A stretch of 64,000 bases of DNA from positions 124,001 through 188,000 of the IMG/VR virus record IMGVR_UViG_3300008113_000003; one strand, written 5' to 3'. Positions 1 through 64,000 of the stretch are shown in pieces. How positions within the stretch are numbered: position 1 is the stretch's first letter; the number at the start of each line of letters is the position of its first letter. A model generated the notes under the pieces. It made no database searches, had not been told where the DNA came from, and saw nothing but the letters and a program-made list of their open reading frames with translations. A program made the translations under genes and the position numbers.

Positions 1-2061
1 TGTGTTTGGGAAAATACTTCTAGTTTGATCAAACCAAAATAATTTAGATGTATTATAAACAAGACTCTTATTATTAAAATTTAATTCTTTAATTGCGGAT
101 GGATCGGTTGTGTTCCCAATAATATATAAATCATCATACCTATCAAGATTTGACGTTACCATTGGGTTTGTTATATTTAATGTGGTTAGACCGTCATTGT
201 AAACAATTTGATTATATTTTGGTAAAAAGAAGTTGTCGTTGTCCGATATTGAGTTTGGTATTGTGCGCTTTTGTGAGTATTTAAGTGCTGATGTTAAAGC
301 TTTTTGATCTAAAAATTCTGAATAAATTGTATTAATTGAAACATTATTAGGGAGATAATCATAAAAAGTTTTATAATTAAAATTTAAAACACCCAATAAA
401 TCATTATTTATATCATCGTAGTTAGTAAATGAAGATATCGTTAGACCAGTTACATATGGATCAACTAAATCGTTTGACCCAATAATGGTTGACACATTAT
501 TTGTTTTATGGTAGGTATAATTTTTATTTGAAAATAATTCTTTAACACCTATCTCACCACCGCAACTTGGGTAAACGACATATGTACCTTGTTTATCCAA
601 TGATGATAATTTAGAACTTTTTTCTGTGTTAAATTCTTTTGACCATATCGATAATAATAAAAGACCAATTTGTTCATGTTGTTTTTCAGTTGTTGCTGTT
701 AATATATTTGATAAAAAATCTGTTAATTGCAAAAAAACATTTGTTCCATGAGCAATAACTGGCATGAAGGAATTTGGGTCAACATCATATAATGATAACA
801 CCCTAAGAGTTTTATTAGGTCTTCTAGAATCTTTTTCAGCACCATCTGGGTGAAAAAGTAAATGTATTAATAAGGCGGCAAAATCTGATAAAACTACGTT
901 ACCATTTTTTGCGTTTAAATTATTAACAGTACATAAGTCTTTTATTAATGTAAAAAAATAATCTGTTGTAATATAACCGCCAAGATAATTAGCTTTAATT
1001 TTTGACAGCATTAAAAAAAACTCCGTTTTTTTGGGTGATTTTGAAAATACAAAATTAGTGTCAAACGTAATTGTTTTTGTTAATGTATCTAAAGCAGCTT
1101 TTATCCCATTAAGATCGTGTTGGATTGTGGTTCCATAACTATTGTATGAAGCTAAGAAATTAATTTGTGTATCATTGTATGTTTTAAATGTTTTTAGATT
1201 ACCTTTAAAATTACCGATAATATGGTATGGTATACCGTTATCATTTAAATTAGTACCCTCATCTGTTTGTCCATCAAGACCTTCATTAAAGAAAAAATAT
1301 GACATCGCATTCATATAATTATTTAATACACCGTACCCACTAAAAGGTATGTGTGATGCGATATTATTATTTAAAGATATATAGGTATTAAGATTATAAT
1401 CGTAATATTTTTCTCTATAATTTTTACTTATATTAGTTTTACTGAAAGAATCGCTACCATTACTAACCGAATCATCAATATGTCTTGGTGTGATTGGTTT
1501 AACAAAAGGTGCTGTTGCTAATATAAGATTTTTATCGTCATACACATACGAACCATAATGTTTATTTTTTATGATCGGGTCATCAAATAAATCATAACCG
1601 TTTTTTGCTTTTAAACCATTTATTAAATCAAGATCGATTTTAGTGTCTTTTTCATAATCATTATAGTAATAAAAATCATACATACCACCAATATATAATA
1701 TTGTGTGTATCGGTAGTTCAACTAAACCTTGTGTTGTTTTAAACGCTGTTGATAAAAATTTAAGATCTAATGGCCCACCCACGTTAGATGGGCAAGAAAT
1801 ATGTCTTAAAAACATTTGGCTGCTTTTAAAAAATTTACCTGTATTAATTTCTTTTACGATATTTTGTGCAAAAATAGCGTGGTTATTAGGTGTATTAAAA
1901 CCTAAAGTACTACCATCTGCATCATCTCTTTCTTTTTTAAGTGTATCAAAAGTTCCATCAATAGTTTCCCCTGTAACACTACTCATCATAGCGTTTATAT
2001 CAATATCAGTGTTTAACAGATATCTTTTATCTAAAAAATCTTTATTGTTATAAAATGCCAT
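1..2061 (-). CDS. Hypothetical protein, probably virion/baseplate-associated; at least 687 aa, runs off the window start (not in the ORF track)
   Basis: ATG at 2061 (MAFYNNKDFLDKRYLLNTD...), 3 nt after the stop of the 979-aa gene. I read this frame manually to position 1 and found no stop codon. Function is inferred from context only. Confidence 0.8.
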   Translation of the reverse strand, partial: MAFYNNKDFLDKRYLLNTDIDINAMMSSVTGETIDGTFDTLKKERDDADGSTLGFNTPNNHAIFAQNIVKEINTGKFFKSSQMFLRHISCPSNVGGPLDLKFLSTAFKTTQGLVELPIHTILYIGGMYDFYYYNDYEKDTKIDLDLINGLKAKNGYDLFDDPIIKNKHYGSYVYDDKNLILATAPFVKPITPRHIDDSVSNGSDSFSKTNISKNYREKYYDYNLNTYISLNNNIASHIPFSGYGVLNNYMNAMSYFFFNEGLDGQTDEGTNLNDNGIPYHIIGNFKGNLKTFKTYNDTQINFLASYNSYGTTIQHDLNGIKAALDTLTKTITFDTNFVFSKSPKKTEFFLMLSKIKANYLGGYITTDYFFTLIKDLCTVNNLNAKNGNVVLSDFAALLIHLLFHPDGAEKDSRRPNKTLRVLSLYDVDPNSFMPVIAHGTNVFLQLTDFLSNILTATTEKQHEQIGLLLLSIWSKEFNTEKSSKLSSLDKQGTYVVYPSCGGEIGVKELFSNKNYTYHKTNNVSTIIGSNDLVDPYVTGLTISSFTNYDDINNDLLGVLNFNYKTFYDYLPNNVSINTIYSEFLDQKALTSALKYSQKRTIPNSISDNDNFFLPKYNQIVYNDGLTTLNITNPMVTSNLDRYDDLYIIGNTTDPSAIKELNFNNKSLVYNTSKLFWFDQTRSIFPNT

Positions 2062-2064
2062 ATT

Positions 2065-5004
2065 TTATATTATTATTTTACTATATTTAGTCTGAGTTTT
2101 AATTTTATTTTCTGGCATAAGCTGTTTATTAAACACCTCAGTTTTAGCCGATATTGCAAGTGCGTTTGAATTTTCATTATTAGCCGCAACTTTATTGTCA
2201 ATTTTAAAATCTATCGGATAGTCCGTTAAATTAATACCATAAGTATTATTGTGCAAACCATTGCTATTTTTTGTTGTTGGTGTGTAATTTGCCCTAATTT
2301 CAGTTGGTAAATTAAACATTGTTGGGTCATTTCCCTCAATTTGATCATGGGTATCTAAACCATTAAAAAACACAGCGTGTAGTCTATCTGGCTTGTTTGG
2401 GTTTTTTCTACTCTTATACTCTAAAGGATCATAATTATACAACGATTTAAATATCTCTAAATTAGTTGCACTATTGATATAACCTTCTATTTTTTCTTTA
2501 TTAGAATTAATGTCGGCTATTGTGTATTGTACATCCATTAATTTATTCATTTCAACAATGATGTTGTTAATGTTGTTAACCAAACCAATAGAATTATTCG
2601 CACTACCAGCCATTGTTCTGGCAAAAGCATCATAATGTGTTTCTGTTGTACCAGCAGTTGGGGTAATTTTATTTTTTATGTTATTAAAAAAAACACTAAC
2701 ACTTGTTTTATCCGCATTTCTAATTGAATCATCCAGCATTAAAAATTCATGGTTTGTGATCATGTCAACCAATTTTGTGTTTATTTTTTCGGTTGACCCG
2801 AACGAAAAACCACAATATAACATTAGTTTGTCAACAAACTCATAAATTGTTTCGATTGGTGTTTGTTGTGTATCGTAATGGTCAAGGTTGTTTATAACCA
2901 ATAAAGATGATATTAAACCGTTTATCTGATTACTTACTTTAATAGCCGTTTTGTTTCTTATGTTTTCGTTATATATTTGAGACTCGCTACTAGATGTGTC
3001 GATTTGCTTATCACCAATAGCAGTCATTCTCTCTAAAGCACGAAAAATTTCTTCGGTAAACTGAACCTCAAACCAATCTTTTGTCTTACTATTCCCTGGA
3101 TACGTTTTTTTAAAAACATATGTATTACTAGCAGTGTCCAATTCTTTTTGAAAATAATTCGGAAACGGGTAAAATTTTTGTATGTCTGGGTTATTAATGT
3201 CTATTTCATATTCACCAAAAAGTGATTGTATTTTCTGTCTACTGTTACTATCAGCAATTTGTCTAAATGAGTTTAAAGCTGATAAATTTAACAACGTTAA
3301 AAATACTTGCATATTATTCATTAATATTCGAATAACATTGTCGATATTTGGTACAAACCCTATCTTTTCTTGTAATTGAAAGAATAGTTCATCTTCGGTA
3401 ATTGACTCAACCTTTTCAAAGAAAAGAATTAAGTTGGTTGTTATGATTTTATGTACCTCTCTAAAAAATTTATCGCTGAAGTATACCTCTCTAAGGTCAT
3501 CAATGTTTGTTGATGAAACATCGTTAAACAGTATTAAATCATCATTAAAAATAGTTTTTATATTATTAGTATCTATTTTTTGTATATATGAAACCTCATT
3601 TTTAAAACCAGCTGCTGCTGTTAGTTTTAATTTAATTTCATTAATGATACTTTGTTTTAAACTAATATTAGCGCCAGCGGTTGTTGTATAGTCATCCCCA
3701 GAAAATAAATCAATTTTTGTGGAAACTGTATCAGCGTAATCCCTTATTAAACGATACGGGTCAATTTTATTTTGACCAGTTTCGTTGATCATTGTTTCAT
3801 TCTTTAAATTAACCAAACTACCAGTATTTAACCTAGTTATTAAATCATCGTTAAGATAATAATCATTTACTGACCTTTTATTTTGTCTTAATAACTTTTG
3901 CCAAAGTGGTAATTGTTGTTTTAAAGACTCATTAAACTTATCTTCTAATATTGAATACGTCTCTAAAGCAACAGATCTATCATTATTAATTTTTTTAAGC
4001 TCGTCATTATAAGCTAATTCGTTTTTACCCAGAACATTACTAGTTCTAATCATATCTAATATAGATGGGTATTTTGCAAAAAAATGTTTTCTAAACTCAT
4101 TTTTACTTTTTTCGTCTGGGCCGTCTATGACTAGCTTACCATCAACCTTTTTAGTGGTTACACCGTATAAAGCTTCATATTTTTTGTTTTGTTTTTCGTA
4201 TAAACCCTGTAATAATCTTTTACCTAGATAATCGTTGCTACCCGCATCACCTATTCTATACATGTATGGTGCTAAATATGCATACACCATCAAGAAGTTG
4301 TTATATATTGAAAAGGTTCTTGATAAGAATTCAGCTCTGATTATGTAATTACCTGTGGATGAGTCAAACGTTGTTGACGTTTTTGTCATGGATAGTGGGT
4401 ATTCAATACCCTTACCATAATAACCCTTTATTGTTAAACTAAATAACGGGTATGGAAACCTATAAAAAATGTTATATGGGTTTGTTGGGTCATTTCCTCT
4501 CTCAAGCAACGTCCTACCCTGTACATCAACAAATTCTATCTTTATGATAGGTGTCATTGATGCGTTATGTGATATATCGATATTTGTTATACCAAATGTT
4601 TCTGGGTCAAAAAAGTTTTCCTGATCACTGTTAGTGGTAAAAAAATCACTCCAGTCTGTTGTAAAAACACCTTTATTTCTTTTTTTATCAAAGTTTATGG
4701 TACCATCATTGTTTTTTGTGGCTTCTTTTAGTGGGTTCATAAAATTAACCCCTATTTGACCTATCGTTACAACGTTAAAACTAGCATCATCTTGTATAAT
4801 AGCACTATCTGGATTTAAACGGGCGGTAAGATTTGCATACATAACAAGATCTTCCTGTTTAACATACCTAGGTATTATATCATTTTCGCTATTAATAACT
4901 TTATTAGGGTCAACAACAAAAACGCCATTTTTTATGGCGCTATTTGCTTCAACCGACCTTCTACCAAAACTAGATAGTATCTTTTCATCATATTTATTAT
5001 CCAT
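2065..5004 (-). CDS. Large virion protein, possibly baseplate hub-like (979 aa)
   Basis: Long ORF overlapping the gp53-like gene, in the baseplate operon; N-terminal beta-rich segment FGITNIDI...FYRFPYPLFSLTIKGYYGK. The hub assignment rests on context only. Confidence 0.45.
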   Translation of the reverse strand: MDNKYDEKILSSFGRRSVEANSAIKNGVFVVDPNKVINSENDIIPRYVKQEDLVMYANLTARLNPDSAIIQDDASFNVVTIGQIGVNFMNPLKEATKNNDGTINFDKKRNKGVFTTDWSDFFTTNSDQENFFDPETFGITNIDISHNASMTPIIKIEFVDVQGRTLLERGNDPTNPYNIFYRFPYPLFSLTIKGYYGKGIEYPLSMTKTSTTFDSSTGNYIIRAEFLSRTFSIYNNFLMVYAYLAPYMYRIGDAGSNDYLGKRLLQGLYEKQNKKYEALYGVTTKKVDGKLVIDGPDEKSKNEFRKHFFAKYPSILDMIRTSNVLGKNELAYNDELKKINNDRSVALETYSILEDKFNESLKQQLPLWQKLLRQNKRSVNDYYLNDDLITRLNTGSLVNLKNETMINETGQNKIDPYRLIRDYADTVSTKIDLFSGDDYTTTAGANISLKQSIINEIKLKLTAAAGFKNEVSYIQKIDTNNIKTIFNDDLILFNDVSSTNIDDLREVYFSDKFFREVHKIITTNLILFFEKVESITEDELFFQLQEKIGFVPNIDNVIRILMNNMQVFLTLLNLSALNSFRQIADSNSRQKIQSLFGEYEIDINNPDIQKFYPFPNYFQKELDTASNTYVFKKTYPGNSKTKDWFEVQFTEEIFRALERMTAIGDKQIDTSSSESQIYNENIRNKTAIKVSNQINGLISSLLVINNLDHYDTQQTPIETIYEFVDKLMLYCGFSFGSTEKINTKLVDMITNHEFLMLDDSIRNADKTSVSVFFNNIKNKITPTAGTTETHYDAFARTMAGSANNSIGLVNNINNIIVEMNKLMDVQYTIADINSNKEKIEGYINSATNLEIFKSLYNYDPLEYKSRKNPNKPDRLHAVFFNGLDTHDQIEGNDPTMFNLPTEIRANYTPTTKNSNGLHNNTYGINLTDYPIDFKIDNKVAANNENSNALAISAKTEVFNKQLMPENKIKTQTKYSKIII

Positions 5005-5317
5005 AATACGCTACCCTGTTTTTTAATTTAGTCTCATACTCTCTTAATGTATCCTGTAATGGATATGGTACCCTAAGTGTGGTATTATCAGGTATTTCCC
5101 ATTCACTAGACGCTACATCTGGATTGGCCATTAAAATCAACCAACCGTAATATGGTACGGAATAATATTGCTGACTGATTTTATCCAACCTACTTTTACC
5201 TGTATTATATACGGTAAATAAATCGGTCGTTTTTTCAGTTAACTTAATAAACGGTGCGGATATGTGTTTTGAGTCACTATCCAATGTTTTGTATCTGTTA
5301 AAGTATCTAAGTGCCAT
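4997..5317 (-). CDS. Baseplate wedge protein, T4 gp53-like / LysM-like (106 aa)
   Basis: Motif RLDKISQQYY...GWLILMANP...IPDNTTLRVP, small size, and position after the tube-initiator-like giant gene. Confidence 0.6.
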   Translation of the reverse strand: MALRYFNRYKTLDSDSKHISAPFIKLTEKTTDLFTVYNTGKSRLDKISQQYYSVPYYGWLILMANPDVASSEWEIPDNTTLRVPYPLQDTLREYETKLKNRVAYYG

Positions 5318-5325
5318 ATTAATAA

Positions 5326-8300
5326 TTAATTAGAGAGCTCTGGGTAAAGTTCTGGGTAAAGTATTGATAATTGTGTTTGATCATTTTGTTTTATAGACTC
5401 AGCCTCATTTGTCGTACATAAGTTAATAATAGGATCATTCTTGTATTTTGTAAAGAGTTTTAGGTTTTTAACAATAACAGGATCTGGTTTACTTGTTTCT
5501 CTAAATGTTACTAAATAATCCTCTACACCACCTTTAAACAATTTAGCACGCATTTCTGATATACCCAATACTTTGTTTTGATTGTCAACACCAAAAACAT
5601 TTTTATTTATGTTTTTAATCGTATTGTCGTTTATATTTGACATATAACTCAGAACATCACCTAGATCAGCATCGTATTTTTTAACAAAACTCTCAATAAG
5701 TTTAAAGGTATCCTCAATTGATTTTTTTATCTTTTTCTTTTGAGCCTCTACATACGCTTCACTTCTTTTTGGGTCGTTTTTAATACTAGCTGGTGGGTTA
5801 ATACCAGTTTTTTCTATTTTAGCCATGATAGCCTCAATATGTGTTGGTTTATTTATGTATAAGTTATATAAAAACTCAATGAATAAAACCTCATGCATTG
5901 CTGACATTTTTACAGTTTCACCGTATGTTATACCAGTTGTTACACCAGTTGTTATACCACTTGTGGAACCACTAAAACCATTTAATTTAATTTTTTGTTG
6001 GTCTGGTAATGAATTAACATACTCTTCTGTTATGGTATAATCATAAGCCATTAAAGTGTTAAGATTTTTTAATTGCGTATTTAATGTTGTGCCAGTTATA
6101 TTAGGGTTGTTATCATTAAATAGGTAATAATTTATATCCTTTATAAAACTATTTTGTGAATTTGTTTTTTTGTTTACACCGTAATAGAACAAAATATTAG
6201 AAACTGTATCACCTGTTGTTGAACCAGTTGGGTTTAATGTTACACCAGTCAAATTATTAACTTGTAAATCAAATCCATAAGACGGTGTATAAGCTAAATC
6301 AATATCATTGTTTTTGCTCTCAAACTGGTCAGATAACATAACCTCTAAAGTCTTATTACTAAAATCTAAAACTTCATAGTTTATTTTTTCAAACGTATAT
6401 CTCATTTGATAAACACCATCGTTATACACGTTATTAGCTGTATTTGATATACTACCATCATTTGCTCTTGTAACTAAAGAGTATGAAGTTGTTTCTAGTG
6501 ATCTGGCACTATCTGTCGTACCATATTCATATGGGTTAAATGAAAAATTTTCACTTGTTATAGGACCAGTTACTGGTGGTGTTACCTGCCCAAACTTAAA
6601 GGTGTTTGTGGCAGTTGTTCCGTTAGAATCTAGTATATTATTTGTTGGTAAGAAGTTATCAAAATCGTATTGGTTTGGTAAATCATTAAGTGTTGTGTAA
6701 CCAAACACTTTTTTGATGTACTCCATGTTTCTATTGTACTCTTTTATTATATCATCAGATGCGCCATTATCTATGTTATTTTTCATTTGTTTAAAGAAAT
6801 ACAAACCATTACCTAATGAAGCATACTGATTTATCGTGAAACCAGTCGTTGGTGATAGAGAATTTGCGTCATTAATAATATTGTACACATCCGATAAACT
6901 AATTAAATTACCACCGTCTATTGATAATTTTTTGTACTCATCATAAGGGTTATAACCAAACATAGTACTACCAGTTACTGGCGTTTTTAATTTTTTACCA
7001 TTAGGTATTACTTCATATAATTTAGCCCTACCTTCTGAATACGTGGCATCATATCCGTACAATGGTAATGATAAACCAGCTAATACAACTGACATTTTGG
7101 CCACCGAATCATTTAAAGCGTTTATAGTTGTCTCATCATCCGCATCTTTTATAGACATGAATTTTGTATACTCAACATCAAAATAAGACGTAAAATCTTT
7201 AATGTGCTGTGTGTCTAAGTTTTTATAAAAAGATTTAAATGTTTTAAGAGTGTCATCAGGGCTAAACCAAAAAGCTAAAGTGTTTGTAGCGATTTTAGTT
7301 CTAAATTCGTCTTTAAATGAACTTATGATATCTCTATATATTTTTATACCGTTAGTGTCTCTAAAGAAAATACCACCTGTTTCAGATATACCATTAAAAT
7401 TATTAGTATACCCATTTGTAAAACTACCTTGGAAATATTTACTACTTCTACCATTGTTAGTGGCACCAGTTAATGCTGTAAAATTGTAAGGTAAACCTTT
7501 ACCGTCACCAATTTTAAACATGTATTCTTGTGGGTGTAAATTAAGTTTTAACGCCTCAAATTCCTCTGGTTTGTTATTATTCTTAGTTAAGAAAAACGGG
7601 TGTTGTCTAAACACGTCACCAAGTTCAAAATATCTTTTTTCTTCAGCAACGGTATTAAATATTTCTGAGTACGTTAACCCGCTAAGGCTTACGCTAGGGA
7701 TTGTAGTACCAGAGATATTATTAATTATTTCACCTATAGTTGTACCACTAACAGATAGAGGTTTTTTATAGTTTTTATTCTTTAATACATTATCAATAAC
7801 TTTATATTTGGCCGTTGGTGTGTTATTTAAACTTTCTTTTTTACCAACTAAACCACCAAAAGCTGTTATGTATTCACCAAAAGTTGTATACAATGAATCA
7901 AATAAATCATAATATTGTACATCATATCTTTGTATGTAATACCTACCATATTCTTGTCTAAATGCAAACTCACCAAAATTAGAGTGATCTATTGCTGTCC
8001 AAGTTGTTGTATCTGTTGGTAACGTTTTTGTATATACACCATTAACAATAGGGTACTGGCTAGCTTTTCTAACATAATATTGGCCTTGGTATATAACGCA
8101 AGTTTCCGCCTTGTATTCTTTGGTTGGGTCAAATGTTGTTGCTCCAGTTAAATAATGATAGTAAGTACCACCAGCTAATTTTGGTAGTAATCTTTCGCTA
8201 ACAACCCCAATTGTACCATAAGGTATTGGTAAATTTTCGGTTGAGGGTGTTATTAACTCAGCCGCTGCAACTATTGGTATTAAATCCAATGAATTTTCAG

Positions 8301-11300
8301 CAAAGAAATCTTGTTCTAGATTTATTAGATCTCTTTCTCTTCTATCTGTGTTAGCAAAAGTTCTTTCATCATACACATCAGTGTTGGCGTAATAGTTAAA
8401 TGTTAATGCATTTTGTAATTGATCAACATATCTTCTTAAACCTTGCCCACCAATATATTTAAACGACATGTTGACTTTCGCTAACATTGGTTGTACACCA
8501 ATACCTTCTGGGTTTAAATCCCATAATAAAGGATCATAACTAATATTTAAACTATTAACTATGATTTTTGTGTGGTAAAAATCACCAATTCTTAAAACAG
8601 AAACTGGTGGTCTACCAAATGCCGTATTTTTAGCGTCACAACCTGGAACACCAATATCCTTTGTGATTGTATCACCAGGTCTCATACATTGCTGTAAAAA
8701 GGTTAATCTTGCATTTAAACCCTCGGGTGTCATTGCATGAAAAGCTGGACTAAAATATTTTAATTTTTGTTTTAAACTATCAAAAATAATAGGTGATTCC
8801 TCTGATAAATAATCGAAATAATCACACTCAGTTAATAGTTTATTAAGTATTCTTTGCGCTATTTCTCTTTTTGTTACGTTTGTTGTTGGTACCTCTTCTT
8901 CACGATACAATGGTGGCGTTTCAGCTGGTGGTTCTTTTCTTTCTAAAGGTATTTCTTTTGGAATCAAAGTTGCGTTAATTTCAACCCTTCTAGCAAAAGA
9001 CGCTATAGGTGATAAATTACCACAAACAATATCAGCCTCTCTTCTGGAAACTTGTTGGAAAGGTGCCGTATTAACAGCTATACATGTACCAATAAGTTGA
9101 CTATTTATCGGTGAAGTAATTCCAGCTGGTACCGATGGTATAAAATTATTTTTTACTTTATCAAACTCATCATAAGTTTTAACCATATAATAAGTTTTGT
9201 TGTCACCATAACTTATTGGAAAATATTCTATACCAGCAGATGTTTTTAGTGGTCTACCGAATAAAGTTGTATACTCATTTGGTTCTGGGTTTGTCTGAAA
9301 TAAATCATCAAGTGTTTGACCTCTTGAGACAATATCAAAACTGATTTCTTGTTTAGAATTAATATCACCCCTTAAGATAACAATTTTTTTAGATTTTTCT
9401 AAGTCACCGTGTAGTTTATTAACATCCGCTTCAGTTAATATAGGTTCACCATTTATTGTATAACATTTAACGTCATCATCAGACATGACATCAAGTATTA
9501 ACCATTTTGTAACCGAAACAAATCTTCTTGATGCTAATTTATCATTATATCTTTGTAATTCCGCTAAGTTTTGACCAGGAGCTGATGGTGATGCGTGTGC
9601 AACCATACTAAATCTTAAGTTATAGTCTTTAGTGCTTGCATAATTTTTCGCTGAATAAGCTTTTGCAATGTTTAAATACTGTTCCTCATAACCATAAGAT
9701 TTTCCAGGATAAGTTTTTCTATCCGTAGTAAAAAAGTGTTGGTGTTCTTTTGCCGCATTTGTACCTATTGTGTAATCGTATCTAATCCAAGCCAATCTTT
9801 CTGATGGGTCTAAGTTAGAACCACCGCCAACAGCAACTTCTTTAAACTCAGAGTTTTGATCGAGTTTTTGTCCTCTAGCTAAATTTTGATAGATATCATA
9901 ATAATCAGAATATTTGTCAACGACAAAATTCGCTTGATTTTTATACGAATTTTTTTGTATAGGGATGTCATTCTCAAAAAATAAGTTAAATTGTGTTATC
10001 TTTTGGGTTTCTAATTTCGGGGTTTCTATCGTAATACCTTCTTGTTTAAAGCTACCTGATGATTCAACTTTGGTTCTTATTTTTTCATTTGGTAATCTAA
10101 TATCCAAATCAGATATAACCTTTTTAAAATACTCAATATCACTATCACTAAACACACCCCATATTCTAGCTAATTCAAAAATATCGTAATCTAAACAACC
10201 TGCCCAGAAAGCTGCTAATAATTCATCAACTTCACCATCTGTTAATTGAGCAAATTCTTTATCTACTAATAAGTTCATTATTGTTGGGTGATCGACAACT
10301 ATATCCCATGACAATGTGCCAGATCTTTCTGTGTTGTTGTAGGTATAAATTGGTTCTGGTCTACCTAAAAATTGGTGTGTTGTCCAGTTTGTTGTTGTAT
10401 CATCTGTGAATCTAATATTGTATGGCGGGAACCACATTATTCTACCACCATTAGCACCCTTTTCACAAGGTGGTAATTCATTAAATTGAGATGAATCTCT
10501 CCAAGCTAAATTCTCAATGGAGAACATATATTTTCTGGCCCTTTTCTCACCAAAAGCCTCAACAACAGCGTCTCCAAGACCATCACCTAACCTACCGTAA
10601 CCTTCGTTAACGTTAAGCGCTGATGGGTGTATATTTAAGTTTCCGTATCTATCCAATACAGAATTTCTTTCTTTTCTATTTAACTCTTTCCATCTAATAA
10701 GATCCGTTATCTTTGAAAATGGTTTTGCTTTTGTCCAGGCTCTACAAAGAGTAACCTCATTGTACATTCTTTCGTCATCTCTTTTACCAGCTGTATCTAA
10801 ACCAGGTACTAAATAAGTGTACCCGATAACCTCATCTTTTTTATTTTTTCTTGGTGTTTTAAACGGTGTAATAACCCCAGAGCTTTTTGGGGAAAAATGA
10901 TAACCATCGGTAAATTTAGTTTTAGTTTGGTCAATAGATCTTATTGCACGATTACTTGTACCAGATTTCAATAATTGTTGTGTAACCCCCATTATTGAGC
11001 AATCTCTAAATCTACCAGTTGAGGTTGGGTCATTTGGATCCCCGCCCATTGTTCTGGATAATATATCATCGTCAAGTTTACCTAAAGAATCCCATTTAAG
11101 TACACCATTTTTACCGTCTTCTATTGTCCAACGTTGTTCATCAGTGCTACCTCTCCAAATAAATGATGTTTGTATTGATCCGTATTTAGAAACATTTTCA
11201 ACACCTGGTTCTACATAATAATCAGGAACACCATCGTTTATTCTAATAGACCTTGTTAATTCACTATTACTCTTAACTTGTAAACCGTTATTATCTTGTA

Positions 11301-14091
11301 ATAAATTAAATATGCTAACATTTTTACCTGTTGTTATATAAGGTTTAAAAACAACGTCCTCAGTACCTTTTTGTGCTTTAGTTGTTCTTTCAAATATTCT
11401 TCTATCAGTAGCACCCATTTTACTTGTATAATCTGGGGAATATTTGTTATTACCTAAATTTGAAAATAGAAAAAATCTTTGTGATCTACCTGTTTCATCT
11501 AATCTATCAATAACCCTATTATCAAGTTTATTTTCAATATTTGAATCACCGAAACAAGATGGTCTTAAAACAATTGAGTCATCGGTAAAAAAAGCAGATG
11601 TTAAACCACCCAAACCACCAATGTCCGAAATAAAACTCGCTAATTTACCCAATCCACCTTTAAATGTTGTAATATCGGCATTACCCCTTTCAAGAATTGA
11701 TGATGGGTCTTTAATAAATTCAATAACTTTAAGTGGATTTGTTAACATGTCATCGATGGTTGTTAAACCAGCAACTTCTTGTGCACTTTTTGCTAATAAT
11801 CTTGTGTTTAAATGAAACTTTAATTCTAAAGCCGCTATTTGTGCTAATAAAGTGTCATTCTTTAAAGTTGGTTCTGTTAGTAAGTTTGCAATATCCAAAT
11901 CAGCGCCCAATAAAGCGCTTAACGGTGTTGATGCCGTTGGCACGTTTAAGAAATCACCCATTCTTATTTCTGTTGGATCGGCATTACTTAGCTTGTCTTC
12001 AGTAAGATATGGATTTTGTGGTGTGTTTGGGGCTTGATTTAGTAATAAATTTTGTAAAATTTCATATACAACAACGTTTTCCGCACCATATTTATTGGTT
12101 GTTATGTTAGTTGTGTAGTTTGGTGTTAAACCAGATAATTGAGCTTGGTTTGGTACAATAAAATCGTTTATAATTGTTTGTGAACCAACTGGTACAATAC
12201 CTGGATTAGCCAATGTAAACGCATCGGTTGGATCTGTTGGATCCTTAACCATGTTTTTGTTGAACAAGCTAATCATTATTGGTCCAGCTAACGTAACAAC
12301 ATCACCAGGGTTAACATTTGAAAATGTGCTTATTTGTGCTAAGGTACCTCTACCAGCCAAATATTGTGCAGCGATTGAAGCACTTGGTGATAAAGCTGTT
12401 AAACCAGCAGAAACATCCGCTGGCGTATTTAACGTCATTGATAAGTTCAATGTTCTTGGCGCAAGTGCGTCTGTTAATACATTACCAGGGTTAACAACAT
12501 TAAAGTTATTGATTGTTGTATCTAAACCTCTACCACCCAAATACTGTGTTGCTATTAAAGCTGATGGTGTTAAATCAAAAATACCAGTGGTGATATCAGC
12601 TGGCGTGCTTAAATTCATTGCAAGATCCAAAGTTCTTGGTGCAAGTGAATCAGTAACAACATTACCAGGGTTTACGTTTATAAAGTCATTGATAACACTG
12701 TCCAAACCTCTACCAGCCAAATACTGAGCGGCCAAAGCACCACTTAATGATGTAAGACCAGCTGTAATATCTGTAGGTGTATTGAGTGTATGTGAAAAGT
12801 TTAAGTTTCTTGGTATCACTGAATCAGTAACAACATTACCAGGATTTACGTTAGGTGATGTTGTAATTGCAACAAATGTACCTTTACCTGAAAGATATTG
12901 CGCAGCATAAGCACCACTTAAATTTGTCAACCCAGCCGTAATGTCGACTGGTGTATTTAATGTTTGTGCAAAGTTTTGTGTCCTTGGTGTAATAGCCTCA
13001 CTTAATACATCGCCAGGATTTACGTTAGGTGATGTTGTGATTGCAACAAATGTACCTTTACCTGAAAGATATTGTGCAGCTAAAGTAGAGTTGGGCGACA
13101 AATCATTTACACCTGCGGTAATATCCGTTGGTGTATTTAATGTTTGTGCAAAGTTTTGTGTTCTTGGTGTGATAGCATCTGATAAAACATCACCAGGGTT
13201 AACAACATTAAATGTGTTGATAACACTAAATGTTCCAAGTCCAGCCAAGTATTGAGCCGCATAAGCAGCGTTAGGTGTTAAATCATTTACGCCAGCGGTA
13301 ATGTCCGTTGGGGTACCAATATTCATAGCAAGATCTAAAGCTCTTGGTACGATGGCATCTGTTAATACATCCCCAGGGTTTATATTAGCAAATGTATTGA
13401 TTACAGTAAAAGCGCCTTTACCTGAAAGGTATTGGGCAGCGTAAGCCGCATTAGGTGTTAAATCATTTACACCAGCTGTAATATCCGTTGGTGTGTTCAA
13501 AGTCATGGCAAAATCCAAATTTCTTGGTGCCACGGCATCTGTTAACACATCACCTGGGTTTACGTTTACAAAATCATTTACAACGGTAAATGAACCTCTA
13601 CCTGAAAGGTATTGAGCGGCAAACGCAGCGTTAGGTGTTAAGTCATTTACACCAGCAGTAATATCTGTAGGTGTGTTTAATGTGTGTGATAAATCTAAAG
13701 TTCTTGGTGCAACAGCTTCTGTTAATACATCACCAGGGTTTAAGTTAGCAAAATCGTTTATAACTGTTAATTGACCCTTACTATTAACTAAAGCGGCAAC
13801 ATAAGCGCCACTCGCTGTCGTATCTAATAAACCAGCATTAATATCAACTGGTGTATTTAATGTTTTATTAAGATTAGCTATTCTTGCTGGTATGCCGTCT
13901 GTATCAACATTACCAGGGTTTTGTACATTATAAAAATGTATAGCAGCGTCTTGTCCTAACGAACTTAAATAAGCGTTAACTGTTACCGAATTAGTTAGAT
14001 TAACTAAACCAGTTACAACATCAGGTGGTGCTTGTAAATTTAAATTAAGGATCACGTTTCTAAACTGTCCCGATATACTATTTAAGCTCAT
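5326..14091 (-). CDS. Giant multidomain baseplate/tail protein (2921 aa): N-terminal 60-aa tandem repeats, tube-initiator (gp48/gp54-like) motifs and an OmpA-like segment
   Basis: Uninterrupted ORF; motifs FLGRPEPIYTYNNTERSGTLSWDIVVD, PPVSVLRIGDFY...QPMLAKVNMSFKYIG, AHASPSA...YNDKLASRRFVSV...RRVEI. Confidence 0.7.
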   Translation of the reverse strand: MSLNSISGQFRNVILNLNLQAPPDVVTGLVNLTNSVTVNAYLSSLGQDAAIHFYNVQNPGNVDTDGIPARIANLNKTLNTPVDINAGLLDTTASGAYVAALVNSKGQLTVINDFANLNPGDVLTEAVAPRTLDLSHTLNTPTDITAGVNDLTPNAAFAAQYLSGRGSFTVVNDFVNVNPGDVLTDAVAPRNLDFAMTLNTPTDITAGVNDLTPNAAYAAQYLSGKGAFTVINTFANINPGDVLTDAIVPRALDLAMNIGTPTDITAGVNDLTPNAAYAAQYLAGLGTFSVINTFNVVNPGDVLSDAITPRTQNFAQTLNTPTDITAGVNDLSPNSTLAAQYLSGKGTFVAITTSPNVNPGDVLSEAITPRTQNFAQTLNTPVDITAGLTNLSGAYAAQYLSGKGTFVAITTSPNVNPGNVVTDSVIPRNLNFSHTLNTPTDITAGLTSLSGALAAQYLAGRGLDSVINDFINVNPGNVVTDSLAPRTLDLAMNLSTPADITTGIFDLTPSALIATQYLGGRGLDTTINNFNVVNPGNVLTDALAPRTLNLSMTLNTPADVSAGLTALSPSASIAAQYLAGRGTLAQISTFSNVNPGDVVTLAGPIMISLFNKNMVKDPTDPTDAFTLANPGIVPVGSQTIINDFIVPNQAQLSGLTPNYTTNITTNKYGAENVVVYEILQNLLLNQAPNTPQNPYLTEDKLSNADPTEIRMGDFLNVPTASTPLSALLGADLDIANLLTEPTLKNDTLLAQIAALELKFHLNTRLLAKSAQEVAGLTTIDDMLTNPLKVIEFIKDPSSILERGNADITTFKGGLGKLASFISDIGGLGGLTSAFFTDDSIVLRPSCFGDSNIENKLDNRVIDRLDETGRSQRFFLFSNLGNNKYSPDYTSKMGATDRRIFERTTKAQKGTEDVVFKPYITTGKNVSIFNLLQDNNGLQVKSNSELTRSIRINDGVPDYYVEPGVENVSKYGSIQTSFIWRGSTDEQRWTIEDGKNGVLKWDSLGKLDDDILSRTMGGDPNDPTSTGRFRDCSIMGVTQQLLKSGTSNRAIRSIDQTKTKFTDGYHFSPKSSGVITPFKTPRKNKKDEVIGYTYLVPGLDTAGKRDDERMYNEVTLCRAWTKAKPFSKITDLIRWKELNRKERNSVLDRYGNLNIHPSALNVNEGYGRLGDGLGDAVVEAFGEKRARKYMFSIENLAWRDSSQFNELPPCEKGANGGRIMWFPPYNIRFTDDTTTNWTTHQFLGRPEPIYTYNNTERSGTLSWDIVVDHPTIMNLLVDKEFAQLTDGEVDELLAAFWAGCLDYDIFELARIWGVFSDSDIEYFKKVISDLDIRLPNEKIRTKVESSGSFKQEGITIETPKLETQKITQFNLFFENDIPIQKNSYKNQANFVVDKYSDYYDIYQNLARGQKLDQNSEFKEVAVGGGSNLDPSERLAWIRYDYTIGTNAAKEHQHFFTTDRKTYPGKSYGYEEQYLNIAKAYSAKNYASTKDYNLRFSMVAHASPSAPGQNLAELQRYNDKLASRRFVSVTKWLILDVMSDDDVKCYTINGEPILTEADVNKLHGDLEKSKKIVILRGDINSKQEISFDIVSRGQTLDDLFQTNPEPNEYTTLFGRPLKTSAGIEYFPISYGDNKTYYMVKTYDEFDKVKNNFIPSVPAGITSPINSQLIGTCIAVNTAPFQQVSRREADIVCGNLSPIASFARRVEINATLIPKEIPLERKEPPAETPPLYREEEVPTTNVTKREIAQRILNKLLTECDYFDYLSEESPIIFDSLKQKLKYFSPAFHAMTPEGLNARLTFLQQCMRPGDTITKDIGVPGCDAKNTAFGRPPVSVLRIGDFYHTKIIVNSLNISYDPLLWDLNPEGIGVQPMLAKVNMSFKYIGGQGLRRYVDQLQNALTFNYYANTDVYDERTFANTDRRERDLINLEQDFFAENSLDLIPIVAAAELITPSTENLPIPYGTIGVVSERLLPKLAGGTYYHYLTGATTFDPTKEYKAETCVIYQGQYYVRKASQYPIVNGVYTKTLPTDTTTWTAIDHSNFGEFAFRQEYGRYYIQRYDVQYYDLFDSLYTTFGEYITAFGGLVGKKESLNNTPTAKYKVIDNVLKNKNYKKPLSVSGTTIGEIINNISGTTIPSVSLSGLTYSEIFNTVAEEKRYFELGDVFRQHPFFLTKNNNKPEEFEALKLNLHPQEYMFKIGDGKGLPYNFTALTGATNNGRSSKYFQGSFTNGYTNNFNGISETGGIFFRDTNGIKIYRDIISSFKDEFRTKIATNTLAFWFSPDDTLKTFKSFYKNLDTQHIKDFTSYFDVEYTKFMSIKDADDETTINALNDSVAKMSVVLAGLSLPLYGYDATYSEGRAKLYEVIPNGKKLKTPVTGSTMFGYNPYDEYKKLSIDGGNLISLSDVYNIINDANSLSPTTGFTINQYASLGNGLYFFKQMKNNIDNGASDDIIKEYNRNMEYIKKVFGYTTLNDLPNQYDFDNFLPTNNILDSNGTTATNTFKFGQVTPPVTGPITSENFSFNPYEYGTTDSARSLETTSYSLVTRANDGSISNTANNVYNDGVYQMRYTFEKINYEVLDFSNKTLEVMLSDQFESKNNDIDLAYTPSYGFDLQVNNLTGVTLNPTGSTTGDTVSNILFYYGVNKKTNSQNSFIKDINYYLFNDNNPNITGTTLNTQLKNLNTLMAYDYTITEEYVNSLPDQQKIKLNGFSGSTSGITTGVTTGITYGETVKMSAMHEVLFIEFLYNLYINKPTHIEAIMAKIEKTGINPPASIKNDPKRSEAYVEAQKKKIKKSIEDTFKLIESFVKKYDADLGDVLSYMSNINDNTIKNINKNVFGVDNQNKVLGISEMRAKLFKGGVEDYLVTFRETSKPDPVIVKNLKLFTKYKNDPIINLCTTNEAESIKQNDQTQLSILYPELYPELSN
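12313..13920 (-). repeat. Nine tandem coding repeats of 174-180 bp (58-60 aa), consensus NPG(D/N)V(L/V)TDA..PR.L....TLNTP.DITAG...L......AAQYL.G.G....IN.F.NV
   Basis: Aligned directly from the translation; each unit starts with NPG; partial units flank both ends. Confidence 0.95.
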
Positions 14092-14129
14092 ATATTATAA
14101 ATATTATTCAAATTGTTTTTTATTAAGAA

Positions 14130-16889
14130 TTATATCGGTGAAATACCAAAATCAACAATATAATTTGCGGTACCACCATCATTTTGTGACATAGTTCTTT
14201 TTATCCATTCACCCATCATAACAGGATCTGAATCATAAAACTCTTTAGCGTTTATTTTTTGTACCCCGCTTTTAGTTTTTGCTTCAATCTCTCCATTCAC
14301 AACAACTGTAATTGTTTGTTCACTAGAGTTAGTAGCGTTTGAATACTTATTGGCGTTTAATTCTGAAATTAACGCCATTGCTGATCCAGCATTTCCAGAT
14401 AATATTTTACCGTTTGATAAAGCCAAAGCATCTTGCACTTGTGACATTTCAGCACCCATTGATTCAGGTACAGCATCGAGACCAGCTAATTCTAAGAATT
14501 TTCTATCCGTATAACCACCACCTTTTAAAGCTTCAGTTGTTAAAGCTTGTTTATATTCATTACCACCAGTAAAAGCGTCAGCAAAATCAGCACCGCTTCT
14601 TCTAAATCTTGCACCAGACGTTTGATAAAAATCTTGTGCAACACTTTCCATACCCATGGCTGAAGTAACTAATCCACCAGCGCCATCAAGAACACCCATA
14701 ATACCATTACCTAGTCCACCAAAAAAATCACCAAAAAAAGAAGAATCTTCATCTTCCTTTCTAAAGTTTTTTACGATTTCTGTTAAAGCACCTTTATTAT
14801 CAATACCAATATTTTCTGTTATTTTTCTTGTTTTTTCATCACCCATTTCCATTTTAATACCAGCTTTCCATAAAGATTCACCAACGTATGGCACCTCTTT
14901 CATAGATTTAAGTATTTCACCAAAAATAACTTTTACGTATGGCATAACACCATCTAAAACAAAACGTATAACTTTATCGAATATGGTACCTATTTTATCA
15001 AAAAAGCTTTTGTTTTTATCACCCATAATAGCTCTTATGTCTGTAATAAAACCCTTAAAACCAGCTAAAAACATATCCATACCAGTTCTAAATTTACCAC
15101 CTGGGCTAAATAAGTCCCTCATAAGCGGTATTAATGTTGCGGCTATTTCTTTACCTAAGGTTTCAATTTCATTTAATAACCCACTATCAGCTAAAAGCTT
15201 ATTTAATTCCGTAAATAAAGGTGTTAAACCAATTGCGAATCTTTCTAATATATTATTAAATCTGTCCTGTAAGGTTAATCTTTGTTTTGCAGCTTCGTCA
15301 TTAGCGGTTCTTTGTGCTAATATTTGTTTTAATTGATCTTGGCTTGTTATGTTACTAACTAATTGGCTAACACCGTTAGCCATTTTAATTTCATATTGAC
15401 CTTTATCGTTGACTGTCATTAAATTAGCCAATGCCTGTTGGTCGTCATCGCTAAAACCGATTAAAGAACCTGTAGTTTTTGTTAAGTTATTTAATTTGTC
15501 AGCTGTTTTAGCTTGCTCTATACCAGCATTAACAATATCATCATAATTTTGTCCAAGTGCTTCAGCGGTCTCTCTTAATATTTGACGTTGCGCTGGTGGT
15601 ATTATAAAATCACCATTTTTGTTTTTAATAGCTAAACTTTTTGCTGAAGTTATTAATTTTTCGGCCATACCGTCCGCATTGTTCATCGAATCGTACATTA
15701 ATTGGAACGGGTCACCAAACATTTGTGCAAACTCACCACCAAGAACTTGTATCTTAGCCGCAGCTTCTACGGCCTTTTCTGGGCTAAAAAAAGCATCTTT
15801 AAATGATTTAATTGATTCGGCTAAGTTAAATCTTAATGATTCGGCTTTAGCGGCTAGTTTTGTTAAACCCTCAACGCTTCTACCAAAACCAGACCCTGTT
15901 AAAGCTTTAACAACATCTGTTGTTGTTTGTAATAATTTTGTTTGATTAATATTAAATCTAGCAGCTTCATTTCTACCTTTTTGGGCAACTTTAAGTGTTG
16001 TACCTAATGAATATCCAACATTATCAAATTCAGCAACCATTTTGGTTATACCCTCAACAGCTAATCCAGTACTATTACCAAGATTAACAATATCAGTAAT
16101 TTCTTTAGTACTAAAAATTCTGTTTTTACCAGTTGCTTCACTAAAGCCTTTTATGATCTTGCCAACGTCTTCTATTTTACCACCATACTCGAGTATTTCG
16201 TTGTATATTGTCGGCATTGCATCTAATAACTGGTAATACTCTTTACTCGTCATACCAATATCAGCGGATAAGGCACCTACGACTTTTTGCATTTCCAAAA
16301 ACAATTTCCAAGCTCTTTCTATTGGGAAGATGATTTTAAAAATTGCTTTACCAATATCCCAAGCAACACCCAAAATACTACCAAACAAACTAAATAAACC
16401 ACCAAATATGTTAGTTAATGTACCACCAACTTTACCAAATAAATCAAATGCTTTACCCAAACCACTTACGGAACCTTTAGCTGTTTGATAATTTACTTCT
16501 TGTATTTCTTTTTCAAGTTCCTTTTGTTCTTTTTTCTTTTTAACTAATTTAGCCGCTTCTTTATTACCCCTTTTTTCAAGTTCGTTAGCAACTTTACCCA
16601 GATTAACAATTTCATCTTCGGTTTTTTTAAGATTTTTCTTAGCTTTTTTAAGGTTATCAGCATCTTCAGCCATTTCCTTGGCAAATCTTTTTAAATTACC
16701 CCATATTGATTGTGTTTTTAAATCCCACTCTCTACCAGCAGCCTTTTTAGCATTTATGGCATCATACATAGACAACATCTTATTGATGTGGTCCTCTTCT
16801 TGTTGTTGGCTTATAATACCCTTTTTTCTGGCATCTGTTAACTTGTTTAAAGCCCCGTCCAAATTGTTAAAAAAATCCGCTTGCGCCAT
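14130..16889 (-). CDS. Tape-measure-like protein, paralog 1 (919 aa)
   Basis: Ala/Gly/Lys-rich helical composition with amphipathic FGGLFSLFG-type stretches; lies downstream of tube and chaperone genes. Confidence 0.7.
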   Translation of the reverse strand: MAQADFFNNLDGALNKLTDARKKGIISQQQEEDHINKMLSMYDAINAKKAAGREWDLKTQSIWGNLKRFAKEMAEDADNLKKAKKNLKKTEDEIVNLGKVANELEKRGNKEAAKLVKKKKEQKELEKEIQEVNYQTAKGSVSGLGKAFDLFGKVGGTLTNIFGGLFSLFGSILGVAWDIGKAIFKIIFPIERAWKLFLEMQKVVGALSADIGMTSKEYYQLLDAMPTIYNEILEYGGKIEDVGKIIKGFSEATGKNRIFSTKEITDIVNLGNSTGLAVEGITKMVAEFDNVGYSLGTTLKVAQKGRNEAARFNINQTKLLQTTTDVVKALTGSGFGRSVEGLTKLAAKAESLRFNLAESIKSFKDAFFSPEKAVEAAAKIQVLGGEFAQMFGDPFQLMYDSMNNADGMAEKLITSAKSLAIKNKNGDFIIPPAQRQILRETAEALGQNYDDIVNAGIEQAKTADKLNNLTKTTGSLIGFSDDDQQALANLMTVNDKGQYEIKMANGVSQLVSNITSQDQLKQILAQRTANDEAAKQRLTLQDRFNNILERFAIGLTPLFTELNKLLADSGLLNEIETLGKEIAATLIPLMRDLFSPGGKFRTGMDMFLAGFKGFITDIRAIMGDKNKSFFDKIGTIFDKVIRFVLDGVMPYVKVIFGEILKSMKEVPYVGESLWKAGIKMEMGDEKTRKITENIGIDNKGALTEIVKNFRKEDEDSSFFGDFFGGLGNGIMGVLDGAGGLVTSAMGMESVAQDFYQTSGARFRRSGADFADAFTGGNEYKQALTTEALKGGGYTDRKFLELAGLDAVPESMGAEMSQVQDALALSNGKILSGNAGSAMALISELNANKYSNATNSSEQTITVVVNGEIEAKTKSGVQKINAKEFYDSDPVMMGEWIKRTMSQNDGGTANYIVDFGISPI

Positions 16890-16942
16890 ATATTAAATTT
16901 AATGATTATTGCTTAACTATAAATATTAAACATTCTGTTTTA

Positions 16943-19516
16943 TTATGAATTGTAGACCATTTGATTTATTATTTGTTTAGATACAATATTCGTTGCATCT
17001 TTAACACCATTATTATCCAAATCATGTTTTGTTAAATCTATTGTACCAGTTAAATTTAATTTAACAACTGGTTTTTTTACTGAAGCAATTTGATTAGCTT
17101 TTTCGTCAAAAAATAAAATAGCGTCATCTTTTCTACCTTGTAATAATTGACCATTTGCAAAAACAACAGGCCTTGTTGGATCAAATAAGGTTACACCAAA
17201 TTGACTTTCTTTTTTAAAGGGTATATTTACGTTTGATGAATTTTGACCATAATTCATAAAACTAGGTGTGGGTATCATCGTATTCGGTTCATTTTTTTTA
17301 ACACCTTTATTGGCATCCTCAATTTTTGTTTTTAAGTCTGTTAATTTACCTAAATCAATTTTATCTTCAATATCATCGGTAGAATCGTTATATTGTATAA
17401 TATCGTTAATTAAGCCAGGTAAAGCTTCTTTCGCTAAAAAACTGTCTTGGCCACCAGATAAAACACCCTTTTCTTTCATTTTTAATCCATAACTTCTCAT
17501 TGAGTCGGATTCAAAAAAGCTACCAAGACCTTCTATAATTGTACCCGATGCGTATTGAAAATATGGGACAATGTCACTAACAAAAAAGCCTAAAATTAGC
17601 GCACCAGATTCACCAATTTTTTGACCGATGTCTTTTTTAGGGTCTTTAAAAATATTAAATATTTTACCAAATAAATCCGTTAAAATTGTTAAACCGTGCA
17701 TAATAGTTTCACGAAAAGAACCAGAGCTAGAAAATATACCATGTATAAATTCAATCATACCAGTTGATATGTCTTTGACCAAACTATCAAGATCACCAAT
17801 TGTATTATGGTTATTAAAAAGATTATTTAATTCAACAAAAAATTGTGAAAATCCGATTGAGAATCTATCGAGTACAATTGATAATCTTTCCGCCAATGTT
17901 TTTCTAAGTAACGCAGACTGTTCGTTTTTTCTCTCTTGATTTAAAATACCATATATTTCTGAGGTGCTTGGGGTTTCAGATAAATTTTGTATAACCCCAT
18001 TTGATAACCTTATACTATAAGATCCATCTTCATTCATTGTCATTAGGTTTGTCAATAAATCTTTTTGGTCATCATTTAAACCAAATGTCGCTACACCTCT
18101 TTTTCTTAAAGCTTCTATTTTATCCTCATATTTAGCATCCTCAATCGCTGCGTTAAATAATTCGTCAGCATCTTGGTTCATTGCCGTTGCAAACTCCCTA
18201 ATTAATTCACGATCAGCTGGTGATATTTGAAATCCGTTTTTACCTTTAAAAGCCTTACCTTTAACAACTTCCATTAAATCAGCTGTTAACTGTAAAGGGT
18301 CTTCAATACTTTTAGCCATCAACATCATTGGGTCGCTAAAATAAAAAGCAAATTTACCGCCAAGTAATCTGGCTGTTGCAGCCGCCTCAATTGCTGTTTC
18401 TGGATCAGTAAAAGCGTCTTTAAACGCCCCTACACTTTTTTTAACATCAATTCTAGCTTTTTGGGTTTTGATAATTAGTTTGGTCATACCTTCTAAACCC
18501 TTCTCAATACCAAAACCAGTTAATTCAACAACCAATTCACCAGCTTTCTTAAGAATCGTTGTTTGGTTTTGAGAAACCGACATTGATTTGTTTCTAACAA
18601 AATCGGTGAATTTTAATGTTCTGTCTAAAGAATATCCAAGGTTTTCAAAATTACCTATAAGTTCACCAGCAGCATCAACACCAAGCCCTGTACCTAAACC
18701 TAGCTCAATTATTGATTTAAATTCAGTACCACTAAAAACTCTATTCCTGTTTGTTAATCTATTATAGGCATCGTAAGCCTCACCAACTTGCTCAATGGTA
18801 CCACCAACATCTAAAACTTCGTTCATTATTGTTGGCATCTGATCTAAAAAATTTTTAGATTCACTTGCAATTAAGCCAGAGTCAGCCGCAACACGACCAA
18901 CCAATCTTTGCATTTCTAAAAATTTTTCATAAACCGCAGCAACCCCAAATTCAAAATCAAGTAAATTTTTTGCAAAAGAAAAAGCAACTTTTACGATACT
19001 TAAAGCTACTCTAAATAAAGCTTTTAAAGCACTCCACGCTAATTTAGCAACAAGCATTATTATTACCACATATGGGTTACCACCTTTGGCGCTTGATTGA
19101 ACAGAATCAGCAACGTCATCCATTGCATCTTTAATATTTTTTTCAATTTCAAGTTGTACCCTTTTTTTAAATAGCTCTTGGCTTAATTGCGTTTTATTAT
19201 CTTTTATCGCCTCGTTTTCTTTTTCTTTAAAAAGGTTTATTTGATCTTGAAGAAATATTAAATTTTCCTTTCTTTTTTGTCTTTCTTTATATAGTTTATG
19301 TTTTTCAGCTTGGATTCTTTTAAAATAAGCGTATAAACCCTCATTCTTAGAATCCCATCTATACATTTCTTTTTTCTGGGCAATAGCATCGTTATACGCA
19401 TCAATTACATCTTGTACGTACCCCTCAATCATTTGTTGTGAATCGGTTGAAGCTGCTGTGTTAACTTGCAACTTTTTAACCATTTCATCTATCGCTGATG
19501 CTATATCCCCTTGCAT
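16943..19516 (-). CDS. Tape-measure-like protein, paralog 2 (857 aa)
   Basis: Colinear similarity to paralog 1 (LEMQ...MPTI.NE.L..GG.IE.VG; FKDAF..PE.A.EAAA....LGG.FA..F.DP). Confidence 0.7.
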   Translation of the reverse strand: MQGDIASAIDEMVKKLQVNTAASTDSQQMIEGYVQDVIDAYNDAIAQKKEMYRWDSKNEGLYAYFKRIQAEKHKLYKERQKRKENLIFLQDQINLFKEKENEAIKDNKTQLSQELFKKRVQLEIEKNIKDAMDDVADSVQSSAKGGNPYVVIIMLVAKLAWSALKALFRVALSIVKVAFSFAKNLLDFEFGVAAVYEKFLEMQRLVGRVAADSGLIASESKNFLDQMPTIMNEVLDVGGTIEQVGEAYDAYNRLTNRNRVFSGTEFKSIIELGLGTGLGVDAAGELIGNFENLGYSLDRTLKFTDFVRNKSMSVSQNQTTILKKAGELVVELTGFGIEKGLEGMTKLIIKTQKARIDVKKSVGAFKDAFTDPETAIEAAATARLLGGKFAFYFSDPMMLMAKSIEDPLQLTADLMEVVKGKAFKGKNGFQISPADRELIREFATAMNQDADELFNAAIEDAKYEDKIEALRKRGVATFGLNDDQKDLLTNLMTMNEDGSYSIRLSNGVIQNLSETPSTSEIYGILNQERKNEQSALLRKTLAERLSIVLDRFSIGFSQFFVELNNLFNNHNTIGDLDSLVKDISTGMIEFIHGIFSSSGSFRETIMHGLTILTDLFGKIFNIFKDPKKDIGQKIGESGALILGFFVSDIVPYFQYASGTIIEGLGSFFESDSMRSYGLKMKEKGVLSGGQDSFLAKEALPGLINDIIQYNDSTDDIEDKIDLGKLTDLKTKIEDANKGVKKNEPNTMIPTPSFMNYGQNSSNVNIPFKKESQFGVTLFDPTRPVVFANGQLLQGRKDDAILFFDEKANQIASVKKPVVKLNLTGTIDLTKHDLDNNGVKDATNIVSKQIINQMVYNS

Positions 19517-19518
19517 TA

Positions 19519-20277
19519 TTAATAAGTAACAATTATCTGGCCACCACTTTTTCTAATATTTCTTATTTTTTTTGGTAGCGCTTTATTAACAAAATCCAAA
19601 TTACTTCTATCATTAAAATAGGCTATAATTTTGTCTATTGTTGACGGTAATATATTATTGATCTCTACTTTCCTCGTAACTTTTTGTTTATTTGTGTGTA
19701 TAACAATCGTGTTATTTAAAGTATGTACTCTAATATCATCTGGGTTATTTGGGTCCACATTTATTTTTACTTGTGTTTTTGTAAAATCATCCGATAAAAG
19801 CGCTCTTAAATTTTTATTATTTAAGTGTATTAAATTTTTATCATACTTAAGTTTAACGTCCTGATATTTCTTTTTATCAACAAAATATGCTATTGTAATA
19901 ATAATTGCCGCTAAATCCTCACCATCACCCAAAACACTTTTATCATACATTAATGTGTACGAGCTAATATTTCTATAGTGTTTACCAGCAATTTTTAATA
20001 AGTGGTCTTCGGCTTTATCTAAATAAGCATCAGCCCTATTAGCGCTAACTTGCGCTTGAACATTTGCTTTTATGTCAGGTCCACCAACATTTGGGTCATT
20101 TTGTGAATCTTCTTCAGATTTTGCTATAAACTCTTGGAAGCTTAAAGGTTTTACATTAGTCATATCTTCGTTTGGTAAATCCTTAAACTTAACTTTACTA
20201 CTCCAAGGCCAACTTATCTCACTAAGATTCTCAACTATCTTTTCTAATTGAGCTTCTGTTATAACATATTTTTTCAT
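19519..20277 (-). CDS. Hypothetical protein (252 aa)
   Basis: ORF with its own GATATTTATA motif 13 nt upstream; stop is 2 nt before the start of tape-measure paralog 2. Confidence 0.75.
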   Translation of the reverse strand: MKKYVITEAQLEKIVENLSEISWPWSSKVKFKDLPNEDMTNVKPLSFQEFIAKSEEDSQNDPNVGGPDIKANVQAQVSANRADAYLDKAEDHLLKIAGKHYRNISSYTLMYDKSVLGDGEDLAAIIITIAYFVDKKKYQDVKLKYDKNLIHLNNKNLRALLSDDFTKTQVKINVDPNNPDDIRVHTLNNTIVIHTNKQKVTRKVEINNILPSTIDKIIAYFNDRSNLDFVNKALPKKIRNIRKSGGQIIVTY

Positions 20278-20304
20278 AAACGTATTTTAATATAAATATC
20301 GAAT

Positions 20305-20336
20305 AAAACAAAAAACCCACCTTGATAGTGGGTTTT
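20305..20336 (-). terminator. Rho-independent terminator after the chaperone genes
   Basis: Stem AAAACCCAC / GTGGGTTTT (20312-20320, 20328-20336), 7-nt loop, U-rich tail on the minus strand. Confidence 0.75.
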
Positions 20337-20338
20337 AT

Positions 20339-20587
20339 TTATCTTCTTCCAGCTTTCGCTTTATTCATCTCTCTTTCTCTTGCTTCTTTTATTTTTTCGT
20401 TTTCTTCCATCAAGATATCAATAAATTTCCTTCTCTCAAAAACTGGCATAACCATTACGTCTGAATAAGTAAAATTAGCATGCTTAACCAATATGTACGA
20501 TTCGTACATCATTTGGTTTCTATACTCATACGTAAGGCCAAAGAAATTTGGCTGTAATAGGAAGTTCACCAAAAAAAAACTCTCCAC
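20339..20587 (-). CDS. Small tail-chaperone-associated ORF; either a 57-aa gene from ATG 20512 or the C-terminal extension of a frameshift product
   Basis: Overlaps the 3' end of the chaperone gene in the +1 frame; motif FTYSDVMVMPVFERRKFI. Confidence 0.6.
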   Translation of the reverse strand: MESFFLVNFLLQPNFFGLTYEYRNQMMYESYILVKHANFTYSDVMVMPVFERRKFIDILMEENEKIKEAREREMNKAKAGRR

Positions 20588-21284
20588 TTGGAGCTTCTAC
20601 ATTAATGGTCAAATCAAGACCTGGTTCGTTATCTGATAAGTGCTTCCTAAATTCAGCAGAATCCATTGGTGACATAGTGTCAATGAACTGGGCAATTGCA
20701 GCCTTTTCTCTAATACCATCAACTTCAGTGATTTGACTTTGTAATCTAAGTGTCATCAATTGGCTAATAGCGTTTGAACCCATCTTTTTGGTTCTTGCCT
20801 GATCCTCTTTAACCAATTTATCATCCTCATCAGATGTCAAATATCTAAACTTAACTGTTTTCTTACACTTTGGTAGTGTAAATGAACATTCACCGTTTTC
20901 ATCTGGTTGTAAACTATTTTCTTTTGTTGGTAATTGACTAATATCAATATCCTCGATAAATTTTTCCCCTGTTTTAGGGTCTGTTAATTCCACTGGGTAA
21001 ATTTCACCATAACCTGTGGCTCTCAAAAAGAAGATAATAGCGTTTCTATCACCTGGTAATAATTGTCCAGCTTTGATATCTTTATCTAAAATCTTTTTTT
21101 CCAATAAAATATCTAACACCTTACCACTTTGCAATAAGTTTGGTGATGTCAAAATGTTTTCATCAGCAGCGGTCATATACGCAACCTTAATGGTGTCTTT
21201 TTTATTTTTGTAAAATTTACCACCTGAAGGTAAACCAATTACGTCATGTGCTGGTTCAAAGTAAACTTGTTGTCCGTTATCCAT
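20526..21284 (-). CDS. Tail/baseplate assembly chaperone (T4 gp26-like) (252 aa)
   Basis: LPSGGKFY...VAYMTAADENIL...GDRNAIIFFLRATGYG...LPITAKFLWP; located between the tube and tape-measure genes. Confidence 0.65.
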   Translation of the reverse strand: MDNGQQVYFEPAHDVIGLPSGGKFYKNKKDTIKVAYMTAADENILTSPNLLQSGKVLDILLEKKILDKDIKAGQLLPGDRNAIIFFLRATGYGEIYPVELTDPKTGEKFIEDIDISQLPTKENSLQPDENGECSFTLPKCKKTVKFRYLTSDEDDKLVKEDQARTKKMGSNAISQLMTLRLQSQITEVDGIREKAAIAQFIDTMSPMDSAEFRKHLSDNEPGLDLTINVEAPSGEFFFGELPITAKFLWPYV

Positions 21285-21400
21285 ATTTCTTATTTATTTA
21301 AATTAATTATAGTACATTATTAAATAGTGTAAACGGTATTTTTTTCAAAATTTACCCTTTACTCGTTTTTTGACGGTACTTATTATAATAATACGCACAT

Positions 21401-21802
21401 ATGACCAAAAAGAAAAGAAAAATTGGAAAATTATTTAAAAAAATGGGTGGTACCTCAAATCTTGAAGTATCTTTTGCTGAAATACTTACAAGTTTAGGTG
21501 TTAAATTTGAACAACATTTTGTCTTTAAGAAGAGAGAATTTGATTTTTTATTAACCGAACACAACATTTTAGTTGAAACTCATGGTTGTTTTTTTCATTG
21601 TTGTAAAAAACACAATCCAGAGCCAAAATACGCCTTTCAAAGAAGAAACTTAAAGAATGATCAGTATAAGGTTAAAATCGTCAAATTTGACCTAACATAC
21701 ACCTTGTTGGTCATTTGGGAACATGAGTTGGATAAAGAGAAGGTGCTAACCGAAAGAATTAACACTTTTATTGAAAAGCACAGCAAATTGCTTAATGGAT
21801 AA
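21401..21802 (+). CDS. Free-standing Vsr/DUF559-like PD-(D/E)XK endonuclease (133 aa)
   Basis: SNLE..F...L...REFDF....ILVETHGCFFH...ND..K......LLVIWEHE resembles the Vsr HGCFWH and (L/V)WECE motifs; oriented opposite to its neighbours. Confidence 0.7.
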   Translation: MTKKKRKIGKLFKKMGGTSNLEVSFAEILTSLGVKFEQHFVFKKREFDFLLTEHNILVETHGCFFHCCKKHNPEPKYAFQRRNLKNDQYKVKIVKFDLTYTLLVIWEHELDKEKVLTERINTFIEKHSKLLNG

Positions 21803-21833
21803 AAAAAAAGGGGTCGCATAGCGTCCCCTCTTT
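21801..21833 (-). terminator. Terminator between the convergent tail tube and endonuclease genes, probably bidirectional
   Basis: AGGGGTCGC-ATA-GCGTCCCCT stem (one mismatch) with an A9 run on one side and CTTT on the other. Confidence 0.7.
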
Positions 21834-21853
21834 GTAAAATGTAATTGCAAATC

Positions 21854-22342
21854 TTAGTAAACCAATATACAACGGTCCATTCTTAATGTTGCGGTGATAT
21901 CTGCGATTTCGTCATCGCTGTATTCTAACGATCCAAAGTCAACGTTGGTCATAAATGTACCTTGAAGGATCCATTTTTCCACAACAACACCTGTTGGATC
22001 AAGCATTTCTAATTCAATATCTTTTTTATAACCAGCAGCGTAACCCATTCTACCTGTTACAGATTCAGCGTGTAGACGAACCCATTCCATTAATGCTTGA
22101 GCAGCTGAAGGACCAATAGGGTCTTTAAACGTAACGTCAATAGCATCCCAAGTAAATCTACCAGCAACCCAAGTAGATGTATTTAAGAAAGGAATCTCAA
22201 CTTCGTTTATTGCAATTTTTGGTCTTGACGTAGAGATTACAAACCACTCGTTAATTCCAAGTGAGCTTGGGAATCTTAAAATAAACCTGTTCTTTCTTTT
22301 TGGTTCGTAAGGAACAGGCATTTTCATTAATAAGTTAGCCAT
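21854..22342 (-). CDS. Tail tube protein (T4 gp19-like) (162 aa)
   Basis: YEPKRKNRF...RPKI...EIPFLN...AGRFTWDAIDVTFKDPI...MLDPTG.VVEKW.L.G...DFGSLEY; directly downstream of the sheath gene. Confidence 0.9.
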   Translation of the reverse strand: MANLLMKMPVPYEPKRKNRFILRFPSSLGINEWFVISTSRPKIAINEVEIPFLNTSTWVAGRFTWDAIDVTFKDPIGPSAAQALMEWVRLHAESVTGRMGYAAGYKKDIELEMLDPTGVVVEKWILQGTFMTNVDFGSLEYSDDEIADITATLRMDRCILVY

Positions 22343-22603
22343 ATTTTTTCTTTATTTAATTTTGTTTTATTGTTTATTAATAAATATCTTTGTTTTTGCT
22401 TTTGTACACCTTTTTAAAAAAATATTTCAAAATACTTGACTTTTGCCTGTTTTTATCTTATTTTTGTTAAGGGTCTTAACCAAAGTACTCTATTCTTATA
22501 GTACTATAATATAATACTTATTATATTCTATTCTATATATGTACTATATATTATTTTTTCTTTGTTACTTTCTTTTTTACCGTTAGCGGAAAACCACCTG
22601 TGG

Positions 22604-22638
22604 TAAAAAAATATGGGGGTACTATTAAGGCACCCCCA
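22604..22638 (-). terminator. Rho-independent terminator after the tail sheath gene
   Basis: Minus strand GGGGGTGC-CTTAATA-GTACCCCC followed by ATA and a T run. Confidence 0.75.
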
Positions 22639-22644
22639 GTTTTA

Positions 22645-25600
22645 TTATATGTTATCGAATGATACGTTTTGTGGAGTTACTGTAAATTCAAGTTCAATGA
22701 ATTCCAAAGTAGGTGTTGGTTTGATAAAGATTTTACCTTTTAAAGTATTTCTATCGTTATCTTCAACGTCCATTGCAACGCTAACTCTAAAGTCTGTTAA
22801 ACCTCTTTCTTTTCTGATGTTATCCAAGATTGGGTTAACCAAAGACAAGAATTGATTTCTAACTGTGGTATCATTTGGATCGAATAATAATCTCTTAGAT
22901 ACACTCATGATCAATCTTCTCGCTTGTAACAACAATCTTCTGATGTTCAATCTATCAAGAGCACTTGATTTAACCTGCAAGTTTCTGTTACCCCAGATAA
23001 CAACCCCAACGTCTGAATAAGTCGCTAATGGGTTAATTCTACCTGGATATAAAATATCTCTTGCTTCTTGGTCAAGAACTATACGAGCTCTATTACATTT
23101 AACTAAACCTCTATTGTAACCAGCAGTTGCAAACCAAGGGAACGCTACGTTATCTGTATAAGCCATATTTCTTACTACCTCAGCAGTAGGTGGGATATAC
23201 AAGTTTGCGTTATTGTCTGTATCTGTGATTTGTATCCAAGGATAGTAAACCGCAGTGTAGTTAGAATCGATGTCAGTGTTTTCTAATTCATCAACGATAT
23301 CTTCAGCAAAATACCAGTTTTCAGTATCTGATGGGTTGTTGTTGTTTAACAACTTGATATCAGGTAATGTTGGTAAATAAATCGCATCCAATCTCTTTTC
23401 TTCAACAACTTCAATAGCGTCTCTAACCAAATCAGTGTTGTTTAACACGTCAATACCAGGAGTTGCCAAGATGTTGATAGCGGTTTCTTCTGGGTTTTGG
23501 AATGTTCTGATACCGTACATTGTTGCATAGTAGTCAGAAGTACCGAATAACTCAGCGTACTCAACATTTGTAAATGTATCGAATGTACCAGCTACGAAAC
23601 CAGTTCTACCGATTTTGTACTCATCTGTGTTTGTTCTGTTAACTCTATAAGCATCCCAACCATCAAAACCACCAGCAAATAAAGCTGTGAATTTTCTTGT
23701 TCTCATGTTATTATAAGGGTGAGTTGTTGTTCCGTCAACCACAATTGGGTCAACAAATGAAGCAACACCAACCGCAAAAACTTGTTCTCCAGTAACAGAG
23801 TCAACAATGGTACTAGCATTGATATCCATGTGGAAACCTTTTGTTTTTGTTGTATAATCATCACCAGTATTGTAGGCGTTGTCACCTAAGATACTAATTT
23901 TACCTTTAAACAATAATAGGTCTTTATCAAATCCAAATTGGCTTGAGAAACCTAAATAGTTTTTAGTTACTCTATCACCACTAGAAACTGTAGCATTAGC
24001 AAATGGTGGGTTGTAAATTGTGTCACCAGGTGCATAATATTTCAATTTGTAAGGCATTTCAGGAACAGCTGTTGCTGTGTAACCACTAGCACTATTTGTT
24101 CTAAATTCGTAACCTTCAAAACCAGCTGGTACACCATCAGTTGGTGCGTTTACAGCCATTTCAAGAACAACATAAGCGCTCTTTAATGGGTATTTGTTAT
24201 CAATTGTACCTATTTTTCTACCAACGAAATTGTCTAATGACTCATCCATCGTACAATCAACAAATTTTTCAATTATTGATACAGCTCTATCTGTGTCGCT
24301 AAATGATCTGATGTAGATATCAAAAGTTTTCTTAGATAAATCAACATTAGCGATTGAAGCTTTGATTTCAGTGTTAGCACTTGTACCGTCAGAAATTGAA
24401 ATTAATCTGAATAATCTTTGTGGTAAACCACCTCTTAACTCAGATACAAAGAAAGGTGTTACTGGTGATTGATATTGGAATCTATAGTGATCCCAGTTAT
24501 TAACAGATGTTAATTCACTGTATAAACCTTTAATTTTACCACTTAACCAACCAAATTTCAGAGAGTTATCATAAACTTCCTCAACATAGATTTGAGAATC
24601 TTTGTCAGATGGTGTAGTACCGATTACTTTTTTGATATAGTTAGATTTTGTGCTATCTAAAGAAACTGTATAAGAGAATGTACCGCCAGTTGGGTTTGCT
24701 GTTGTACCAGTTAAATCAAAAGCTAAATATGGGTCGTTAACAACACCTGTTGGAGCGACCATATCTAATGAATTAACTTTATAACCTAACACATCTGAAG
24801 TGTAAGTACCTCTACTTCTAACGGTTGCAACGTTTTTGTTGTGACCTTCAGCGAAAGGATCAGCTGTTAACGTAACAGTGAACAATTCTAATTTACCGTT
24901 AAGTGTGTGAGCACCAGCACCTGTAAATGTATGGCAATATAAAGCAAATGATGGTCCACTGTATGTCTCGGTAGCGGTATTGTACGCTAACTCATTATTT
25001 AAAATATAAGCGTCTCTATCACTTGTTGGAACTGTGAACGGTAATTCATATGCGTCAATATAAACTGGGGTTATACCATGTGTAGCCGCATCAACCGTTA
25101 AATCAGTATCCATATCGTCAGTCAAAAGACCCCAATATAAAGCGTTTCCGTTATAGAAATCAGCATTAATGTAACTACCAACAGTTGTAAAGAATTGGTT
25201 AAACACGGTGTCAAAGTCAGTTGTAGCAACACCAGTTAAGTTAGCGATATAATCAATAAGATCGGTGTTACCAGAGTTACCAGTAACATAAAAACTATTG
25301 TTATTCGTGTCAACTTTAAAATTAATGGTTGTTTGTGTAATACCAGTGTGTGATAATGTTGATTCATCACATGCACCTAATGTTTTAATAACCCAAGCCA
25401 TACCAGCATCATAGCCAGATAATCCTAAAAGTCTTGTAACATACAATTGGTTTGATTGTGTTAAATACTGTTTTGCTATGTATGGTAATTCATACTTAAC
25501 AATTTGTGTATTTTTAAATTTTTCTGGATTAGTACCACCAAAAGTAGTCTTAAATTCATCAAAATTTCTGATGAATATTGGTTGGAACGCTGGACCCTTT

Positions 25601-25710
25601 AAGGTTTCACCCACTACACCTAATGTTGTAACACCAACTGTCTCAGTTGTGAATGTTAAATCTTTTTCGGTTGTGTAGACACCTGGAGATGCATAAACTT
25701 TGTTTGCCAT
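22645..25710 (-). CDS. Contractile tail sheath protein (T4 gp18-like) (1021 aa)
   Basis: N-terminal SPGVYTTEKD...VGETLKGPAF; C-terminal YYPW...PWFATAGYNRG...INP...WGNRNLQ..SSALDRLNIRRLL...EFIEL. Confidence 0.95.
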   Translation of the reverse strand: MANKVYASPGVYTTEKDLTFTTETVGVTTLGVVGETLKGPAFQPIFIRNFDEFKTTFGGTNPEKFKNTQIVKYELPYIAKQYLTQSNQLYVTRLLGLSGYDAGMAWVIKTLGACDESTLSHTGITQTTINFKVDTNNNSFYVTGNSGNTDLIDYIANLTGVATTDFDTVFNQFFTTVGSYINADFYNGNALYWGLLTDDMDTDLTVDAATHGITPVYIDAYELPFTVPTSDRDAYILNNELAYNTATETYSGPSFALYCHTFTGAGAHTLNGKLELFTVTLTADPFAEGHNKNVATVRSRGTYTSDVLGYKVNSLDMVAPTGVVNDPYLAFDLTGTTANPTGGTFSYTVSLDSTKSNYIKKVIGTTPSDKDSQIYVEEVYDNSLKFGWLSGKIKGLYSELTSVNNWDHYRFQYQSPVTPFFVSELRGGLPQRLFRLISISDGTSANTEIKASIANVDLSKKTFDIYIRSFSDTDRAVSIIEKFVDCTMDESLDNFVGRKIGTIDNKYPLKSAYVVLEMAVNAPTDGVPAGFEGYEFRTNSASGYTATAVPEMPYKLKYYAPGDTIYNPPFANATVSSGDRVTKNYLGFSSQFGFDKDLLLFKGKISILGDNAYNTGDDYTTKTKGFHMDINASTIVDSVTGEQVFAVGVASFVDPIVVDGTTTHPYNNMRTRKFTALFAGGFDGWDAYRVNRTNTDEYKIGRTGFVAGTFDTFTNVEYAELFGTSDYYATMYGIRTFQNPEETAINILATPGIDVLNNTDLVRDAIEVVEEKRLDAIYLPTLPDIKLLNNNNPSDTENWYFAEDIVDELENTDIDSNYTAVYYPWIQITDTDNNANLYIPPTAEVVRNMAYTDNVAFPWFATAGYNRGLVKCNRARIVLDQEARDILYPGRINPLATYSDVGVVIWGNRNLQVKSSALDRLNIRRLLLQARRLIMSVSKRLLFDPNDTTVRNQFLSLVNPILDNIRKERGLTDFRVSVAMDVEDNDRNTLKGKIFIKPTPTLEFIELEFTVTPQNVSFDNI

Positions 25711-25813
25711 ATTTAGTTAATTTTATTTATTTAATTTTATCTTATTCATAAATATCAGATTTTTTACCAAAAAACCAGAATACCTCTTCATTTTTAAAAT
25801 TCTTTATTTATTT

Positions 25814-26581
25814 TTAAGTATTTTCCGTTATTGTAAAAGTTCTACTAATCGCTGGTGTTACAATATAATCATCGGGATCTGATATAAACCCTTGTAGGTT
25901 AAAATTGTATAACTGTACGTAAAACCTTTTATTATTAAGGTCAGTAACTTGACTTTCATCTGAAGAGTCTTCTAACACAATTGGTATATAGTGTCCGTTA
26001 ACTACAGTATATGCCTGCCTGCTTTGAAAATTTTTTAAAACAGTGGCGTTAAATTTGTTTAGTTCTTGCTGTCTATAAGCAAAAATTCTAACATCATAGG
26101 TAATATCAACTGGAATTGGTTGAGGTATTTTATAAACATCAACCCCCATTTTATTACCATCCCAAGTAGGTACTTCCGCATATGTATAATGTCTACCAGT
26201 TGGTATATTATAAATCAAAGAAGGGTTTGTGCCGTATTTCGTATCTGGGTTTCTAACAATATTAACAAAAGGTATTTTTAAATTTTTATACTCATCTGAA
26301 AATTTCCATGTTTGTGAAAATTCGTTCCATTTTTGAATACCCATCATAAACACAGGGACTTTTTCACCATCAATTGAAATTGCCAATTGATTAGTTACAA
26401 AATCTTTAAAACCCCTATCCAAATCAATATGCATAACACCTTTTGGTAGGTAGGTATCGTTGTTGATGATCATATCTTTCATATTTTCAGCAGCACCGCT
26501 TTGCATTGAGTAAGGATACTCGATGTTAGCACGTTGTTGTGTTAGATTGATCTTCTTTTTAAATGAACCTGGTAAAGCCAT
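25814..26581 (-). CDS. Tail completion/terminator-like protein (255 aa)
   Basis: Between neck and sheath genes; IDLDRGF.DFV...P.PVDITYDVRI motif. Confidence 0.5.
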   Translation of the reverse strand: MALPGSFKKKINLTQQRANIEYPYSMQSGAAENMKDMIINNDTYLPKGVMHIDLDRGFKDFVTNQLAISIDGEKVPVFMMGIQKWNEFSQTWKFSDEYKNLKIPFVNIVRNPDTKYGTNPSLIYNIPTGRHYTYAEVPTWDGNKMGVDVYKIPQPIPVDITYDVRIFAYRQQELNKFNATVLKNFQSRQAYTVVNGHYIPIVLEDSSDESQVTDLNNKRFYVQLYNFNLQGFISDPDDYIVTPAISRTFTITENT

Positions 26582-26583
26582 AA

Positions 26584-27117
26584 TTATACCCCTTTAAATA
26601 CGTTAGGATCAACGTTTGTACATTTTATTCTTCTAAAATAACCAGAATAACCAAATTGAGTACTTGGGTTATCCGTATTTACAGTATCGTCATCAAACAC
26701 AGTAAAATATTTAAAATTATTTTGTCTGTCAGAATAACCGATAATATCACCGTAACTTATCTCAGCATTTTTTTCGTCAAGTTGTTTTTGTAAAACAGTA
26801 AACTCAAGATTACCATAGTCTTGGTACCTTAAATTTCCGTTTGGTGAGTATGATTTATTTTCACCGTTTTCAAGGCTAAGTATAACTTTTAATTCAACTG
26901 GTGATAAAAATCTAATATCGTTTACATTACTTTCACCGTAAACGTCATCCATTTGGGTGTTAACTCTGTCAACTCTAAATAAAACAACAGTAAAGTTCAT
27001 GTCCCCCTCGATTAGTTCTGTTGCCATATCAAGCTCAAGTTGAAAATCCTCTTCATCGTAAAACCTATTCAACCTTGTATTTGGTATTCTAGTTTTTCTT
27101 TCCATTGTTCTTTTCAT
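26584..27117 (-). CDS. Neck / head-closure protein (T4 gp14-like) (177 aa; second Met at 27105 is an alternative start)
   Basis: VVLFRVD....DDVYGES...F..PVEL...ISYGDIIGY motif; first gene of the leftward tail unit. Confidence 0.55.
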   Translation of the reverse strand: MKRTMERKTRIPNTRLNRFYDEEDFQLELDMATELIEGDMNFTVVLFRVDRVNTQMDDVYGESNVNDIRFLSPVELKVILSLENGENKSYSPNGNLRYQDYGNLEFTVLQKQLDEKNAEISYGDIIGYSDRQNNFKYFTVFDDDTVNTDNPSTQFGYSGYFRRIKCTNVDPNVFKGV

Positions 27118-27142
27118 ATAAATACTTTGATTTATTAATGAA

Positions 27143-27173
27143 TTGACTTTGTCAGAAAAATTTATTATTATTA
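27143..27173 (+). promoter_or_regulatory. Putative host-type (early/middle) promoter of the helicase
   Basis: TTGACT at 27143-27148, 17-nt spacer, TATTAT at 27166-27171. Confidence 0.45.
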
Positions 27174-27205
27174 GATAATAATAAATTAAAGGAAAAGGAA
27201 CGTAA

Positions 27206-28984
27206 ATGCAGTTACCGATAGAAAAGAGAGCGCTGGATATATTAAAAACATATAAAGGGTCAAATGACTACATATTGGGTATACAAAAGACCTACTTTAC
27301 GAGTAAAAGTTTTATACCAACAAAAAACCAAAGTGATTACATTATTAAAAACGGTAATGTTGATCCAGTTGTTGTTAACAAATTATTCGACATTAGTAAA
27401 TCTTGTAGACCTTTTATTGCTGAGCAATTAAAACTAGATTTTATACCAGACAAAATATTCATAAACAAATTACTTAGCAGAAAGGAGAACTTTTTACACA
27501 TTTATGGTTGTTTTGAAGAGGGTTGTGATCAATACTACACCTTCTATATTTCAAAGGAATGTGTTAAAGTTAGCAGACCTGAACCAGAAATTGACCCAAC
27601 AAAATATGAAAGGGACCCAAAACCGCACCAAATAACAGCGATTAAAAAATTATTGACAAACGATAAATTTATCTTGGCCGATGAAATGGGCCTTGGTAAA
27701 ACCACGTCAGCTATTATTGCGGCTATGGAAGGTCAATTCAAAAAAATATTGGTTGTTTGTCCAGCATCACTTAAACTTAACTGGAAAATTGAGATTTCAA
27801 ACTATGATTCTCCAGATAATATCAGTGTTGTTGACGGAAGTAATCTTACTGTAAAAAAATGGACAATTGTAAACTACGACATTCTTAAGAATTTTCACCA
27901 TTTACCTAGACGTGGTGTTAAAACAGCTGATCTACCTATTTCACCGATTGACTATCATAAATTTGATTTAGTTATTGCTGATGAAGCTCATTATCTTAAA
28001 AACGCTGCATCAAATAGAACCAAAATATTTAATGATTTTGCCATGAAAATACCAGTAAGATGGTTATTGACAGGTACTCCGATCACAAATAAACCAATCG
28101 ATTTCTATAATCTTTTATATTTGTGTGAATCACCTGTTGCCTCTAACTGGGTTGGTTATGTTAAAAGATATTGTGCTGGTAGACAATTTAACCGAAAAGG
28201 TACCAAACAAAAGTATTGGGTTTGTTCAGGATCATCAAACCTAGAAGAGTTGAAAGATTTTTCAGCCGATGTAATTTTAAGAAGAACTAAGAACGATTCT
28301 ATTGATTTACCACAAAAGACGATCAAACCTGTTTATTTACCACTAGAATTCTCAACTAGCTATAACGCCTATATTGATGAGTATGAAGCTTGGATTGAGG
28401 AAATGGAAGCTGCTGGTGAAAAACCAACAATTACCGATCACTTAACAAAATTGATCAAAGTTAGGCAGTTATTATCTTACGATAAGATTGCACACACAAT
28501 TGAAATGGCGGAAGAAATGTTGGAGAATGGTCAGAAAGTAATTATATTTAGTTGTTTTACAAACACAATCAAAGAGTTACAAGCTCATTTTGGTAAAAAA
28601 GCTGTGACAATTGATGGGTCGGTTTCAAAAGAAAAAAGACAACAAGCTGTTGATGCATTTCAAAATGATGATAAAATAACTGTTTTCTTGGGTAATATTG
28701 TAGCCGCTGGGGTTGGTTTAACTTTAACTGAAAGTAGCGTTGTAATATTCAATGATTTGGATTGGACACCAGCTAATCACATGCAAGCTGAGGATAGGGC
28801 ACATAGAATTGGTCAACAAAACCAGGTTCATATCATTTACCCATTATTTGCCGACACCTTAGATATGATTATGTATAAGGCGCTCCAAAGTAAAATGAAG
28901 ATTATTAGTACGATTATGGGTGATAACCCATCTGAAGAGGAAATATCAGTTGGTAAAGAGGTTATTATGCACCTTAGACGTTAA
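27206..28984 (+). CDS. SNF2-family (SMARCAL1/HARP-like) helicase/ATPase (592 aa)
   Basis: LADEMGLGKT, VVCPASLKLNW, DEAHYLKN, LLTGTPITN, FQND...AAGVGLTLT, DWTPANHMQAEDRAHRIGQ. Confidence 0.93.
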   Translation: MQLPIEKRALDILKTYKGSNDYILGIQKTYFTSKSFIPTKNQSDYIIKNGNVDPVVVNKLFDISKSCRPFIAEQLKLDFIPDKIFINKLLSRKENFLHIYGCFEEGCDQYYTFYISKECVKVSRPEPEIDPTKYERDPKPHQITAIKKLLTNDKFILADEMGLGKTTSAIIAAMEGQFKKILVVCPASLKLNWKIEISNYDSPDNISVVDGSNLTVKKWTIVNYDILKNFHHLPRRGVKTADLPISPIDYHKFDLVIADEAHYLKNAASNRTKIFNDFAMKIPVRWLLTGTPITNKPIDFYNLLYLCESPVASNWVGYVKRYCAGRQFNRKGTKQKYWVCSGSSNLEELKDFSADVILRRTKNDSIDLPQKTIKPVYLPLEFSTSYNAYIDEYEAWIEEMEAAGEKPTITDHLTKLIKVRQLLSYDKIAHTIEMAEEMLENGQKVIIFSCFTNTIKELQAHFGKKAVTIDGSVSKEKRQQAVDAFQNDDKITVFLGNIVAAGVGLTLTESSVVIFNDLDWTPANHMQAEDRAHRIGQQNQVHIIYPLFADTLDMIMYKALQSKMKIISTIMGDNPSEEEISVGKEVIMHLRR

Positions 28985-30156
28985 TGTTGTAGCAAATAGC
29001 TCCCTTTAACATCTTTTCTCTGAGCACCAACATCACTATCACCAGTTGGTAATACAATCACATTGTATTTAAGTGGTTCTCCTTGCGTTGTTGGTAGTTC
29101 ATCTGTGTATACGATTGATTCGTAAGGTACGTTGTATTTAACACTTATACGGTTCTTTAAACTTTCTTTAGCCGCATCATCAATAAATGTCGCTTTACCT
29201 TTTTCATCTTTAACATAATGAGGACCCTCTTTTTTGAAAATATCTTTAAATAATTCTTTTGGTACTATTTTAGAAATTTTAGCTGTTTCTGTATCGACTT
29301 TAGCTGTTTCTTTCTTATTTGCATCATCCGAAAAATTCATAACAAAGTTTGGATCAGCAATATTAGCGATATCCCCCATTTTTGTATACGCATAAGACTC
29401 AACGTTGTAACCAGCTTCAAGTAATTGATTTGTTACACTAATTGCTATATCATAGTATCTTTTAGCAAAAAAATCACCCGCATCGTTCCATCTCAAGATT
29501 AATTTAATATCAACCTTATCTTTTTTTGATTGTCTTTTAAGACTATAAGCTAAAGGGTCTAATTCATCCATTATTATGTTTTCATAAGTTTCTGGATCGT
29601 TTAATAGTAAATTAAGTCTTTGTGTATATTTTAGGTTTTTACCATCGTTCATAATGTAGAAACCTTTTCTAGCGTAGCAATCAATCGCACAAGATCCAGC
29701 CCCAGGACAAGTATTTATTGTGTAGAATTTACCTTGGTCCTTATCGTAAAGAATACTTCTTAACGCTGGTATACCAGTATTAACAGTATATTGTAAACCA
29801 CCCCTATCACTTTTTTCCATTTTAGGGTTTCTATCAAATATTTGTTTTGGTAATGCCGTAATTTGTTTAATAAAATGGTCGATATCTATTTCACCCTCGT
29901 TATCAGTTGGTATATTACCACCACTAATAATAGGTTCATTTGCACTTATCTTACCCCTATCTTTTGACGGTTTACCTAATCTATCTAGTTGCGAATTTAA
30001 CATACTAACAACAGATTCTGGGGATAAACAACTCTTTTTAACATCACTAAAATCCTTTTCCCAGTCAACCTCAGATATATTTGTAGACTCATTTAAACGA
30101 AAACTAAATAATTCTTTTGTTCTGAGTATTGCGTTATTAAATTTGTTATTGGTCAT
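28981..30156 (-). CDS. GP88-like protein with a Cys cluster (about 391 aa; start at 30156 preferred over 30246)
   Basis: TCPGAGSCAIDCYARKG, LRWNDAGDF and YAYTK motifs; the longer start would overlap the divergent neck gene. Confidence 0.6.
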   Translation of the reverse strand: MTNNKFNNAILRTKELFSFRLNESTNISEVDWEKDFSDVKKSCLSPESVVSMLNSQLDRLGKPSKDRGKISANEPIISGGNIPTDNEGEIDIDHFIKQITALPKQIFDRNPKMEKSDRGGLQYTVNTGIPALRSILYDKDQGKFYTINTCPGAGSCAIDCYARKGFYIMNDGKNLKYTQRLNLLLNDPETYENIIMDELDPLAYSLKRQSKKDKVDIKLILRWNDAGDFFAKRYYDIAISVTNQLLEAGYNVESYAYTKMGDIANIADPNFVMNFSDDANKKETAKVDTETAKISKIVPKELFKDIFKKEGPHYVKDEKGKATFIDDAAKESLKNRISVKYNVPYESIVYTDELPTTQGEPLKYNVIVLPTGDSDVGAQRKDVKGSYLLQH

Positions 30157-30199
30157 AATATTCCCGTATTTAAAAGTATTTATTATAAATATTAGGAAC

Positions 30200-31291
30200 A
30201 TGAGAATAAATCCAACCGAAAAGCAAAAAATATACAAACAAGCCAAACATAGGCTTGGGGCTCCTATTAGGAAGATTCAATTAGAAGATGAACAAATGGA
30301 CTCACTTCTTGAAATCGCTACAGAAGATTATGTTGAGTTTATTAATAATTGGTTGATTGAACACCAATGGCCGAGTTTGATTGGTTTAAGCGTTAGCGAA
30401 GCTGATTTAACCAGGGCTTTTATTTATAGAACTTTTGATTTAGTCACACAATACACATACTCCTACTCAAAAATTGTTGGTTTGGGTGCTGGTGAGGGTG
30501 GTTATGTTCTTAAAAAAGATTACGTTGAGTTAGTTAAGGGTCAACAAATATATGAGATTCCAGCAAATAGAGAGATAAATGAAGTGTTATGGTTTACACC
30601 AGCTTCATTGGATCAATCTGTAATCGACCCATTCTTAGGTGTTTGGAACAATCAATTCGGTGCCGAATATATGGGTTTGGGTAGTTATTACATTTTACCA
30701 GCTTTTGACATTTTAATGAGAACAACGGATAGAAACCTTAAAAATAGGATGATTCGTTCTGAGTTAATATATAAGATCACAAATGCGCCTGATGGCAAAA
30801 AATATCTTCATTTAATGAATACGCCAGGTGGTAAATTTGACTTTAGGGGTTCAATGCTAGATCAAGGTAAATGTTGGTATTGGTATTATGATATTAACCC
30901 ATTAATTAAAGATGATTGTTTGGCAAAAAACAAAGATATCATTAAATCACCAGCTGATGTTCCTCTGGATGATATATCATTTGATGACCTAAATGATCCA
31001 GCTAAAGTTTGGATTAGAAGATATTTTATTGCTTTGTGTAAAGAAACTTTGGGTAGAGTAAGAGGTACTTTTGGTGGTAAAATACCAGTTCCAGACGCAA
31101 ATATGGAAATTGAATACCAGTCACTTTTATCAGAAGGTAAGGATGAAATGGTTACACTTAAAAAAGAATTAGAGGACAGAATGTTCAAATTAAACCCATT
31201 GGAAATTCTTAAAAGAATGTCTACTGAGGCTGAAGAAATTAACAAAGCTCTTAAATACAGAGCGTTCCAAAAACCAATTAAGATTATATAA
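30200..31291 (+). CDS. Neck / head-tail adaptor (T4 gp13-like), about 363 aa; start at 30200 preferred
   Basis: HRLGAPIRKIQLEDEQM..LLEIA; WIRRYFIALCKETLGRVRG.FGG.IP. Confidence 0.75.
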   Translation: MRINPTEKQKIYKQAKHRLGAPIRKIQLEDEQMDSLLEIATEDYVEFINNWLIEHQWPSLIGLSVSEADLTRAFIYRTFDLVTQYTYSYSKIVGLGAGEGGYVLKKDYVELVKGQQIYEIPANREINEVLWFTPASLDQSVIDPFLGVWNNQFGAEYMGLGSYYILPAFDILMRTTDRNLKNRMIRSELIYKITNAPDGKKYLHLMNTPGGKFDFRGSMLDQGKCWYWYYDINPLIKDDCLAKNKDIIKSPADVPLDDISFDDLNDPAKVWIRRYFIALCKETLGRVRGTFGGKIPVPDANMEIEYQSLLSEGKDEMVTLKKELEDRMFKLNPLEILKRMSTEAEEINKALKYRAFQKPIKII

Positions 31292-32946
31292 TGTTTTATA
31301 CAGCCCTAGATAATAGTGATTATTTTGATTTAATTGTCACAAAAGATTGTCGTGATTTTTATCGTGATTATAACGAATGTAATTTAATAAATATTAATAT
31401 TACTGAAAATCTATGCTCAATACCTGGGAGTATTCAAACAGAAGAAGTTGAATTAAAAAACATAACGTTAACAGGTTATGATAATTTTTTTATACCCAAC
31501 GGAGAGATATCAAATATCAATAATTTCACGGGTGACACAATAGGATACACTGTGAATGAAAATATTGTTGTTGACGTTAATAAAGATTTAACATATGTTA
31601 TTGAAACTGGTGATACTTTTTGTTTTCATGAAATATCTGGTTATAGCGGAAATTACTGTTATGAGATTGATCACCTAAATGTTGACAATGGTATATACTA
31701 TAATAAATTAAATGGCGGTTTTTACCAGGGATTCTACAAAATTTTTGGTGAAAATGTTGAGTGGTTCCCAGCTAGAGCAAAAATGGGTTGGACCGTTGAT
31801 ATGGTTGTCCATTTCCCAATGGATGTACCAGGTAGTTCAGGGTCATCTGGTAGTTCAGGGTCTTCTGGATCATCTGGCAGTTCTGGTTCTTTTGGGTCTT
31901 CTGGATCATCAGGTAGTTCTGGGTCATCTGGTAGTTCAGGGTCTTCTGGATCATCTGGTAATTGCGTAACTCTAAATAAAGTATATCCAAATAATAGCGG
32001 TTTTATTTTTTATCTGGGGACAAGAGCTGAAAATAAATTTGCTGATAAAACTGATATTGAAATTCAAAGATTTGAGGATAATTACGACATAGTACCTCTA
32101 AACACAACAAATTTATTTACCTATAATAACCTAATAACATTAAATGGTTTAACGAATTATATTGGTTATTTTAATTATTATAATGGTTTAATGTATACTG
32201 GTAGAAATTATACAGTAGACTCACAACCTTTACAATACCACCAAGAATATAGTGATCTCACGTATAATGCGTTTGGTATAAGAGTCACCAATGATGGTAG
32301 AATCGGTTACAGAACAATATACCCAACTGATATATGTTATACAGGCGTAACCCAAGAAGTTAGTGGTATAACAAACAACTCGTTTATTATGGACCCAATT
32401 GATGACTGTGTTAATTATACAAGATCACTAATTGTTACAAAATATTTTACAATAGAGGAGTGTTATACAAAAAACCCTGTTATTGATGTAACGGAAAATA
32501 AATTCTTGAATATAACTGGTGTATTTGAAAGAGATTTTTCTTATGGGAATAACTGTCAGTTAAAATATGGTGATTATAAAAAAGGTACCTTCTCAATATA
32601 CCTTAATGGGTTCTTAGTTTTTAGGAATAGGAATTTTGTTGAGGTGATACCACATGAATTAGATATTGATTCGAAATACCAGGAAGGTGTCCCCTTTAAT
32701 ATTTCATTTGGTGGTGGGACCCAAAGCTTAATCGACCCTGTGGTATTTGATGAAAACAAAGTACTTGGTACTGTTTTAGAAAGATTTTTTGCTGGAACAT
32801 TCCTAGGTGGTGTTAAATCAATTAAAATGTATTGTGTACCATTGTACACTGTTGAGGTTAAAAAAGAATTTAGAAATATTGCGGGTATATATAATTTGCC
32901 GATAATAAAGGGTGGTAGACAGATATTTATAAAAAATTTATTCTAA
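31291..32946 (+). CDS. Hypothetical virion protein with an internal (Gly-Ser-Ser)n tract (551 aa)
   Basis: TAATG coupling to the neck gene; beta-rich, possibly LamG-like C-terminal part (weak). Confidence 0.7.
   Translation: MFYTALDNSDYFDLIVTKDCRDFYRDYNECNLININITENLCSIPGSIQTEEVELKNITLTGYDNFFIPNGEISNINNFTGDTIGYTVNENIVVDVNKDLTYVIETGDTFCFHEISGYSGNYCYEIDHLNVDNGIYYNKLNGGFYQGFYKIFGENVEWFPARAKMGWTVDMVVHFPMDVPGSSGSSGSSGSSGSSGSSGSFGSSGSSGSSGSSGSSGSSGSSGNCVTLNKVYPNNSGFIFYLGTRAENKFADKTDIEIQRFEDNYDIVPLNTTNLFTYNNLITLNGLTNYIGYFNYYNGLMYTGRNYTVDSQPLQYHQEYSDLTYNAFGIRVTNDGRIGYRTIYPTDICYTGVTQEVSGITNNSFIMDPIDDCVNYTRSLIVTKYFTIEECYTKNPVIDVTENKFLNITGVFERDFSYGNNCQLKYGDYKKGTFSIYLNGFLVFRNRNFVEVIPHELDIDSKYQEGVPFNISFGGGTQSLIDPVVFDENKVLGTVLERFFAGTFLGGVKSIKMYCVPLYTVEVKKEFRNIAGIYNLPIIKGGRQIFIKNLF
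31831..31959 (+). repeat. About 14 tandem Gly-Ser-Ser triplets (9-bp degenerate coding repeat)
   Basis: ggtagttcagggtcatct... repeated; translation GSSGSS...GSFGSS...G. Confidence 0.95.
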
Positions 32947-33347
32947 TGATATTCAGTATAAGACAAAATGCAACATTACCTATCTTAAAAATGAAAGTTT
33001 TTAGAGATGGACGCAACGATTTTAGACGCTTTGAGGAGTTGATTGAAAATTGTGTGGCCACATTTGCCATGAAAGATGAAAAAACTGGTATATATAAAGT
33101 TGCTAATAAAGCTGCAAATGTTGTACTTGAAAATCCTTGTGATGAAAATGGTTACAAACATTATATCATAACATACCAGTTTACAAAAGATGACACGGAC
33201 AAACCTGGGGTTTTTCTTGGTGAGTTTAAATTAACGTTATTCGATCTTGCCAACCCAACAGAAGTCTATGGCGAACTAATAGCCCCTATTCAAGAGGAAC
33301 TATACATACACATCTTAGATTCATTCGTAAAAACAGATATTATTTAA
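32946..33347 (+). CDS. Small virion protein, BppU N-terminal-like Ig fold (133 aa)
   Basis: IRQNATLPILKM...YQFTKDDTDKPGVFLGEFKL pattern; GATATTTATA 14 nt upstream. Confidence 0.5.
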   Translation: MIFSIRQNATLPILKMKVFRDGRNDFRRFEELIENCVATFAMKDEKTGIYKVANKAANVVLENPCDENGYKHYIITYQFTKDDTDKPGVFLGEFKLTLFDLANPTEVYGELIAPIQEELYIHILDSFVKTDII

Positions 33348-33352
33348 GTTTT

Positions 33353-33383
33353 TTTGTTTTTTTAGATTTTATACTTATATTTG
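33353..33383 (+). promoter_or_regulatory. Bacteroidota-type housekeeping promoter of the DNA polymerase
   Basis: TTTG (33353-33356), 19-nt spacer, TATATTTG (33376-33383), matching TTTG-N19-21-TAnnTTTG. Confidence 0.7.
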
Positions 33384-33393
33384 TGCCAAAATA

Positions 33394-36300
33394 ATGATTA
33401 TGGCCGAATACAAGATTTCCCTTGAAGAGATAGAAAAGTTTTTAAATGGGCACGATGATGAGAAATACATCGTGAATGTTGAGTACGATGCCGAAACTAA
33501 TCTGATCCATAAAGTTAAACAAGATCCAGAAAGGGGTAATTATATTGAAACCGAACCATTACTCGCTTTCATGTGGATTAAAAACCTTAATAAAATTAAG
33601 GAACTAACCAATTTTTACGGTAATAGTGATGCCAAAATTAAGTCCGCTAGACAAAGATTTGGTATTGAAATCAAAGCTTTAGGTGGTGACCACCCAAAGT
33701 TAATTGACGGTTATAGGTATTTGGTTACATGTAATCAGGGTCACAAAAGAATGTTAGATTTTTTTAGAGAGGGTGGTATTTTTGTTTACGACAAAAGACA
33801 TGATATTAACACTCATTTCTTAATGATATCACCTGTCGAGCAGTATTTTATACATACTGGTAAGCGTTTGTTTAAGGGATTTGAAGAATACGATGAGATT
33901 CACAAATTTATATTTGACTTAGAGACAACAGGGTTAGACCCAGCCATCAATCGTATTTTCTTGATTGGTATCTACACCAATTTAGGCGTTAGAGAAATCA
34001 TACCCGTTGAAGATGATGATGAATCTGAAAGACAAGCCATTACAAAATTCTTTGAGAAAATTAATGAGATTAAACCAACCATCATTGCTGGTTATAATAG
34101 TGCAAACTTTGACTGGCCATTCTTCTTTAAAAGATGTGAAATTCTTGGTTTAAATATTCAGGATATCGCAATTACCTTAAAAGTTGGTGAATTAATCAAC
34201 AACAAAGATAGTATTTTAAAGCTGGGTAACGAGGTTGAGGACTACACCCAAACTAATATGTTTGGTTATAGCGTTATCGATATCATACACTCAGCTAGAC
34301 GTGCACAAGCAATTGATTCAAGCATGAAATCGGTTGGTTTGAAATATGTTTGTAAGTATAACAAGATTGCAAAAAAGAATCGTGTTTATATTGTTGGTGA
34401 TAAAATTGGTAACACATGGTACTCAAAAGATAAATTTTATTTTGATGATAGAACAGGTGCCTACTCTAAAACAAAACCAGCTTTGGAGTTCATGGATTAC
34501 ATTCGTAGAGAAGATGTTCAGGCTAACCCAGATAAAGTGTTTGTTTTTGGTGATAATATTTTAAGACAAGGACTTGGCGGTCAGGCAAAAGAAATGCGTG
34601 GAGAACCGAATGTCATTGGTATCGTAACCAAGCACACCCCAGAATCAACACCAGAATCTTATTTCAATGATAAGGATTTTGAAATACTTAAAAAACACAT
34701 AGATTCCGATATTAATCAAATAATCGAAAAGATTAAAGAAGGTAAGACAATCGTTTTCCCTAAAATGGGTATCGGTACAGGTTTGGCTCAGTTAGATATG
34801 AGAGCCCCAAAAACATTCAAGTATCTAAAGGGTTTATTAAGTGCGTTACGTGATTACATTAATACTTTTCAAGAAGTTGATGGTAGATATATCGTTGAGC
34901 GTTACTTGATTGATGACTTATGGGAAACTATGGAAGTGGACGATGTTTATAACCAGTCATCGTTCTTGTTAGCTAAATTAGTACCAACAACATATCAAAG
35001 GGTTTCTACCATGGGTACAGCTGGTCTATGGAAATTATTGATGATGACGTATTCATTTGAAAATGATTTGGCAATACCAGTATCGGATGTTAAAAGAGAT
35101 TACACAGGTGGTTTATCAAGATTATTTAAAGTTGGTTATTCAACCACTTTAAGAAAGATGGACTACAACTCACTTTACCCAGCTATTCAGTTGGCCCATG
35201 ATGTATTCCCAAGTGTTGATGTTAACGGTGCGATGAAATCGATGTTAAAGTATTTCCACACCGAACGTTTTAAAGCTAAAAACTTAGCCAGCAAATACAA
35301 AAAAGAAGGTAATTACCAATTGGCTGACAAATATAAACGTAAACAATTACCACTTAAGATCTTTATTAACTCGATGTTCGGTGCCCTTGGTGCACCTATG
35401 GCTTTCCAATGGGCTGAAATTGATGTCAGTGAACGTATTACTTGTACGGCAAGACAATACTTAAGATTAATGGTTACATTCTTCCTTAAACGTGGGTACA
35501 CGCCTTTAGTACTTGATACGGATGGTGTTAACTTCATGGCACCAAAGAACGGTGAGCCATTTACCTATATCGGTAAGGGTTTAAATGATGAGGTTGAAGC
35601 TGGTAAAGAATATACTGGTGTTAAAGCTGTGGTAGCTGAATTTAATGACACCTATATGCGTGGTGAGATGGGTCTTGGTTTAGATGGTATTTGGCCAGCG
35701 ACAATTAACTTATCTAGGAAAAATTACGCTTTACTAGAAGATGACGGGTCAATTAGTTTAACTGGTAACAGTATCAAATCAAAAGCTATGCCCGTTTACA
35801 TTGAAGAGTTTTTGGGTAAGGGTATGAAAATGTTATTGAATGGTCATGGCTATGAGTTTGTACAATATTACTACGAATACGCTGAGAAAGTGTGTAATAG
35901 AGAAATACCTTTAGCTAAGATTGCCACAAAAGCTAGGGTTAAGAAGTCGATAAATGCTTATATAAATCGTGGTGGTGATAAAAATGGTAAGCAGTTGGCA
36001 AAACAAGCTCACATGGAGTTGGCAATAAAACATAATCTTGATGTTAATCTTGGTGATACAATTTATTATGTTAATAATGGTAAAACAAAATCACATGGTG
36101 ATGCCCAAGAAAATAAGGATGGGGAAATGTATGCAACATTGGTACCAAATGAAATTATTGAAAACCAACCAGATTATATTGGTGAATACAATGTACCTAA
36201 ATATTTAGAAGCCTTAAATAAAAAGGTTGAACCTTTATTAGTTGCGTTTCCACTTGAAGTTAGAGATAAAATTTTAATTAAAAAATCTGGCGAAAGAACA

Positions 36301-36498
36301 ATGTTCTTAAGATCTGAGTTAGATTTGGTAAACGACCAACCTACAGATATTGAAGACCAAGACACTTTAGAAGAATTTTTTACCCCATCTCAAATGGAAA
36401 AAGAATTCTGGGCTAAAATGAATTATGAATCAGATTATTGGTTTTCAGATAAAATAACTTTCAAAATACCTGGTTTAGACGAAGAATTTACGGTATAG
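33394..36498 (+). CDS. polB: Family B DNA polymerase with an inserted extra domain (1034 aa)
   Basis: ExoI FDLETTGL, ExoII YNSANFD, ExoIII YLIDD; Pol motifs DYNSLYP, KIFINSMFG, DTDG; insertion at about aa 367-482. Confidence 0.95.
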   Translation: MIMAEYKISLEEIEKFLNGHDDEKYIVNVEYDAETNLIHKVKQDPERGNYIETEPLLAFMWIKNLNKIKELTNFYGNSDAKIKSARQRFGIEIKALGGDHPKLIDGYRYLVTCNQGHKRMLDFFREGGIFVYDKRHDINTHFLMISPVEQYFIHTGKRLFKGFEEYDEIHKFIFDLETTGLDPAINRIFLIGIYTNLGVREIIPVEDDDESERQAITKFFEKINEIKPTIIAGYNSANFDWPFFFKRCEILGLNIQDIAITLKVGELINNKDSILKLGNEVEDYTQTNMFGYSVIDIIHSARRAQAIDSSMKSVGLKYVCKYNKIAKKNRVYIVGDKIGNTWYSKDKFYFDDRTGAYSKTKPALEFMDYIRREDVQANPDKVFVFGDNILRQGLGGQAKEMRGEPNVIGIVTKHTPESTPESYFNDKDFEILKKHIDSDINQIIEKIKEGKTIVFPKMGIGTGLAQLDMRAPKTFKYLKGLLSALRDYINTFQEVDGRYIVERYLIDDLWETMEVDDVYNQSSFLLAKLVPTTYQRVSTMGTAGLWKLLMMTYSFENDLAIPVSDVKRDYTGGLSRLFKVGYSTTLRKMDYNSLYPAIQLAHDVFPSVDVNGAMKSMLKYFHTERFKAKNLASKYKKEGNYQLADKYKRKQLPLKIFINSMFGALGAPMAFQWAEIDVSERITCTARQYLRLMVTFFLKRGYTPLVLDTDGVNFMAPKNGEPFTYIGKGLNDEVEAGKEYTGVKAVVAEFNDTYMRGEMGLGLDGIWPATINLSRKNYALLEDDGSISLTGNSIKSKAMPVYIEEFLGKGMKMLLNGHGYEFVQYYYEYAEKVCNREIPLAKIATKARVKKSINAYINRGGDKNGKQLAKQAHMELAIKHNLDVNLGDTIYYVNNGKTKSHGDAQENKDGEMYATLVPNEIIENQPDYIGEYNVPKYLEALNKKVEPLLVAFPLEVRDKILIKKSGERTMFLRSELDLVNDQPTDIEDQDTLEEFFTPSQMEKEFWAKMNYESDYWFSDKITFKIPGLDEEFTV

Positions 36499-36520
36499 TT
36501 GAAATATTACTTAAATTACC

Positions 36521-36530
36521 GATATTTATA
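36521..36530 (+). promoter_or_regulatory. Putative phage late promoter GATATTTATA
   Basis: Exact motif 13 nt upstream of ATG 36544; recurs before many genes (see findings). Confidence 0.65.
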
Positions 36531-36543
36531 GATAAAATATCGA

Positions 36544-37116
36544 ATGTCACAAAGTAATAATATAAAAGAATTTATTGATCAGGATGGTGATATAATCAGT
36601 GGTGACAAAAAATACATTGATTACACTAGCACAACCCATGATACAACCGATGCTACTATTTTGAAAACAAGACAACCGTTTGTTTTTCAAAACTATAGAA
36701 GATATTACGGTGAATCTGTACTACCTTTTAATAACGAAGCTGACTATTGTAAAGGTAACCCTAAAAAGTTTTATGAGTTTTTAGAAAAAAAGGGTATGGA
36801 GCATACTTTTGAGGACTACTTCACTGAGGTAAAACCCAAAAAAGATGTTAAACCAGTAATTGACCCAAAAGATAAGCTAAAAGAAATCGCTAAAGAAAAA
36901 GCGTTTAAAATGCTTGAAGACCTTCTTTCAAAAAGAACTGATAGTGATTACCTTATCTCGAAAGAGATGCCAACGAGCATTGAAGAGGTTAAAGATAAAG
37001 AAAAATTACTTTTTGATAAATTTGACAAGATAGTTGAATTTTTCAGAGACAACCTAAATGAAGGGGAGAAAAAATTATTACTTTCTTATTTTGAAAACTC
37101 ATTAAAAAATGGATAA
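36544..37116 (+). CDS. Hypothetical protein (190 aa)
   Basis: ORF track; coupled to the next gene. Confidence 0.75.
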   Translation: MSQSNNIKEFIDQDGDIISGDKKYIDYTSTTHDTTDATILKTRQPFVFQNYRRYYGESVLPFNNEADYCKGNPKKFYEFLEKKGMEHTFEDYFTEVKPKKDVKPVIDPKDKLKEIAKEKAFKMLEDLLSKRTDSDYLISKEMPTSIEEVKDKEKLLFDKFDKIVEFFRDNLNEGEKKLLLSYFENSLKNG

Positions 37117-37597
37117 TATACATGAAGAAAACTCAAAACTTTTAGGTAATTTCTATGAAGTACCTGAGGAAGTGTTGGTTTACGTAAAGTACGCTTTAAA
37201 TAAACATGGTGAGGATAATAAAACGGCTAAGGGTTATAAAAGAGCTAATCATATTGTTAATAACCCAAATCAACCGTTTGTTAATTTAGTTAACATTAAA
37301 AACTATTTTGACACCCTTGATCCAAATAACATTAATAACGTTGAGTTTGATTTGCATGGTGGTAAAGTAATGAATACTTGGGTCCAGGATTTAATAAAAA
37401 GGGAGAGAGAGCGAGTTGAGGGTAATAAAGTTGCTAGAACAAACGCTGGTATGGATGGTCAATTTAGAAAAGACTCTGAGGGTGATGAATTTAACACCGA
37501 TTTACCAAAAAACGTAATGGATACACCAGACATAATGTTTAATAGTGCATTACTTGAGGATATCAATAAAATAAAAAATTTAATAAATAAAATCTAA
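37109..37597 (+). CDS. Hypothetical protein (162 aa)
   Basis: ORF track; 8-nt overlap with the previous gene. Confidence 0.75.
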   Translation: MDNIHEENSKLLGNFYEVPEEVLVYVKYALNKHGEDNKTAKGYKRANHIVNNPNQPFVNLVNIKNYFDTLDPNNINNVEFDLHGGKVMNTWVQDLIKRERERVEGNKVARTNAGMDGQFRKDSEGDEFNTDLPKNVMDTPDIMFNSALLEDINKIKNLINKI

Positions 37598-37599
37598 TC

Positions 37600-37863
37600 A
37601 TGGCTGACAATATTTTAAAAGTACCAGCGTCAGAGCAATTAAGACAAGTTGCTTTTGAGGAAAGAGAGGGTAAATTAGTCCCAATCAACGAATATAAACC
37701 GAACTCTTTTGAATATAGCGCAACAAACCCTAACGCACTTAGTGGTGACGCTAAAGGAAAAGGTGACATTGGTAATACTACTGATGTTGAAGAAAGATCA
37801 AAATTAGTTGCTGTTAACAATTATAAAGATACCAACACATATCCAGATTCATCTGTAGTTTAA
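37600..37863 (+). CDS. Hypothetical protein (87 aa)
   Basis: ORF track; tight operon spacing. Confidence 0.7.
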   Translation: MADNILKVPASEQLRQVAFEEREGKLVPINEYKPNSFEYSATNPNALSGDAKGKGDIGNTTDVEERSKLVAVNNYKDTNTYPDSSVV

Positions 37864-37875
37864 TTTTTTTTATTT

Positions 37876-38442
37876 ATGCTTATTATTGAACAAAACGAGA
37901 ATGAAAAATTGTCCTTATTACGTCAAGCAATTGAAGATAAGGTAGAAATTTCATTTTGGTATAGAGGTGTCAAAGTTAGCGACCCTAAGAATAAGAAATA
38001 CACCAAACAAAACTGGAGATTTGCTCAACCAACCGATTTAGGTAAGAGTAAAGGTGAAGGTAATAGATGGATGTTAAGGGCTTATCAAAAAAGTGGAGTT
38101 AGCAACACCAATAATAGAGCGTGGAAAACATTTTTAGTGGATGAAATGAATAACATAACCCTGTTAAACGCAGATAATAAGGCATACGTTTTACAAAAAT
38201 ATGGCTATTTTGAAAAACCAGACGGATCTGGTTTTAGTTTGAGTGGGGATAAAAAAATGGTTAATGATAAACCAGAAATTAAAATAGATATAAATAAAAA
38301 AAGACCAGAAAATAAACCAGAAGAAAAACCAGCTGAACCTCAAGCTCAAGTACAAAATGTGCCTGGGACCACAGATGATAAGGAAACAATAGCTGAACAC
38401 AGTTCTGGATTCTTAAAATGGATATATAATATATATGGATAA
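37876..38442 (+). CDS. WYL-like domain protein (188 aa)
   Basis: LRQAIEDKVEISFWY...WRFAQPTDLG......RWMLRAYQ......WKTFLVDEMNNI fits the WYL pattern (AI....V...Y...R.V.P..L...WYL......R.F..DRI). Confidence 0.6.
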   Translation: MLIIEQNENEKLSLLRQAIEDKVEISFWYRGVKVSDPKNKKYTKQNWRFAQPTDLGKSKGEGNRWMLRAYQKSGVSNTNNRAWKTFLVDEMNNITLLNADNKAYVLQKYGYFEKPDGSGFSLSGDKKMVNDKPEIKIDINKKRPENKPEEKPAEPQAQVQNVPGTTDDKETIAEHSSGFLKWIYNIYG

Positions 38443-39043
38443 TCAAGATAAAGCTGCACTATTAGCGCAAGGAATCGCTAAAGCAAGAATGGTGATGGAA
38501 AAAGTTGAGGCCAACACAGGCGGTAAAATGGCTCAAGATAGAGGTATGTCTGGAATCAACAGAGAAATCTATTCAGACAATTACCAAGAACGTGAACCAG
38601 AATACTTAACCGAAGAGGAAGTTGCTGCAAGAACAAGAAATGCCGCTGGTAATGTACCAAAAAACACAATGAGAAATTTAGCAACATCAAAAATGCCAAA
38701 AGAAATACTACAATCATTCATCGACAACCCGATTGTTGATCCAACAATCCCAGTTGGGATGGATAGTTTAATGGAGCAAGTTGCTAAAACGCAACCTAAA
38801 ATGAAACAAATTGAGGAAATGGCTCAACCAAGGCCTGCTGCACCAGCTCAATCGGCACCAGCTATAACAATGGATAAGGAATTAATTGAATATATCATTA
38901 AAAAGACTGTTGAGACTGTTCTTGAAGAACAAGCTAAAAAAACAAGTATTGATGAAAATTTTCAAATTAAAATAGGTGACAAAGTATTTGGTGGTAAACT
39001 AAATGTTTTGAAAGAAAATAATAATAAAACAAATAAAAAGTAA
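38435..39043 (+). CDS. Hypothetical protein (202 aa)
   Basis: ORF track; coupled to the WYL-like gene. Confidence 0.75.
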   Translation: MDNQDKAALLAQGIAKARMVMEKVEANTGGKMAQDRGMSGINREIYSDNYQEREPEYLTEEEVAARTRNAAGNVPKNTMRNLATSKMPKEILQSFIDNPIVDPTIPVGMDSLMEQVAKTQPKMKQIEEMAQPRPAAPAQSAPAITMDKELIEYIIKKTVETVLEEQAKKTSIDENFQIKIGDKVFGGKLNVLKENNNKTNKK

Positions 39044-39047
39044 AACT

Positions 39048-39212
39048 ATGACAAAAGAACAAGTATTAGGAATCGTAAGACACTTATTAACATTTGTTGG
39101 TGGTGTTTTGGTCGCAAAAGGTTTAGCGACTGATGTTTTGTCTAACGAATTAATCGGTGCCGCTATGACATTAGTTGGTGGTATATGGTCAATCGTAGCA
39201 AAAAATAAATAA
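39048..39212 (+). CDS. Small two-TM putative holin (54 aa; below the ORF-track cutoff)
   Basis: Manual translation MTKEQVLGIVRHLLTFVGGVLVAKGLATDVLSNELIGAAMTLVGGIWSIVAKNK; two hydrophobic helices and a basic C-terminus; resembles the Pam3-gp28-type putative holins. Confidence 0.7.
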   Translation: MTKEQVLGIVRHLLTFVGGVLVAKGLATDVLSNELIGAAMTLVGGIWSIVAKNK

Positions 39213-39229
39213 CTAAAAAAGGTAAAAAC

Positions 39230-39418
39230 ATGCATGTAATTAAATTTTGTAAGAATAAGTGTTGCCCAGTTATCGAGGTTCAAGAAAACGCCATAGTATT
39301 AGGCGACAAAGATGGACCAGAAGGTATAACAACATGGACCAAAAACCAATTTGCTGACTTTGTTGAAGCAGCTAAAGAAGGTAAATTTGACGAGATTGTT
39401 AACGAATCTGAAAACTAA
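39230..39418 (+). CDS. DUF397-like small protein (62 aa)
   Basis: CCPVIEV...IVLGD...PEG...WT..QF..FV.AAKEGKFD parallels the DUF397 pattern CVEVA...V.VRDSK.P.G..L.F...W.AF....K.GEF. Confidence 0.5.
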   Translation: MHVIKFCKNKCCPVIEVQENAIVLGDKDGPEGITTWTKNQFADFVEAAKEGKFDEIVNESEN

Positions 39419-39442
39419 GATTCTAACTAGAAAAAATAAATG

Positions 39443-39472
39443 ATGGGGGATTTGATATTCCCCATTTTTTTT
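39443..39472 (+). terminator. Rho-independent terminator ending the 36.5-39.4 kb operon
   Basis: ATGGGGGA-TTTGATA-TTCCCCAT followed by a T run. Confidence 0.8.
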
Positions 39473-39531
39473 GTACTTTTGTTTTGATTTTTCCTTAATT
39501 TTTACTATTATTATGGAAACATAGTCAACTT

Positions 39532-40752
39532 ATGAGTAAAATTAACATATTGGTACAACCAAATGACCGAGCTGGTTCGGGTAAATATAGATGCGTAGAT
39601 CCTCACGTGACTTTACAAAATAATAATCCAGATGATTTTTTTGTTGAAATTAATGAAAACGTTAATTTTAATGATGATAGCTATTTAAAAAAGTTCCAAT
39701 TATTCTTTTTCCATAGGGCTCCAGGCGGTAACTATCTACAGGGTGTTGAGATTATTAAGAAGATTAAGTCATTTGGTGGTAAAGTAATCATTGACTTGGA
39801 TGACCATTGGAATTTAGACCCATCACACGGTTTATATCAAACTTCAAAAAAGAATGATATTCCGCTACACACAATTAATATTGTAAGAGAGGCTGATTTA
39901 GTAACAGTTTCAACCCACTTTTTACAGAAAGAGGTTTTAAAATATAACAAAAAATGCGTTGTATTGGCAAACGCTATAAACCCTAACGAAACACAGTTTA
40001 AACCACAACCCAGTCAGTCTGATAAATTAAGATTTGGTTGGTTAGGTGGTTCTTCACACGTTAAGGATATCGAATTGTTAAAAGGCGTACCACAAAGATC
40101 AAATGAGTACGGTGATAAAATGCAAATTGTTTTATGTGGGTATGACACCAGGGGTAAAGTTAAAGCAATACACCCAGAAACTGGTCAGGTTATGGAAAGA
40201 GATATGCAACCTGTTGAAACAACTTGGTTTATGTACGAAATATTTTTAACAGACCACTTTAAAACCATCAAAGATCAAGAGTACATCAAACATTTATTAA
40301 AATTTGATCAAACCCTTAATTATGATGATAAGAACATGCCGTATAGAAGAATATGGACTAAATCTATTGATACTTACGCAAAGGGTTATAATGAATTTGA
40401 TGTGGCTTTAGCGCCATTAAACGATAGTTCTTTTAACATGTATAAATCACAATTAAAAGTTATTGAGGCTGGTTTCCATAAAAAGGCTATTATTGCACAA
40501 AATTATGGCCCTTACACTATTGATCTAATTTCTTCAATTGAAAAAGGTGGTGGATTTAACCCAAAAGGTAACGCTTTGTTAGTTGAGCCGAGTAAAAATC
40601 ACAAACAATGGAGTCAACATATCAAAAGATTAATTGATAATCCTAATCTTGTTGAGGATCTTGGTGAAAAATTATACGAAACTGTTAAAGACAGATATGA
40701 TATAAATTACGTAACAAAATTGAGAGTTGAAATTTATAAAACATTAATATAA
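39532..40752 (+). CDS. GT-B fold glycosyltransferase (406 aa)
   Basis: IDLDDHW, ADLVTVST, RFGWLGGSSH, FDVALAPL...FN..KSQLKVIEAG. Confidence 0.8.
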   Translation: MSKINILVQPNDRAGSGKYRCVDPHVTLQNNNPDDFFVEINENVNFNDDSYLKKFQLFFFHRAPGGNYLQGVEIIKKIKSFGGKVIIDLDDHWNLDPSHGLYQTSKKNDIPLHTINIVREADLVTVSTHFLQKEVLKYNKKCVVLANAINPNETQFKPQPSQSDKLRFGWLGGSSHVKDIELLKGVPQRSNEYGDKMQIVLCGYDTRGKVKAIHPETGQVMERDMQPVETTWFMYEIFLTDHFKTIKDQEYIKHLLKFDQTLNYDDKNMPYRRIWTKSIDTYAKGYNEFDVALAPLNDSSFNMYKSQLKVIEAGFHKKAIIAQNYGPYTIDLISSIEKGGGFNPKGNALLVEPSKNHKQWSQHIKRLIDNPNLVEDLGEKLYETVKDRYDINYVTKLRVEIYKTLI

Positions 40753-40753
40753 C

Positions 40754-41338
40754 ATGAACGATAGATTAGAAAATTTAAACATGGACGATCTTTTTGATGA
40801 TGAAACCAAAAATGAACTGGATAATATCCTAAAACAAACCCAACATATGATGGGTGATTGGGATTATGATCCAAATGACATGACAATTAAATTAAAGGTT
40901 TCTTTTATTAATAAATCAAATAACCCCGATCCAACTTATGAAAAAGAGGGTGATAGTGGTTTTGATATCAGAGCGAATAATGATAAAACGATTGAAATTG
41001 AGCCTGGACACAGAGCTTTAATACCAACAGGCTTGTATTTTGAAATACCCATGGGTTATGAATTACAAGTTAGGTCCAGAAGTGGACTTGCATTAAAAAA
41101 TGGTATTATGGTTTTAAATAGCCCTGGCACCGTTGATTCTGGTTATAGGGGTGAGGTTGGTGTTATTTTACATAACTCAGATAAATCAGCACCTTTTTAT
41201 GTTCACAAAGGTGATAGAATAGCACAAGGTGTTATCGCTGCTGTACAAACAATGGGTAAAACTAAATTTATAAAAACAAACGAACTATCAAGTAGCGACA
41301 GAGGTACTGGTGGTTTCGGATCAACTGGTATTAATTAA
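40754..41338 (+). CDS. dut: Trimeric dUTPase (194 aa)
   Basis: SGFDI, RSRSGLA, GTVDSGYRGEV, GDRIAQ, RGTGGFGSTG. Confidence 0.95.
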   Translation: MNDRLENLNMDDLFDDETKNELDNILKQTQHMMGDWDYDPNDMTIKLKVSFINKSNNPDPTYEKEGDSGFDIRANNDKTIEIEPGHRALIPTGLYFEIPMGYELQVRSRSGLALKNGIMVLNSPGTVDSGYRGEVGVILHNSDKSAPFYVHKGDRIAQGVIAAVQTMGKTKFIKTNELSSSDRGTGGFGSTGIN

Positions 41339-41643
41339 TGGTAGTATTTAAAGATCAAATAAAAGCTTATAAAGCGATCACACAAGATATCTTAAACCAG
41401 ATAGAATATAAAACTGTTTGGTCTGGTAAAAGAATTGAGGTGGGTGATAAAGTTTTGTACGCATTTGTATACCCTTTAAATTCAGAGGACTATAAATTAG
41501 CAACGTTCCTTGAACGTGAATTAGATGAAGTTAACCAAATCTTCACCTATGTACAAACAATAAAAGGTATTATACCTGTATTAAAATATAAAAATGATAA
41601 TCTTGTGAGAGATTTAATCATAGAGGAAGAGGATGAGTCATAA
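41338..41643 (+). CDS. Hypothetical protein (101 aa)
   Basis: TAATG-coupled to dUTPase. Confidence 0.7.
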   Translation: MVVFKDQIKAYKAITQDILNQIEYKTVWSGKRIEVGDKVLYAFVYPLNSEDYKLATFLERELDEVNQIFTYVQTIKGIIPVLKYKNDNLVRDLIIEEEDES

Positions 41644-43069
41644 AATTAGTATCGTTTTCTCAACGAGAAAAATAGAAAATAGTTTCATTGAACATGTTAA
41701 AAAAACATGTATGTATAAGGGTGTTGAAGTTTTGCCTTATGAAAATAAGGGTGAATATTCTTTAACCGAAATATATAATAAGGGTTTAAACGAGGCATCA
41801 AGCGATATTGTTATTTTTTGTCATGACGATATCTTGTTTGAAACAAAAAATTGGGGTGAAAAAGTTTTAAAAGCTTTTGAAAAAAACCCTGAATATGGTA
41901 TTCTTGGTGTTGCTGGTACTAACCACATGATTAGTGGTATGTGGTGGGAAGTGCGTAATGCGATGCATGGAACTGTTAAACATACCGATGGTGTAAAAAC
42001 ATGGACAAACAAATACTCCGCAAATTACGGCAACCAATTAAAAGAAATGGTTGCTGTTGACGGTTTATTTATTGCTGTTAATAAGGCCAAAATAGAAAAT
42101 GTTTTTGATGATAGATTTAAAGGTTTTCATTTTTATGATATATCATTTTGTTTATCAAACCATATTAACGGTGTCAATATTGGGTTAATATCAAATATAA
42201 CAATATTACATAAATCTGTTGGCCAAGTTAATGAACAATGGATGGAAAATAAAACTTTGTTTGAAGAAATATATGGCGATAAATTACCTATTTGTTTAAA
42301 CGAAGAAACAAAACATATTATCTTCGATAAAGAATTACCAAAGATTGATATGCATGTTCTTTGTTGGAATGAGGAAAAGATTATACCATACTTCTTAAAT
42401 CACTATGAAAATTTTGTTACAAACATTATTGTTTACGATAATAAATCAAATGATAACACCAATAAACTTTTAAAAGCGCACCCAAAGGTTACTATTATAC
42501 CTTATGACACAAATGGGGAAATAAGAGATGACGCTTATCTTCAAATAAAAAACAACGCCTGGAAAAATTCAATCGGTAAAGCTGATATTGTTATAGTTTG
42601 CGATATGGATGAATTTTTGTATGCGGAAGATTTTAAATCAGCGATTATTGAGTTTAATAACAGCGATGCCACGATAGTTAAACCAACTGGGTATGATATG
42701 ATTGTTTCTGATTTTAATTTTGATTATACAAATAAATTAACAGACCTTGTTAAAACTGGTTATAAAAACAACCTCTTTGATAAGATGGTTATGTTTAAGA
42801 CAAAAAACATAACTGATATGAATTATAACGGTGGTTGTCACGTAGCGGCACCTAGAGGTAACAAAGTTAGTCTATTTGAAAATAAATTCTTATTACTACA
42901 TTATAAAAGACTTGGGTTAAAATATTTTTTAAATAAAATGTCTGCTTACAGAAAAAGGTTAAGTGATTTTAATAAAAAATATAAGCTTGGTTATGAATAT
43001 GAATTTGATAACAATAAACATACCGAAGATTTTAATGAGTCTTTAAATAAAATAGTTGAGGTTATTTAA
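41633..43069 (+). CDS. Two-domain GT-A family glycosyltransferase (478 aa)
   Basis: N-terminal domain IFCHDDI...GVAG...VDGLFIA...FHFYD; second domain LCWNEE..IPYFL.HY...VYDN.S.D...CDMDEF. Confidence 0.75.
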   Translation: MSHKISIVFSTRKIENSFIEHVKKTCMYKGVEVLPYENKGEYSLTEIYNKGLNEASSDIVIFCHDDILFETKNWGEKVLKAFEKNPEYGILGVAGTNHMISGMWWEVRNAMHGTVKHTDGVKTWTNKYSANYGNQLKEMVAVDGLFIAVNKAKIENVFDDRFKGFHFYDISFCLSNHINGVNIGLISNITILHKSVGQVNEQWMENKTLFEEIYGDKLPICLNEETKHIIFDKELPKIDMHVLCWNEEKIIPYFLNHYENFVTNIIVYDNKSNDNTNKLLKAHPKVTIIPYDTNGEIRDDAYLQIKNNAWKNSIGKADIVIVCDMDEFLYAEDFKSAIIEFNNSDATIVKPTGYDMIVSDFNFDYTNKLTDLVKTGYKNNLFDKMVMFKTKNITDMNYNGGCHVAAPRGNKVSLFENKFLLLHYKRLGLKYFLNKMSAYRKRLSDFNKKYKLGYEYEFDNNKHTEDFNESLNKIVEVI

Positions 43070-43102
43070 GTTTAGCAACTATTTAATTTAAAAAAATATT
43101 GT

Positions 43103-44110
43103 ATGGGATTTTTTAGGATAAAAAAAAGAGTAAAGACTGATAATAATTCTGAGGTCAATACCGTTGATTTTAATAATGAAAGTGATGACATTGTGGAAGA
43201 AAGATTACCTGAAACGCAAAAATCTTCAATCAGAAAAAAATATACAGGTGATAACACTGGTGAACCATACATGAGTAAGCAACCAAAAATTATTAAAGTA
43301 GAAACCGAAAAACCTATAAATAAGTTTTTTAAGAAGAATGATCGTATTATAGATTATTCAATGCCAGATATAACTGAAACGTTTGGTGTTATCGATAACA
43401 TTAATAAAGTAAAACCTTACCCTTTTAGACAAAGAAGATTAGCGGTCTTTATACATATGTATTACCCAGATTTATGGGATACACTAGATTCATACTTAAA
43501 TAATATCAGGTGTGATTTTGATTTATATGTTAATATTGTTATAGATAACTATGATCAAGAAACTGTGTATAAAATAATTGACAAATACCCAAATGCTAAA
43601 ATAATAAAAAATATTAATAAAGGTAGGGATATCGGTGGGTTAATAACGATGTCAAAATATATTATTAAAAATCAGTATGACTCCATATATTTTATACACA
43701 CAAAGAAAAGCCCGCATTTAAAAAGTGGTCATGTTTGGAGAACTGATATGTTAAACACTTTAATGGGTAGTGAAACAAAAATAACTAATTTTATAAAAGA
43801 TATAAGATATAACGATGTTGGTTTAATAGCACCTGGATTATATCTGACAAAATCAATGGGTAGTAACTACAATAACCTAAAAAGACTTTTAAATTTATAT
43901 GAAATCGAATATGATTTAAATAATTTAGAGTTTTCGGCTGGAACTTTTTTCTTATGTAGTGCGGAATTAATTGAAGAAATAGGTTCATTAATGGATTTAT
44001 CTTATTTTGAAGACGGTTCTGATTTAGATGGGCAGATGGCTCATGCTTTTGAAAGATTTTTACCTATACTAATAACAAAGAAAATTAATAAAACAACAAA
44101 ATATGTCTAA
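43103..44110 (+). CDS. Rhamnan-synthesis RgpF-like protein with an N-terminal extension (335 aa)
   Basis: LAVFIHMYYPDL, NKGRDIGG, IHTKKSPH...WR..M...L, FSAGTFF, DG.MAHAFER. Confidence 0.75.
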   Translation: MGFFRIKKRVKTDNNSEVNTVDFNNESDDIVEERLPETQKSSIRKKYTGDNTGEPYMSKQPKIIKVETEKPINKFFKKNDRIIDYSMPDITETFGVIDNINKVKPYPFRQRRLAVFIHMYYPDLWDTLDSYLNNIRCDFDLYVNIVIDNYDQETVYKIIDKYPNAKIIKNINKGRDIGGLITMSKYIIKNQYDSIYFIHTKKSPHLKSGHVWRTDMLNTLMGSETKITNFIKDIRYNDVGLIAPGLYLTKSMGSNYNNLKRLLNLYEIEYDLNNLEFSAGTFFLCSAELIEEIGSLMDLSYFEDGSDLDGQMAHAFERFLPILITKKINKTTKYV

Positions 44111-45185
44111 GCCAAAAATTATTTGTTTTTATTTACCACAATTCCATCCTTTTGACGAAAACGATACTTTTTGGGGGCGTGGTTTTACCGAGTGGAATAA
44201 TTTATATGATGTAAAAACATTTCACAAAGACCAAAAATTTATGAGAACATCATATGAATTTGGGGATTATGATTTAAGAAGTTATAAAGTTAGAAAAAGA
44301 CATGCTGAATTAGCTAAAGAGCATGGTATTGACGGTTTTTGTCTTTACCATTATTGGTTTTATGGGCACCCAGGTAATAAAGTTATGTACGAAGTTGCGG
44401 AAAGGATGTTAGAAGACGGTGAACCAAACATAAATTTTTGTTTTGAATGGGCAAATGAACCGTGGACAAAAACATGGGATGGGATGGAGAAAAACTATCT
44501 GATTAAACAAGAGTATGGTTCTGAAAAAGACTGGACCGAACATTTTAATTATTTACTTAAGTTTTTTAAACATAAAAATTACATAAAAGTGGATAATAAA
44601 CCAATGTTTCTTGTTTATAGAATGGAGCATTTTAAAGAGTTTGATAAATTTAAAGATTTTTTTAATCAACTGGCTATAAAAGAAGGTTTTGACGGAATTA
44701 TTTTTTCACAAACATTAAACCATTTTAACCAGGATGGTAGTAATTATGGTGTTAATAAAAACGCTGATGCTTATATTGAATACCACCCAATGTTCATAAA
44801 TAGGTTTTCTAAACCAGAACCAGAAAGCAATGAAAAAGCGACAATTTTTTATGCGCCAAAAAAATGGGAAAAAATTGTTAAATTTAAAAAACCAGAAGAA
44901 ATTGGTGACAAGCCGTACATACGTGGTTTTTATAGCGGTTGGGATTCTTCGCCAAGAGCTAAGAATAGATCGGCTACTATTGATCTTTACAATGACCCAA
45001 AAACCTTTGAATTTTATTTAAAACAACAAATAGAAAATGTTGTTGAAGATAACAACGAACCGTATAATTATTTATTTATTTTTGCCTGGAATGAGTGGGG
45101 TGAAGGTGCGGTAATTGAACCAAGTGATTTATACGGAAATCAATATTTACTTGCTATAAAAAATTCATTGAATGGCGTTAAATAA
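44103..45185 (+). CDS. WbsX-like glycosyltransferase / GH99-like domain protein (360 aa)
   Basis: FYLPQFHP..END.FWG.GFTEW, LAKEHGIDGFC.YHYWF, WANEPWT.TWDG, GWDSSPR, FAWNEWGEG...EP. Confidence 0.85.
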   Translation: MSKPKIICFYLPQFHPFDENDTFWGRGFTEWNNLYDVKTFHKDQKFMRTSYEFGDYDLRSYKVRKRHAELAKEHGIDGFCLYHYWFYGHPGNKVMYEVAERMLEDGEPNINFCFEWANEPWTKTWDGMEKNYLIKQEYGSEKDWTEHFNYLLKFFKHKNYIKVDNKPMFLVYRMEHFKEFDKFKDFFNQLAIKEGFDGIIFSQTLNHFNQDGSNYGVNKNADAYIEYHPMFINRFSKPEPESNEKATIFYAPKKWEKIVKFKKPEEIGDKPYIRGFYSGWDSSPRAKNRSATIDLYNDPKTFEFYLKQQIENVVEDNNEPYNYLFIFAWNEWGEGAVIEPSDLYGNQYLLAIKNSLNGVK

Positions 45186-45813
45186 AGTCTGCATAATATC
45201 ATTAAAATATTTAGAACCGTATTGGGAGTCAACGCAAAAAAATATAGTTGACTCGAAATTGCCAGTAATATACGTTGACAGGGGTGGTGTTGGCTCAATG
45301 ACAACAGCTTTTAATAGTTGCATACCAAAATTACACGAATTGTTTAATGATAATTTACCAGAATATTTGTTTTTTGTAACAAATAATAATTTTACATTAG
45401 ATACTATTAATAGATTAGTTGAATCAATGGATAGTACAGGTTTTGCTGCAATACACCCAACACATGATAGTGATCACCCATCTCATGTGAATAATAAATC
45501 TGGACAAGTTATTGAAACAAAATACATTGAGTGGACATCACCAATTGTTAGAACTGATTTGTTTTTAAAATATCCTTTAAATGAAAATTATCATTATTGG
45601 TTTTTTGATTTGGTTTGGAGTTTTGAAATCAAAAAGCTTGGTTATAAAATTGGTGTCGATCATGGCGCTTTTGTTGATCACAGGTATCTTGTGAAAGATT
45701 TATCAAACCCAATATCCAAAAAAAGAAAAGAATTAAGAGACGCTAGAAATGCTATTGAATATCAAATACTAAATAAGGATTATGGTAATAATTGGCAATT
45801 AATTCTTATGTAA
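45172..45813 (+). CDS. Putative GT-A-like protein (213 aa)
   Basis: IEWTSPIVR, YWFFDL.W...G..IGVDH pattern; context in the glycan cassette. Confidence 0.45.
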   Translation: MALNKVCIISLKYLEPYWESTQKNIVDSKLPVIYVDRGGVGSMTTAFNSCIPKLHELFNDNLPEYLFFVTNNNFTLDTINRLVESMDSTGFAAIHPTHDSDHPSHVNNKSGQVIETKYIEWTSPIVRTDLFLKYPLNENYHYWFFDLVWSFEIKKLGYKIGVDHGAFVDHRYLVKDLSNPISKKRKELRDARNAIEYQILNKDYGNNWQLILM

Positions 45814-45823
45814 ATAAATTTAG

Positions 45824-46261
45824 ATGGAAGTAACAAAAATATTAATTGATTTTGATGGTGTCTTAACGGATGGTAAGATATATTATACACACAATGGTGA
45901 ACAGTTTAAAGGTACCAACACACGTGATGTTAGGGCTATTAGGGAATTAATATCATATGGATATGATGTTATTATATTAACTGCAAGTAGTTGGCCAGGT
46001 TCAGAAACTTTCGCCAAAAAAACGGGATCGGAGATTGTTATATCAAAGGATAAAAAACTTTTTGCCGACCAGTTAAACGAAAAATTTATTGCTGTTGGTG
46101 ATGATGTCTGGGATCTTGGTTTAATAGAAAAATCAGAAAGATTCTTCGCACCAAAAGATTGCGATAGGGCAATTCGTTATAGTAGTAATAAAATTGAAAT
46201 ACTTAACTGTAAAGGCGGTGAAGGCGTTATAGCCGAACTGGTATGGTTATTATGTAAATAA
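45824..46261 (+). CDS. KdsC-like HAD sugar-phosphate phosphatase (145 aa)
   Basis: DFDGVLTDG.IYY...GE..K....RD, VGDD..D, GGEGVIAEL. Confidence 0.8.
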   Translation: MEVTKILIDFDGVLTDGKIYYTHNGEQFKGTNTRDVRAIRELISYGYDVIILTASSWPGSETFAKKTGSEIVISKDKKLFADQLNEKFIAVGDDVWDLGLIEKSERFFAPKDCDRAIRYSSNKIEILNCKGGEGVIAELVWLLCK

Positions 46262-46280
46262 ATAAAAACAAAAAAAATCT

Positions 46281-47045
46281 ATGAACACAAACAAAACAAA
46301 AACATCTTCTAGAAGAACAAGAAAAAAATTAACACCTGAAGAGGAGTATGAAGCTTTTGAGGCTATTAACAGAGCGCATAGCGGCAACGTTCTTGATAAG
46401 ATGAAAATTGACATCAAGTGTAAAACACAAAATCAAAAAAAATTAGTAACTGAAATAAAAAACAAAGAGATTGTTATTTGTTCTGGGTTACCAGGTACTG
46501 GTAAAACCTTCTTATCTTGCGCTGTAGCGCTAGAACTCCTTAAGACTGACCCTAAATACCGAAAAATTGTTATCGTTAAATCTGTAACAACTTTGAAAGA
46601 TGAGGAGATTGGGTTTTTAAAAGGTACTATGAAAGAAAAGATGGAACCATTTATGTACTCATTTATGCATAATTTTGAAAAAGTGGTTGGTAGACATAAT
46701 GTCGAGCTTTTAAGGGCTAATAATATGATTGAGGAAATGCCTATTGCTTATATGAGAGGTATTAATATTGATAACTCAATCACAATTATTGACGAGGCCC
46801 AAAACATCTCAATTGATAATATTAGAACTATTATGACCAGACTTGGTGAGAATTCTAAAATGATATTCTTGGGTGACGAGAATCAAATTGATATGAAAAA
46901 GAAGGGTGAAAGTTCTTTAAATTTCATTATCCAAAAATTTAGCGATTTTGACGAAGTTGGTACAATTACTTTGGGTGAGGATGATGTTGTTAGAAACCCG
47001 CTAATTAAAAAAATCGAAAAAATATTTAACGAAAGTAAAATGTAG
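46281..47045 (+). CDS. phoH: PhoH-family ATPase (254 aa)
   Basis: GLPGTGKT, IGFLKG...EKM.P, AYMRG, IIDEAQN, TRLGENSKMIFLGD..QID, DVVRNPLI. Confidence 0.93.
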   Translation: MNTNKTKTSSRRTRKKLTPEEEYEAFEAINRAHSGNVLDKMKIDIKCKTQNQKKLVTEIKNKEIVICSGLPGTGKTFLSCAVALELLKTDPKYRKIVIVKSVTTLKDEEIGFLKGTMKEKMEPFMYSFMHNFEKVVGRHNVELLRANNMIEEMPIAYMRGINIDNSITIIDEAQNISIDNIRTIMTRLGENSKMIFLGDENQIDMKKKGESSLNFIIQKFSDFDEVGTITLGEDDVVRNPLIKKIEKIFNESKM

Positions 47046-47097
47046 ACTTTATTTTAGGCTGAAACCATGTTATTTTTATACAAAAATAATCCATAAT

Positions 47098-47733
47098 ATG
47101 GTAATAGGTATTACGATAAATAACATTTTAAGAGAACACGTTAGTAAGTTAAAGGATTTATATGAATTTGAGTTTGAAAAAGAACCTATTTTACCTATAA
47201 ATCCTTTTGACTTATCTAAATCATTCCCAGATATTGAGGGTGAAACTGTTGACACAAATTTTGAAGTTGACAAAGAATTGGAGCTGTCCGAAAATAAAAA
47301 AGACACTTCTTTTAATTTAAGTAGATTCATGTATGAAGATGCGTGTTTTGAAGTATTTGGCCGTGTTGAGGAGAGCCAACCTGGGATTATTAAACAGATA
47401 TCCGATTTTTCAAATAAAAACAAAATAAAAATCGTTTTATTGAATAACGAGAGTCAAAGATCCAAATCAGCCACACTATTTTTTCTAAGTAAAAATTATT
47501 ACAATCTTGAGCAAATAATCTTCCCAAGTAAGTGGAAAGATTTTTGGTCGCATTGCGATGTTTTGGTTACAGATAACCCTAAACTGTTAAAAACCAAACC
47601 AAAGGATAAAATATCGATAAAATACAAAAATGATTTTAATGTTGACATTAAATCAGATTATACTATAATTAACATTGAAGAATTATTTAAAATCCTAAAA
47701 AAATTAAAGAAAGAACAAAATGGAAAAAACTAA
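47098..47733 (+). CDS. HAD-like 5'-nucleotidase-related protein, apparently degenerate (211 aa)
   Basis: Overall NT5C-like layout (IGI.IN.ILR...; DVLVTDNP), but motif I reads ITINN rather than DxD. Confidence 0.45.
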   Translation: MVIGITINNILREHVSKLKDLYEFEFEKEPILPINPFDLSKSFPDIEGETVDTNFEVDKELELSENKKDTSFNLSRFMYEDACFEVFGRVEESQPGIIKQISDFSNKNKIKIVLLNNESQRSKSATLFFLSKNYYNLEQIIFPSKWKDFWSHCDVLVTDNPKLLKTKPKDKISIKYKNDFNVDIKSDYTIINIEELFKILKKLKKEQNGKN

Positions 47734-48802
47734 CGAAATAGTTAAAAACATTGAATCAGCTATAAGTAAGATTCAAAACAAAGAACAAAAAATTGTTTTT
47801 TTGGTCCCAGACACTAAGGGTAATGCTAAATCAAGCGTTATTCACTTATATAAGCAAGCGTTAACACTTAAAAACTTAGGTTATAACGTTAGTATGCTAC
47901 ACGAAAAAAATGACTACATTAAAGTTGGGTCATGGTTAACGCCAGAATGCGATGAACTAGAGCATCTATCAATCGAAGATAACAATTTGGTTGTTGGTGC
48001 GTCAGATTTTATTATTGTACCAGAGGTGTACGGTAGTGTTTTTGAACAAATAAATAAAATGCCTTTAGAGAAAGTTATTTACGTACAATCATTTGATTAC
48101 ATGCTTGAAGCTTTTGCTCCTGGTAAATCTTGGGTTGATTTAGGTGCTGAGGAATGTATCACAACATCAAACACACTTAAAACAATGATTGAAGATACGG
48201 TTCCAGTTGAAGATGTTCAATTTATTGAACCAGCTATTTCAAACGAAACTTTCAATTTAAACGACAAACCGCAAAAACCTATTATTGCAATATATTGTCG
48301 TGAAGCTAGAAAAGCGGCTAAAATGATTAAGTCGTTTTACTTAAAATATCCAATCTACAGGTTTGTTTCTTTTAAAGATATGCACACAATGCCACAGGAT
48401 ACTTTTGCTAAGAACTTAAAGGAATGTTGTGTTTCTATATGGATTGATGATGACTCATCATTTGGTAGATACCCAGTTGAATCAATTAAATGTAATGTAC
48501 CTGTTATCGGTAAAGTACCTAATATTATCCCAGAGTGGATGACAGATGAAAATGGGGTTTGGGTTTATGACGAAAATCAAATACCTGAAATTTTATCTAG
48601 TTACATTAAAAATTGGTTAGAAGATACTTTACCAGAAAATTTATTAAATGTGGCAAAAACTGTCGATGGTAGATATACTGAAGAGACTTTTGAAAAAAGT
48701 ACTAAAGAGGTTTATGAATATCTTTTTAACAAGAAAATTTCAAAACTAGAAACAATAAAAGAAAATTTTAAAAAAGACCTAGAACAAAATGAACAAAACT
48801 AA
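47720..48802 (+). CDS. GT-B fold glycosyltransferase (360 aa)
   Basis: DFIIVPEVY, SFGRYPVESIKCNVPVIG (E-x7 type nucleotide-sugar-binding region). Confidence 0.65.
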   Translation: MEKTNEIVKNIESAISKIQNKEQKIVFLVPDTKGNAKSSVIHLYKQALTLKNLGYNVSMLHEKNDYIKVGSWLTPECDELEHLSIEDNNLVVGASDFIIVPEVYGSVFEQINKMPLEKVIYVQSFDYMLEAFAPGKSWVDLGAEECITTSNTLKTMIEDTVPVEDVQFIEPAISNETFNLNDKPQKPIIAIYCREARKAAKMIKSFYLKYPIYRFVSFKDMHTMPQDTFAKNLKECCVSIWIDDDSSFGRYPVESIKCNVPVIGKVPNIIPEWMTDENGVWVYDENQIPEILSSYIKNWLEDTLPENLLNVAKTVDGRYTEETFEKSTKEVYEYLFNKKISKLETIKENFKKDLEQNEQN

Positions 48803-49619
48803 TTTAACCGTTATAATTCCCGTACACTCAGTTGCTGATATTGGGAAACAAAAATTTGATGATTTATTCGATATAGCTTTATCATCAATCAGTAGAAATG
48901 AAACCAAACCAGAAAAGGTATTAATTGTAAGATGTAATTGCGTTGAAGTTGACGCTAAGTTAGAATCAATGGATTTTTCAAAATACGATTTGAACGTTGA
49001 AGTCATAGCAAATGATGGGGATACCGACTATCAAAGTCAAATAAATTACGCAGCAAAGCATGTTGACACAGAATACATGTCGATCTTAGAGTTTGATGAT
49101 GAGGTATCAAAAACATGGTATGGTAACGTTAAAACACATATTGAAGCTTATCCAGAAGTTGATATGTTTTTACCTATTGTTAATGATGTTTCTGAAGATA
49201 ACAGTTTTATAGGTTTATCAAATGAAGCTGTCTGGGCCTACAACTTTACCGAATCACTTGGTAATGTTGATTTAGAATGTTTATTGGAATACCCAAACAT
49301 CAGTCTTTGTGGTATGGTTATTAAAACAGCTGTTTTTAACGAAATTAACGGGTTTAAACAAATTAAGTTAACATTTAATTATGAATTTTTGTTACGTTTT
49401 CATAAAAACGGACATAAATCAATGGTTATTCCAAAAATTGGTTACAAACATGTTAACATGAGACAAGAATCATTGTTCTGGTTATATAAAAACAGTGAAG
49501 CTGTTGAATATAAAATGGACCCTAAACAAGCTTTATTTTGGATGGAAACCGCTAAAAAAGAATATTTGTTTAACGATGATAGGTATATAATATATGAGGA
49601 AAATGAAGTTAGTGAATAA
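48789..49619 (+). CDS. GT-A (GT2-like) glycosyltransferase (276 aa)
   Basis: LTVIIPVH, YMSILEFDD (DxD-like), YEFLLR. Confidence 0.7.
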   Translation: MNKTNLTVIIPVHSVADIGKQKFDDLFDIALSSISRNETKPEKVLIVRCNCVEVDAKLESMDFSKYDLNVEVIANDGDTDYQSQINYAAKHVDTEYMSILEFDDEVSKTWYGNVKTHIEAYPEVDMFLPIVNDVSEDNSFIGLSNEAVWAYNFTESLGNVDLECLLEYPNISLCGMVIKTAVFNEINGFKQIKLTFNYEFLLRFHKNGHKSMVIPKIGYKHVNMRQESLFWLYKNSEAVEYKMDPKQALFWMETAKKEYLFNDDRYIIYEENEVSE

Positions 49620-50332
49620 TGGCAAGACAGAAAAAAGATCGCAACTACTATGGTGTAGACCAGGAAAAAGCGGTGATCATGTTTCTGGAAGCTAAAACGG
49701 TTGGTGAAAGAGAAAAAATTTATAGAGAATACTTACAAGAACCTATCAATACCATGATAGAAAGTATTATCAGAACTTATAAATTATATAGACAATCATA
49801 CGAATTCCACGATTTACATGCTGACACGCTGTCATTCTTGATGACAAAATTTGATAAATTTAAACCTGAAAAGGGTAAAAGATCATTTTCGTACTTCGGT
49901 ACAATATGTAAAAATTACCTTTTTGGTGAAATGGTCAAAGAATATAAGAAAAATACATCTATCGTTGACATTGATCAATCAGAGGGTGATATTTTAAAAA
50001 GAGATGAATTATTATATCGTATTGATAATGAAGATCTTGACCTAACACTTTTTATTGAAACTTTAGCCAGCAATATAAAAGATGAATTGAAATCGGATGA
50101 TTTAAGTGAGAACGAATTTAAAGTCGGCCATTCACTGGTTAAAATACTTGAGGAGTGGCGTGAGCTATTTTCACAAGTTAATGACGGTAAAAACTCACCA
50201 AAATTCAATAAAAACCTAATATTATTATACATTCGTAATATGACTGGCCTAAATACTAAGGAAATTAGGAACAGTATGAAAAGATTTAAGTCATTATACC
50301 GTATTTTTAAGGATAATTATTTAGATGGTTGA
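49619..50332 (+). CDS. Phage sigma factor, T4 gp55-like (237 aa)
   Basis: EREKIY.E.L.......ESII; LSFLMTKFDKFKPEKGKRSFSYFGTICKNYL resembles sigma region 2 of gp55-like proteins. Confidence 0.6.
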   Translation: MARQKKDRNYYGVDQEKAVIMFLEAKTVGEREKIYREYLQEPINTMIESIIRTYKLYRQSYEFHDLHADTLSFLMTKFDKFKPEKGKRSFSYFGTICKNYLFGEMVKEYKKNTSIVDIDQSEGDILKRDELLYRIDNEDLDLTLFIETLASNIKDELKSDDLSENEFKVGHSLVKILEEWRELFSQVNDGKNSPKFNKNLILLYIRNMTGLNTKEIRNSMKRFKSLYRIFKDNYLDG

Positions 50333-50340
50333 TATTTATA
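50331..50340 (+). promoter_or_regulatory. Putative phage late promoter GATATTTATA
   Basis: Exact motif at the sigma-factor stop, 16 nt upstream of ATG 50357. Confidence 0.65.
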
Positions 50341-50356
50341 TGAAATAACATTTATT

Positions 50357-50743
50357 ATGGTACCAAAAAAGAAAAAAGTTGACGTTTCAGAGGATAGCAT
50401 GAAAGAGCTCATGCAAGAGACTTATAATGAAATTGTTGACGAAAGAAATAGAGCCTTAACAGCTTACAAAAAGTTTACAAAGGATATCAATGAAAATTCT
50501 GATATTGCTTTAGTTGGTAAAATTACGAATGATTTATTAAAAATAATCGATTCATCAATTGAAAAAAAACTAAGGTTAATCAAAATCCAAGGTGACATAC
50601 TTTATAAATCTGGTAAACCATCCGATGCCGCTGGTGTTGGAAATATGACAATTACCGATGAGGATAGGAAATGGGCTGAGGATTTTATCAAAAAACAAGC
50701 AACTACAAGTGAATCGGATACGAACGAAAAAGAGTATGAATAA
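50357..50743 (+). CDS. Hypothetical helical protein (128 aa); possibly a small terminase (weak)
   Basis: ORF with late motif; coiled-coil-like; function unsupported. Confidence 0.65.
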   Translation: MVPKKKKVDVSEDSMKELMQETYNEIVDERNRALTAYKKFTKDINENSDIALVGKITNDLLKIIDSSIEKKLRLIKIQGDILYKSGKPSDAAGVGNMTITDEDRKWAEDFIKKQATTSESDTNEKEYE

Positions 50744-50745
50744 TA

Positions 50746-52650
50746 ATGGGTTCACAAAGCGAAATATTCTCAAGATATAGATCATTAGTGGTTTCTAATA
50801 AACAGAAACCATACGCTACCGATGCGCAAAAAAAATTAGATAAATTAGAATTTGTTGATTTTTTAATTGAACTAATCAAATCAACCAGGGGTCAAAAAGA
50901 ATTTAAAAGTTTAATTCTAAAAGGTAGTTTATCCCAATTAAAAAAATTTGATGAAATCAACAAGGTTATTGTTGATAGTTTTATAGCAGCATTTGGTTGT
51001 GACAGTAATTTAATTATACCGCAAAAATATACAACATTAGCGGTTGGTGGTATAGAAATAACCAAACAAGAAATTGACTCTTTTGGTTTATTGAATATTG
51101 ATCCTGACACAAAAACAGGTAAATTAATGTATGAGGGTAATGATATTACCAAACATGCAAATTACTTTTTCAGTAAAGCACAAAATGCTATAAGTGACGC
51201 ACCTTTAGTTTTAAAAAAGGGTAGTAGGGTTTTATTCACACTATACGCAAAAGATTCATCAACGTTTGTTTTTAAATTTGGTGAATTTTACTCTAAAAAA
51301 CAATTTTCAATTTTTTTAGAAGATTATTTATCCGTTGCAACACCAGTTTTTAATTTCCCTAATTTTATGGCCATATTAATGGACATATTAACTGGTTCAT
51401 TATCAGTTAAAGCTAAACTAAATAAAAAAATAATAGTTAAACAAAGTGCTTTAATTAAAGGTTTAAAAAAAATGTTTGGGTTCTGTAATGAGGATGATAA
51501 TGAAAATCCTGATTCCTCAAACAAATCTTTTTTAGATAAAGAGTTTAATCCAGCTGACGCACAAAAAAATGGCGAAGATGGCGGTGTTTTAAATAATGAC
51601 GCTGATTTTGATAACGTATTTAACTTTAATAAAAAGGAGTTAGACGATATAGAGAATACTGGTAATCTTAGAGCCAATGGGTTTTTAAGATTTTCATCTT
51701 GTGGTAATCTTGATATTGCTATAAACCCAGATGACATTATAAACTCATTAGAGGAGTTATTTAATAATAGTCAGGGTAATAAACTATTATTTCCTGATGA
51801 AAACCCACAAAATGTTGTACCGCAAGAAAATAATCCTTTAATTGATAACTCAAAAAAAATACCAAATTTAGATCAAGCATCCGATGTTTTGGACAAAGCT
51901 TTAAAAAATGGTATCAATGATGTTGTTAATTCTGGTGAAATAGGTGTGTCACTTAATTTACCTAATATAAATGCCGAGATTCAATTAAATATATTAAAAG
52001 CAATACCATATGCGTTAATGCAAATGATTGCAACACCTAAATTACTGCTGGTGCCTAAACTATTTTTAGTTTTAAAAGGTGATAACACGAAAAAAACACC
52101 AGAAGAAATGATTTCTTTTATAAAACCATTAATTAAAAAAATTGGTAGCTTTATAACAGATTTATTAATTAAGAATATATTTAATTTAATAAAAAAGGAT
52201 TTAATTGGTTTAGCTAAAAAAATCAGCGCTGATTTCTTAAAACAAAGAGGTCTTGATTATATATCATCACTAAAAAGTTTATTATCATTATTAAAAGCTT
52301 TAAAAGGTTTTAAAGTTGGTGGTTGCCAATCAATAATAGAACAAATACTTCGTTTGTTAAAATTATTAAATGTGGCACCAATGCCACCAATGCCACCACC
52401 ATTGGTATTATTGGGTGGTGCACTAAAACCTGGTTTAAATCAAATTGCTATGATTAATGATCTTAAATCTAATTTAAGTGAAAAAGGTATTGAAACAGCC
52501 GCAACTTTTCCAGACGGAACACCAAACCATCTTATGATTGCTTTGGAAGAAAGTATGAAAGTTATGATTGGACATATAAAAACAAACGCAAAAATTGAAG
52601 TAACTACAGTTGGTGCTGGTTTTACAACAGGATTCGGACAAATACAGTAA
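50746..52650 (+). CDS. Hypothetical protein, probably structural (634 aa)
   Basis: Long ORF in a late operon; Pro-rich PMPPMPPPL segment. Confidence 0.75.
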   Translation: MGSQSEIFSRYRSLVVSNKQKPYATDAQKKLDKLEFVDFLIELIKSTRGQKEFKSLILKGSLSQLKKFDEINKVIVDSFIAAFGCDSNLIIPQKYTTLAVGGIEITKQEIDSFGLLNIDPDTKTGKLMYEGNDITKHANYFFSKAQNAISDAPLVLKKGSRVLFTLYAKDSSTFVFKFGEFYSKKQFSIFLEDYLSVATPVFNFPNFMAILMDILTGSLSVKAKLNKKIIVKQSALIKGLKKMFGFCNEDDNENPDSSNKSFLDKEFNPADAQKNGEDGGVLNNDADFDNVFNFNKKELDDIENTGNLRANGFLRFSSCGNLDIAINPDDIINSLEELFNNSQGNKLLFPDENPQNVVPQENNPLIDNSKKIPNLDQASDVLDKALKNGINDVVNSGEIGVSLNLPNINAEIQLNILKAIPYALMQMIATPKLLLVPKLFLVLKGDNTKKTPEEMISFIKPLIKKIGSFITDLLIKNIFNLIKKDLIGLAKKISADFLKQRGLDYISSLKSLLSLLKALKGFKVGGCQSIIEQILRLLKLLNVAPMPPMPPPLVLLGGALKPGLNQIAMINDLKSNLSEKGIETAATFPDGTPNHLMIALEESMKVMIGHIKTNAKIEVTTVGAGFTTGFGQIQ

Positions 52651-52653
52651 TAT

Positions 52654-52872
52654 ATGAATAACCCAAAACTAAAAGAAATTTTTGAAAACGTTGATAAAAA
52701 ATCAAATAAAGATTTAGCAACATTATTAGTTGCCTTAAAAAATGATTTTGAGGACGTTAAAGAAACTGTTTTAAAATTAACAGCAACCATGGAAGAACTT
52801 GAGATTACATATGACAAAGTTTACAATGAATTAAAACAAAGATTAAAATTCGAAGATAAAAATGAAGGGTGA
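52654..52872 (+). CDS. Hypothetical coiled-coil protein (72 aa)
   Basis: ORF track; tight coupling. Confidence 0.7.
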   Translation: MNNPKLKEIFENVDKKSNKDLATLLVALKNDFEDVKETVLKLTATMEELEITYDKVYNELKQRLKFEDKNEG

Positions 52873-54535
52873 ATTTAGTTTAGGTATTTGTTTTAACAAC
52901 AACGATCCATTGAATCATGGTAGAATTCTTGTGGCTCCGTATGAAGAATACAAGGGGCAAGTCTCGTACACGTCTATTGAGAATGCTATTGATCGTTTAA
53001 ACATAGGGTCAACCAAATATACAAAATGGTCCGATAGGGGTTCAGCTAACAATAAAACAGCCGATCCTTATATCGCCACCCCATTTTTACCTAACCAAAT
53101 ATCAGTAATACCAAAACCTGGTCAAGTTGTTAGATTAATTAAATACGATGACGGTACTTTAAATTATATTGGGCCAGTAACGCAAAACCCAGTAACATTA
53201 AACACAACTTATTTCGAAGAAAATAGTAGACGAAAATTCCCAGTATCGGATGACATATCAAATAGTGTCAATGACGCTGTTTTTTCTGGTTACAATAATG
53301 AACAACTTTCTTTAGGTAACAATAGAATTTTATTAAGGTTAGACCATTTATCAAATCGTTCTAGAAAAAAAACTTACCCAATATTTCAAATATCAAAATT
53401 TACAAAAACCATAAACTATTCTGTTAAAGATGTTACTGAAACTGTTAAACCAGACGTTTTTTTGGATTATATAGTAGAAATAACCTTTGATTATAAAAGA
53501 AAAGATGATTTTAATAGTAAAAACATTGTTTGTAGTATTAATTTATACAATACTTTAGAAATTGTAACTAGTAAGCAAAGTAATCAATCGACAGTTGTTA
53601 GAGGTTTAATGAAAAAAGATTATAACAGATTCCAAGATTACACATCAGGTTTAAATTATAACCAATATACTGTTAGTCATACATTAGAATTCAATGATAT
53701 CGAATCAATGGATAAAGCTATCGAAGATATAATATCTTCGTACAAGACAAAAAAAATTAAATATTACAACCCACAATTAGTTGGTACTCAAAAAATTGAA
53801 ACCGCAGCTAATACAATTGTTTTAAGTAATAGAATACCATCTAAAGCCAATAATTCTGGTGCTAATCACGACACACCAGATGAGGTTGCTGATTTAAAAA
53901 ACTTTGTTATTAGAATAAACCCAACGAGCAGGGATTTATACACTAATCCAAGCGCTGACTTACAGAATAAACTTAACATACCAGCAACTCAGCCAGTTGA
54001 TACAACATCATTGAATTATATTAGGTTTAATGAATTTAACAATTTTATACGTAAAATTAAAAAATATAACAATGAAAGATTTTTGGGTGATCAGGAACTA
54101 CAAACACCTATTACAACAACAAGCAAAAAAACTCAACAAAATTTAAATGATAAAGAAGTTACTGTAAATGTTAACTATTCCGATAAATTTTTGTTTTTAA
54201 GCAGTATTAACTCAGTAGATTATCTTGAAAATGCCAGGGAAGGGATGAGTAATGAAACCGTTTCAAAATTTTTATCAAATTTAACTGTAGATGATTCAGG
54301 TAGAAGTTACCAAACATATGGCTTCATTAGGGGAGAAAAAGTTCTCGAGCTTTTAGACCAGATACTGTCTATTTTCTTGTCTCACGGACATTCTATTGGG
54401 CAATCTGAGGGTTCTTTAAGTAAAAACGCTGTTGAATTAATCAAAAATTTGAGGGGTGATATTGCTCAAGAAATAAACGGAAATACAACAAATTCAACAA
54501 CAAAGATAATTAATCATAACTTACGTCTTAATTAA
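52862..54535 (+). CDS. Baseplate hub/spike-like protein with a gp5/VgrG-type OB-fold N-terminus (557 aa)
   Basis: GIC.NNNDPLNHGRILV...PFLP...IPKPGQVVRLI matches the DP...GR(I/V).V...P..G..V pattern. Confidence 0.5.
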   Translation: MKGEFSLGICFNNNDPLNHGRILVAPYEEYKGQVSYTSIENAIDRLNIGSTKYTKWSDRGSANNKTADPYIATPFLPNQISVIPKPGQVVRLIKYDDGTLNYIGPVTQNPVTLNTTYFEENSRRKFPVSDDISNSVNDAVFSGYNNEQLSLGNNRILLRLDHLSNRSRKKTYPIFQISKFTKTINYSVKDVTETVKPDVFLDYIVEITFDYKRKDDFNSKNIVCSINLYNTLEIVTSKQSNQSTVVRGLMKKDYNRFQDYTSGLNYNQYTVSHTLEFNDIESMDKAIEDIISSYKTKKIKYYNPQLVGTQKIETAANTIVLSNRIPSKANNSGANHDTPDEVADLKNFVIRINPTSRDLYTNPSADLQNKLNIPATQPVDTTSLNYIRFNEFNNFIRKIKKYNNERFLGDQELQTPITTTSKKTQQNLNDKEVTVNVNYSDKFLFLSSINSVDYLENAREGMSNETVSKFLSNLTVDDSGRSYQTYGFIRGEKVLELLDQILSIFLSHGHSIGQSEGSLSKNAVELIKNLRGDIAQEINGNTTNSTTKIINHNLRLN

Positions 54536-54548
54536 AATATTTATTACT

Positions 54549-55922
54549 ATGGGCATATACAGAACATATTTTGATAAAAACAACACTATTGTTAGAGATA
54601 GTGATGTTAATACTGGCAGAAACCAAGTGTCAGAGCTATATTTTGGTAATCTCATCAGTAGATTTTTGTTCTATTGCTCATTTGATGAGATTAGAAACCT
54701 TGTAAATTCTGGTGTTATAAATCCAAGCGGTAATATAAAACATATCTTAACGATTAAAAATACAAGTAATTTTAATATTAAGGATATATTGAGTATCGAT
54801 AATAATTTAATGTTTGGTGATTATTTCAGACCAACCTCATTTGACCTTGAATTACACGGAGTCAACCAATTTTGGGATGAGGGTAATGGGTATGATTTTG
54901 CCACTGGAATTCAATCATTTCCACAAAATATTGAATATGTTTTAGGGCCATCAAACTGGACTAAAGCAACAAATACGACAAATTTTTCAACACCTGGTGT
55001 TGTCCCTAATAATTCAATACCAATTGCAACCCAACATTTGGATCTAGGTAATGAAGATATTAAAATGGACATAACCAATTTTGTTAATGCTATTATAACT
55101 GGAACCACAAATGGTACGCACAATGGATTTTGTTTAAAATATTCAAACGCCATTGAATCTTTGACATTTCCAGATAGTAGAGTTTGTGCACTTGGTTTGT
55201 TCACAAGACACACACAAACCTTTTTTGAACCGTATATTGAAACAGTATATGATGATCATATTGATGATGAGAGAGTTACTTTTTATTTAGGTAAAGACAA
55301 TAAAATTTTCTTTTACTCAGTAATTAATGGTAAGCTAGAAAATTTAGATCAATTACCAACATGCACAATTAATGGTACTGGATATACTGTCAACCAAAAA
55401 ACAAAGGGTGTTTATTATGTAACGGTTAATGGTGACGAATCAAATTTTGTGAGTTATACAGAGTATAATGACATTTGGAGTGATATTGTTTATAATGGTA
55501 ATACTAGACCAGACGTAAAATTAAGATTTGTTCCAATTGATGCTGATAAGTATTATAATTTTAACATAGATGCTTTGGATGATACGAGATATGGTTTATC
55601 TTTGAGCGGTATTAAAGTTGGTGAGGGTTTGCAACAAGGTGAACAAAGAAAGGTTAACATTCTTTTAAGAAAGCCTTACACCGTATCAGAATACTATGTA
55701 AGTAATAGTGTTTATTATAAACTTTACGTTAAACAAGGGCCAGCTATTATTGATATTTTTGATTGGCAGCCAGCTAATAAAGCCTTAAATAATAACTATT
55801 TTACAATAGATACAACTTGGATGGTACCACAAAGATATTTTGTTGACATCAAGATCGAAACCAACGGTGAAACAACATTACATAGTAATGAATTGCATTT
55901 TGACGTTGTAAATAAAGCTTAA
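54549..55922 (+). CDS. Hypothetical beta-rich virion protein (457 aa)
   Basis: ORF; AATATTTATT motif directly upstream. Confidence 0.75.
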   Translation: MGIYRTYFDKNNTIVRDSDVNTGRNQVSELYFGNLISRFLFYCSFDEIRNLVNSGVINPSGNIKHILTIKNTSNFNIKDILSIDNNLMFGDYFRPTSFDLELHGVNQFWDEGNGYDFATGIQSFPQNIEYVLGPSNWTKATNTTNFSTPGVVPNNSIPIATQHLDLGNEDIKMDITNFVNAIITGTTNGTHNGFCLKYSNAIESLTFPDSRVCALGLFTRHTQTFFEPYIETVYDDHIDDERVTFYLGKDNKIFFYSVINGKLENLDQLPTCTINGTGYTVNQKTKGVYYVTVNGDESNFVSYTEYNDIWSDIVYNGNTRPDVKLRFVPIDADKYYNFNIDALDDTRYGLSLSGIKVGEGLQQGEQRKVNILLRKPYTVSEYYVSNSVYYKLYVKQGPAIIDIFDWQPANKALNNNYFTIDTTWMVPQRYFVDIKIETNGETTLHSNELHFDVVNKA

Positions 55923-55926
55923 CAAC

Positions 55927-56331
55927 ATGTATTTAATTTATATAAACCCACTTAATAAGAATTTTAAAGGTCAATACACCTACGAGTTTATCTTTACAAA
56001 GCGTTTAGATAATGTCGAGTATGGTGATGATTGGGATGTTCAACCAGCTTCAAGCGGAACACCAACACCACCAAGTGTTAGACAGATCGAATCAATTGGT
56101 ATGTTAAAATCAGATGATATTGAATTGGATCTCGCAATGAATTCGGACACATTTTCAATGTATGACTGTGTTGAAGGTATTATCGCACTTGGTTGGGAAT
56201 CAGAATCACCTGAAATCGAAGATAGACTAGTGTTCAGATATGGGGAAACCATTGAATCGATAAAAGAAAAAATATATAGTAGAGATAAGCTACTAACAAT
56301 AATAAATAAAGAAGAAATAGATAAATTCTAA
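55927..56331 (+). CDS. Hypothetical protein (134 aa)
   Basis: ORF track. Confidence 0.75.
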   Translation: MYLIYINPLNKNFKGQYTYEFIFTKRLDNVEYGDDWDVQPASSGTPTPPSVRQIESIGMLKSDDIELDLAMNSDTFSMYDCVEGIIALGWESESPEIEDRLVFRYGETIESIKEKIYSRDKLLTIINKEEIDKF

Positions 56332-56339
56332 CGGAAAAT

Positions 56340-57176
56340 ATGGAAACAAATAACAATGATGATGTAATGGGTAAAGCAGCTGCCTCAGCAATTGAAAACC
56401 CAGAGGGTATGGCGCAAAGTTTGGATAATTTAAAAAATACATTACAACAACTTGCGGATAAAGCTAAAGAAGTAAAAGCTACTGCTGGTGTACAAGATAC
56501 AAACACTGGGGTACAAACAGAAGGTGAATCGGGAAGTCCTTGGACTGAAGAGGATACTATAGATGAGTTAATGTCTAAAGTTTTAGGTTATACCTATTAC
56601 GACTCACCATGGAACCAAAGAAATAGATTAAAATCTAGCAGTGAAAGGTATAATATTAATGATGAATCTGGTAAGACAGTTAAAGCAAACGCTTCCGAAG
56701 AAGACGTTATTGAATACGCTAACACCGTTTATCATTACGATATGGTTGATAACGATGGCGAGGAAATTAAAAGCTTTGAGGACGCTAAAAACGCTTTAGA
56801 GAATGAAGGTAGTTTTAAACTTGTTAATGTTAAAGACACTAAACAAATGAGTTTGTTCCCAGCAGAGAAAAAACAAGAAGTGGAAAAACCAAATACCGTT
56901 ATTAGTAAAATGGACGATGCTTCATACCAACGCTTTCTTGATGGTATTAGTAATGCTTTTGTACGTAACAGAGTTAGTGAAGTGATTGAAATGTTAAAAG
57001 CTGGGGATAAAAAAGGTGCCTACGTTAAATTAAGAAGTTTGGTTGATTCATTAAAAGAATCAAAAGAAAATTTGGTTAATTCAGAAACATTTCGTATTAT
57101 TGCAGAGTCAGAAAGACCAAAATTGACAAAATCAGATATTTTGGAATTTGTTAAACAACGTAAAAATACACTATAA
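56340..57176 (+). CDS. Hypothetical acidic protein (278 aa)
   Basis: ORF track. Confidence 0.75.
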   Translation: METNNNDDVMGKAAASAIENPEGMAQSLDNLKNTLQQLADKAKEVKATAGVQDTNTGVQTEGESGSPWTEEDTIDELMSKVLGYTYYDSPWNQRNRLKSSSERYNINDESGKTVKANASEEDVIEYANTVYHYDMVDNDGEEIKSFEDAKNALENEGSFKLVNVKDTKQMSLFPAEKKQEVEKPNTVISKMDDASYQRFLDGISNAFVRNRVSEVIEMLKAGDKKGAYVKLRSLVDSLKESKENLVNSETFRIIAESERPKLTKSDILEFVKQRKNTL

Positions 57177-57177
57177 A

Positions 57178-57309
57178 ATGAAAAATAATCAAATGCCACT
57201 ACCGACAGAAACGCCTGTTGAAACACCAGTAAAAACACCTAACCCAGTTAAGGACCCGTCAAAAATTGACATACCAAAACCAAAAGCTGATCCGAAACCA
57301 AAAGCATAA
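57178..57309 (+). CDS. Pro/Lys/Thr-rich micro-ORF (43 aa; below the track cutoff)
   Basis: MKNNQMPLPTETPVETPVKTPNPVKDPSKIDIPKPKADPKPKA; starts 1 nt after the previous stop. Confidence 0.55.
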   Translation: MKNNQMPLPTETPVETPVKTPNPVKDPSKIDIPKPKADPKPKA

Positions 57310-57312
57310 AAA

Positions 57313-57344
57313 TTTGGTTATTTAAAAAGTTTTACTTATATTTG
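57313..57344 (+). promoter_or_regulatory. Bacteroidota-type housekeeping promoter
   Basis: TTTG 57313-57316, 20-nt spacer, TATATTTG 57337-57344. Confidence 0.65.
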
Positions 57345-57375
57345 CCTTGTTAATAATAAACAAGGCATTTTTTTT
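57343..57375 (+). terminator. Rho-independent terminator overlapping the promoter and abutting the next ATG
   Basis: Perfect 9-bp stem TGCCTTGTT / AACAAGGCA, 7-nt loop, then T8. Confidence 0.7.
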
Positions 57376-58512
57376 ATGAGAAAATCAGGACTACAATTGG
57401 GTGATTACCCAAACTACATCGCTAAATCAACGGTTGATAAACTATCTAAGCGAACTCACCCATTGGCTAAAATGCCATACTATGACCAATCTACTCATCC
57501 AGAAACGTGGAGAGAAGAAGTTATTGCATCAGATCGTTATAAAGAATTGGTTGATTCTTATTGTAACACATTTGGTATGGACAAATCCCAGTTAAACCCA
57601 ATGGATGTTATGATGTCCGCTGGCTCAGCTAATTATATTGCTGTTAGTAAAGAAAATGGTAAGAGACCAGCGCTTTGCAATTTAGCCGAAAAAATCATTA
57701 GAGATGAATGGTTTATTGGTAAAGATGAGGTTATTTTTGACCTTGAGATACTAGAACCAGGTAAAATTAAACTACCTGAAAACATGAGTATGGAATCACC
57801 TTTAAACGAAGAAGAGAAAGAGGAGATTGAAAATGAGATGGGTGATGAGGTTGTGAAAAGAAGAACAATTAATGCGCTTGCACAAGGTGCTTCATTAAGG
57901 GGTCATTACTTATTCCATTTATATCGTACTGAAATTGAAGAAATTGTACCCGATATTACAAGCTATTACCAAAAAGCTTTAATTGCAAATGATTTATTTT
58001 ATTACTTGATTAGTGACGAAATGTTCCAAAAGCAAATTGAGGCTGACGATTCAAATAACGCTGGTTACGTTAAGCTTGACTTTAGCGGAGAAATACCTAA
58101 AATTATAGCAAAAGCGATTAATTTGCCGATATTAATCCATGAAATGATAAAAGGTATTATCTCTTTGTTATCTGTAGCTGGTTTACCAGAAGAAGATGCG
58201 GATAAAGTGATTGAATATACTGATACTATCATTGCTGAATTGTGGGATATTCGTTTATTTCCTGTTGTATGGGCTAATTTTCACGCTTTAATTGATGACG
58301 AAGATTATGACATTAAAAAATTAATCTTAATTGATCTCTTTAAACGAGATGCTGAAGATTTTATTGATTTTATGTCATTGTTGGAACATCGACCTGATTA
58401 TGCAAGAAAAGAGATAAAAGATATTGTTAAGGAAAAAAGAATGGAAATTATGGAATATAATTTTATTAAAGATGACCTTGATAATCTTGATTTAAGCGAT
58501 TTAGGACTATAA
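57376..58512 (+). CDS. Hypothetical protein (378 aa)
   Basis: ORF track; has its own promoter. Confidence 0.8.
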   Translation: MRKSGLQLGDYPNYIAKSTVDKLSKRTHPLAKMPYYDQSTHPETWREEVIASDRYKELVDSYCNTFGMDKSQLNPMDVMMSAGSANYIAVSKENGKRPALCNLAEKIIRDEWFIGKDEVIFDLEILEPGKIKLPENMSMESPLNEEEKEEIENEMGDEVVKRRTINALAQGASLRGHYLFHLYRTEIEEIVPDITSYYQKALIANDLFYYLISDEMFQKQIEADDSNNAGYVKLDFSGEIPKIIAKAINLPILIHEMIKGIISLLSVAGLPEEDADKVIEYTDTIIAELWDIRLFPVVWANFHALIDDEDYDIKKLILIDLFKRDAEDFIDFMSLLEHRPDYARKEIKDIVKEKRMEIMEYNFIKDDLDNLDLSDLGL

Positions 58513-58540
58513 TAAACTATTTATATGGAAACAATAGGCC

Positions 58541-60349
58541 TTGGCAAAACAAATTACCGATAAAAAAGAATTACTTTTAGAGTTCGCAAAATGTTCTCAA
58601 GACCCTTGCTATGTCATAGAAAGTTATTTTGAAACTTTTGATAAGACTAGAGAGGGTTATGTACCTTTCGAACTTTTTGATGGTCAAAAAAAGCTTGTTT
58701 CCAATTATAGAAAACATAGGTTTAACCTAGTTCTAAAATATCGCCAGGCTGGTATCTCAACAGTAACAGCGGCATATTCTGCTGTACTTACAGCTTTTGC
58801 TAGCCCAGATCGACCTGAAAAAGTTTTGATCTTAGCAAACAAGCAGGAAACAGCAATTGAATTCCAAAACAAAATCATTAACTTTATTAAACAATTACCT
58901 GACTGGGTAAATGTTTCGTTTGATAAATCATCACAAAAACACGTTAGATTATCTAACGGTTCAGAAATTAAAGCCGTTGCAACATCACAAGATGCTTTGC
59001 GTGGTTATACACCTACTGTCCTATTAATTGATGAGGCTGCCTTCGTTGAAGGTGGACAAGAACTATGGACAGCGTGTTTGGCTTCAATTGGTACTGGTGG
59101 TAAAGCTGTATTAATTTCAACACCTAACGGTTTAGATCCTATCTACTACGCCTCATATGAAGGTGCTATTAAAGGTGATAATAGTTTCTGTGTAACACAC
59201 TTAAAATGGTGGCAAGATCCACGATTCAACAAAGATTTACGTTTAATTAAAACTAAAGATATTGTAGACTGGATTCAAAAACCAAATACAGAAAAACACG
59301 AAGAGGTTGTTGAATCTGTAATCGATCTACACCCTGATGTTATAGCTAAATTTATTAGCGATGGCTATAAACCACACTCTACATGGTATGAAAACATGTG
59401 TAGAGACATGAACTTTAACAAACGTATGATCAACCAGGAGTTGGAATGTGCGTTTATTGGTTCTGGTGATAACGTTATTGAGGGTGAGGTAATTAGAAAA
59501 CAAGAACAAGAGAATGTTATTGACCCAATTGTTAAAGACAAAGCTTGGGATAGTAATTTATGGATATGGAAACTACCTGAAAAGGGTCATAGGTATATCT
59601 TAGCACTTGACGTATCTCGTGGTGACTCTGAGGATGCCACTGGTATGTGTATTATTGATTATGATACATTCGAACAGGTTTTAGAGTATCATGGTAAAGT
59701 TCCACCAGACGTTGCAGCGCTAATAGTTGATCAGTATGGAAGAATGTACGATGCGTTATCAACTTTTGATATCACTGGTGGTATGGGCATAGCGTCAACA
59801 CAAAAACTTAAAGAACTAGGGTTCCCTAAAAAACTATTACACTATGATAATGATGGTGATAGTAACAGCATGTATTACATGCCAGATGAAAATGCTATAC
59901 CAGGTATAAATTTTGCGTCTAAAAATAGAAGAAGTCAAATTGTGGCGGCTTTAGAAGAAGCTGTTGCTAGAGGTGGCTTTAAAATACGTAGCGAAAGATT
60001 GACAGCTGAGCTAAAAAAATTCGTTTATAAAAACGGTAAACCAGACCACATGAAGGGCTCACATGATGACCTTATCATGGCTCTTGGTATGTGTTTGTTT
60101 GTTGCCAATACATCATTTAAAAGATTACAAGAATCTGATAATATGACTAGGGCTATGTTAGATAGTTGGAAAATAACAACTAGTAACACAAAAACAGATG
60201 CAGACTATTTATTAAAAGACGTGACTAGTTCACCAAATCCAGATAAATCATATTATAATTCGGATGAATTTGCCACCAATAATAATATGATGAACACAAA
60301 AGAATTTGGTTGGCTATTTGGCGTAACTAAACCTAAACCTAATAATTAA
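58541..60349 (+). CDS. terL: Terminase large subunit (T4 gp17-like), TTG start (602 aa)
   Basis: KYRQAGIST (Walker A), LLIDEAAFV (Walker B), ISTPNG, nuclease LALDVSRG and HDDLIMAL. Confidence 0.93.
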   Translation: MAKQITDKKELLLEFAKCSQDPCYVIESYFETFDKTREGYVPFELFDGQKKLVSNYRKHRFNLVLKYRQAGISTVTAAYSAVLTAFASPDRPEKVLILANKQETAIEFQNKIINFIKQLPDWVNVSFDKSSQKHVRLSNGSEIKAVATSQDALRGYTPTVLLIDEAAFVEGGQELWTACLASIGTGGKAVLISTPNGLDPIYYASYEGAIKGDNSFCVTHLKWWQDPRFNKDLRLIKTKDIVDWIQKPNTEKHEEVVESVIDLHPDVIAKFISDGYKPHSTWYENMCRDMNFNKRMINQELECAFIGSGDNVIEGEVIRKQEQENVIDPIVKDKAWDSNLWIWKLPEKGHRYILALDVSRGDSEDATGMCIIDYDTFEQVLEYHGKVPPDVAALIVDQYGRMYDALSTFDITGGMGIASTQKLKELGFPKKLLHYDNDGDSNSMYYMPDENAIPGINFASKNRRSQIVAALEEAVARGGFKIRSERLTAELKKFVYKNGKPDHMKGSHDDLIMALGMCLFVANTSFKRLQESDNMTRAMLDSWKITTSNTKTDADYLLKDVTSSPNPDKSYYNSDEFATNNNMMNTKEFGWLFGVTKPKPNN

Positions 60350-60364
60350 AAACAATTAAACAAA

Positions 60365-60604
60365 ATGGCAAACATAATTAAACAAGGTAGAAGCACTGGT
60401 CCTGGATCAACATCAATCGTTAGAGGTATTGACCCAAAAAATTTAGATAAAAGAGATGGTAGAGCGTTGCAAAGAAATGTTGACGCTATCAAATGTTCTA
60501 TAGAATCTGATGGTACAACAACTTATGTGCAAAAAAAAGAATGGGATGAAGCTGTAGAAAACTACAAGTTTCCACCATATGTAGAATGTGAATACGTAAA
60601 TTAA
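60365..60604 (+). CDS. Hypothetical protein (79 aa)
   Basis: ORF between terminase and portal. Confidence 0.65.
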   Translation: MANIIKQGRSTGPGSTSIVRGIDPKNLDKRDGRALQRNVDAIKCSIESDGTTTYVQKKEWDEAVENYKFPPYVECEYVN

Positions 60605-60610
60605 AAATAT

Positions 60611-62467
60611 ATGGCAGATAATAGATTAACAATATTCCAAAGGTTAAATAAGGTTCTTGGCAATGAAGTCGATGGGCCAAAATATGTCATTGACCCTAGT
60701 TCGTTTAATGGGTTAAGTGGTGACGATTTGGAACAAAAAAAGTTAGAGGCGCAACAAACGCTATATCTACAAAATCAATGGAAAAAAATTGATAATGAGC
60801 TTTATCAAAAAGCTGTTTATTACGAACCAACAAGAATTGCATCGTATTATGATTACGAAGCTATGGAATATACGCCAGAAATTTCTGTTGCATTGGATAT
60901 TTTTGCTGAAGAGGCTACAACAGCAAATGAAAACGGTAAAGTTTTAACAATTTATTCTGATAGTACCAGAATAAAAAAAGAATTAACAGATTTATTTGAA
61001 AATGTGTTAGATATTAACGCTAACCTAACATCTTGGGCTAGAAACGTATGTAAATATGGTGATAACTTTGTTTACAACAAGATTGTACCTAACCAAGGTA
61101 TCGTGGGTGTTACCCAATTACCAAATATTGAAATGACAAGATCTGAACCTGGTTTTTCAAAGATTACCAGTTTAGATGATCAACAAAAAGAAAAGAACAT
61201 TAAGTTTTTCTGGAAAGATAAAAACGTTGAATTTAATTCATTTGAAATTTCTCACTTTAGATTACTTGGTGATGATAGAAGATTACCTTACGGTACATCA
61301 ATGCTTGAAAAAGTAAGAAGAATTTGGAAACAATTGTTGTTATCTGAAGATGCGATGTTAGTTTATCGTGTTACCAGAGCACCAGAAAGACGTGTTTACA
61401 AAGTATTCGTTGGTAACATGGATGATAAAGATGTTGATGCTTATGTTGACAAAATCGCAAATAACTTTAAAAGAGTTAATATGGTTGATAAGAGCAACGG
61501 ACAACAAGACACACGTTATAACGCACTAGCTGTTGACCAAGACTACTTTATACCTGTTAGAGACCCAAGCCTTGCAATGCCAATTGAAACGCTTCCTGGG
61601 GCTCAAAACCTATCAGAAATAGCCGATATCGAATATATCCAAAAGAAAATGCTTGCCGCACTTAGAGTACCTAAAGCTTTTATTGGTTTTGAAGAAACTA
61701 CTGGTGACGGTAAAAACTTGGCCATTCTTGATGTTCGTTTTGCAAGAGCGGTACATAGGATACAAAAAGCTCTTATCCAAGAGTTAAATAAAATGGCTAT
61801 TATCCATTTATACACCAAAGGATTTACTGATGATTTGGAAAACTTTACATTAACGTTAACAAGCCCATCAACACAGGCTGAAATGCTTAAGATCCAAAAC
61901 TGGAAAGAGAAAGTTACTTTATATCGTGATGCGGTTTCTGACGCTGGTAACGGATTCTCAGCTATGTCAATGACTTATGCTAAGAAAGAAATCTTAAATA
62001 TGAGCGATGATGAGATTAAACTTGATATCCAAAGACAAGCTGTTGAAAAAGCTGGTGGTGAGGAAATTAAAGCTCTTGGTGAAACGATTAAACAAACTGG
62101 TATATTCAGAGACATTTATAAGATTTATAAAATTGACCCTAACAACATGACGCTTGGTGCTTCTGGAACTGGTAGTGATATGGGTGCTGCTGGTGGTGGC
62201 GGTGGTGGTAGTATGTCTGACATGGGTGGTGGTGATACCGCTGGTGGAACCGATTTTACAGCACCATTGGAAGTTCCTGGGGCTGAAGCTGGAGCTGAAA
62301 TACCTGGTCCTGAAACAGGTGGTGAAACACCCGAAGCTGGAGCTGAAATACCTGGTACTGAGGAACCTTTGGCTGAAATAACCAAAAGAAAATTAGAGGC
62401 TAAAAATAGATTAATCAACGAAGCTCTTAAAAAAACAATTGACGAAATTGATGATTTATTAGTATAA
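60611..62467 (+). CDS. Portal protein (T4 gp20-like) (618 aa)
   Basis: YEAMEYTPEISVALDIFAEE, YRVTRAPERRVYKV.VGNM, DYFIPVR, IETLPGAQNLSEIADIEY..KKMLAALRVP. Confidence 0.93.
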   Translation: MADNRLTIFQRLNKVLGNEVDGPKYVIDPSSFNGLSGDDLEQKKLEAQQTLYLQNQWKKIDNELYQKAVYYEPTRIASYYDYEAMEYTPEISVALDIFAEEATTANENGKVLTIYSDSTRIKKELTDLFENVLDINANLTSWARNVCKYGDNFVYNKIVPNQGIVGVTQLPNIEMTRSEPGFSKITSLDDQQKEKNIKFFWKDKNVEFNSFEISHFRLLGDDRRLPYGTSMLEKVRRIWKQLLLSEDAMLVYRVTRAPERRVYKVFVGNMDDKDVDAYVDKIANNFKRVNMVDKSNGQQDTRYNALAVDQDYFIPVRDPSLAMPIETLPGAQNLSEIADIEYIQKKMLAALRVPKAFIGFEETTGDGKNLAILDVRFARAVHRIQKALIQELNKMAIIHLYTKGFTDDLENFTLTLTSPSTQAEMLKIQNWKEKVTLYRDAVSDAGNGFSAMSMTYAKKEILNMSDDEIKLDIQRQAVEKAGGEEIKALGETIKQTGIFRDIYKIYKIDPNNMTLGASGTGSDMGAAGGGGGGSMSDMGGGDTAGGTDFTAPLEVPGAEAGAEIPGPETGGETPEAGAEIPGTEEPLAEITKRKLEAKNRLINEALKKTIDEIDDLLV

Positions 62468-62480
62468 TAAAAAAATAACG

Positions 62481-62490
62481 GATATTTATA
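62481..62490 (+). promoter_or_regulatory. Putative phage late promoter GATATTTATA
   Basis: Exact motif 16 nt upstream of ATG 62507. Confidence 0.65.
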
Positions 62491-62506
62491 TAAAAATATT
62501 AAACAA

Positions 62507-63220
62507 ATGTTTGGACAATTAAAAGAAAGTATTCTTTCAGATTTAGAAAAAACTTACCAAGAAAAGGGTGAAAAAGATTTTAAAAAATCTTTTGCTAAGT
62601 ATGTTAAAGTATTAAAAGAAAATAATGTGTTGAGAGAATTTAATGAGGTTTACAACTTATTAAATACAATGAGATTTGAAAACGAAGATATAGCAAAAGA
62701 GTTTGTTGAAGAATCAATTGCACACTTAAAATCTTTTGATTTAACAAAAGTTGATGCGTTAAAAACTTTAACCGAAAATATTACCATTGTTAATAATGTT
62801 GTTAATGAGAGCATCGACCAATTAATCTTTAATAAAAAATTATCGCTTATTGATAAGGTTAAATATAAAACAAACTTAATTAAGCATTTAACTAGAGTTG
62901 ATGAGAATATTGTTTCAATAAAAGAATCAATTGACAAGATCAATGAAAGTTTATCTGATAAAATTTCAAAATTAAATGAGGAGCAAGTTAAAGTTTTAAA
63001 TTTATTCGCTGAAAACGATGAATCGGCTATTAATAGCTATTACGCAACATTGATCGAAAGCACACAAAACGTGGTTGAGGAAACAATAAATAAATCTGAT
63101 GATATTATTGTTGTTAAAAAACTGTTAGAAGTCAGATCAAAGTTAAATGAGATGAAAAATCAAAAACCATCTTTAGATGTTATTGATAATGTTCTTGATT
63201 TAAAGAAAAGTTTCGAATAA
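62507..63220 (+). CDS. Hypothetical helical protein, head region (237 aa)
   Basis: ORF after the portal; Glu/Lys-rich. Confidence 0.75.
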   Translation: MFGQLKESILSDLEKTYQEKGEKDFKKSFAKYVKVLKENNVLREFNEVYNLLNTMRFENEDIAKEFVEESIAHLKSFDLTKVDALKTLTENITIVNNVVNESIDQLIFNKKLSLIDKVKYKTNLIKHLTRVDENIVSIKESIDKINESLSDKISKLNEEQVKVLNLFAENDESAINSYYATLIESTQNVVEETINKSDDIIVVKKLLEVRSKLNEMKNQKPSLDVIDNVLDLKKSFE

Positions 63221-63244
63221 AAAACACATTTTACCATAAAAAGT

Positions 63245-63275
63245 AAAGCCAGGGTAGCGAATCCTGGCTTTTTTT
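63245..63275 (+). terminator. Rho-independent terminator between convergent genes
   Basis: AAAGCCAGG...CCTGGCTTT stem followed by a T run. Confidence 0.8.
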
Positions 63276-63322
63276 GTTCCATAACTGGAACGGTCCTAAA
63301 ACACCGCTTATAGCGGAATATC

Positions 63323-63634
63323 TTATTTGGTTTCCTCAACCGTAGTATCAACCTCATTAGCCGAAGCTTCAGCATTTGATTTTGCTATTGATACTTTGTG
63401 ACCCGTATAGTTTTTATAACCGATTAAAGCAGCGCCAATCATGGTAAAAGCCACCGCTTGGTTAATTACGTCCATACTTTTGTCAATGAACATTTTATCA
63501 ATCACCCCCAATAAGAATGATAAGCAGCCAATCATAACGATGATAAAGCCTGATGTTGATGTTACAGATGTTTTTCCGTCTGGGTTCGATGTCATTTCAC
63601 CGAAAGACCATTTTTTGATGTCTCCTATTTTCAT
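63323..63634 (-). CDS. Small two-TM membrane protein, holin/antiholin-like (103 aa)
   Basis: Hydrophobic helices GFIIVMIGCLSFLLGVI and AVAFTMIGAALIGY; GATATTTATA 16 nt upstream. Confidence 0.6.
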   Translation of the reverse strand: MKIGDIKKWSFGEMTSNPDGKTSVTSTSGFIIVMIGCLSFLLGVIDKMFIDKSMDVINQAVAFTMIGAALIGYKNYTGHKVSIAKSNAEASANEVDTTVEETK

Positions 63635-63650
63635 AATATGTGTGTTTAAT

Positions 63651-63660
63651 TATAAATATC
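63651..63660 (-). promoter_or_regulatory. Putative phage late promoter GATATTTATA
   Basis: Plus strand TATAAATATC; 16 nt upstream of the start at 63634. Confidence 0.6.
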
Positions 63661-63740
63661 TGAAATTTGCTTTAATGAACATTTTTTCTTATTATTATAA
63701 TAAGAAAAAAATAAAATATACTAAAACATGAAGAAACAAA

Positions 63741-64000
63741 ATGCAATGCAAATTTGGGAAAGAAAAGAAACTCTTTACAGACGAGAGATTTCGAGTTAAA
63801 TACGGTACAATTGATGCTGTTAAATTAAACGCTGTGTATCTAAATGTTGAATCATGGGTCCAACCCAAAGAGATAGACAACTACGATTCATACATTAGAA
63901 TAATGAGAAGACAGATTATTGTCAAAATAAAGGATAATATTGACGTAACAACGTTTAACGAAAATTTTATTGTTGATCTAGACTTAAGAGCATCTGGTAT
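63741..64000 (+). CDS. Hypothetical protein, truncated by the window end
   Basis: Manual translation MQCKFGKEKKLFTDERFRVKYGTIDAVKLNAVYLNVESWVQPK...IVDLDLRASG; open to position 64000. Confidence 0.65.
   Translation, partial: MQCKFGKEKKLFTDERFRVKYGTIDAVKLNAVYLNVESWVQPKEIDNYDSYIRIMRRQIIVKIKDNIDVTTFNENFIVDLDLRASG

What the first reader, a model, noticed from the sequence alone, without database searches (positions are those of the whole stretch)
39532..49619. About 10-kb phage glycosylation locus with six or more glycosyltransferase-type genes
Seen: GT-B (406 aa), double GT-A (478 aa), RgpF-like, WbsX-like, GT-A-like (213 aa), GT-B (360 aa) and GT-A (276 aa), interleaved with dut, a KdsC-like phosphatase, phoH and a HAD-like gene. 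No Wzx/Wzy/ABC exporter, nucleotide-sugar synthase or hydroxymethylase is visible in the window, and the GTs look soluble. Inference: cytoplasmic synthesis of a complex glycan on virion proteins using host nucleotide sugars, as in giant-virus fibril glycans. Alternatives are DNA hypermodification or remodelling of host LPS.
Basis: partly seen in the sequence, partly recalled or inferred. Interest (0 to 1): 0.6.

Follow-up and report, generated by a model that had tools for sequence, protein, structure and literature searches.

The report
Phage sugar-chain locus with swappable cassette
A large freshwater phage carries a real cluster of seven soluble sugar-adding enzyme genes whose middle part is swapped between close relatives, so it probably makes a strain-variable glycan; what the glycan is attached to is still unknown.

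Summary
Window 39532-49619 encodes seven glycosyltransferase-type genes (eight domains), interleaved with dUTPase, a KdsC-type phosphatase, PhoH and a HAD-fold protein. None has a predicted membrane helix.

New findings:
- The locus looks like one transcription unit (about 39.45-50.33 kb), starting at a terminator plus a Bacteroidota-type promoter.
- Two glycosyltransferase blocks conserved across the lineage flank a 3.2-kb cassette (43070-46260). In relatives with 74-95% identical polymerase, other sugar genes replace this cassette: NeuB, CMP-sugar synthetase, sialyltransferase-like, GT8, GT11, GT14, GT25, and pyruvyl- and methyl-transferases.
- A second sugar cluster lies directly after the major capsid gene, outside the window.
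- No exporter, flippase or lipid-carrier initiating enzyme occurs, even in a complete 362-kb relative.
- CCGG and CGCG are totally absent from the 206 kb. This argues against DNA hypermodification.

Best reading (about 0.45): cytoplasmic glycosylation of the phage's own proteins, probably Ser/Thr-rich fibres or the capsid. The main rival (about 0.3) is remodelling of host envelope glycans. Similar polymorphic multi-glycosyltransferase clusters are already described in large aquatic phages, so this is a new member of a known kind whose acceptor is unproven.

The parts
39442..39466 (+). Intrinsic terminator (G+C hairpin plus T-run) that closes the upstream unit
   Evidence: Best terminator-like site in 36-53 kb. 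The same hairpin is conserved in relatives L034 and L032.
39451..39481 (+). Bacteroidota-type promoter-like element TTTG-N19-TACTTTTG, about 50 nt before the first glycosyltransferase gene
   Evidence: The pattern occurs 40 times in the genome against 16 expected. Twenty sites are intergenic, including the one before PolB. In relatives it sits before the extra PfkB-like gene. Function is inferred, not shown.
39532..40752 (+). GT-B glycosyltransferase (406 aa), left conserved block
   Evidence: PHROG 7162 8e-41. phi92 gp164-like, 27% identity. 66-92% identical in all relatives.
40754..41338 (+). dUTPase (194 aa)
   Evidence: PF00692 3.8e-24. Conserved in synteny.
41338..41643 (+). Conserved 101-aa acidic protein of unknown function
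   Evidence: No family hit. 65-93% identical in relatives.
41633..43069 (+). Double GT-A glycosyltransferase (478 aa), end of the left conserved block
   Evidence: PF13712 5e-26 and PF13704 8e-17. Invariant HDD and DMD motifs.
43070..46260 (+). Swappable cassette. Nucleotide homology to relatives with other cassettes stops near 43000-43250 and resumes at 46257-46311.
   Evidence: blastn breakpoints. Different gene sets in L053-L057 and L062.
43103..44110 (+). RgpF-family (rhamnan-synthesis-type) glycosyltransferase, 335 aa, in the cassette
   Evidence: PF05045 1.3e-27. Only 26-45% identical, or absent, in relatives with other cassettes.
44103..45185 (+). WbsX / GH99-like family protein, 360 aa, in the cassette
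   Evidence: PF14307 8e-92. Naming and about 40% cellular homologs. Absent from most relatives.
45172..45813 (+). GT-A-fold protein (213 aa) without a DXD motif, in the cassette
   Evidence: AlphaFold plus Foldseek: TarP, AvpGT, RmlT, E about 1e-4. Only 10 homologs found.
45824..46261 (+). KdsC/YrbI-type HAD-IIIA sugar-acid-phosphate phosphatase (145 aa), in the cassette
   Evidence: TIGR01670 1.6e-19, below the curated cut-off. Catalytic motifs are present.
46281..47045 (+). PhoH-like ATPase, first gene of the right conserved block
   Evidence: PF02562 4e-57. 77-96% identical in relatives.
47098..47733 (+). HAD-fold, deoxyribonucleotidase-like protein lacking the catalytic Asp motif (211 aa); a core gene of the lineage
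47720..48802 (+). GT-B glycosyltransferase (360 aa), related to AmGGT/Agt
   Evidence: Profile against PDB 8xsg, 2.4e-9. The family has only 613 clusters in 1.84 billion representatives. Syntenic with the next gene even in distant viral contigs.
48789..49619 (+). GT-A (GT2) glycosyltransferase, 276 aa
   Evidence: PF00535 25.3 bits, above the 23.3 cut-off. DDE motif. TagF N-domain 8e-6.
49619..50332 (+). Very conserved 237-aa protein, last gene of the unit; function unknown and probably not a sugar enzyme
   Evidence: No hits. 73-95% identical in relatives, 80% in distant L062.
50331..50340 (+). GATATTTATA, the motif found 4-60 nt before most virion genes; marks the start of the next (late-type) unit
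   Evidence: 27 upstream instances, including the tail sheath. About 14-fold enriched in upstream regions.
31291..32946 (+). Fibre-like protein with 15 GSS repeats; one of five Ser/Thr-rich repeat proteins proposed as candidate acceptors
   Evidence: Inference only.

Best explanation
The locus is a cytoplasmic glycan assembly line of a freshwater jumbo myophage whose host is probably a member of the Bacteroidota.

Shown:
- Seven soluble glycosyltransferase-type genes form what looks like one transcription unit.
- Two blocks conserved across the lineage flank a 3.2-kb cassette: GT-B + double GT-A on the left, GT-B + GT-A on the right.
- Close relatives carry entirely different sugar-building and sugar-decorating genes in that cassette.
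- A second conserved cluster sits directly after the major capsid gene: three glycosyltransferases, a carbamoyltransferase and a methyltransferase.

Inferred:
- The conserved enzymes build a common inner oligosaccharide. The cassette enzymes add a strain-specific outer part: rhamnose or Kdo-type sugars here; nonulosonic acid, fucose-type, methyl or pyruvyl groups in relatives.
- The acceptor is the phage's own protein, glycosylated in the cytoplasm before assembly. The most likely targets are the Pro-free Gly-Ser/Thr repeat fibres or the capsid.
- The result would be a variable sugar coat on the virion, as in chloroviruses, mimiviruses and mycobacteriophages.
For: - Gene identities.
- Solubility and no exporter. 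No transmembrane segment in the locus. No Wzx, WecA-type, Bac_transf or ABC-2 permease in the own record or six relatives, including a complete 362-kb genome.
- Conserved flanks and swapped cassette with sharp nucleotide breakpoints.
- The conserved GT-B/GT-A pair is as conserved as the polymerase. It stays syntenic in relatives with 39% identical polymerase and in distant viral contigs. Its family is small, 613 clusters in 1.84 billion. This fits a phage-owned acceptor better than a host-specific one.
- The only solved relative of that GT-B is AmGGT. Its close homologs (Agt) extend glucose chains on peptides in the cytoplasm.
- One relative's cassette holds a weak MptE-like (PF01973) domain, in a cassette that also holds NeuB and a CMP-sugar synthetase. 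From my own knowledge, this domain occurs in Maf flagellin nonulosonic-acid transferases.
- The second sugar cluster abuts the capsid gene and is conserved.
- Five proteins are 28-36% Ser+Thr in G-[STE]-S repeats. One lies next to that second cluster.
- Most of the glycosyltransferases are acidic, pI 4.7-6.4. This is unlike what I recall for typical membrane- or DNA-bound transferases (own knowledge).
- Precedents from the literature: Freeman 2023 as cited in PMC12619734; PMC4691112.
Against: - No glycan, glycoprotein or expression data exist. No RNA run holds the phage.
- The locus, and also the capsid-adjacent cluster, starts at a host-sigma-type promoter after a terminator, like the polymerase and most non-structural genes. 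It does not start at the ATATTTATA motif of most virion genes.
- The families in the cassettes (GT8, GT9, GT11, GT25, RgpF, WbsX, KdsC) are classic LPS, LOS and O-antigen families. LPS core assembly needs no phage exporter, because the host's MsbA and Lpt would do it.
- No initiating protein glycosyltransferase was identified. There is no GT41/NGT.
- The published interpretation of similar clusters is host-surface remodelling (PMC7824862, PMC12801897).
Confidence: 0.45

Rival explanations
1. Remodelling of host envelope glycoconjugates during infection. The targets would be LPS/LOS core, O-antigen, capsule or the Bacteroidota protein O-glycan. The soluble phage transferases would act on host lipid-linked intermediates at the inner face of the membrane, and host machinery would export the product. 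The effect would be to mask receptors against superinfection or against loss of progeny on debris.
For: - The enzyme families are those of LPS, LOS and O-antigen pathways.
- The unit has a host-type promoter of the class that precedes replication and other non-structural genes.
- There are KdsC-type and heptose-pathway-like genes.
- This is the interpretation given for polymorphic clusters of jumbo cyanophages and gut phages (PMC7824862, PMC12801897, PMC8008677).
- Absence of an exporter is not an argument against LPS-core modification.
Against: - Five conserved catalytic domains are kept across a lineage down to 39% polymerase identity, in a small family found here only in phage-like contexts. 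This is unusual for accessory exclusion genes.
- Most of the transferases are acidic.
- There is no initiating transferase or membrane anchor.
- No lytic phage has been shown experimentally to do this with such a cluster (own knowledge).
Confidence: 0.3
2. DNA hypermodification. The transferases would build glycans on hydroxylated pyrimidines of phage DNA to evade nucleases, as in T-even phages, RB69/DLP3 and the metaviromic clusters of Pyle et al.
For: - Glycosyltransferases are interleaved with dUTPase, PhoH and a deoxyribonucleotidase-like protein, next to the replication module.
- LPS-like transferases, Kdo and heptose are known on phage DNA (10.1101/2023.12.21.572611).
- A ThyA homolog exists in the genome.
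- The 252-kb phage G008 has a divergent second ThyA homolog 12 kb from its RgpF/WbsX genes.
Against: - CCGG is 0 observed against 168 expected, and CGCG 0 against 119. Several 6-bp palindromes are absent. Palindromes are depleted overall, and the avoided sites differ between relatives. This shows that the DNA is exposed to restriction.
- There is no C5-methyltransferase and no Tet/JBP match, though the Tet/JBP search rang in no control genome.
- The ThyA homolog scores as a true thymidylate synthase, keeps the dUMP-specific Asn and the C-terminal tail, and lies 155 kb away.
- Eight to eleven transferase domains plus sialic, methyl and pyruvyl decorations far exceed the known DNA glycans of three sugars or fewer.
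Confidence: 0.05
3. Another soluble acceptor, or no single pathway. The acceptor could be host proteins, small molecules or free oligosaccharides. Alternatively, the genes could be a collection of unrelated transferases that merely share an operon.
For: - The acceptor is unknown.
- AmGGT itself uses free oligosaccharides.
- The operon also carries unrelated nucleotide-metabolism genes.
Against: - Synteny of the blocks is stable over long evolutionary distance.
- Cassette-style replacement happens at one fixed site.
- Sugar-activation genes occur together with matching transferases, for example NeuB + CMP-synthetase + sialyltransferase-like. This points to one coordinated pathway.
Confidence: 0.15

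Closest known systems
Polymorphic sugar / 'cell-wall modification' gene clusters of large aquatic T4-like cyanophages (P-SSM2, S-SCSM1, S-SCSM2R), as described by Iyer et al. 2021 (PMC7824862) and in PMC12801897
   Same: - Many glycosyltransferases of several families (GT2, GT4, GT11, GT25).
- PfkB kinase, cytidylyltransferase-like, cupin, epimerase, Kds genes, methyl- and carbamoyl-transferases.
- Content differs between related phages.
- No experimental function.
   Different: - Different phage lineage and probable host phylum (Bacteroidota-type promoters).
- Here there is a fixed architecture of two conserved blocks around one exchange site.
- Nonulosonic-acid modules occur in relatives.
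- A second cluster sits beside the capsid gene.
'Moraphages', aquatic jumbo phages of Bacteroidota with four core glycosyltransferase orthogroups (PMC12619734)
   Same: - Freshwater habitat and size class. CheckV puts this 206-kb record at 69% complete, and homologs lie on contigs of up to 307-310 kb.
- PolB, T4-like portal, predicted Bacteroidota host.
- Glycosyltransferases belong to the core genome.
   Different: - Membership could not be shown. No DnaJ or HSP20 was found in the 206 kb, and the sample accessions seen do not match the paper's table.
- The paper does not describe the cassette.
Giant-virus glycosylation clusters (Megavirinae fibril glycans; chlorovirus capsid N-glycans; review PMC4691112)
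   Same: - Virus-encoded, cytoplasmic, soluble enzymes.
- Conserved core plus clade-specific outer part.
- Methyl and pyruvyl decorations.
- Fibre or capsid acceptors.
   Different: - Those are eukaryotic viruses, and their glycans and acceptors are chemically proven. Here nothing is proven.
- No detectable sequence relationship was tested.
Mycobacteriophage virion glycosylation (Freeman et al. 2023, cited in PMC12619734)
   Same: - Phage glycosyltransferases modify capsid and tail proteins in the cytoplasm.
- The transferase genes lie next to structural genes. Here the second cluster lies after the capsid gene.
   Different: - Those phages have one to a few transferases in the late operon.
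- Here there are 10 genes in two clusters, each behind its own host-type promoter.
Cytoplasmic N-glycosylation system NGT + Agt (alpha-1,6-glucosyltransferase) of Actinobacillus and Haemophilus; AmGGT structure 8xsg (PMC12159676)
   Same: The conserved 360-aa GT-B is the only locus protein with a significant solved relative, and that relative is AmGGT (2.4e-9 over about 245 residues).
   Different: - No NGT/GT41 homolog in this phage or six relatives.
- Identity is low.
- The acceptor-specificity motif was not examined.
Phage DNA-glycosylation gene clusters (T-even; RB69/DLP3, PMC13326640; Pyle et al., 10.1101/2023.12.21.572611)
   Same: - GT-A and GT-B enzymes resembling TarP, BshA or LPS enzymes.
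- HAD, kinase and cytidylyltransferase helpers.
- Position near replication genes.
   Different: - No dedicated hydroxypyrimidine-generating enzyme.
- Strong restriction-site avoidance.
- Far more transferases and decorations.

Membership tests
GT-A fold family-2 glycosyltransferases (478-aa and 276-aa proteins) | Match to GT2-type Pfam models above the curated cut-off | tested here: met
   PF13712 92 bits, PF13704 62 bits, PF00535 45 bits for the 478-aa protein. PF00535 25.3 bits against a 23.3 cut-off for the 276-aa protein.
GT-A fold family-2 glycosyltransferases (478-aa and 276-aa proteins) | Acidic DXD-type metal and nucleotide-sugar binding motif | tested here: met
   Invariant H64-D65-D66 and D324-M325-D326. 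Invariant D103-D104-E105. The 213-aa GT-A-like protein has FFVTNN at the expected place: not met for that one.
RgpF (PF05045) rhamnan-synthesis transferases | Family match above cut-off | tested here: met
   97 bits against a cut-off of 25, covering profile positions 163-499 of 503.
RgpF (PF05045) rhamnan-synthesis transferases | Uses dTDP-rhamnose on a lipid-linked acceptor | not testable with these tools
   No dTDP-rhamnose pathway was seen apart from a truncated RmlD-like SDR 155 kb away.
WbsX (PF14307) | Full-length family match | tested here: met
   308.8 bits, profile positions 1-350 of 350. Whether the family transfers or hydrolyses sugars is unsettled: NCBI names members 'GH99-like'.
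KdsC/YrbI 2-keto-3-deoxy-sugar-acid phosphate phosphatases (TIGR01670) | Score above the curated cut-off | tested here: not met
   70.3 bits against a cut-off of 106.95. Treat as KdsC-like, not as a KdsC equivalog.
KdsC/YrbI 2-keto-3-deoxy-sugar-acid phosphate phosphatases (TIGR01670) | HAD catalytic motifs (DxDGVLTDG; GDD) | tested here: met
   IDFDGVLTDGK and VGDDVWD are present.
Wzx/Wzy- or ABC-dependent surface-polysaccharide locus | Own flippase/polymerase or ABC-2 exporter, and an initiating phosphoglycosyl transferase | tested here: not met
   No PF01943, PF01061, PF02397 or PF00953 in the own record or six relatives, including a complete genome. No multi-pass protein in the locus. Wzy (PF04932) was not searched.
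Phage DNA sugar-hypermodification cluster | A dedicated enzyme that makes the hydroxylated pyrimidine (specialised ThyA homolog, or C5-methyltransferase plus 5mYOX/TET), usually clustered with the transferases | tested here: not met
   No PF00145. No PF12851 either, but that search had no positive control. The ThyA homolog is TS-like: TIGR03284 222 bits, Asn in PFNIAS, and 155 kb away. The record is only about 69% complete, so absence is not proven.
Phage DNA sugar-hypermodification cluster | Genome protected from restriction, hence relaxed restriction-site avoidance | tested here: not met
   CCGG and CGCG are completely absent. Palindromes are depleted at p=0.002 and 3e-5. The same is seen in relatives.
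Virion-protein glycosylation systems (mycobacteriophage / giant-virus type) | Soluble virus-encoded transferases, with gene linkage to structural genes | tested here: inconclusive
   Soluble: yes. The window locus lies between the replication and head modules, under a host-type promoter. A second cluster directly follows the capsid gene but also has its own promoter.
Virion-protein glycosylation systems (mycobacteriophage / giant-virus type) | Glycan covalently attached to virion proteins | not testable with these tools
   Needs virions or metaproteomes.
NGT/Agt cytoplasmic N-glycosylation | HMW1C-like GT41 initiating enzyme | tested here: not met
   No PF13844 match in seven records. Only the Agt-like partner is seen.

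The most novel reading that the evidence does not exclude
These freshwater jumbo phages wear a serotype-like, exchangeable glycan coat. The coat would include nonulosonic acids in some strains. It would be built in the cytoplasm on Pro-free Gly-Ser/Thr fibre proteins and/or the capsid, by a virus-specific core glycosylation module plus a swappable outer cassette. This would be a bacteriophage counterpart of giant-virus fibril glycans, and the variation could tune adsorption or escape from glycan-binding host or environmental factors.
Probability: 0.3. Interest if true: 0.8.

Novelty: new member of a known kind. Interest (0 to 1): 0.5.

Why it matters
Multi-glycosyltransferase clusters are among the most common unexplained 'auxiliary' gene sets of large aquatic phages. 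Their target has never been measured for such phages, whether virion, host surface or DNA.

This lineage offers a clean natural experiment:
- The genomic frame is fixed.
- At least six different cassettes (six annotated here) sit at one site.
- The phage is abundant in lake and river metagenomes from 14 studies.
- The genome argues against the DNA option.

If the glycan sits on virions, phage particles would carry strain-specific sugar coats. That would affect how phages stick to hosts, particles and grazers. It would also widen virus-encoded protein glycosylation from giant viruses and mycobacteriophages to environmental phages of Bacteroidota.

Tried and rejected
**Searches that found nothing useful**
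- Megablast of the locus against 50,697 phage records: no match.
- PDB sequence searches for the 406-aa GT-B, RgpF and WbsX proteins: nothing significant.
- ESM Atlas look-ups of the 634-aa and 557-aa downstream proteins: no named relatives.
- The 237-aa protein at the end of the unit looked to me like a transcription factor. A profile search of the PDB gave nothing, so I make no claim.

**Moraphage membership**
- DnaJ and HSP20 are absent from the 206 kb.
- The sample accessions seen do not match the paper's list.
- Membership is left open.

**Expression**

**Read laying**
- I used it on 2,001 bases of the thyA region, within the operators' 6,000-letter limit.
- The aim was to tell whether the apparent 35-codon deletion and frameshift is real. 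Many organisms' thyA contigs pile up there, and the phage contigs break at the same spot. The result is inconclusive.

**Arguments dropped or downgraded**
- Co-transcription of the capsid-adjacent sugar cluster with the capsid gene: rejected. A terminator and a host-type promoter lie between them.
- Promoter class as a strict early/late clock: weakened. The endolysin also has a TAnnTTTG element.
- PDB entry 7msk, a weak hit of the second GT-A domain: it could not be identified from the literature, so I draw no inference from it.

**Tools and rules**
- No genetic code other than table 11 was used.

Full report
**What the window is.** The window is bases 124001-188000 of a single 206,296-bp viral contig. 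GC is 33.5%, there are no terminal repeats, and CheckV puts completeness at about 69%. It encodes a 1021-aa tail sheath, a family-B DNA polymerase, a T4-type large terminase and portal and, just beyond the window, a prohead protease and major head protein. It is therefore a jumbo myophage. No cultured phage is close: the polymerase is at most 25-28% identical to any. Near-identical DNA occurs in lake, river and freshwater metagenomes of 14 studies, and IMG/VR holds many relatives.

**Checking the observation.**
- Above curated Pfam cut-offs: both GT-A domains of the 478-aa protein, RgpF, WbsX, the 276-aa GT2, dUTPase and PhoH.
- The 406-aa GT-B is sub-threshold in Pfam but matches PHROG 7162 at 8e-41. 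It has homologs in a four-glycosyltransferase cluster of coliphage phi92 and its relatives.
- The 360-aa GT-B is confirmed by a profile hit to the solved glucosyltransferase AmGGT, 2.4e-9.
- The 213-aa protein has a GT-A fold by AlphaFold and Foldseek, but no DXD motif.
- The 145-aa protein is KdsC-like with intact catalytic motifs. It scores below the curated cut-off.
- The 211-aa protein has a deoxyribonucleotidase-like HAD fold but lacks the catalytic aspartates. It is a core gene of the lineage with 275 homologs.
- None of these proteins has a transmembrane-strength hydrophobic segment.
- WbsX-family proteins are often named 'GH99-like' by NCBI, so transferase activity is assumed, not known.

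- *One transcription unit.* A strong intrinsic terminator (39442-39466) is followed at once by TTTG-N19-TACTTTTG. No good terminator follows until the motif GATATTTATA at 50331-50340.
- *Two promoter-like classes.* The TTTG...TAnnTTTG pattern is the Bacteroidota sigma-A promoter consensus (own knowledge). It occurs 40 times against 16 expected. It lies before the polymerase and many non-structural genes. ATATTTATA lies 4-60 nt before 27 genes, including the tail sheath and the giant structural proteins.
- *Timing.* The locus therefore appears to be one unit from 39.45 to 50.33 kb, of the same promoter class as the replication genes. The class is not strictly early, because the endolysin has it too.
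- *Conserved flanks.* In relatives whose polymerase is 74-95% identical, the left block (GT-B, dUTPase, 101-aa protein, double GT-A) and the right block (PhoH, HAD-fold protein, GT-B, GT-A, 237-aa protein and onwards) are conserved at 62-97%.
- *Swapped middle.* The stretch 43070-46260 is replaced, with sharp nucleotide breakpoints.
- *Alternative cassettes.* Relatives carry:
  - two GT29-like proteins + CMP-sugar synthetase + NeuB;
  - the same plus GT8 and two methyltransferases;
  - a 681-aa multi-domain transferase + pyruvyl transferase + FkbM methyltransferase + GT14;
  - GT11 + GT25 + FkbM;
  - and, in a more distant relative, an MptE-like domain + CMP-synthetase + GT8 + NeuB + methyltransferases, with cytidylyltransferase-like and cupin genes upstream.
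- *A second variable site.* Many relatives have a PfkB-family kinase inserted exactly at the promoter site.
- *A second sugar cluster.* Outside the window, directly after the capsid gene, lies a conserved cluster: a 917-aa GT-B protein, an FkbM methyltransferase, a GT4, a NodU-type carbamoyltransferase and a GT9 heptosyltransferase-like protein.

**Which acceptor? DNA.** The 206 kb contains no CCGG (168 expected) and no CGCG (119 expected).
- Several 6-bp palindromes are absent, and palindromes are depleted overall.
- CCGG is absent from all close relatives. CGCG or GATC avoidance differs between relatives.
- Such lineage-specific purging means the DNA is seen by restriction enzymes. Wholesale base hypermodification should prevent that.
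- There is no C5-methyltransferase and no Tet/JBP match, although the Tet/JBP search had no positive control.
- The one ThyA homolog scores as a genuine thymidylate synthase with the dUMP-specific Asn.
- Recent work shows that LPS-like transferases, Kdo and heptose can decorate phage DNA (10.1101/2023.12.21.572611; PMC13326640). I keep this rival, but at about 5%.

**Which acceptor? Host envelope or phage protein.** The phage brings no Wzx, ABC-2 exporter, WecA-type or Bac_transf initiating enzyme. Neither do six relatives, including a complete 362-kb genome. This excludes an autonomous surface-polysaccharide pathway. It does not exclude decoration of host LPS core or other lipid-linked intermediates, which the host would export.

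Several observations lean towards a phage-owned acceptor:
- The GT-B/GT-A pair of the right block is as conserved as the polymerase.
- It is retained with its neighbours at 39-44% identity in the 362-kb relative, and in a distant contig that has a phage-like gene context.
- Its family has only 613 clusters among 1.84 billion representatives.
- Its only solved relative, AmGGT, is a homolog of the Agt enzymes that extend glucose on peptides in the cytoplasm.
- Most of the transferases are acidic.
- One sugar cluster abuts the capsid gene.
- The genome encodes five fibre-like proteins made largely of Pro-free G-[STE]-S repeats, 28-36% Ser+Thr. One lies next to the second cluster and carries 26 N-x-S/T sequons.

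Against a phage-owned acceptor:
- Both clusters have the host-type promoter class.
- The cassette enzymes have an LPS/LOS family flavour.
- No initiating protein transferase was identified.
- There are no expression or chemical data at all.

I therefore put virion or phage-protein glycosylation at about 0.45 and host glycan remodelling at about 0.3.

**Comparison with what is known.** Polymorphic clusters of glycosyltransferases, PfkB kinases, nucleotidyltransferases, cupins, epimerases and carbamoyltransferases are already described in jumbo cyanophages. They are interpreted, without experiments, as host-surface modification (PMC7824862, PMC12801897). A 2025 paper on aquatic 'moraphages' of Bacteroidota lists four glycosyltransferase orthogroups among core genes (PMC12619734). 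This phage may belong to that group, but I could not show it.

The kind of system is therefore known. What is new:
- the fixed two-block frame with a single exchange site;
- the nonulosonic-acid modules;
- the capsid-adjacent second cluster;
- the Agt-like enzyme;
- the restriction-avoidance argument against DNA as the target.

**Verdict.** This is a new member of a known kind, of moderate interest (0.5). It would rise to about 0.8 if a variable glycan coat on virions were demonstrated.

Noticed in passing
Whole 206-kb record including window 1-64000; relatives L004-L062: The tetranucleotides CCGG (0 observed, 168 expected) and CGCG (0 observed, 119 expected) are completely absent. GACGTC, CGTACG and GGCGCC are absent too, and GGTACC is halved. 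CCGG is absent in all close relatives. CGCG avoidance varies, and more distant relatives have no GATC at all. These look like strain-specific footprints of host restriction systems.
   Followed up: yes
Window 33353-33383, 39451-39481, 57313-57344 (TTTG-N17-21-TAnnTTTG); window 36522, 50332, 54537, 62482 and others (ATATTTAT): There are two classes of upstream motif. One is a Bacteroidota sigma-A-like -33/-7 promoter before PolB, the glycosyltransferase unit and many non-structural genes. The other is a phage-specific (G)ATATTTATA, 4-60 nt before 27 genes that are mostly structural; it is probably a late promoter. The first class supports a Bacteroidota host.
   Followed up: partly
Outside the window: G000:C1:193365-200532 (locus L050:6365-13532): A second, conserved sugar cluster lies directly after the major head protein gene. 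It holds a 917-aa GT-B protein, an FkbM methyltransferase, a GT4, a NodU-type carbamoyltransferase and a GT9 heptosyltransferase-like protein, followed by a glucosaminidase endolysin. It is preceded by a terminator and a host-type promoter.
   Followed up: partly
Window 31291-32946; outside the window G000:C1:52036-59270 (-) and 202003-204666 (-): Five fibre-like proteins carry long proline-free Gly-Ser/Thr/Glu-Ser triplet repeats (GTS, GES, GSS, GTN). One is 1225 aa with 166 triplets. An 887-aa one has a C-terminal S74-type chaperone domain.
   Followed up: partly
G000:C1:7079-8240 (-) (locus L043): The thymidylate synthase gene appears broken. The N-terminal 26 codons are followed by a frameshift and the loss of about 35 codons. 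A close relative has this part intact. Public contigs of the phage break at the same spot, so it may be an assembly artefact.
   Followed up: partly
Window 34483-34824 (PolB residues 364-477): The DNA polymerase carries an inserted segment matching PHROG 2072. It is 48-51% identical to stand-alone ORFs of Rhodobacter, Brevundimonas, Caulobacter and Rhizobium phages, far more similar than the polymerase itself.
   Followed up: no
Window 49619-50332: A 237-aa protein ends the glycosyltransferase unit, just before the first late-type motif. It is unusually conserved: 80% identical in a relative whose neighbouring genes are 51-61% identical. It may be a regulator of late transcription, but no database hit supports this.
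   Followed up: partly
G000:C1:3494-19630 (-) (locus L043): An RNA-repair module: two HAD_SAK_2 proteins, a cREC_REC domain, two RNA ligases, a poly(A)/CCA-type nucleotidyltransferase, an Rv2179c-like exoribonuclease and a metallophosphatase. Near them lie a ferritin-like protein, an FkbM methyltransferase and an RmlD/heptose-epimerase-like SDR.
   Followed up: no
Locus L061 (G008:C1:154608-155282) and L037: An unrelated 252-kb phage carries RgpF/WbsX homologs (42% and 57% identical). It also has a second, divergent ThyA homolog 12 kb from them. In that phage a DNA-modification role for such transferases would be worth testing.
   Followed up: no
Window 5326-14091 (-), 2065-5004 (-), 14130-19516 (-): Very large structural-region ORFs (2921, 979, 919 and 857 aa, plus 2413 and 2672 aa just outside the window) behind late-type motifs. 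They were not characterised.
   Followed up: no
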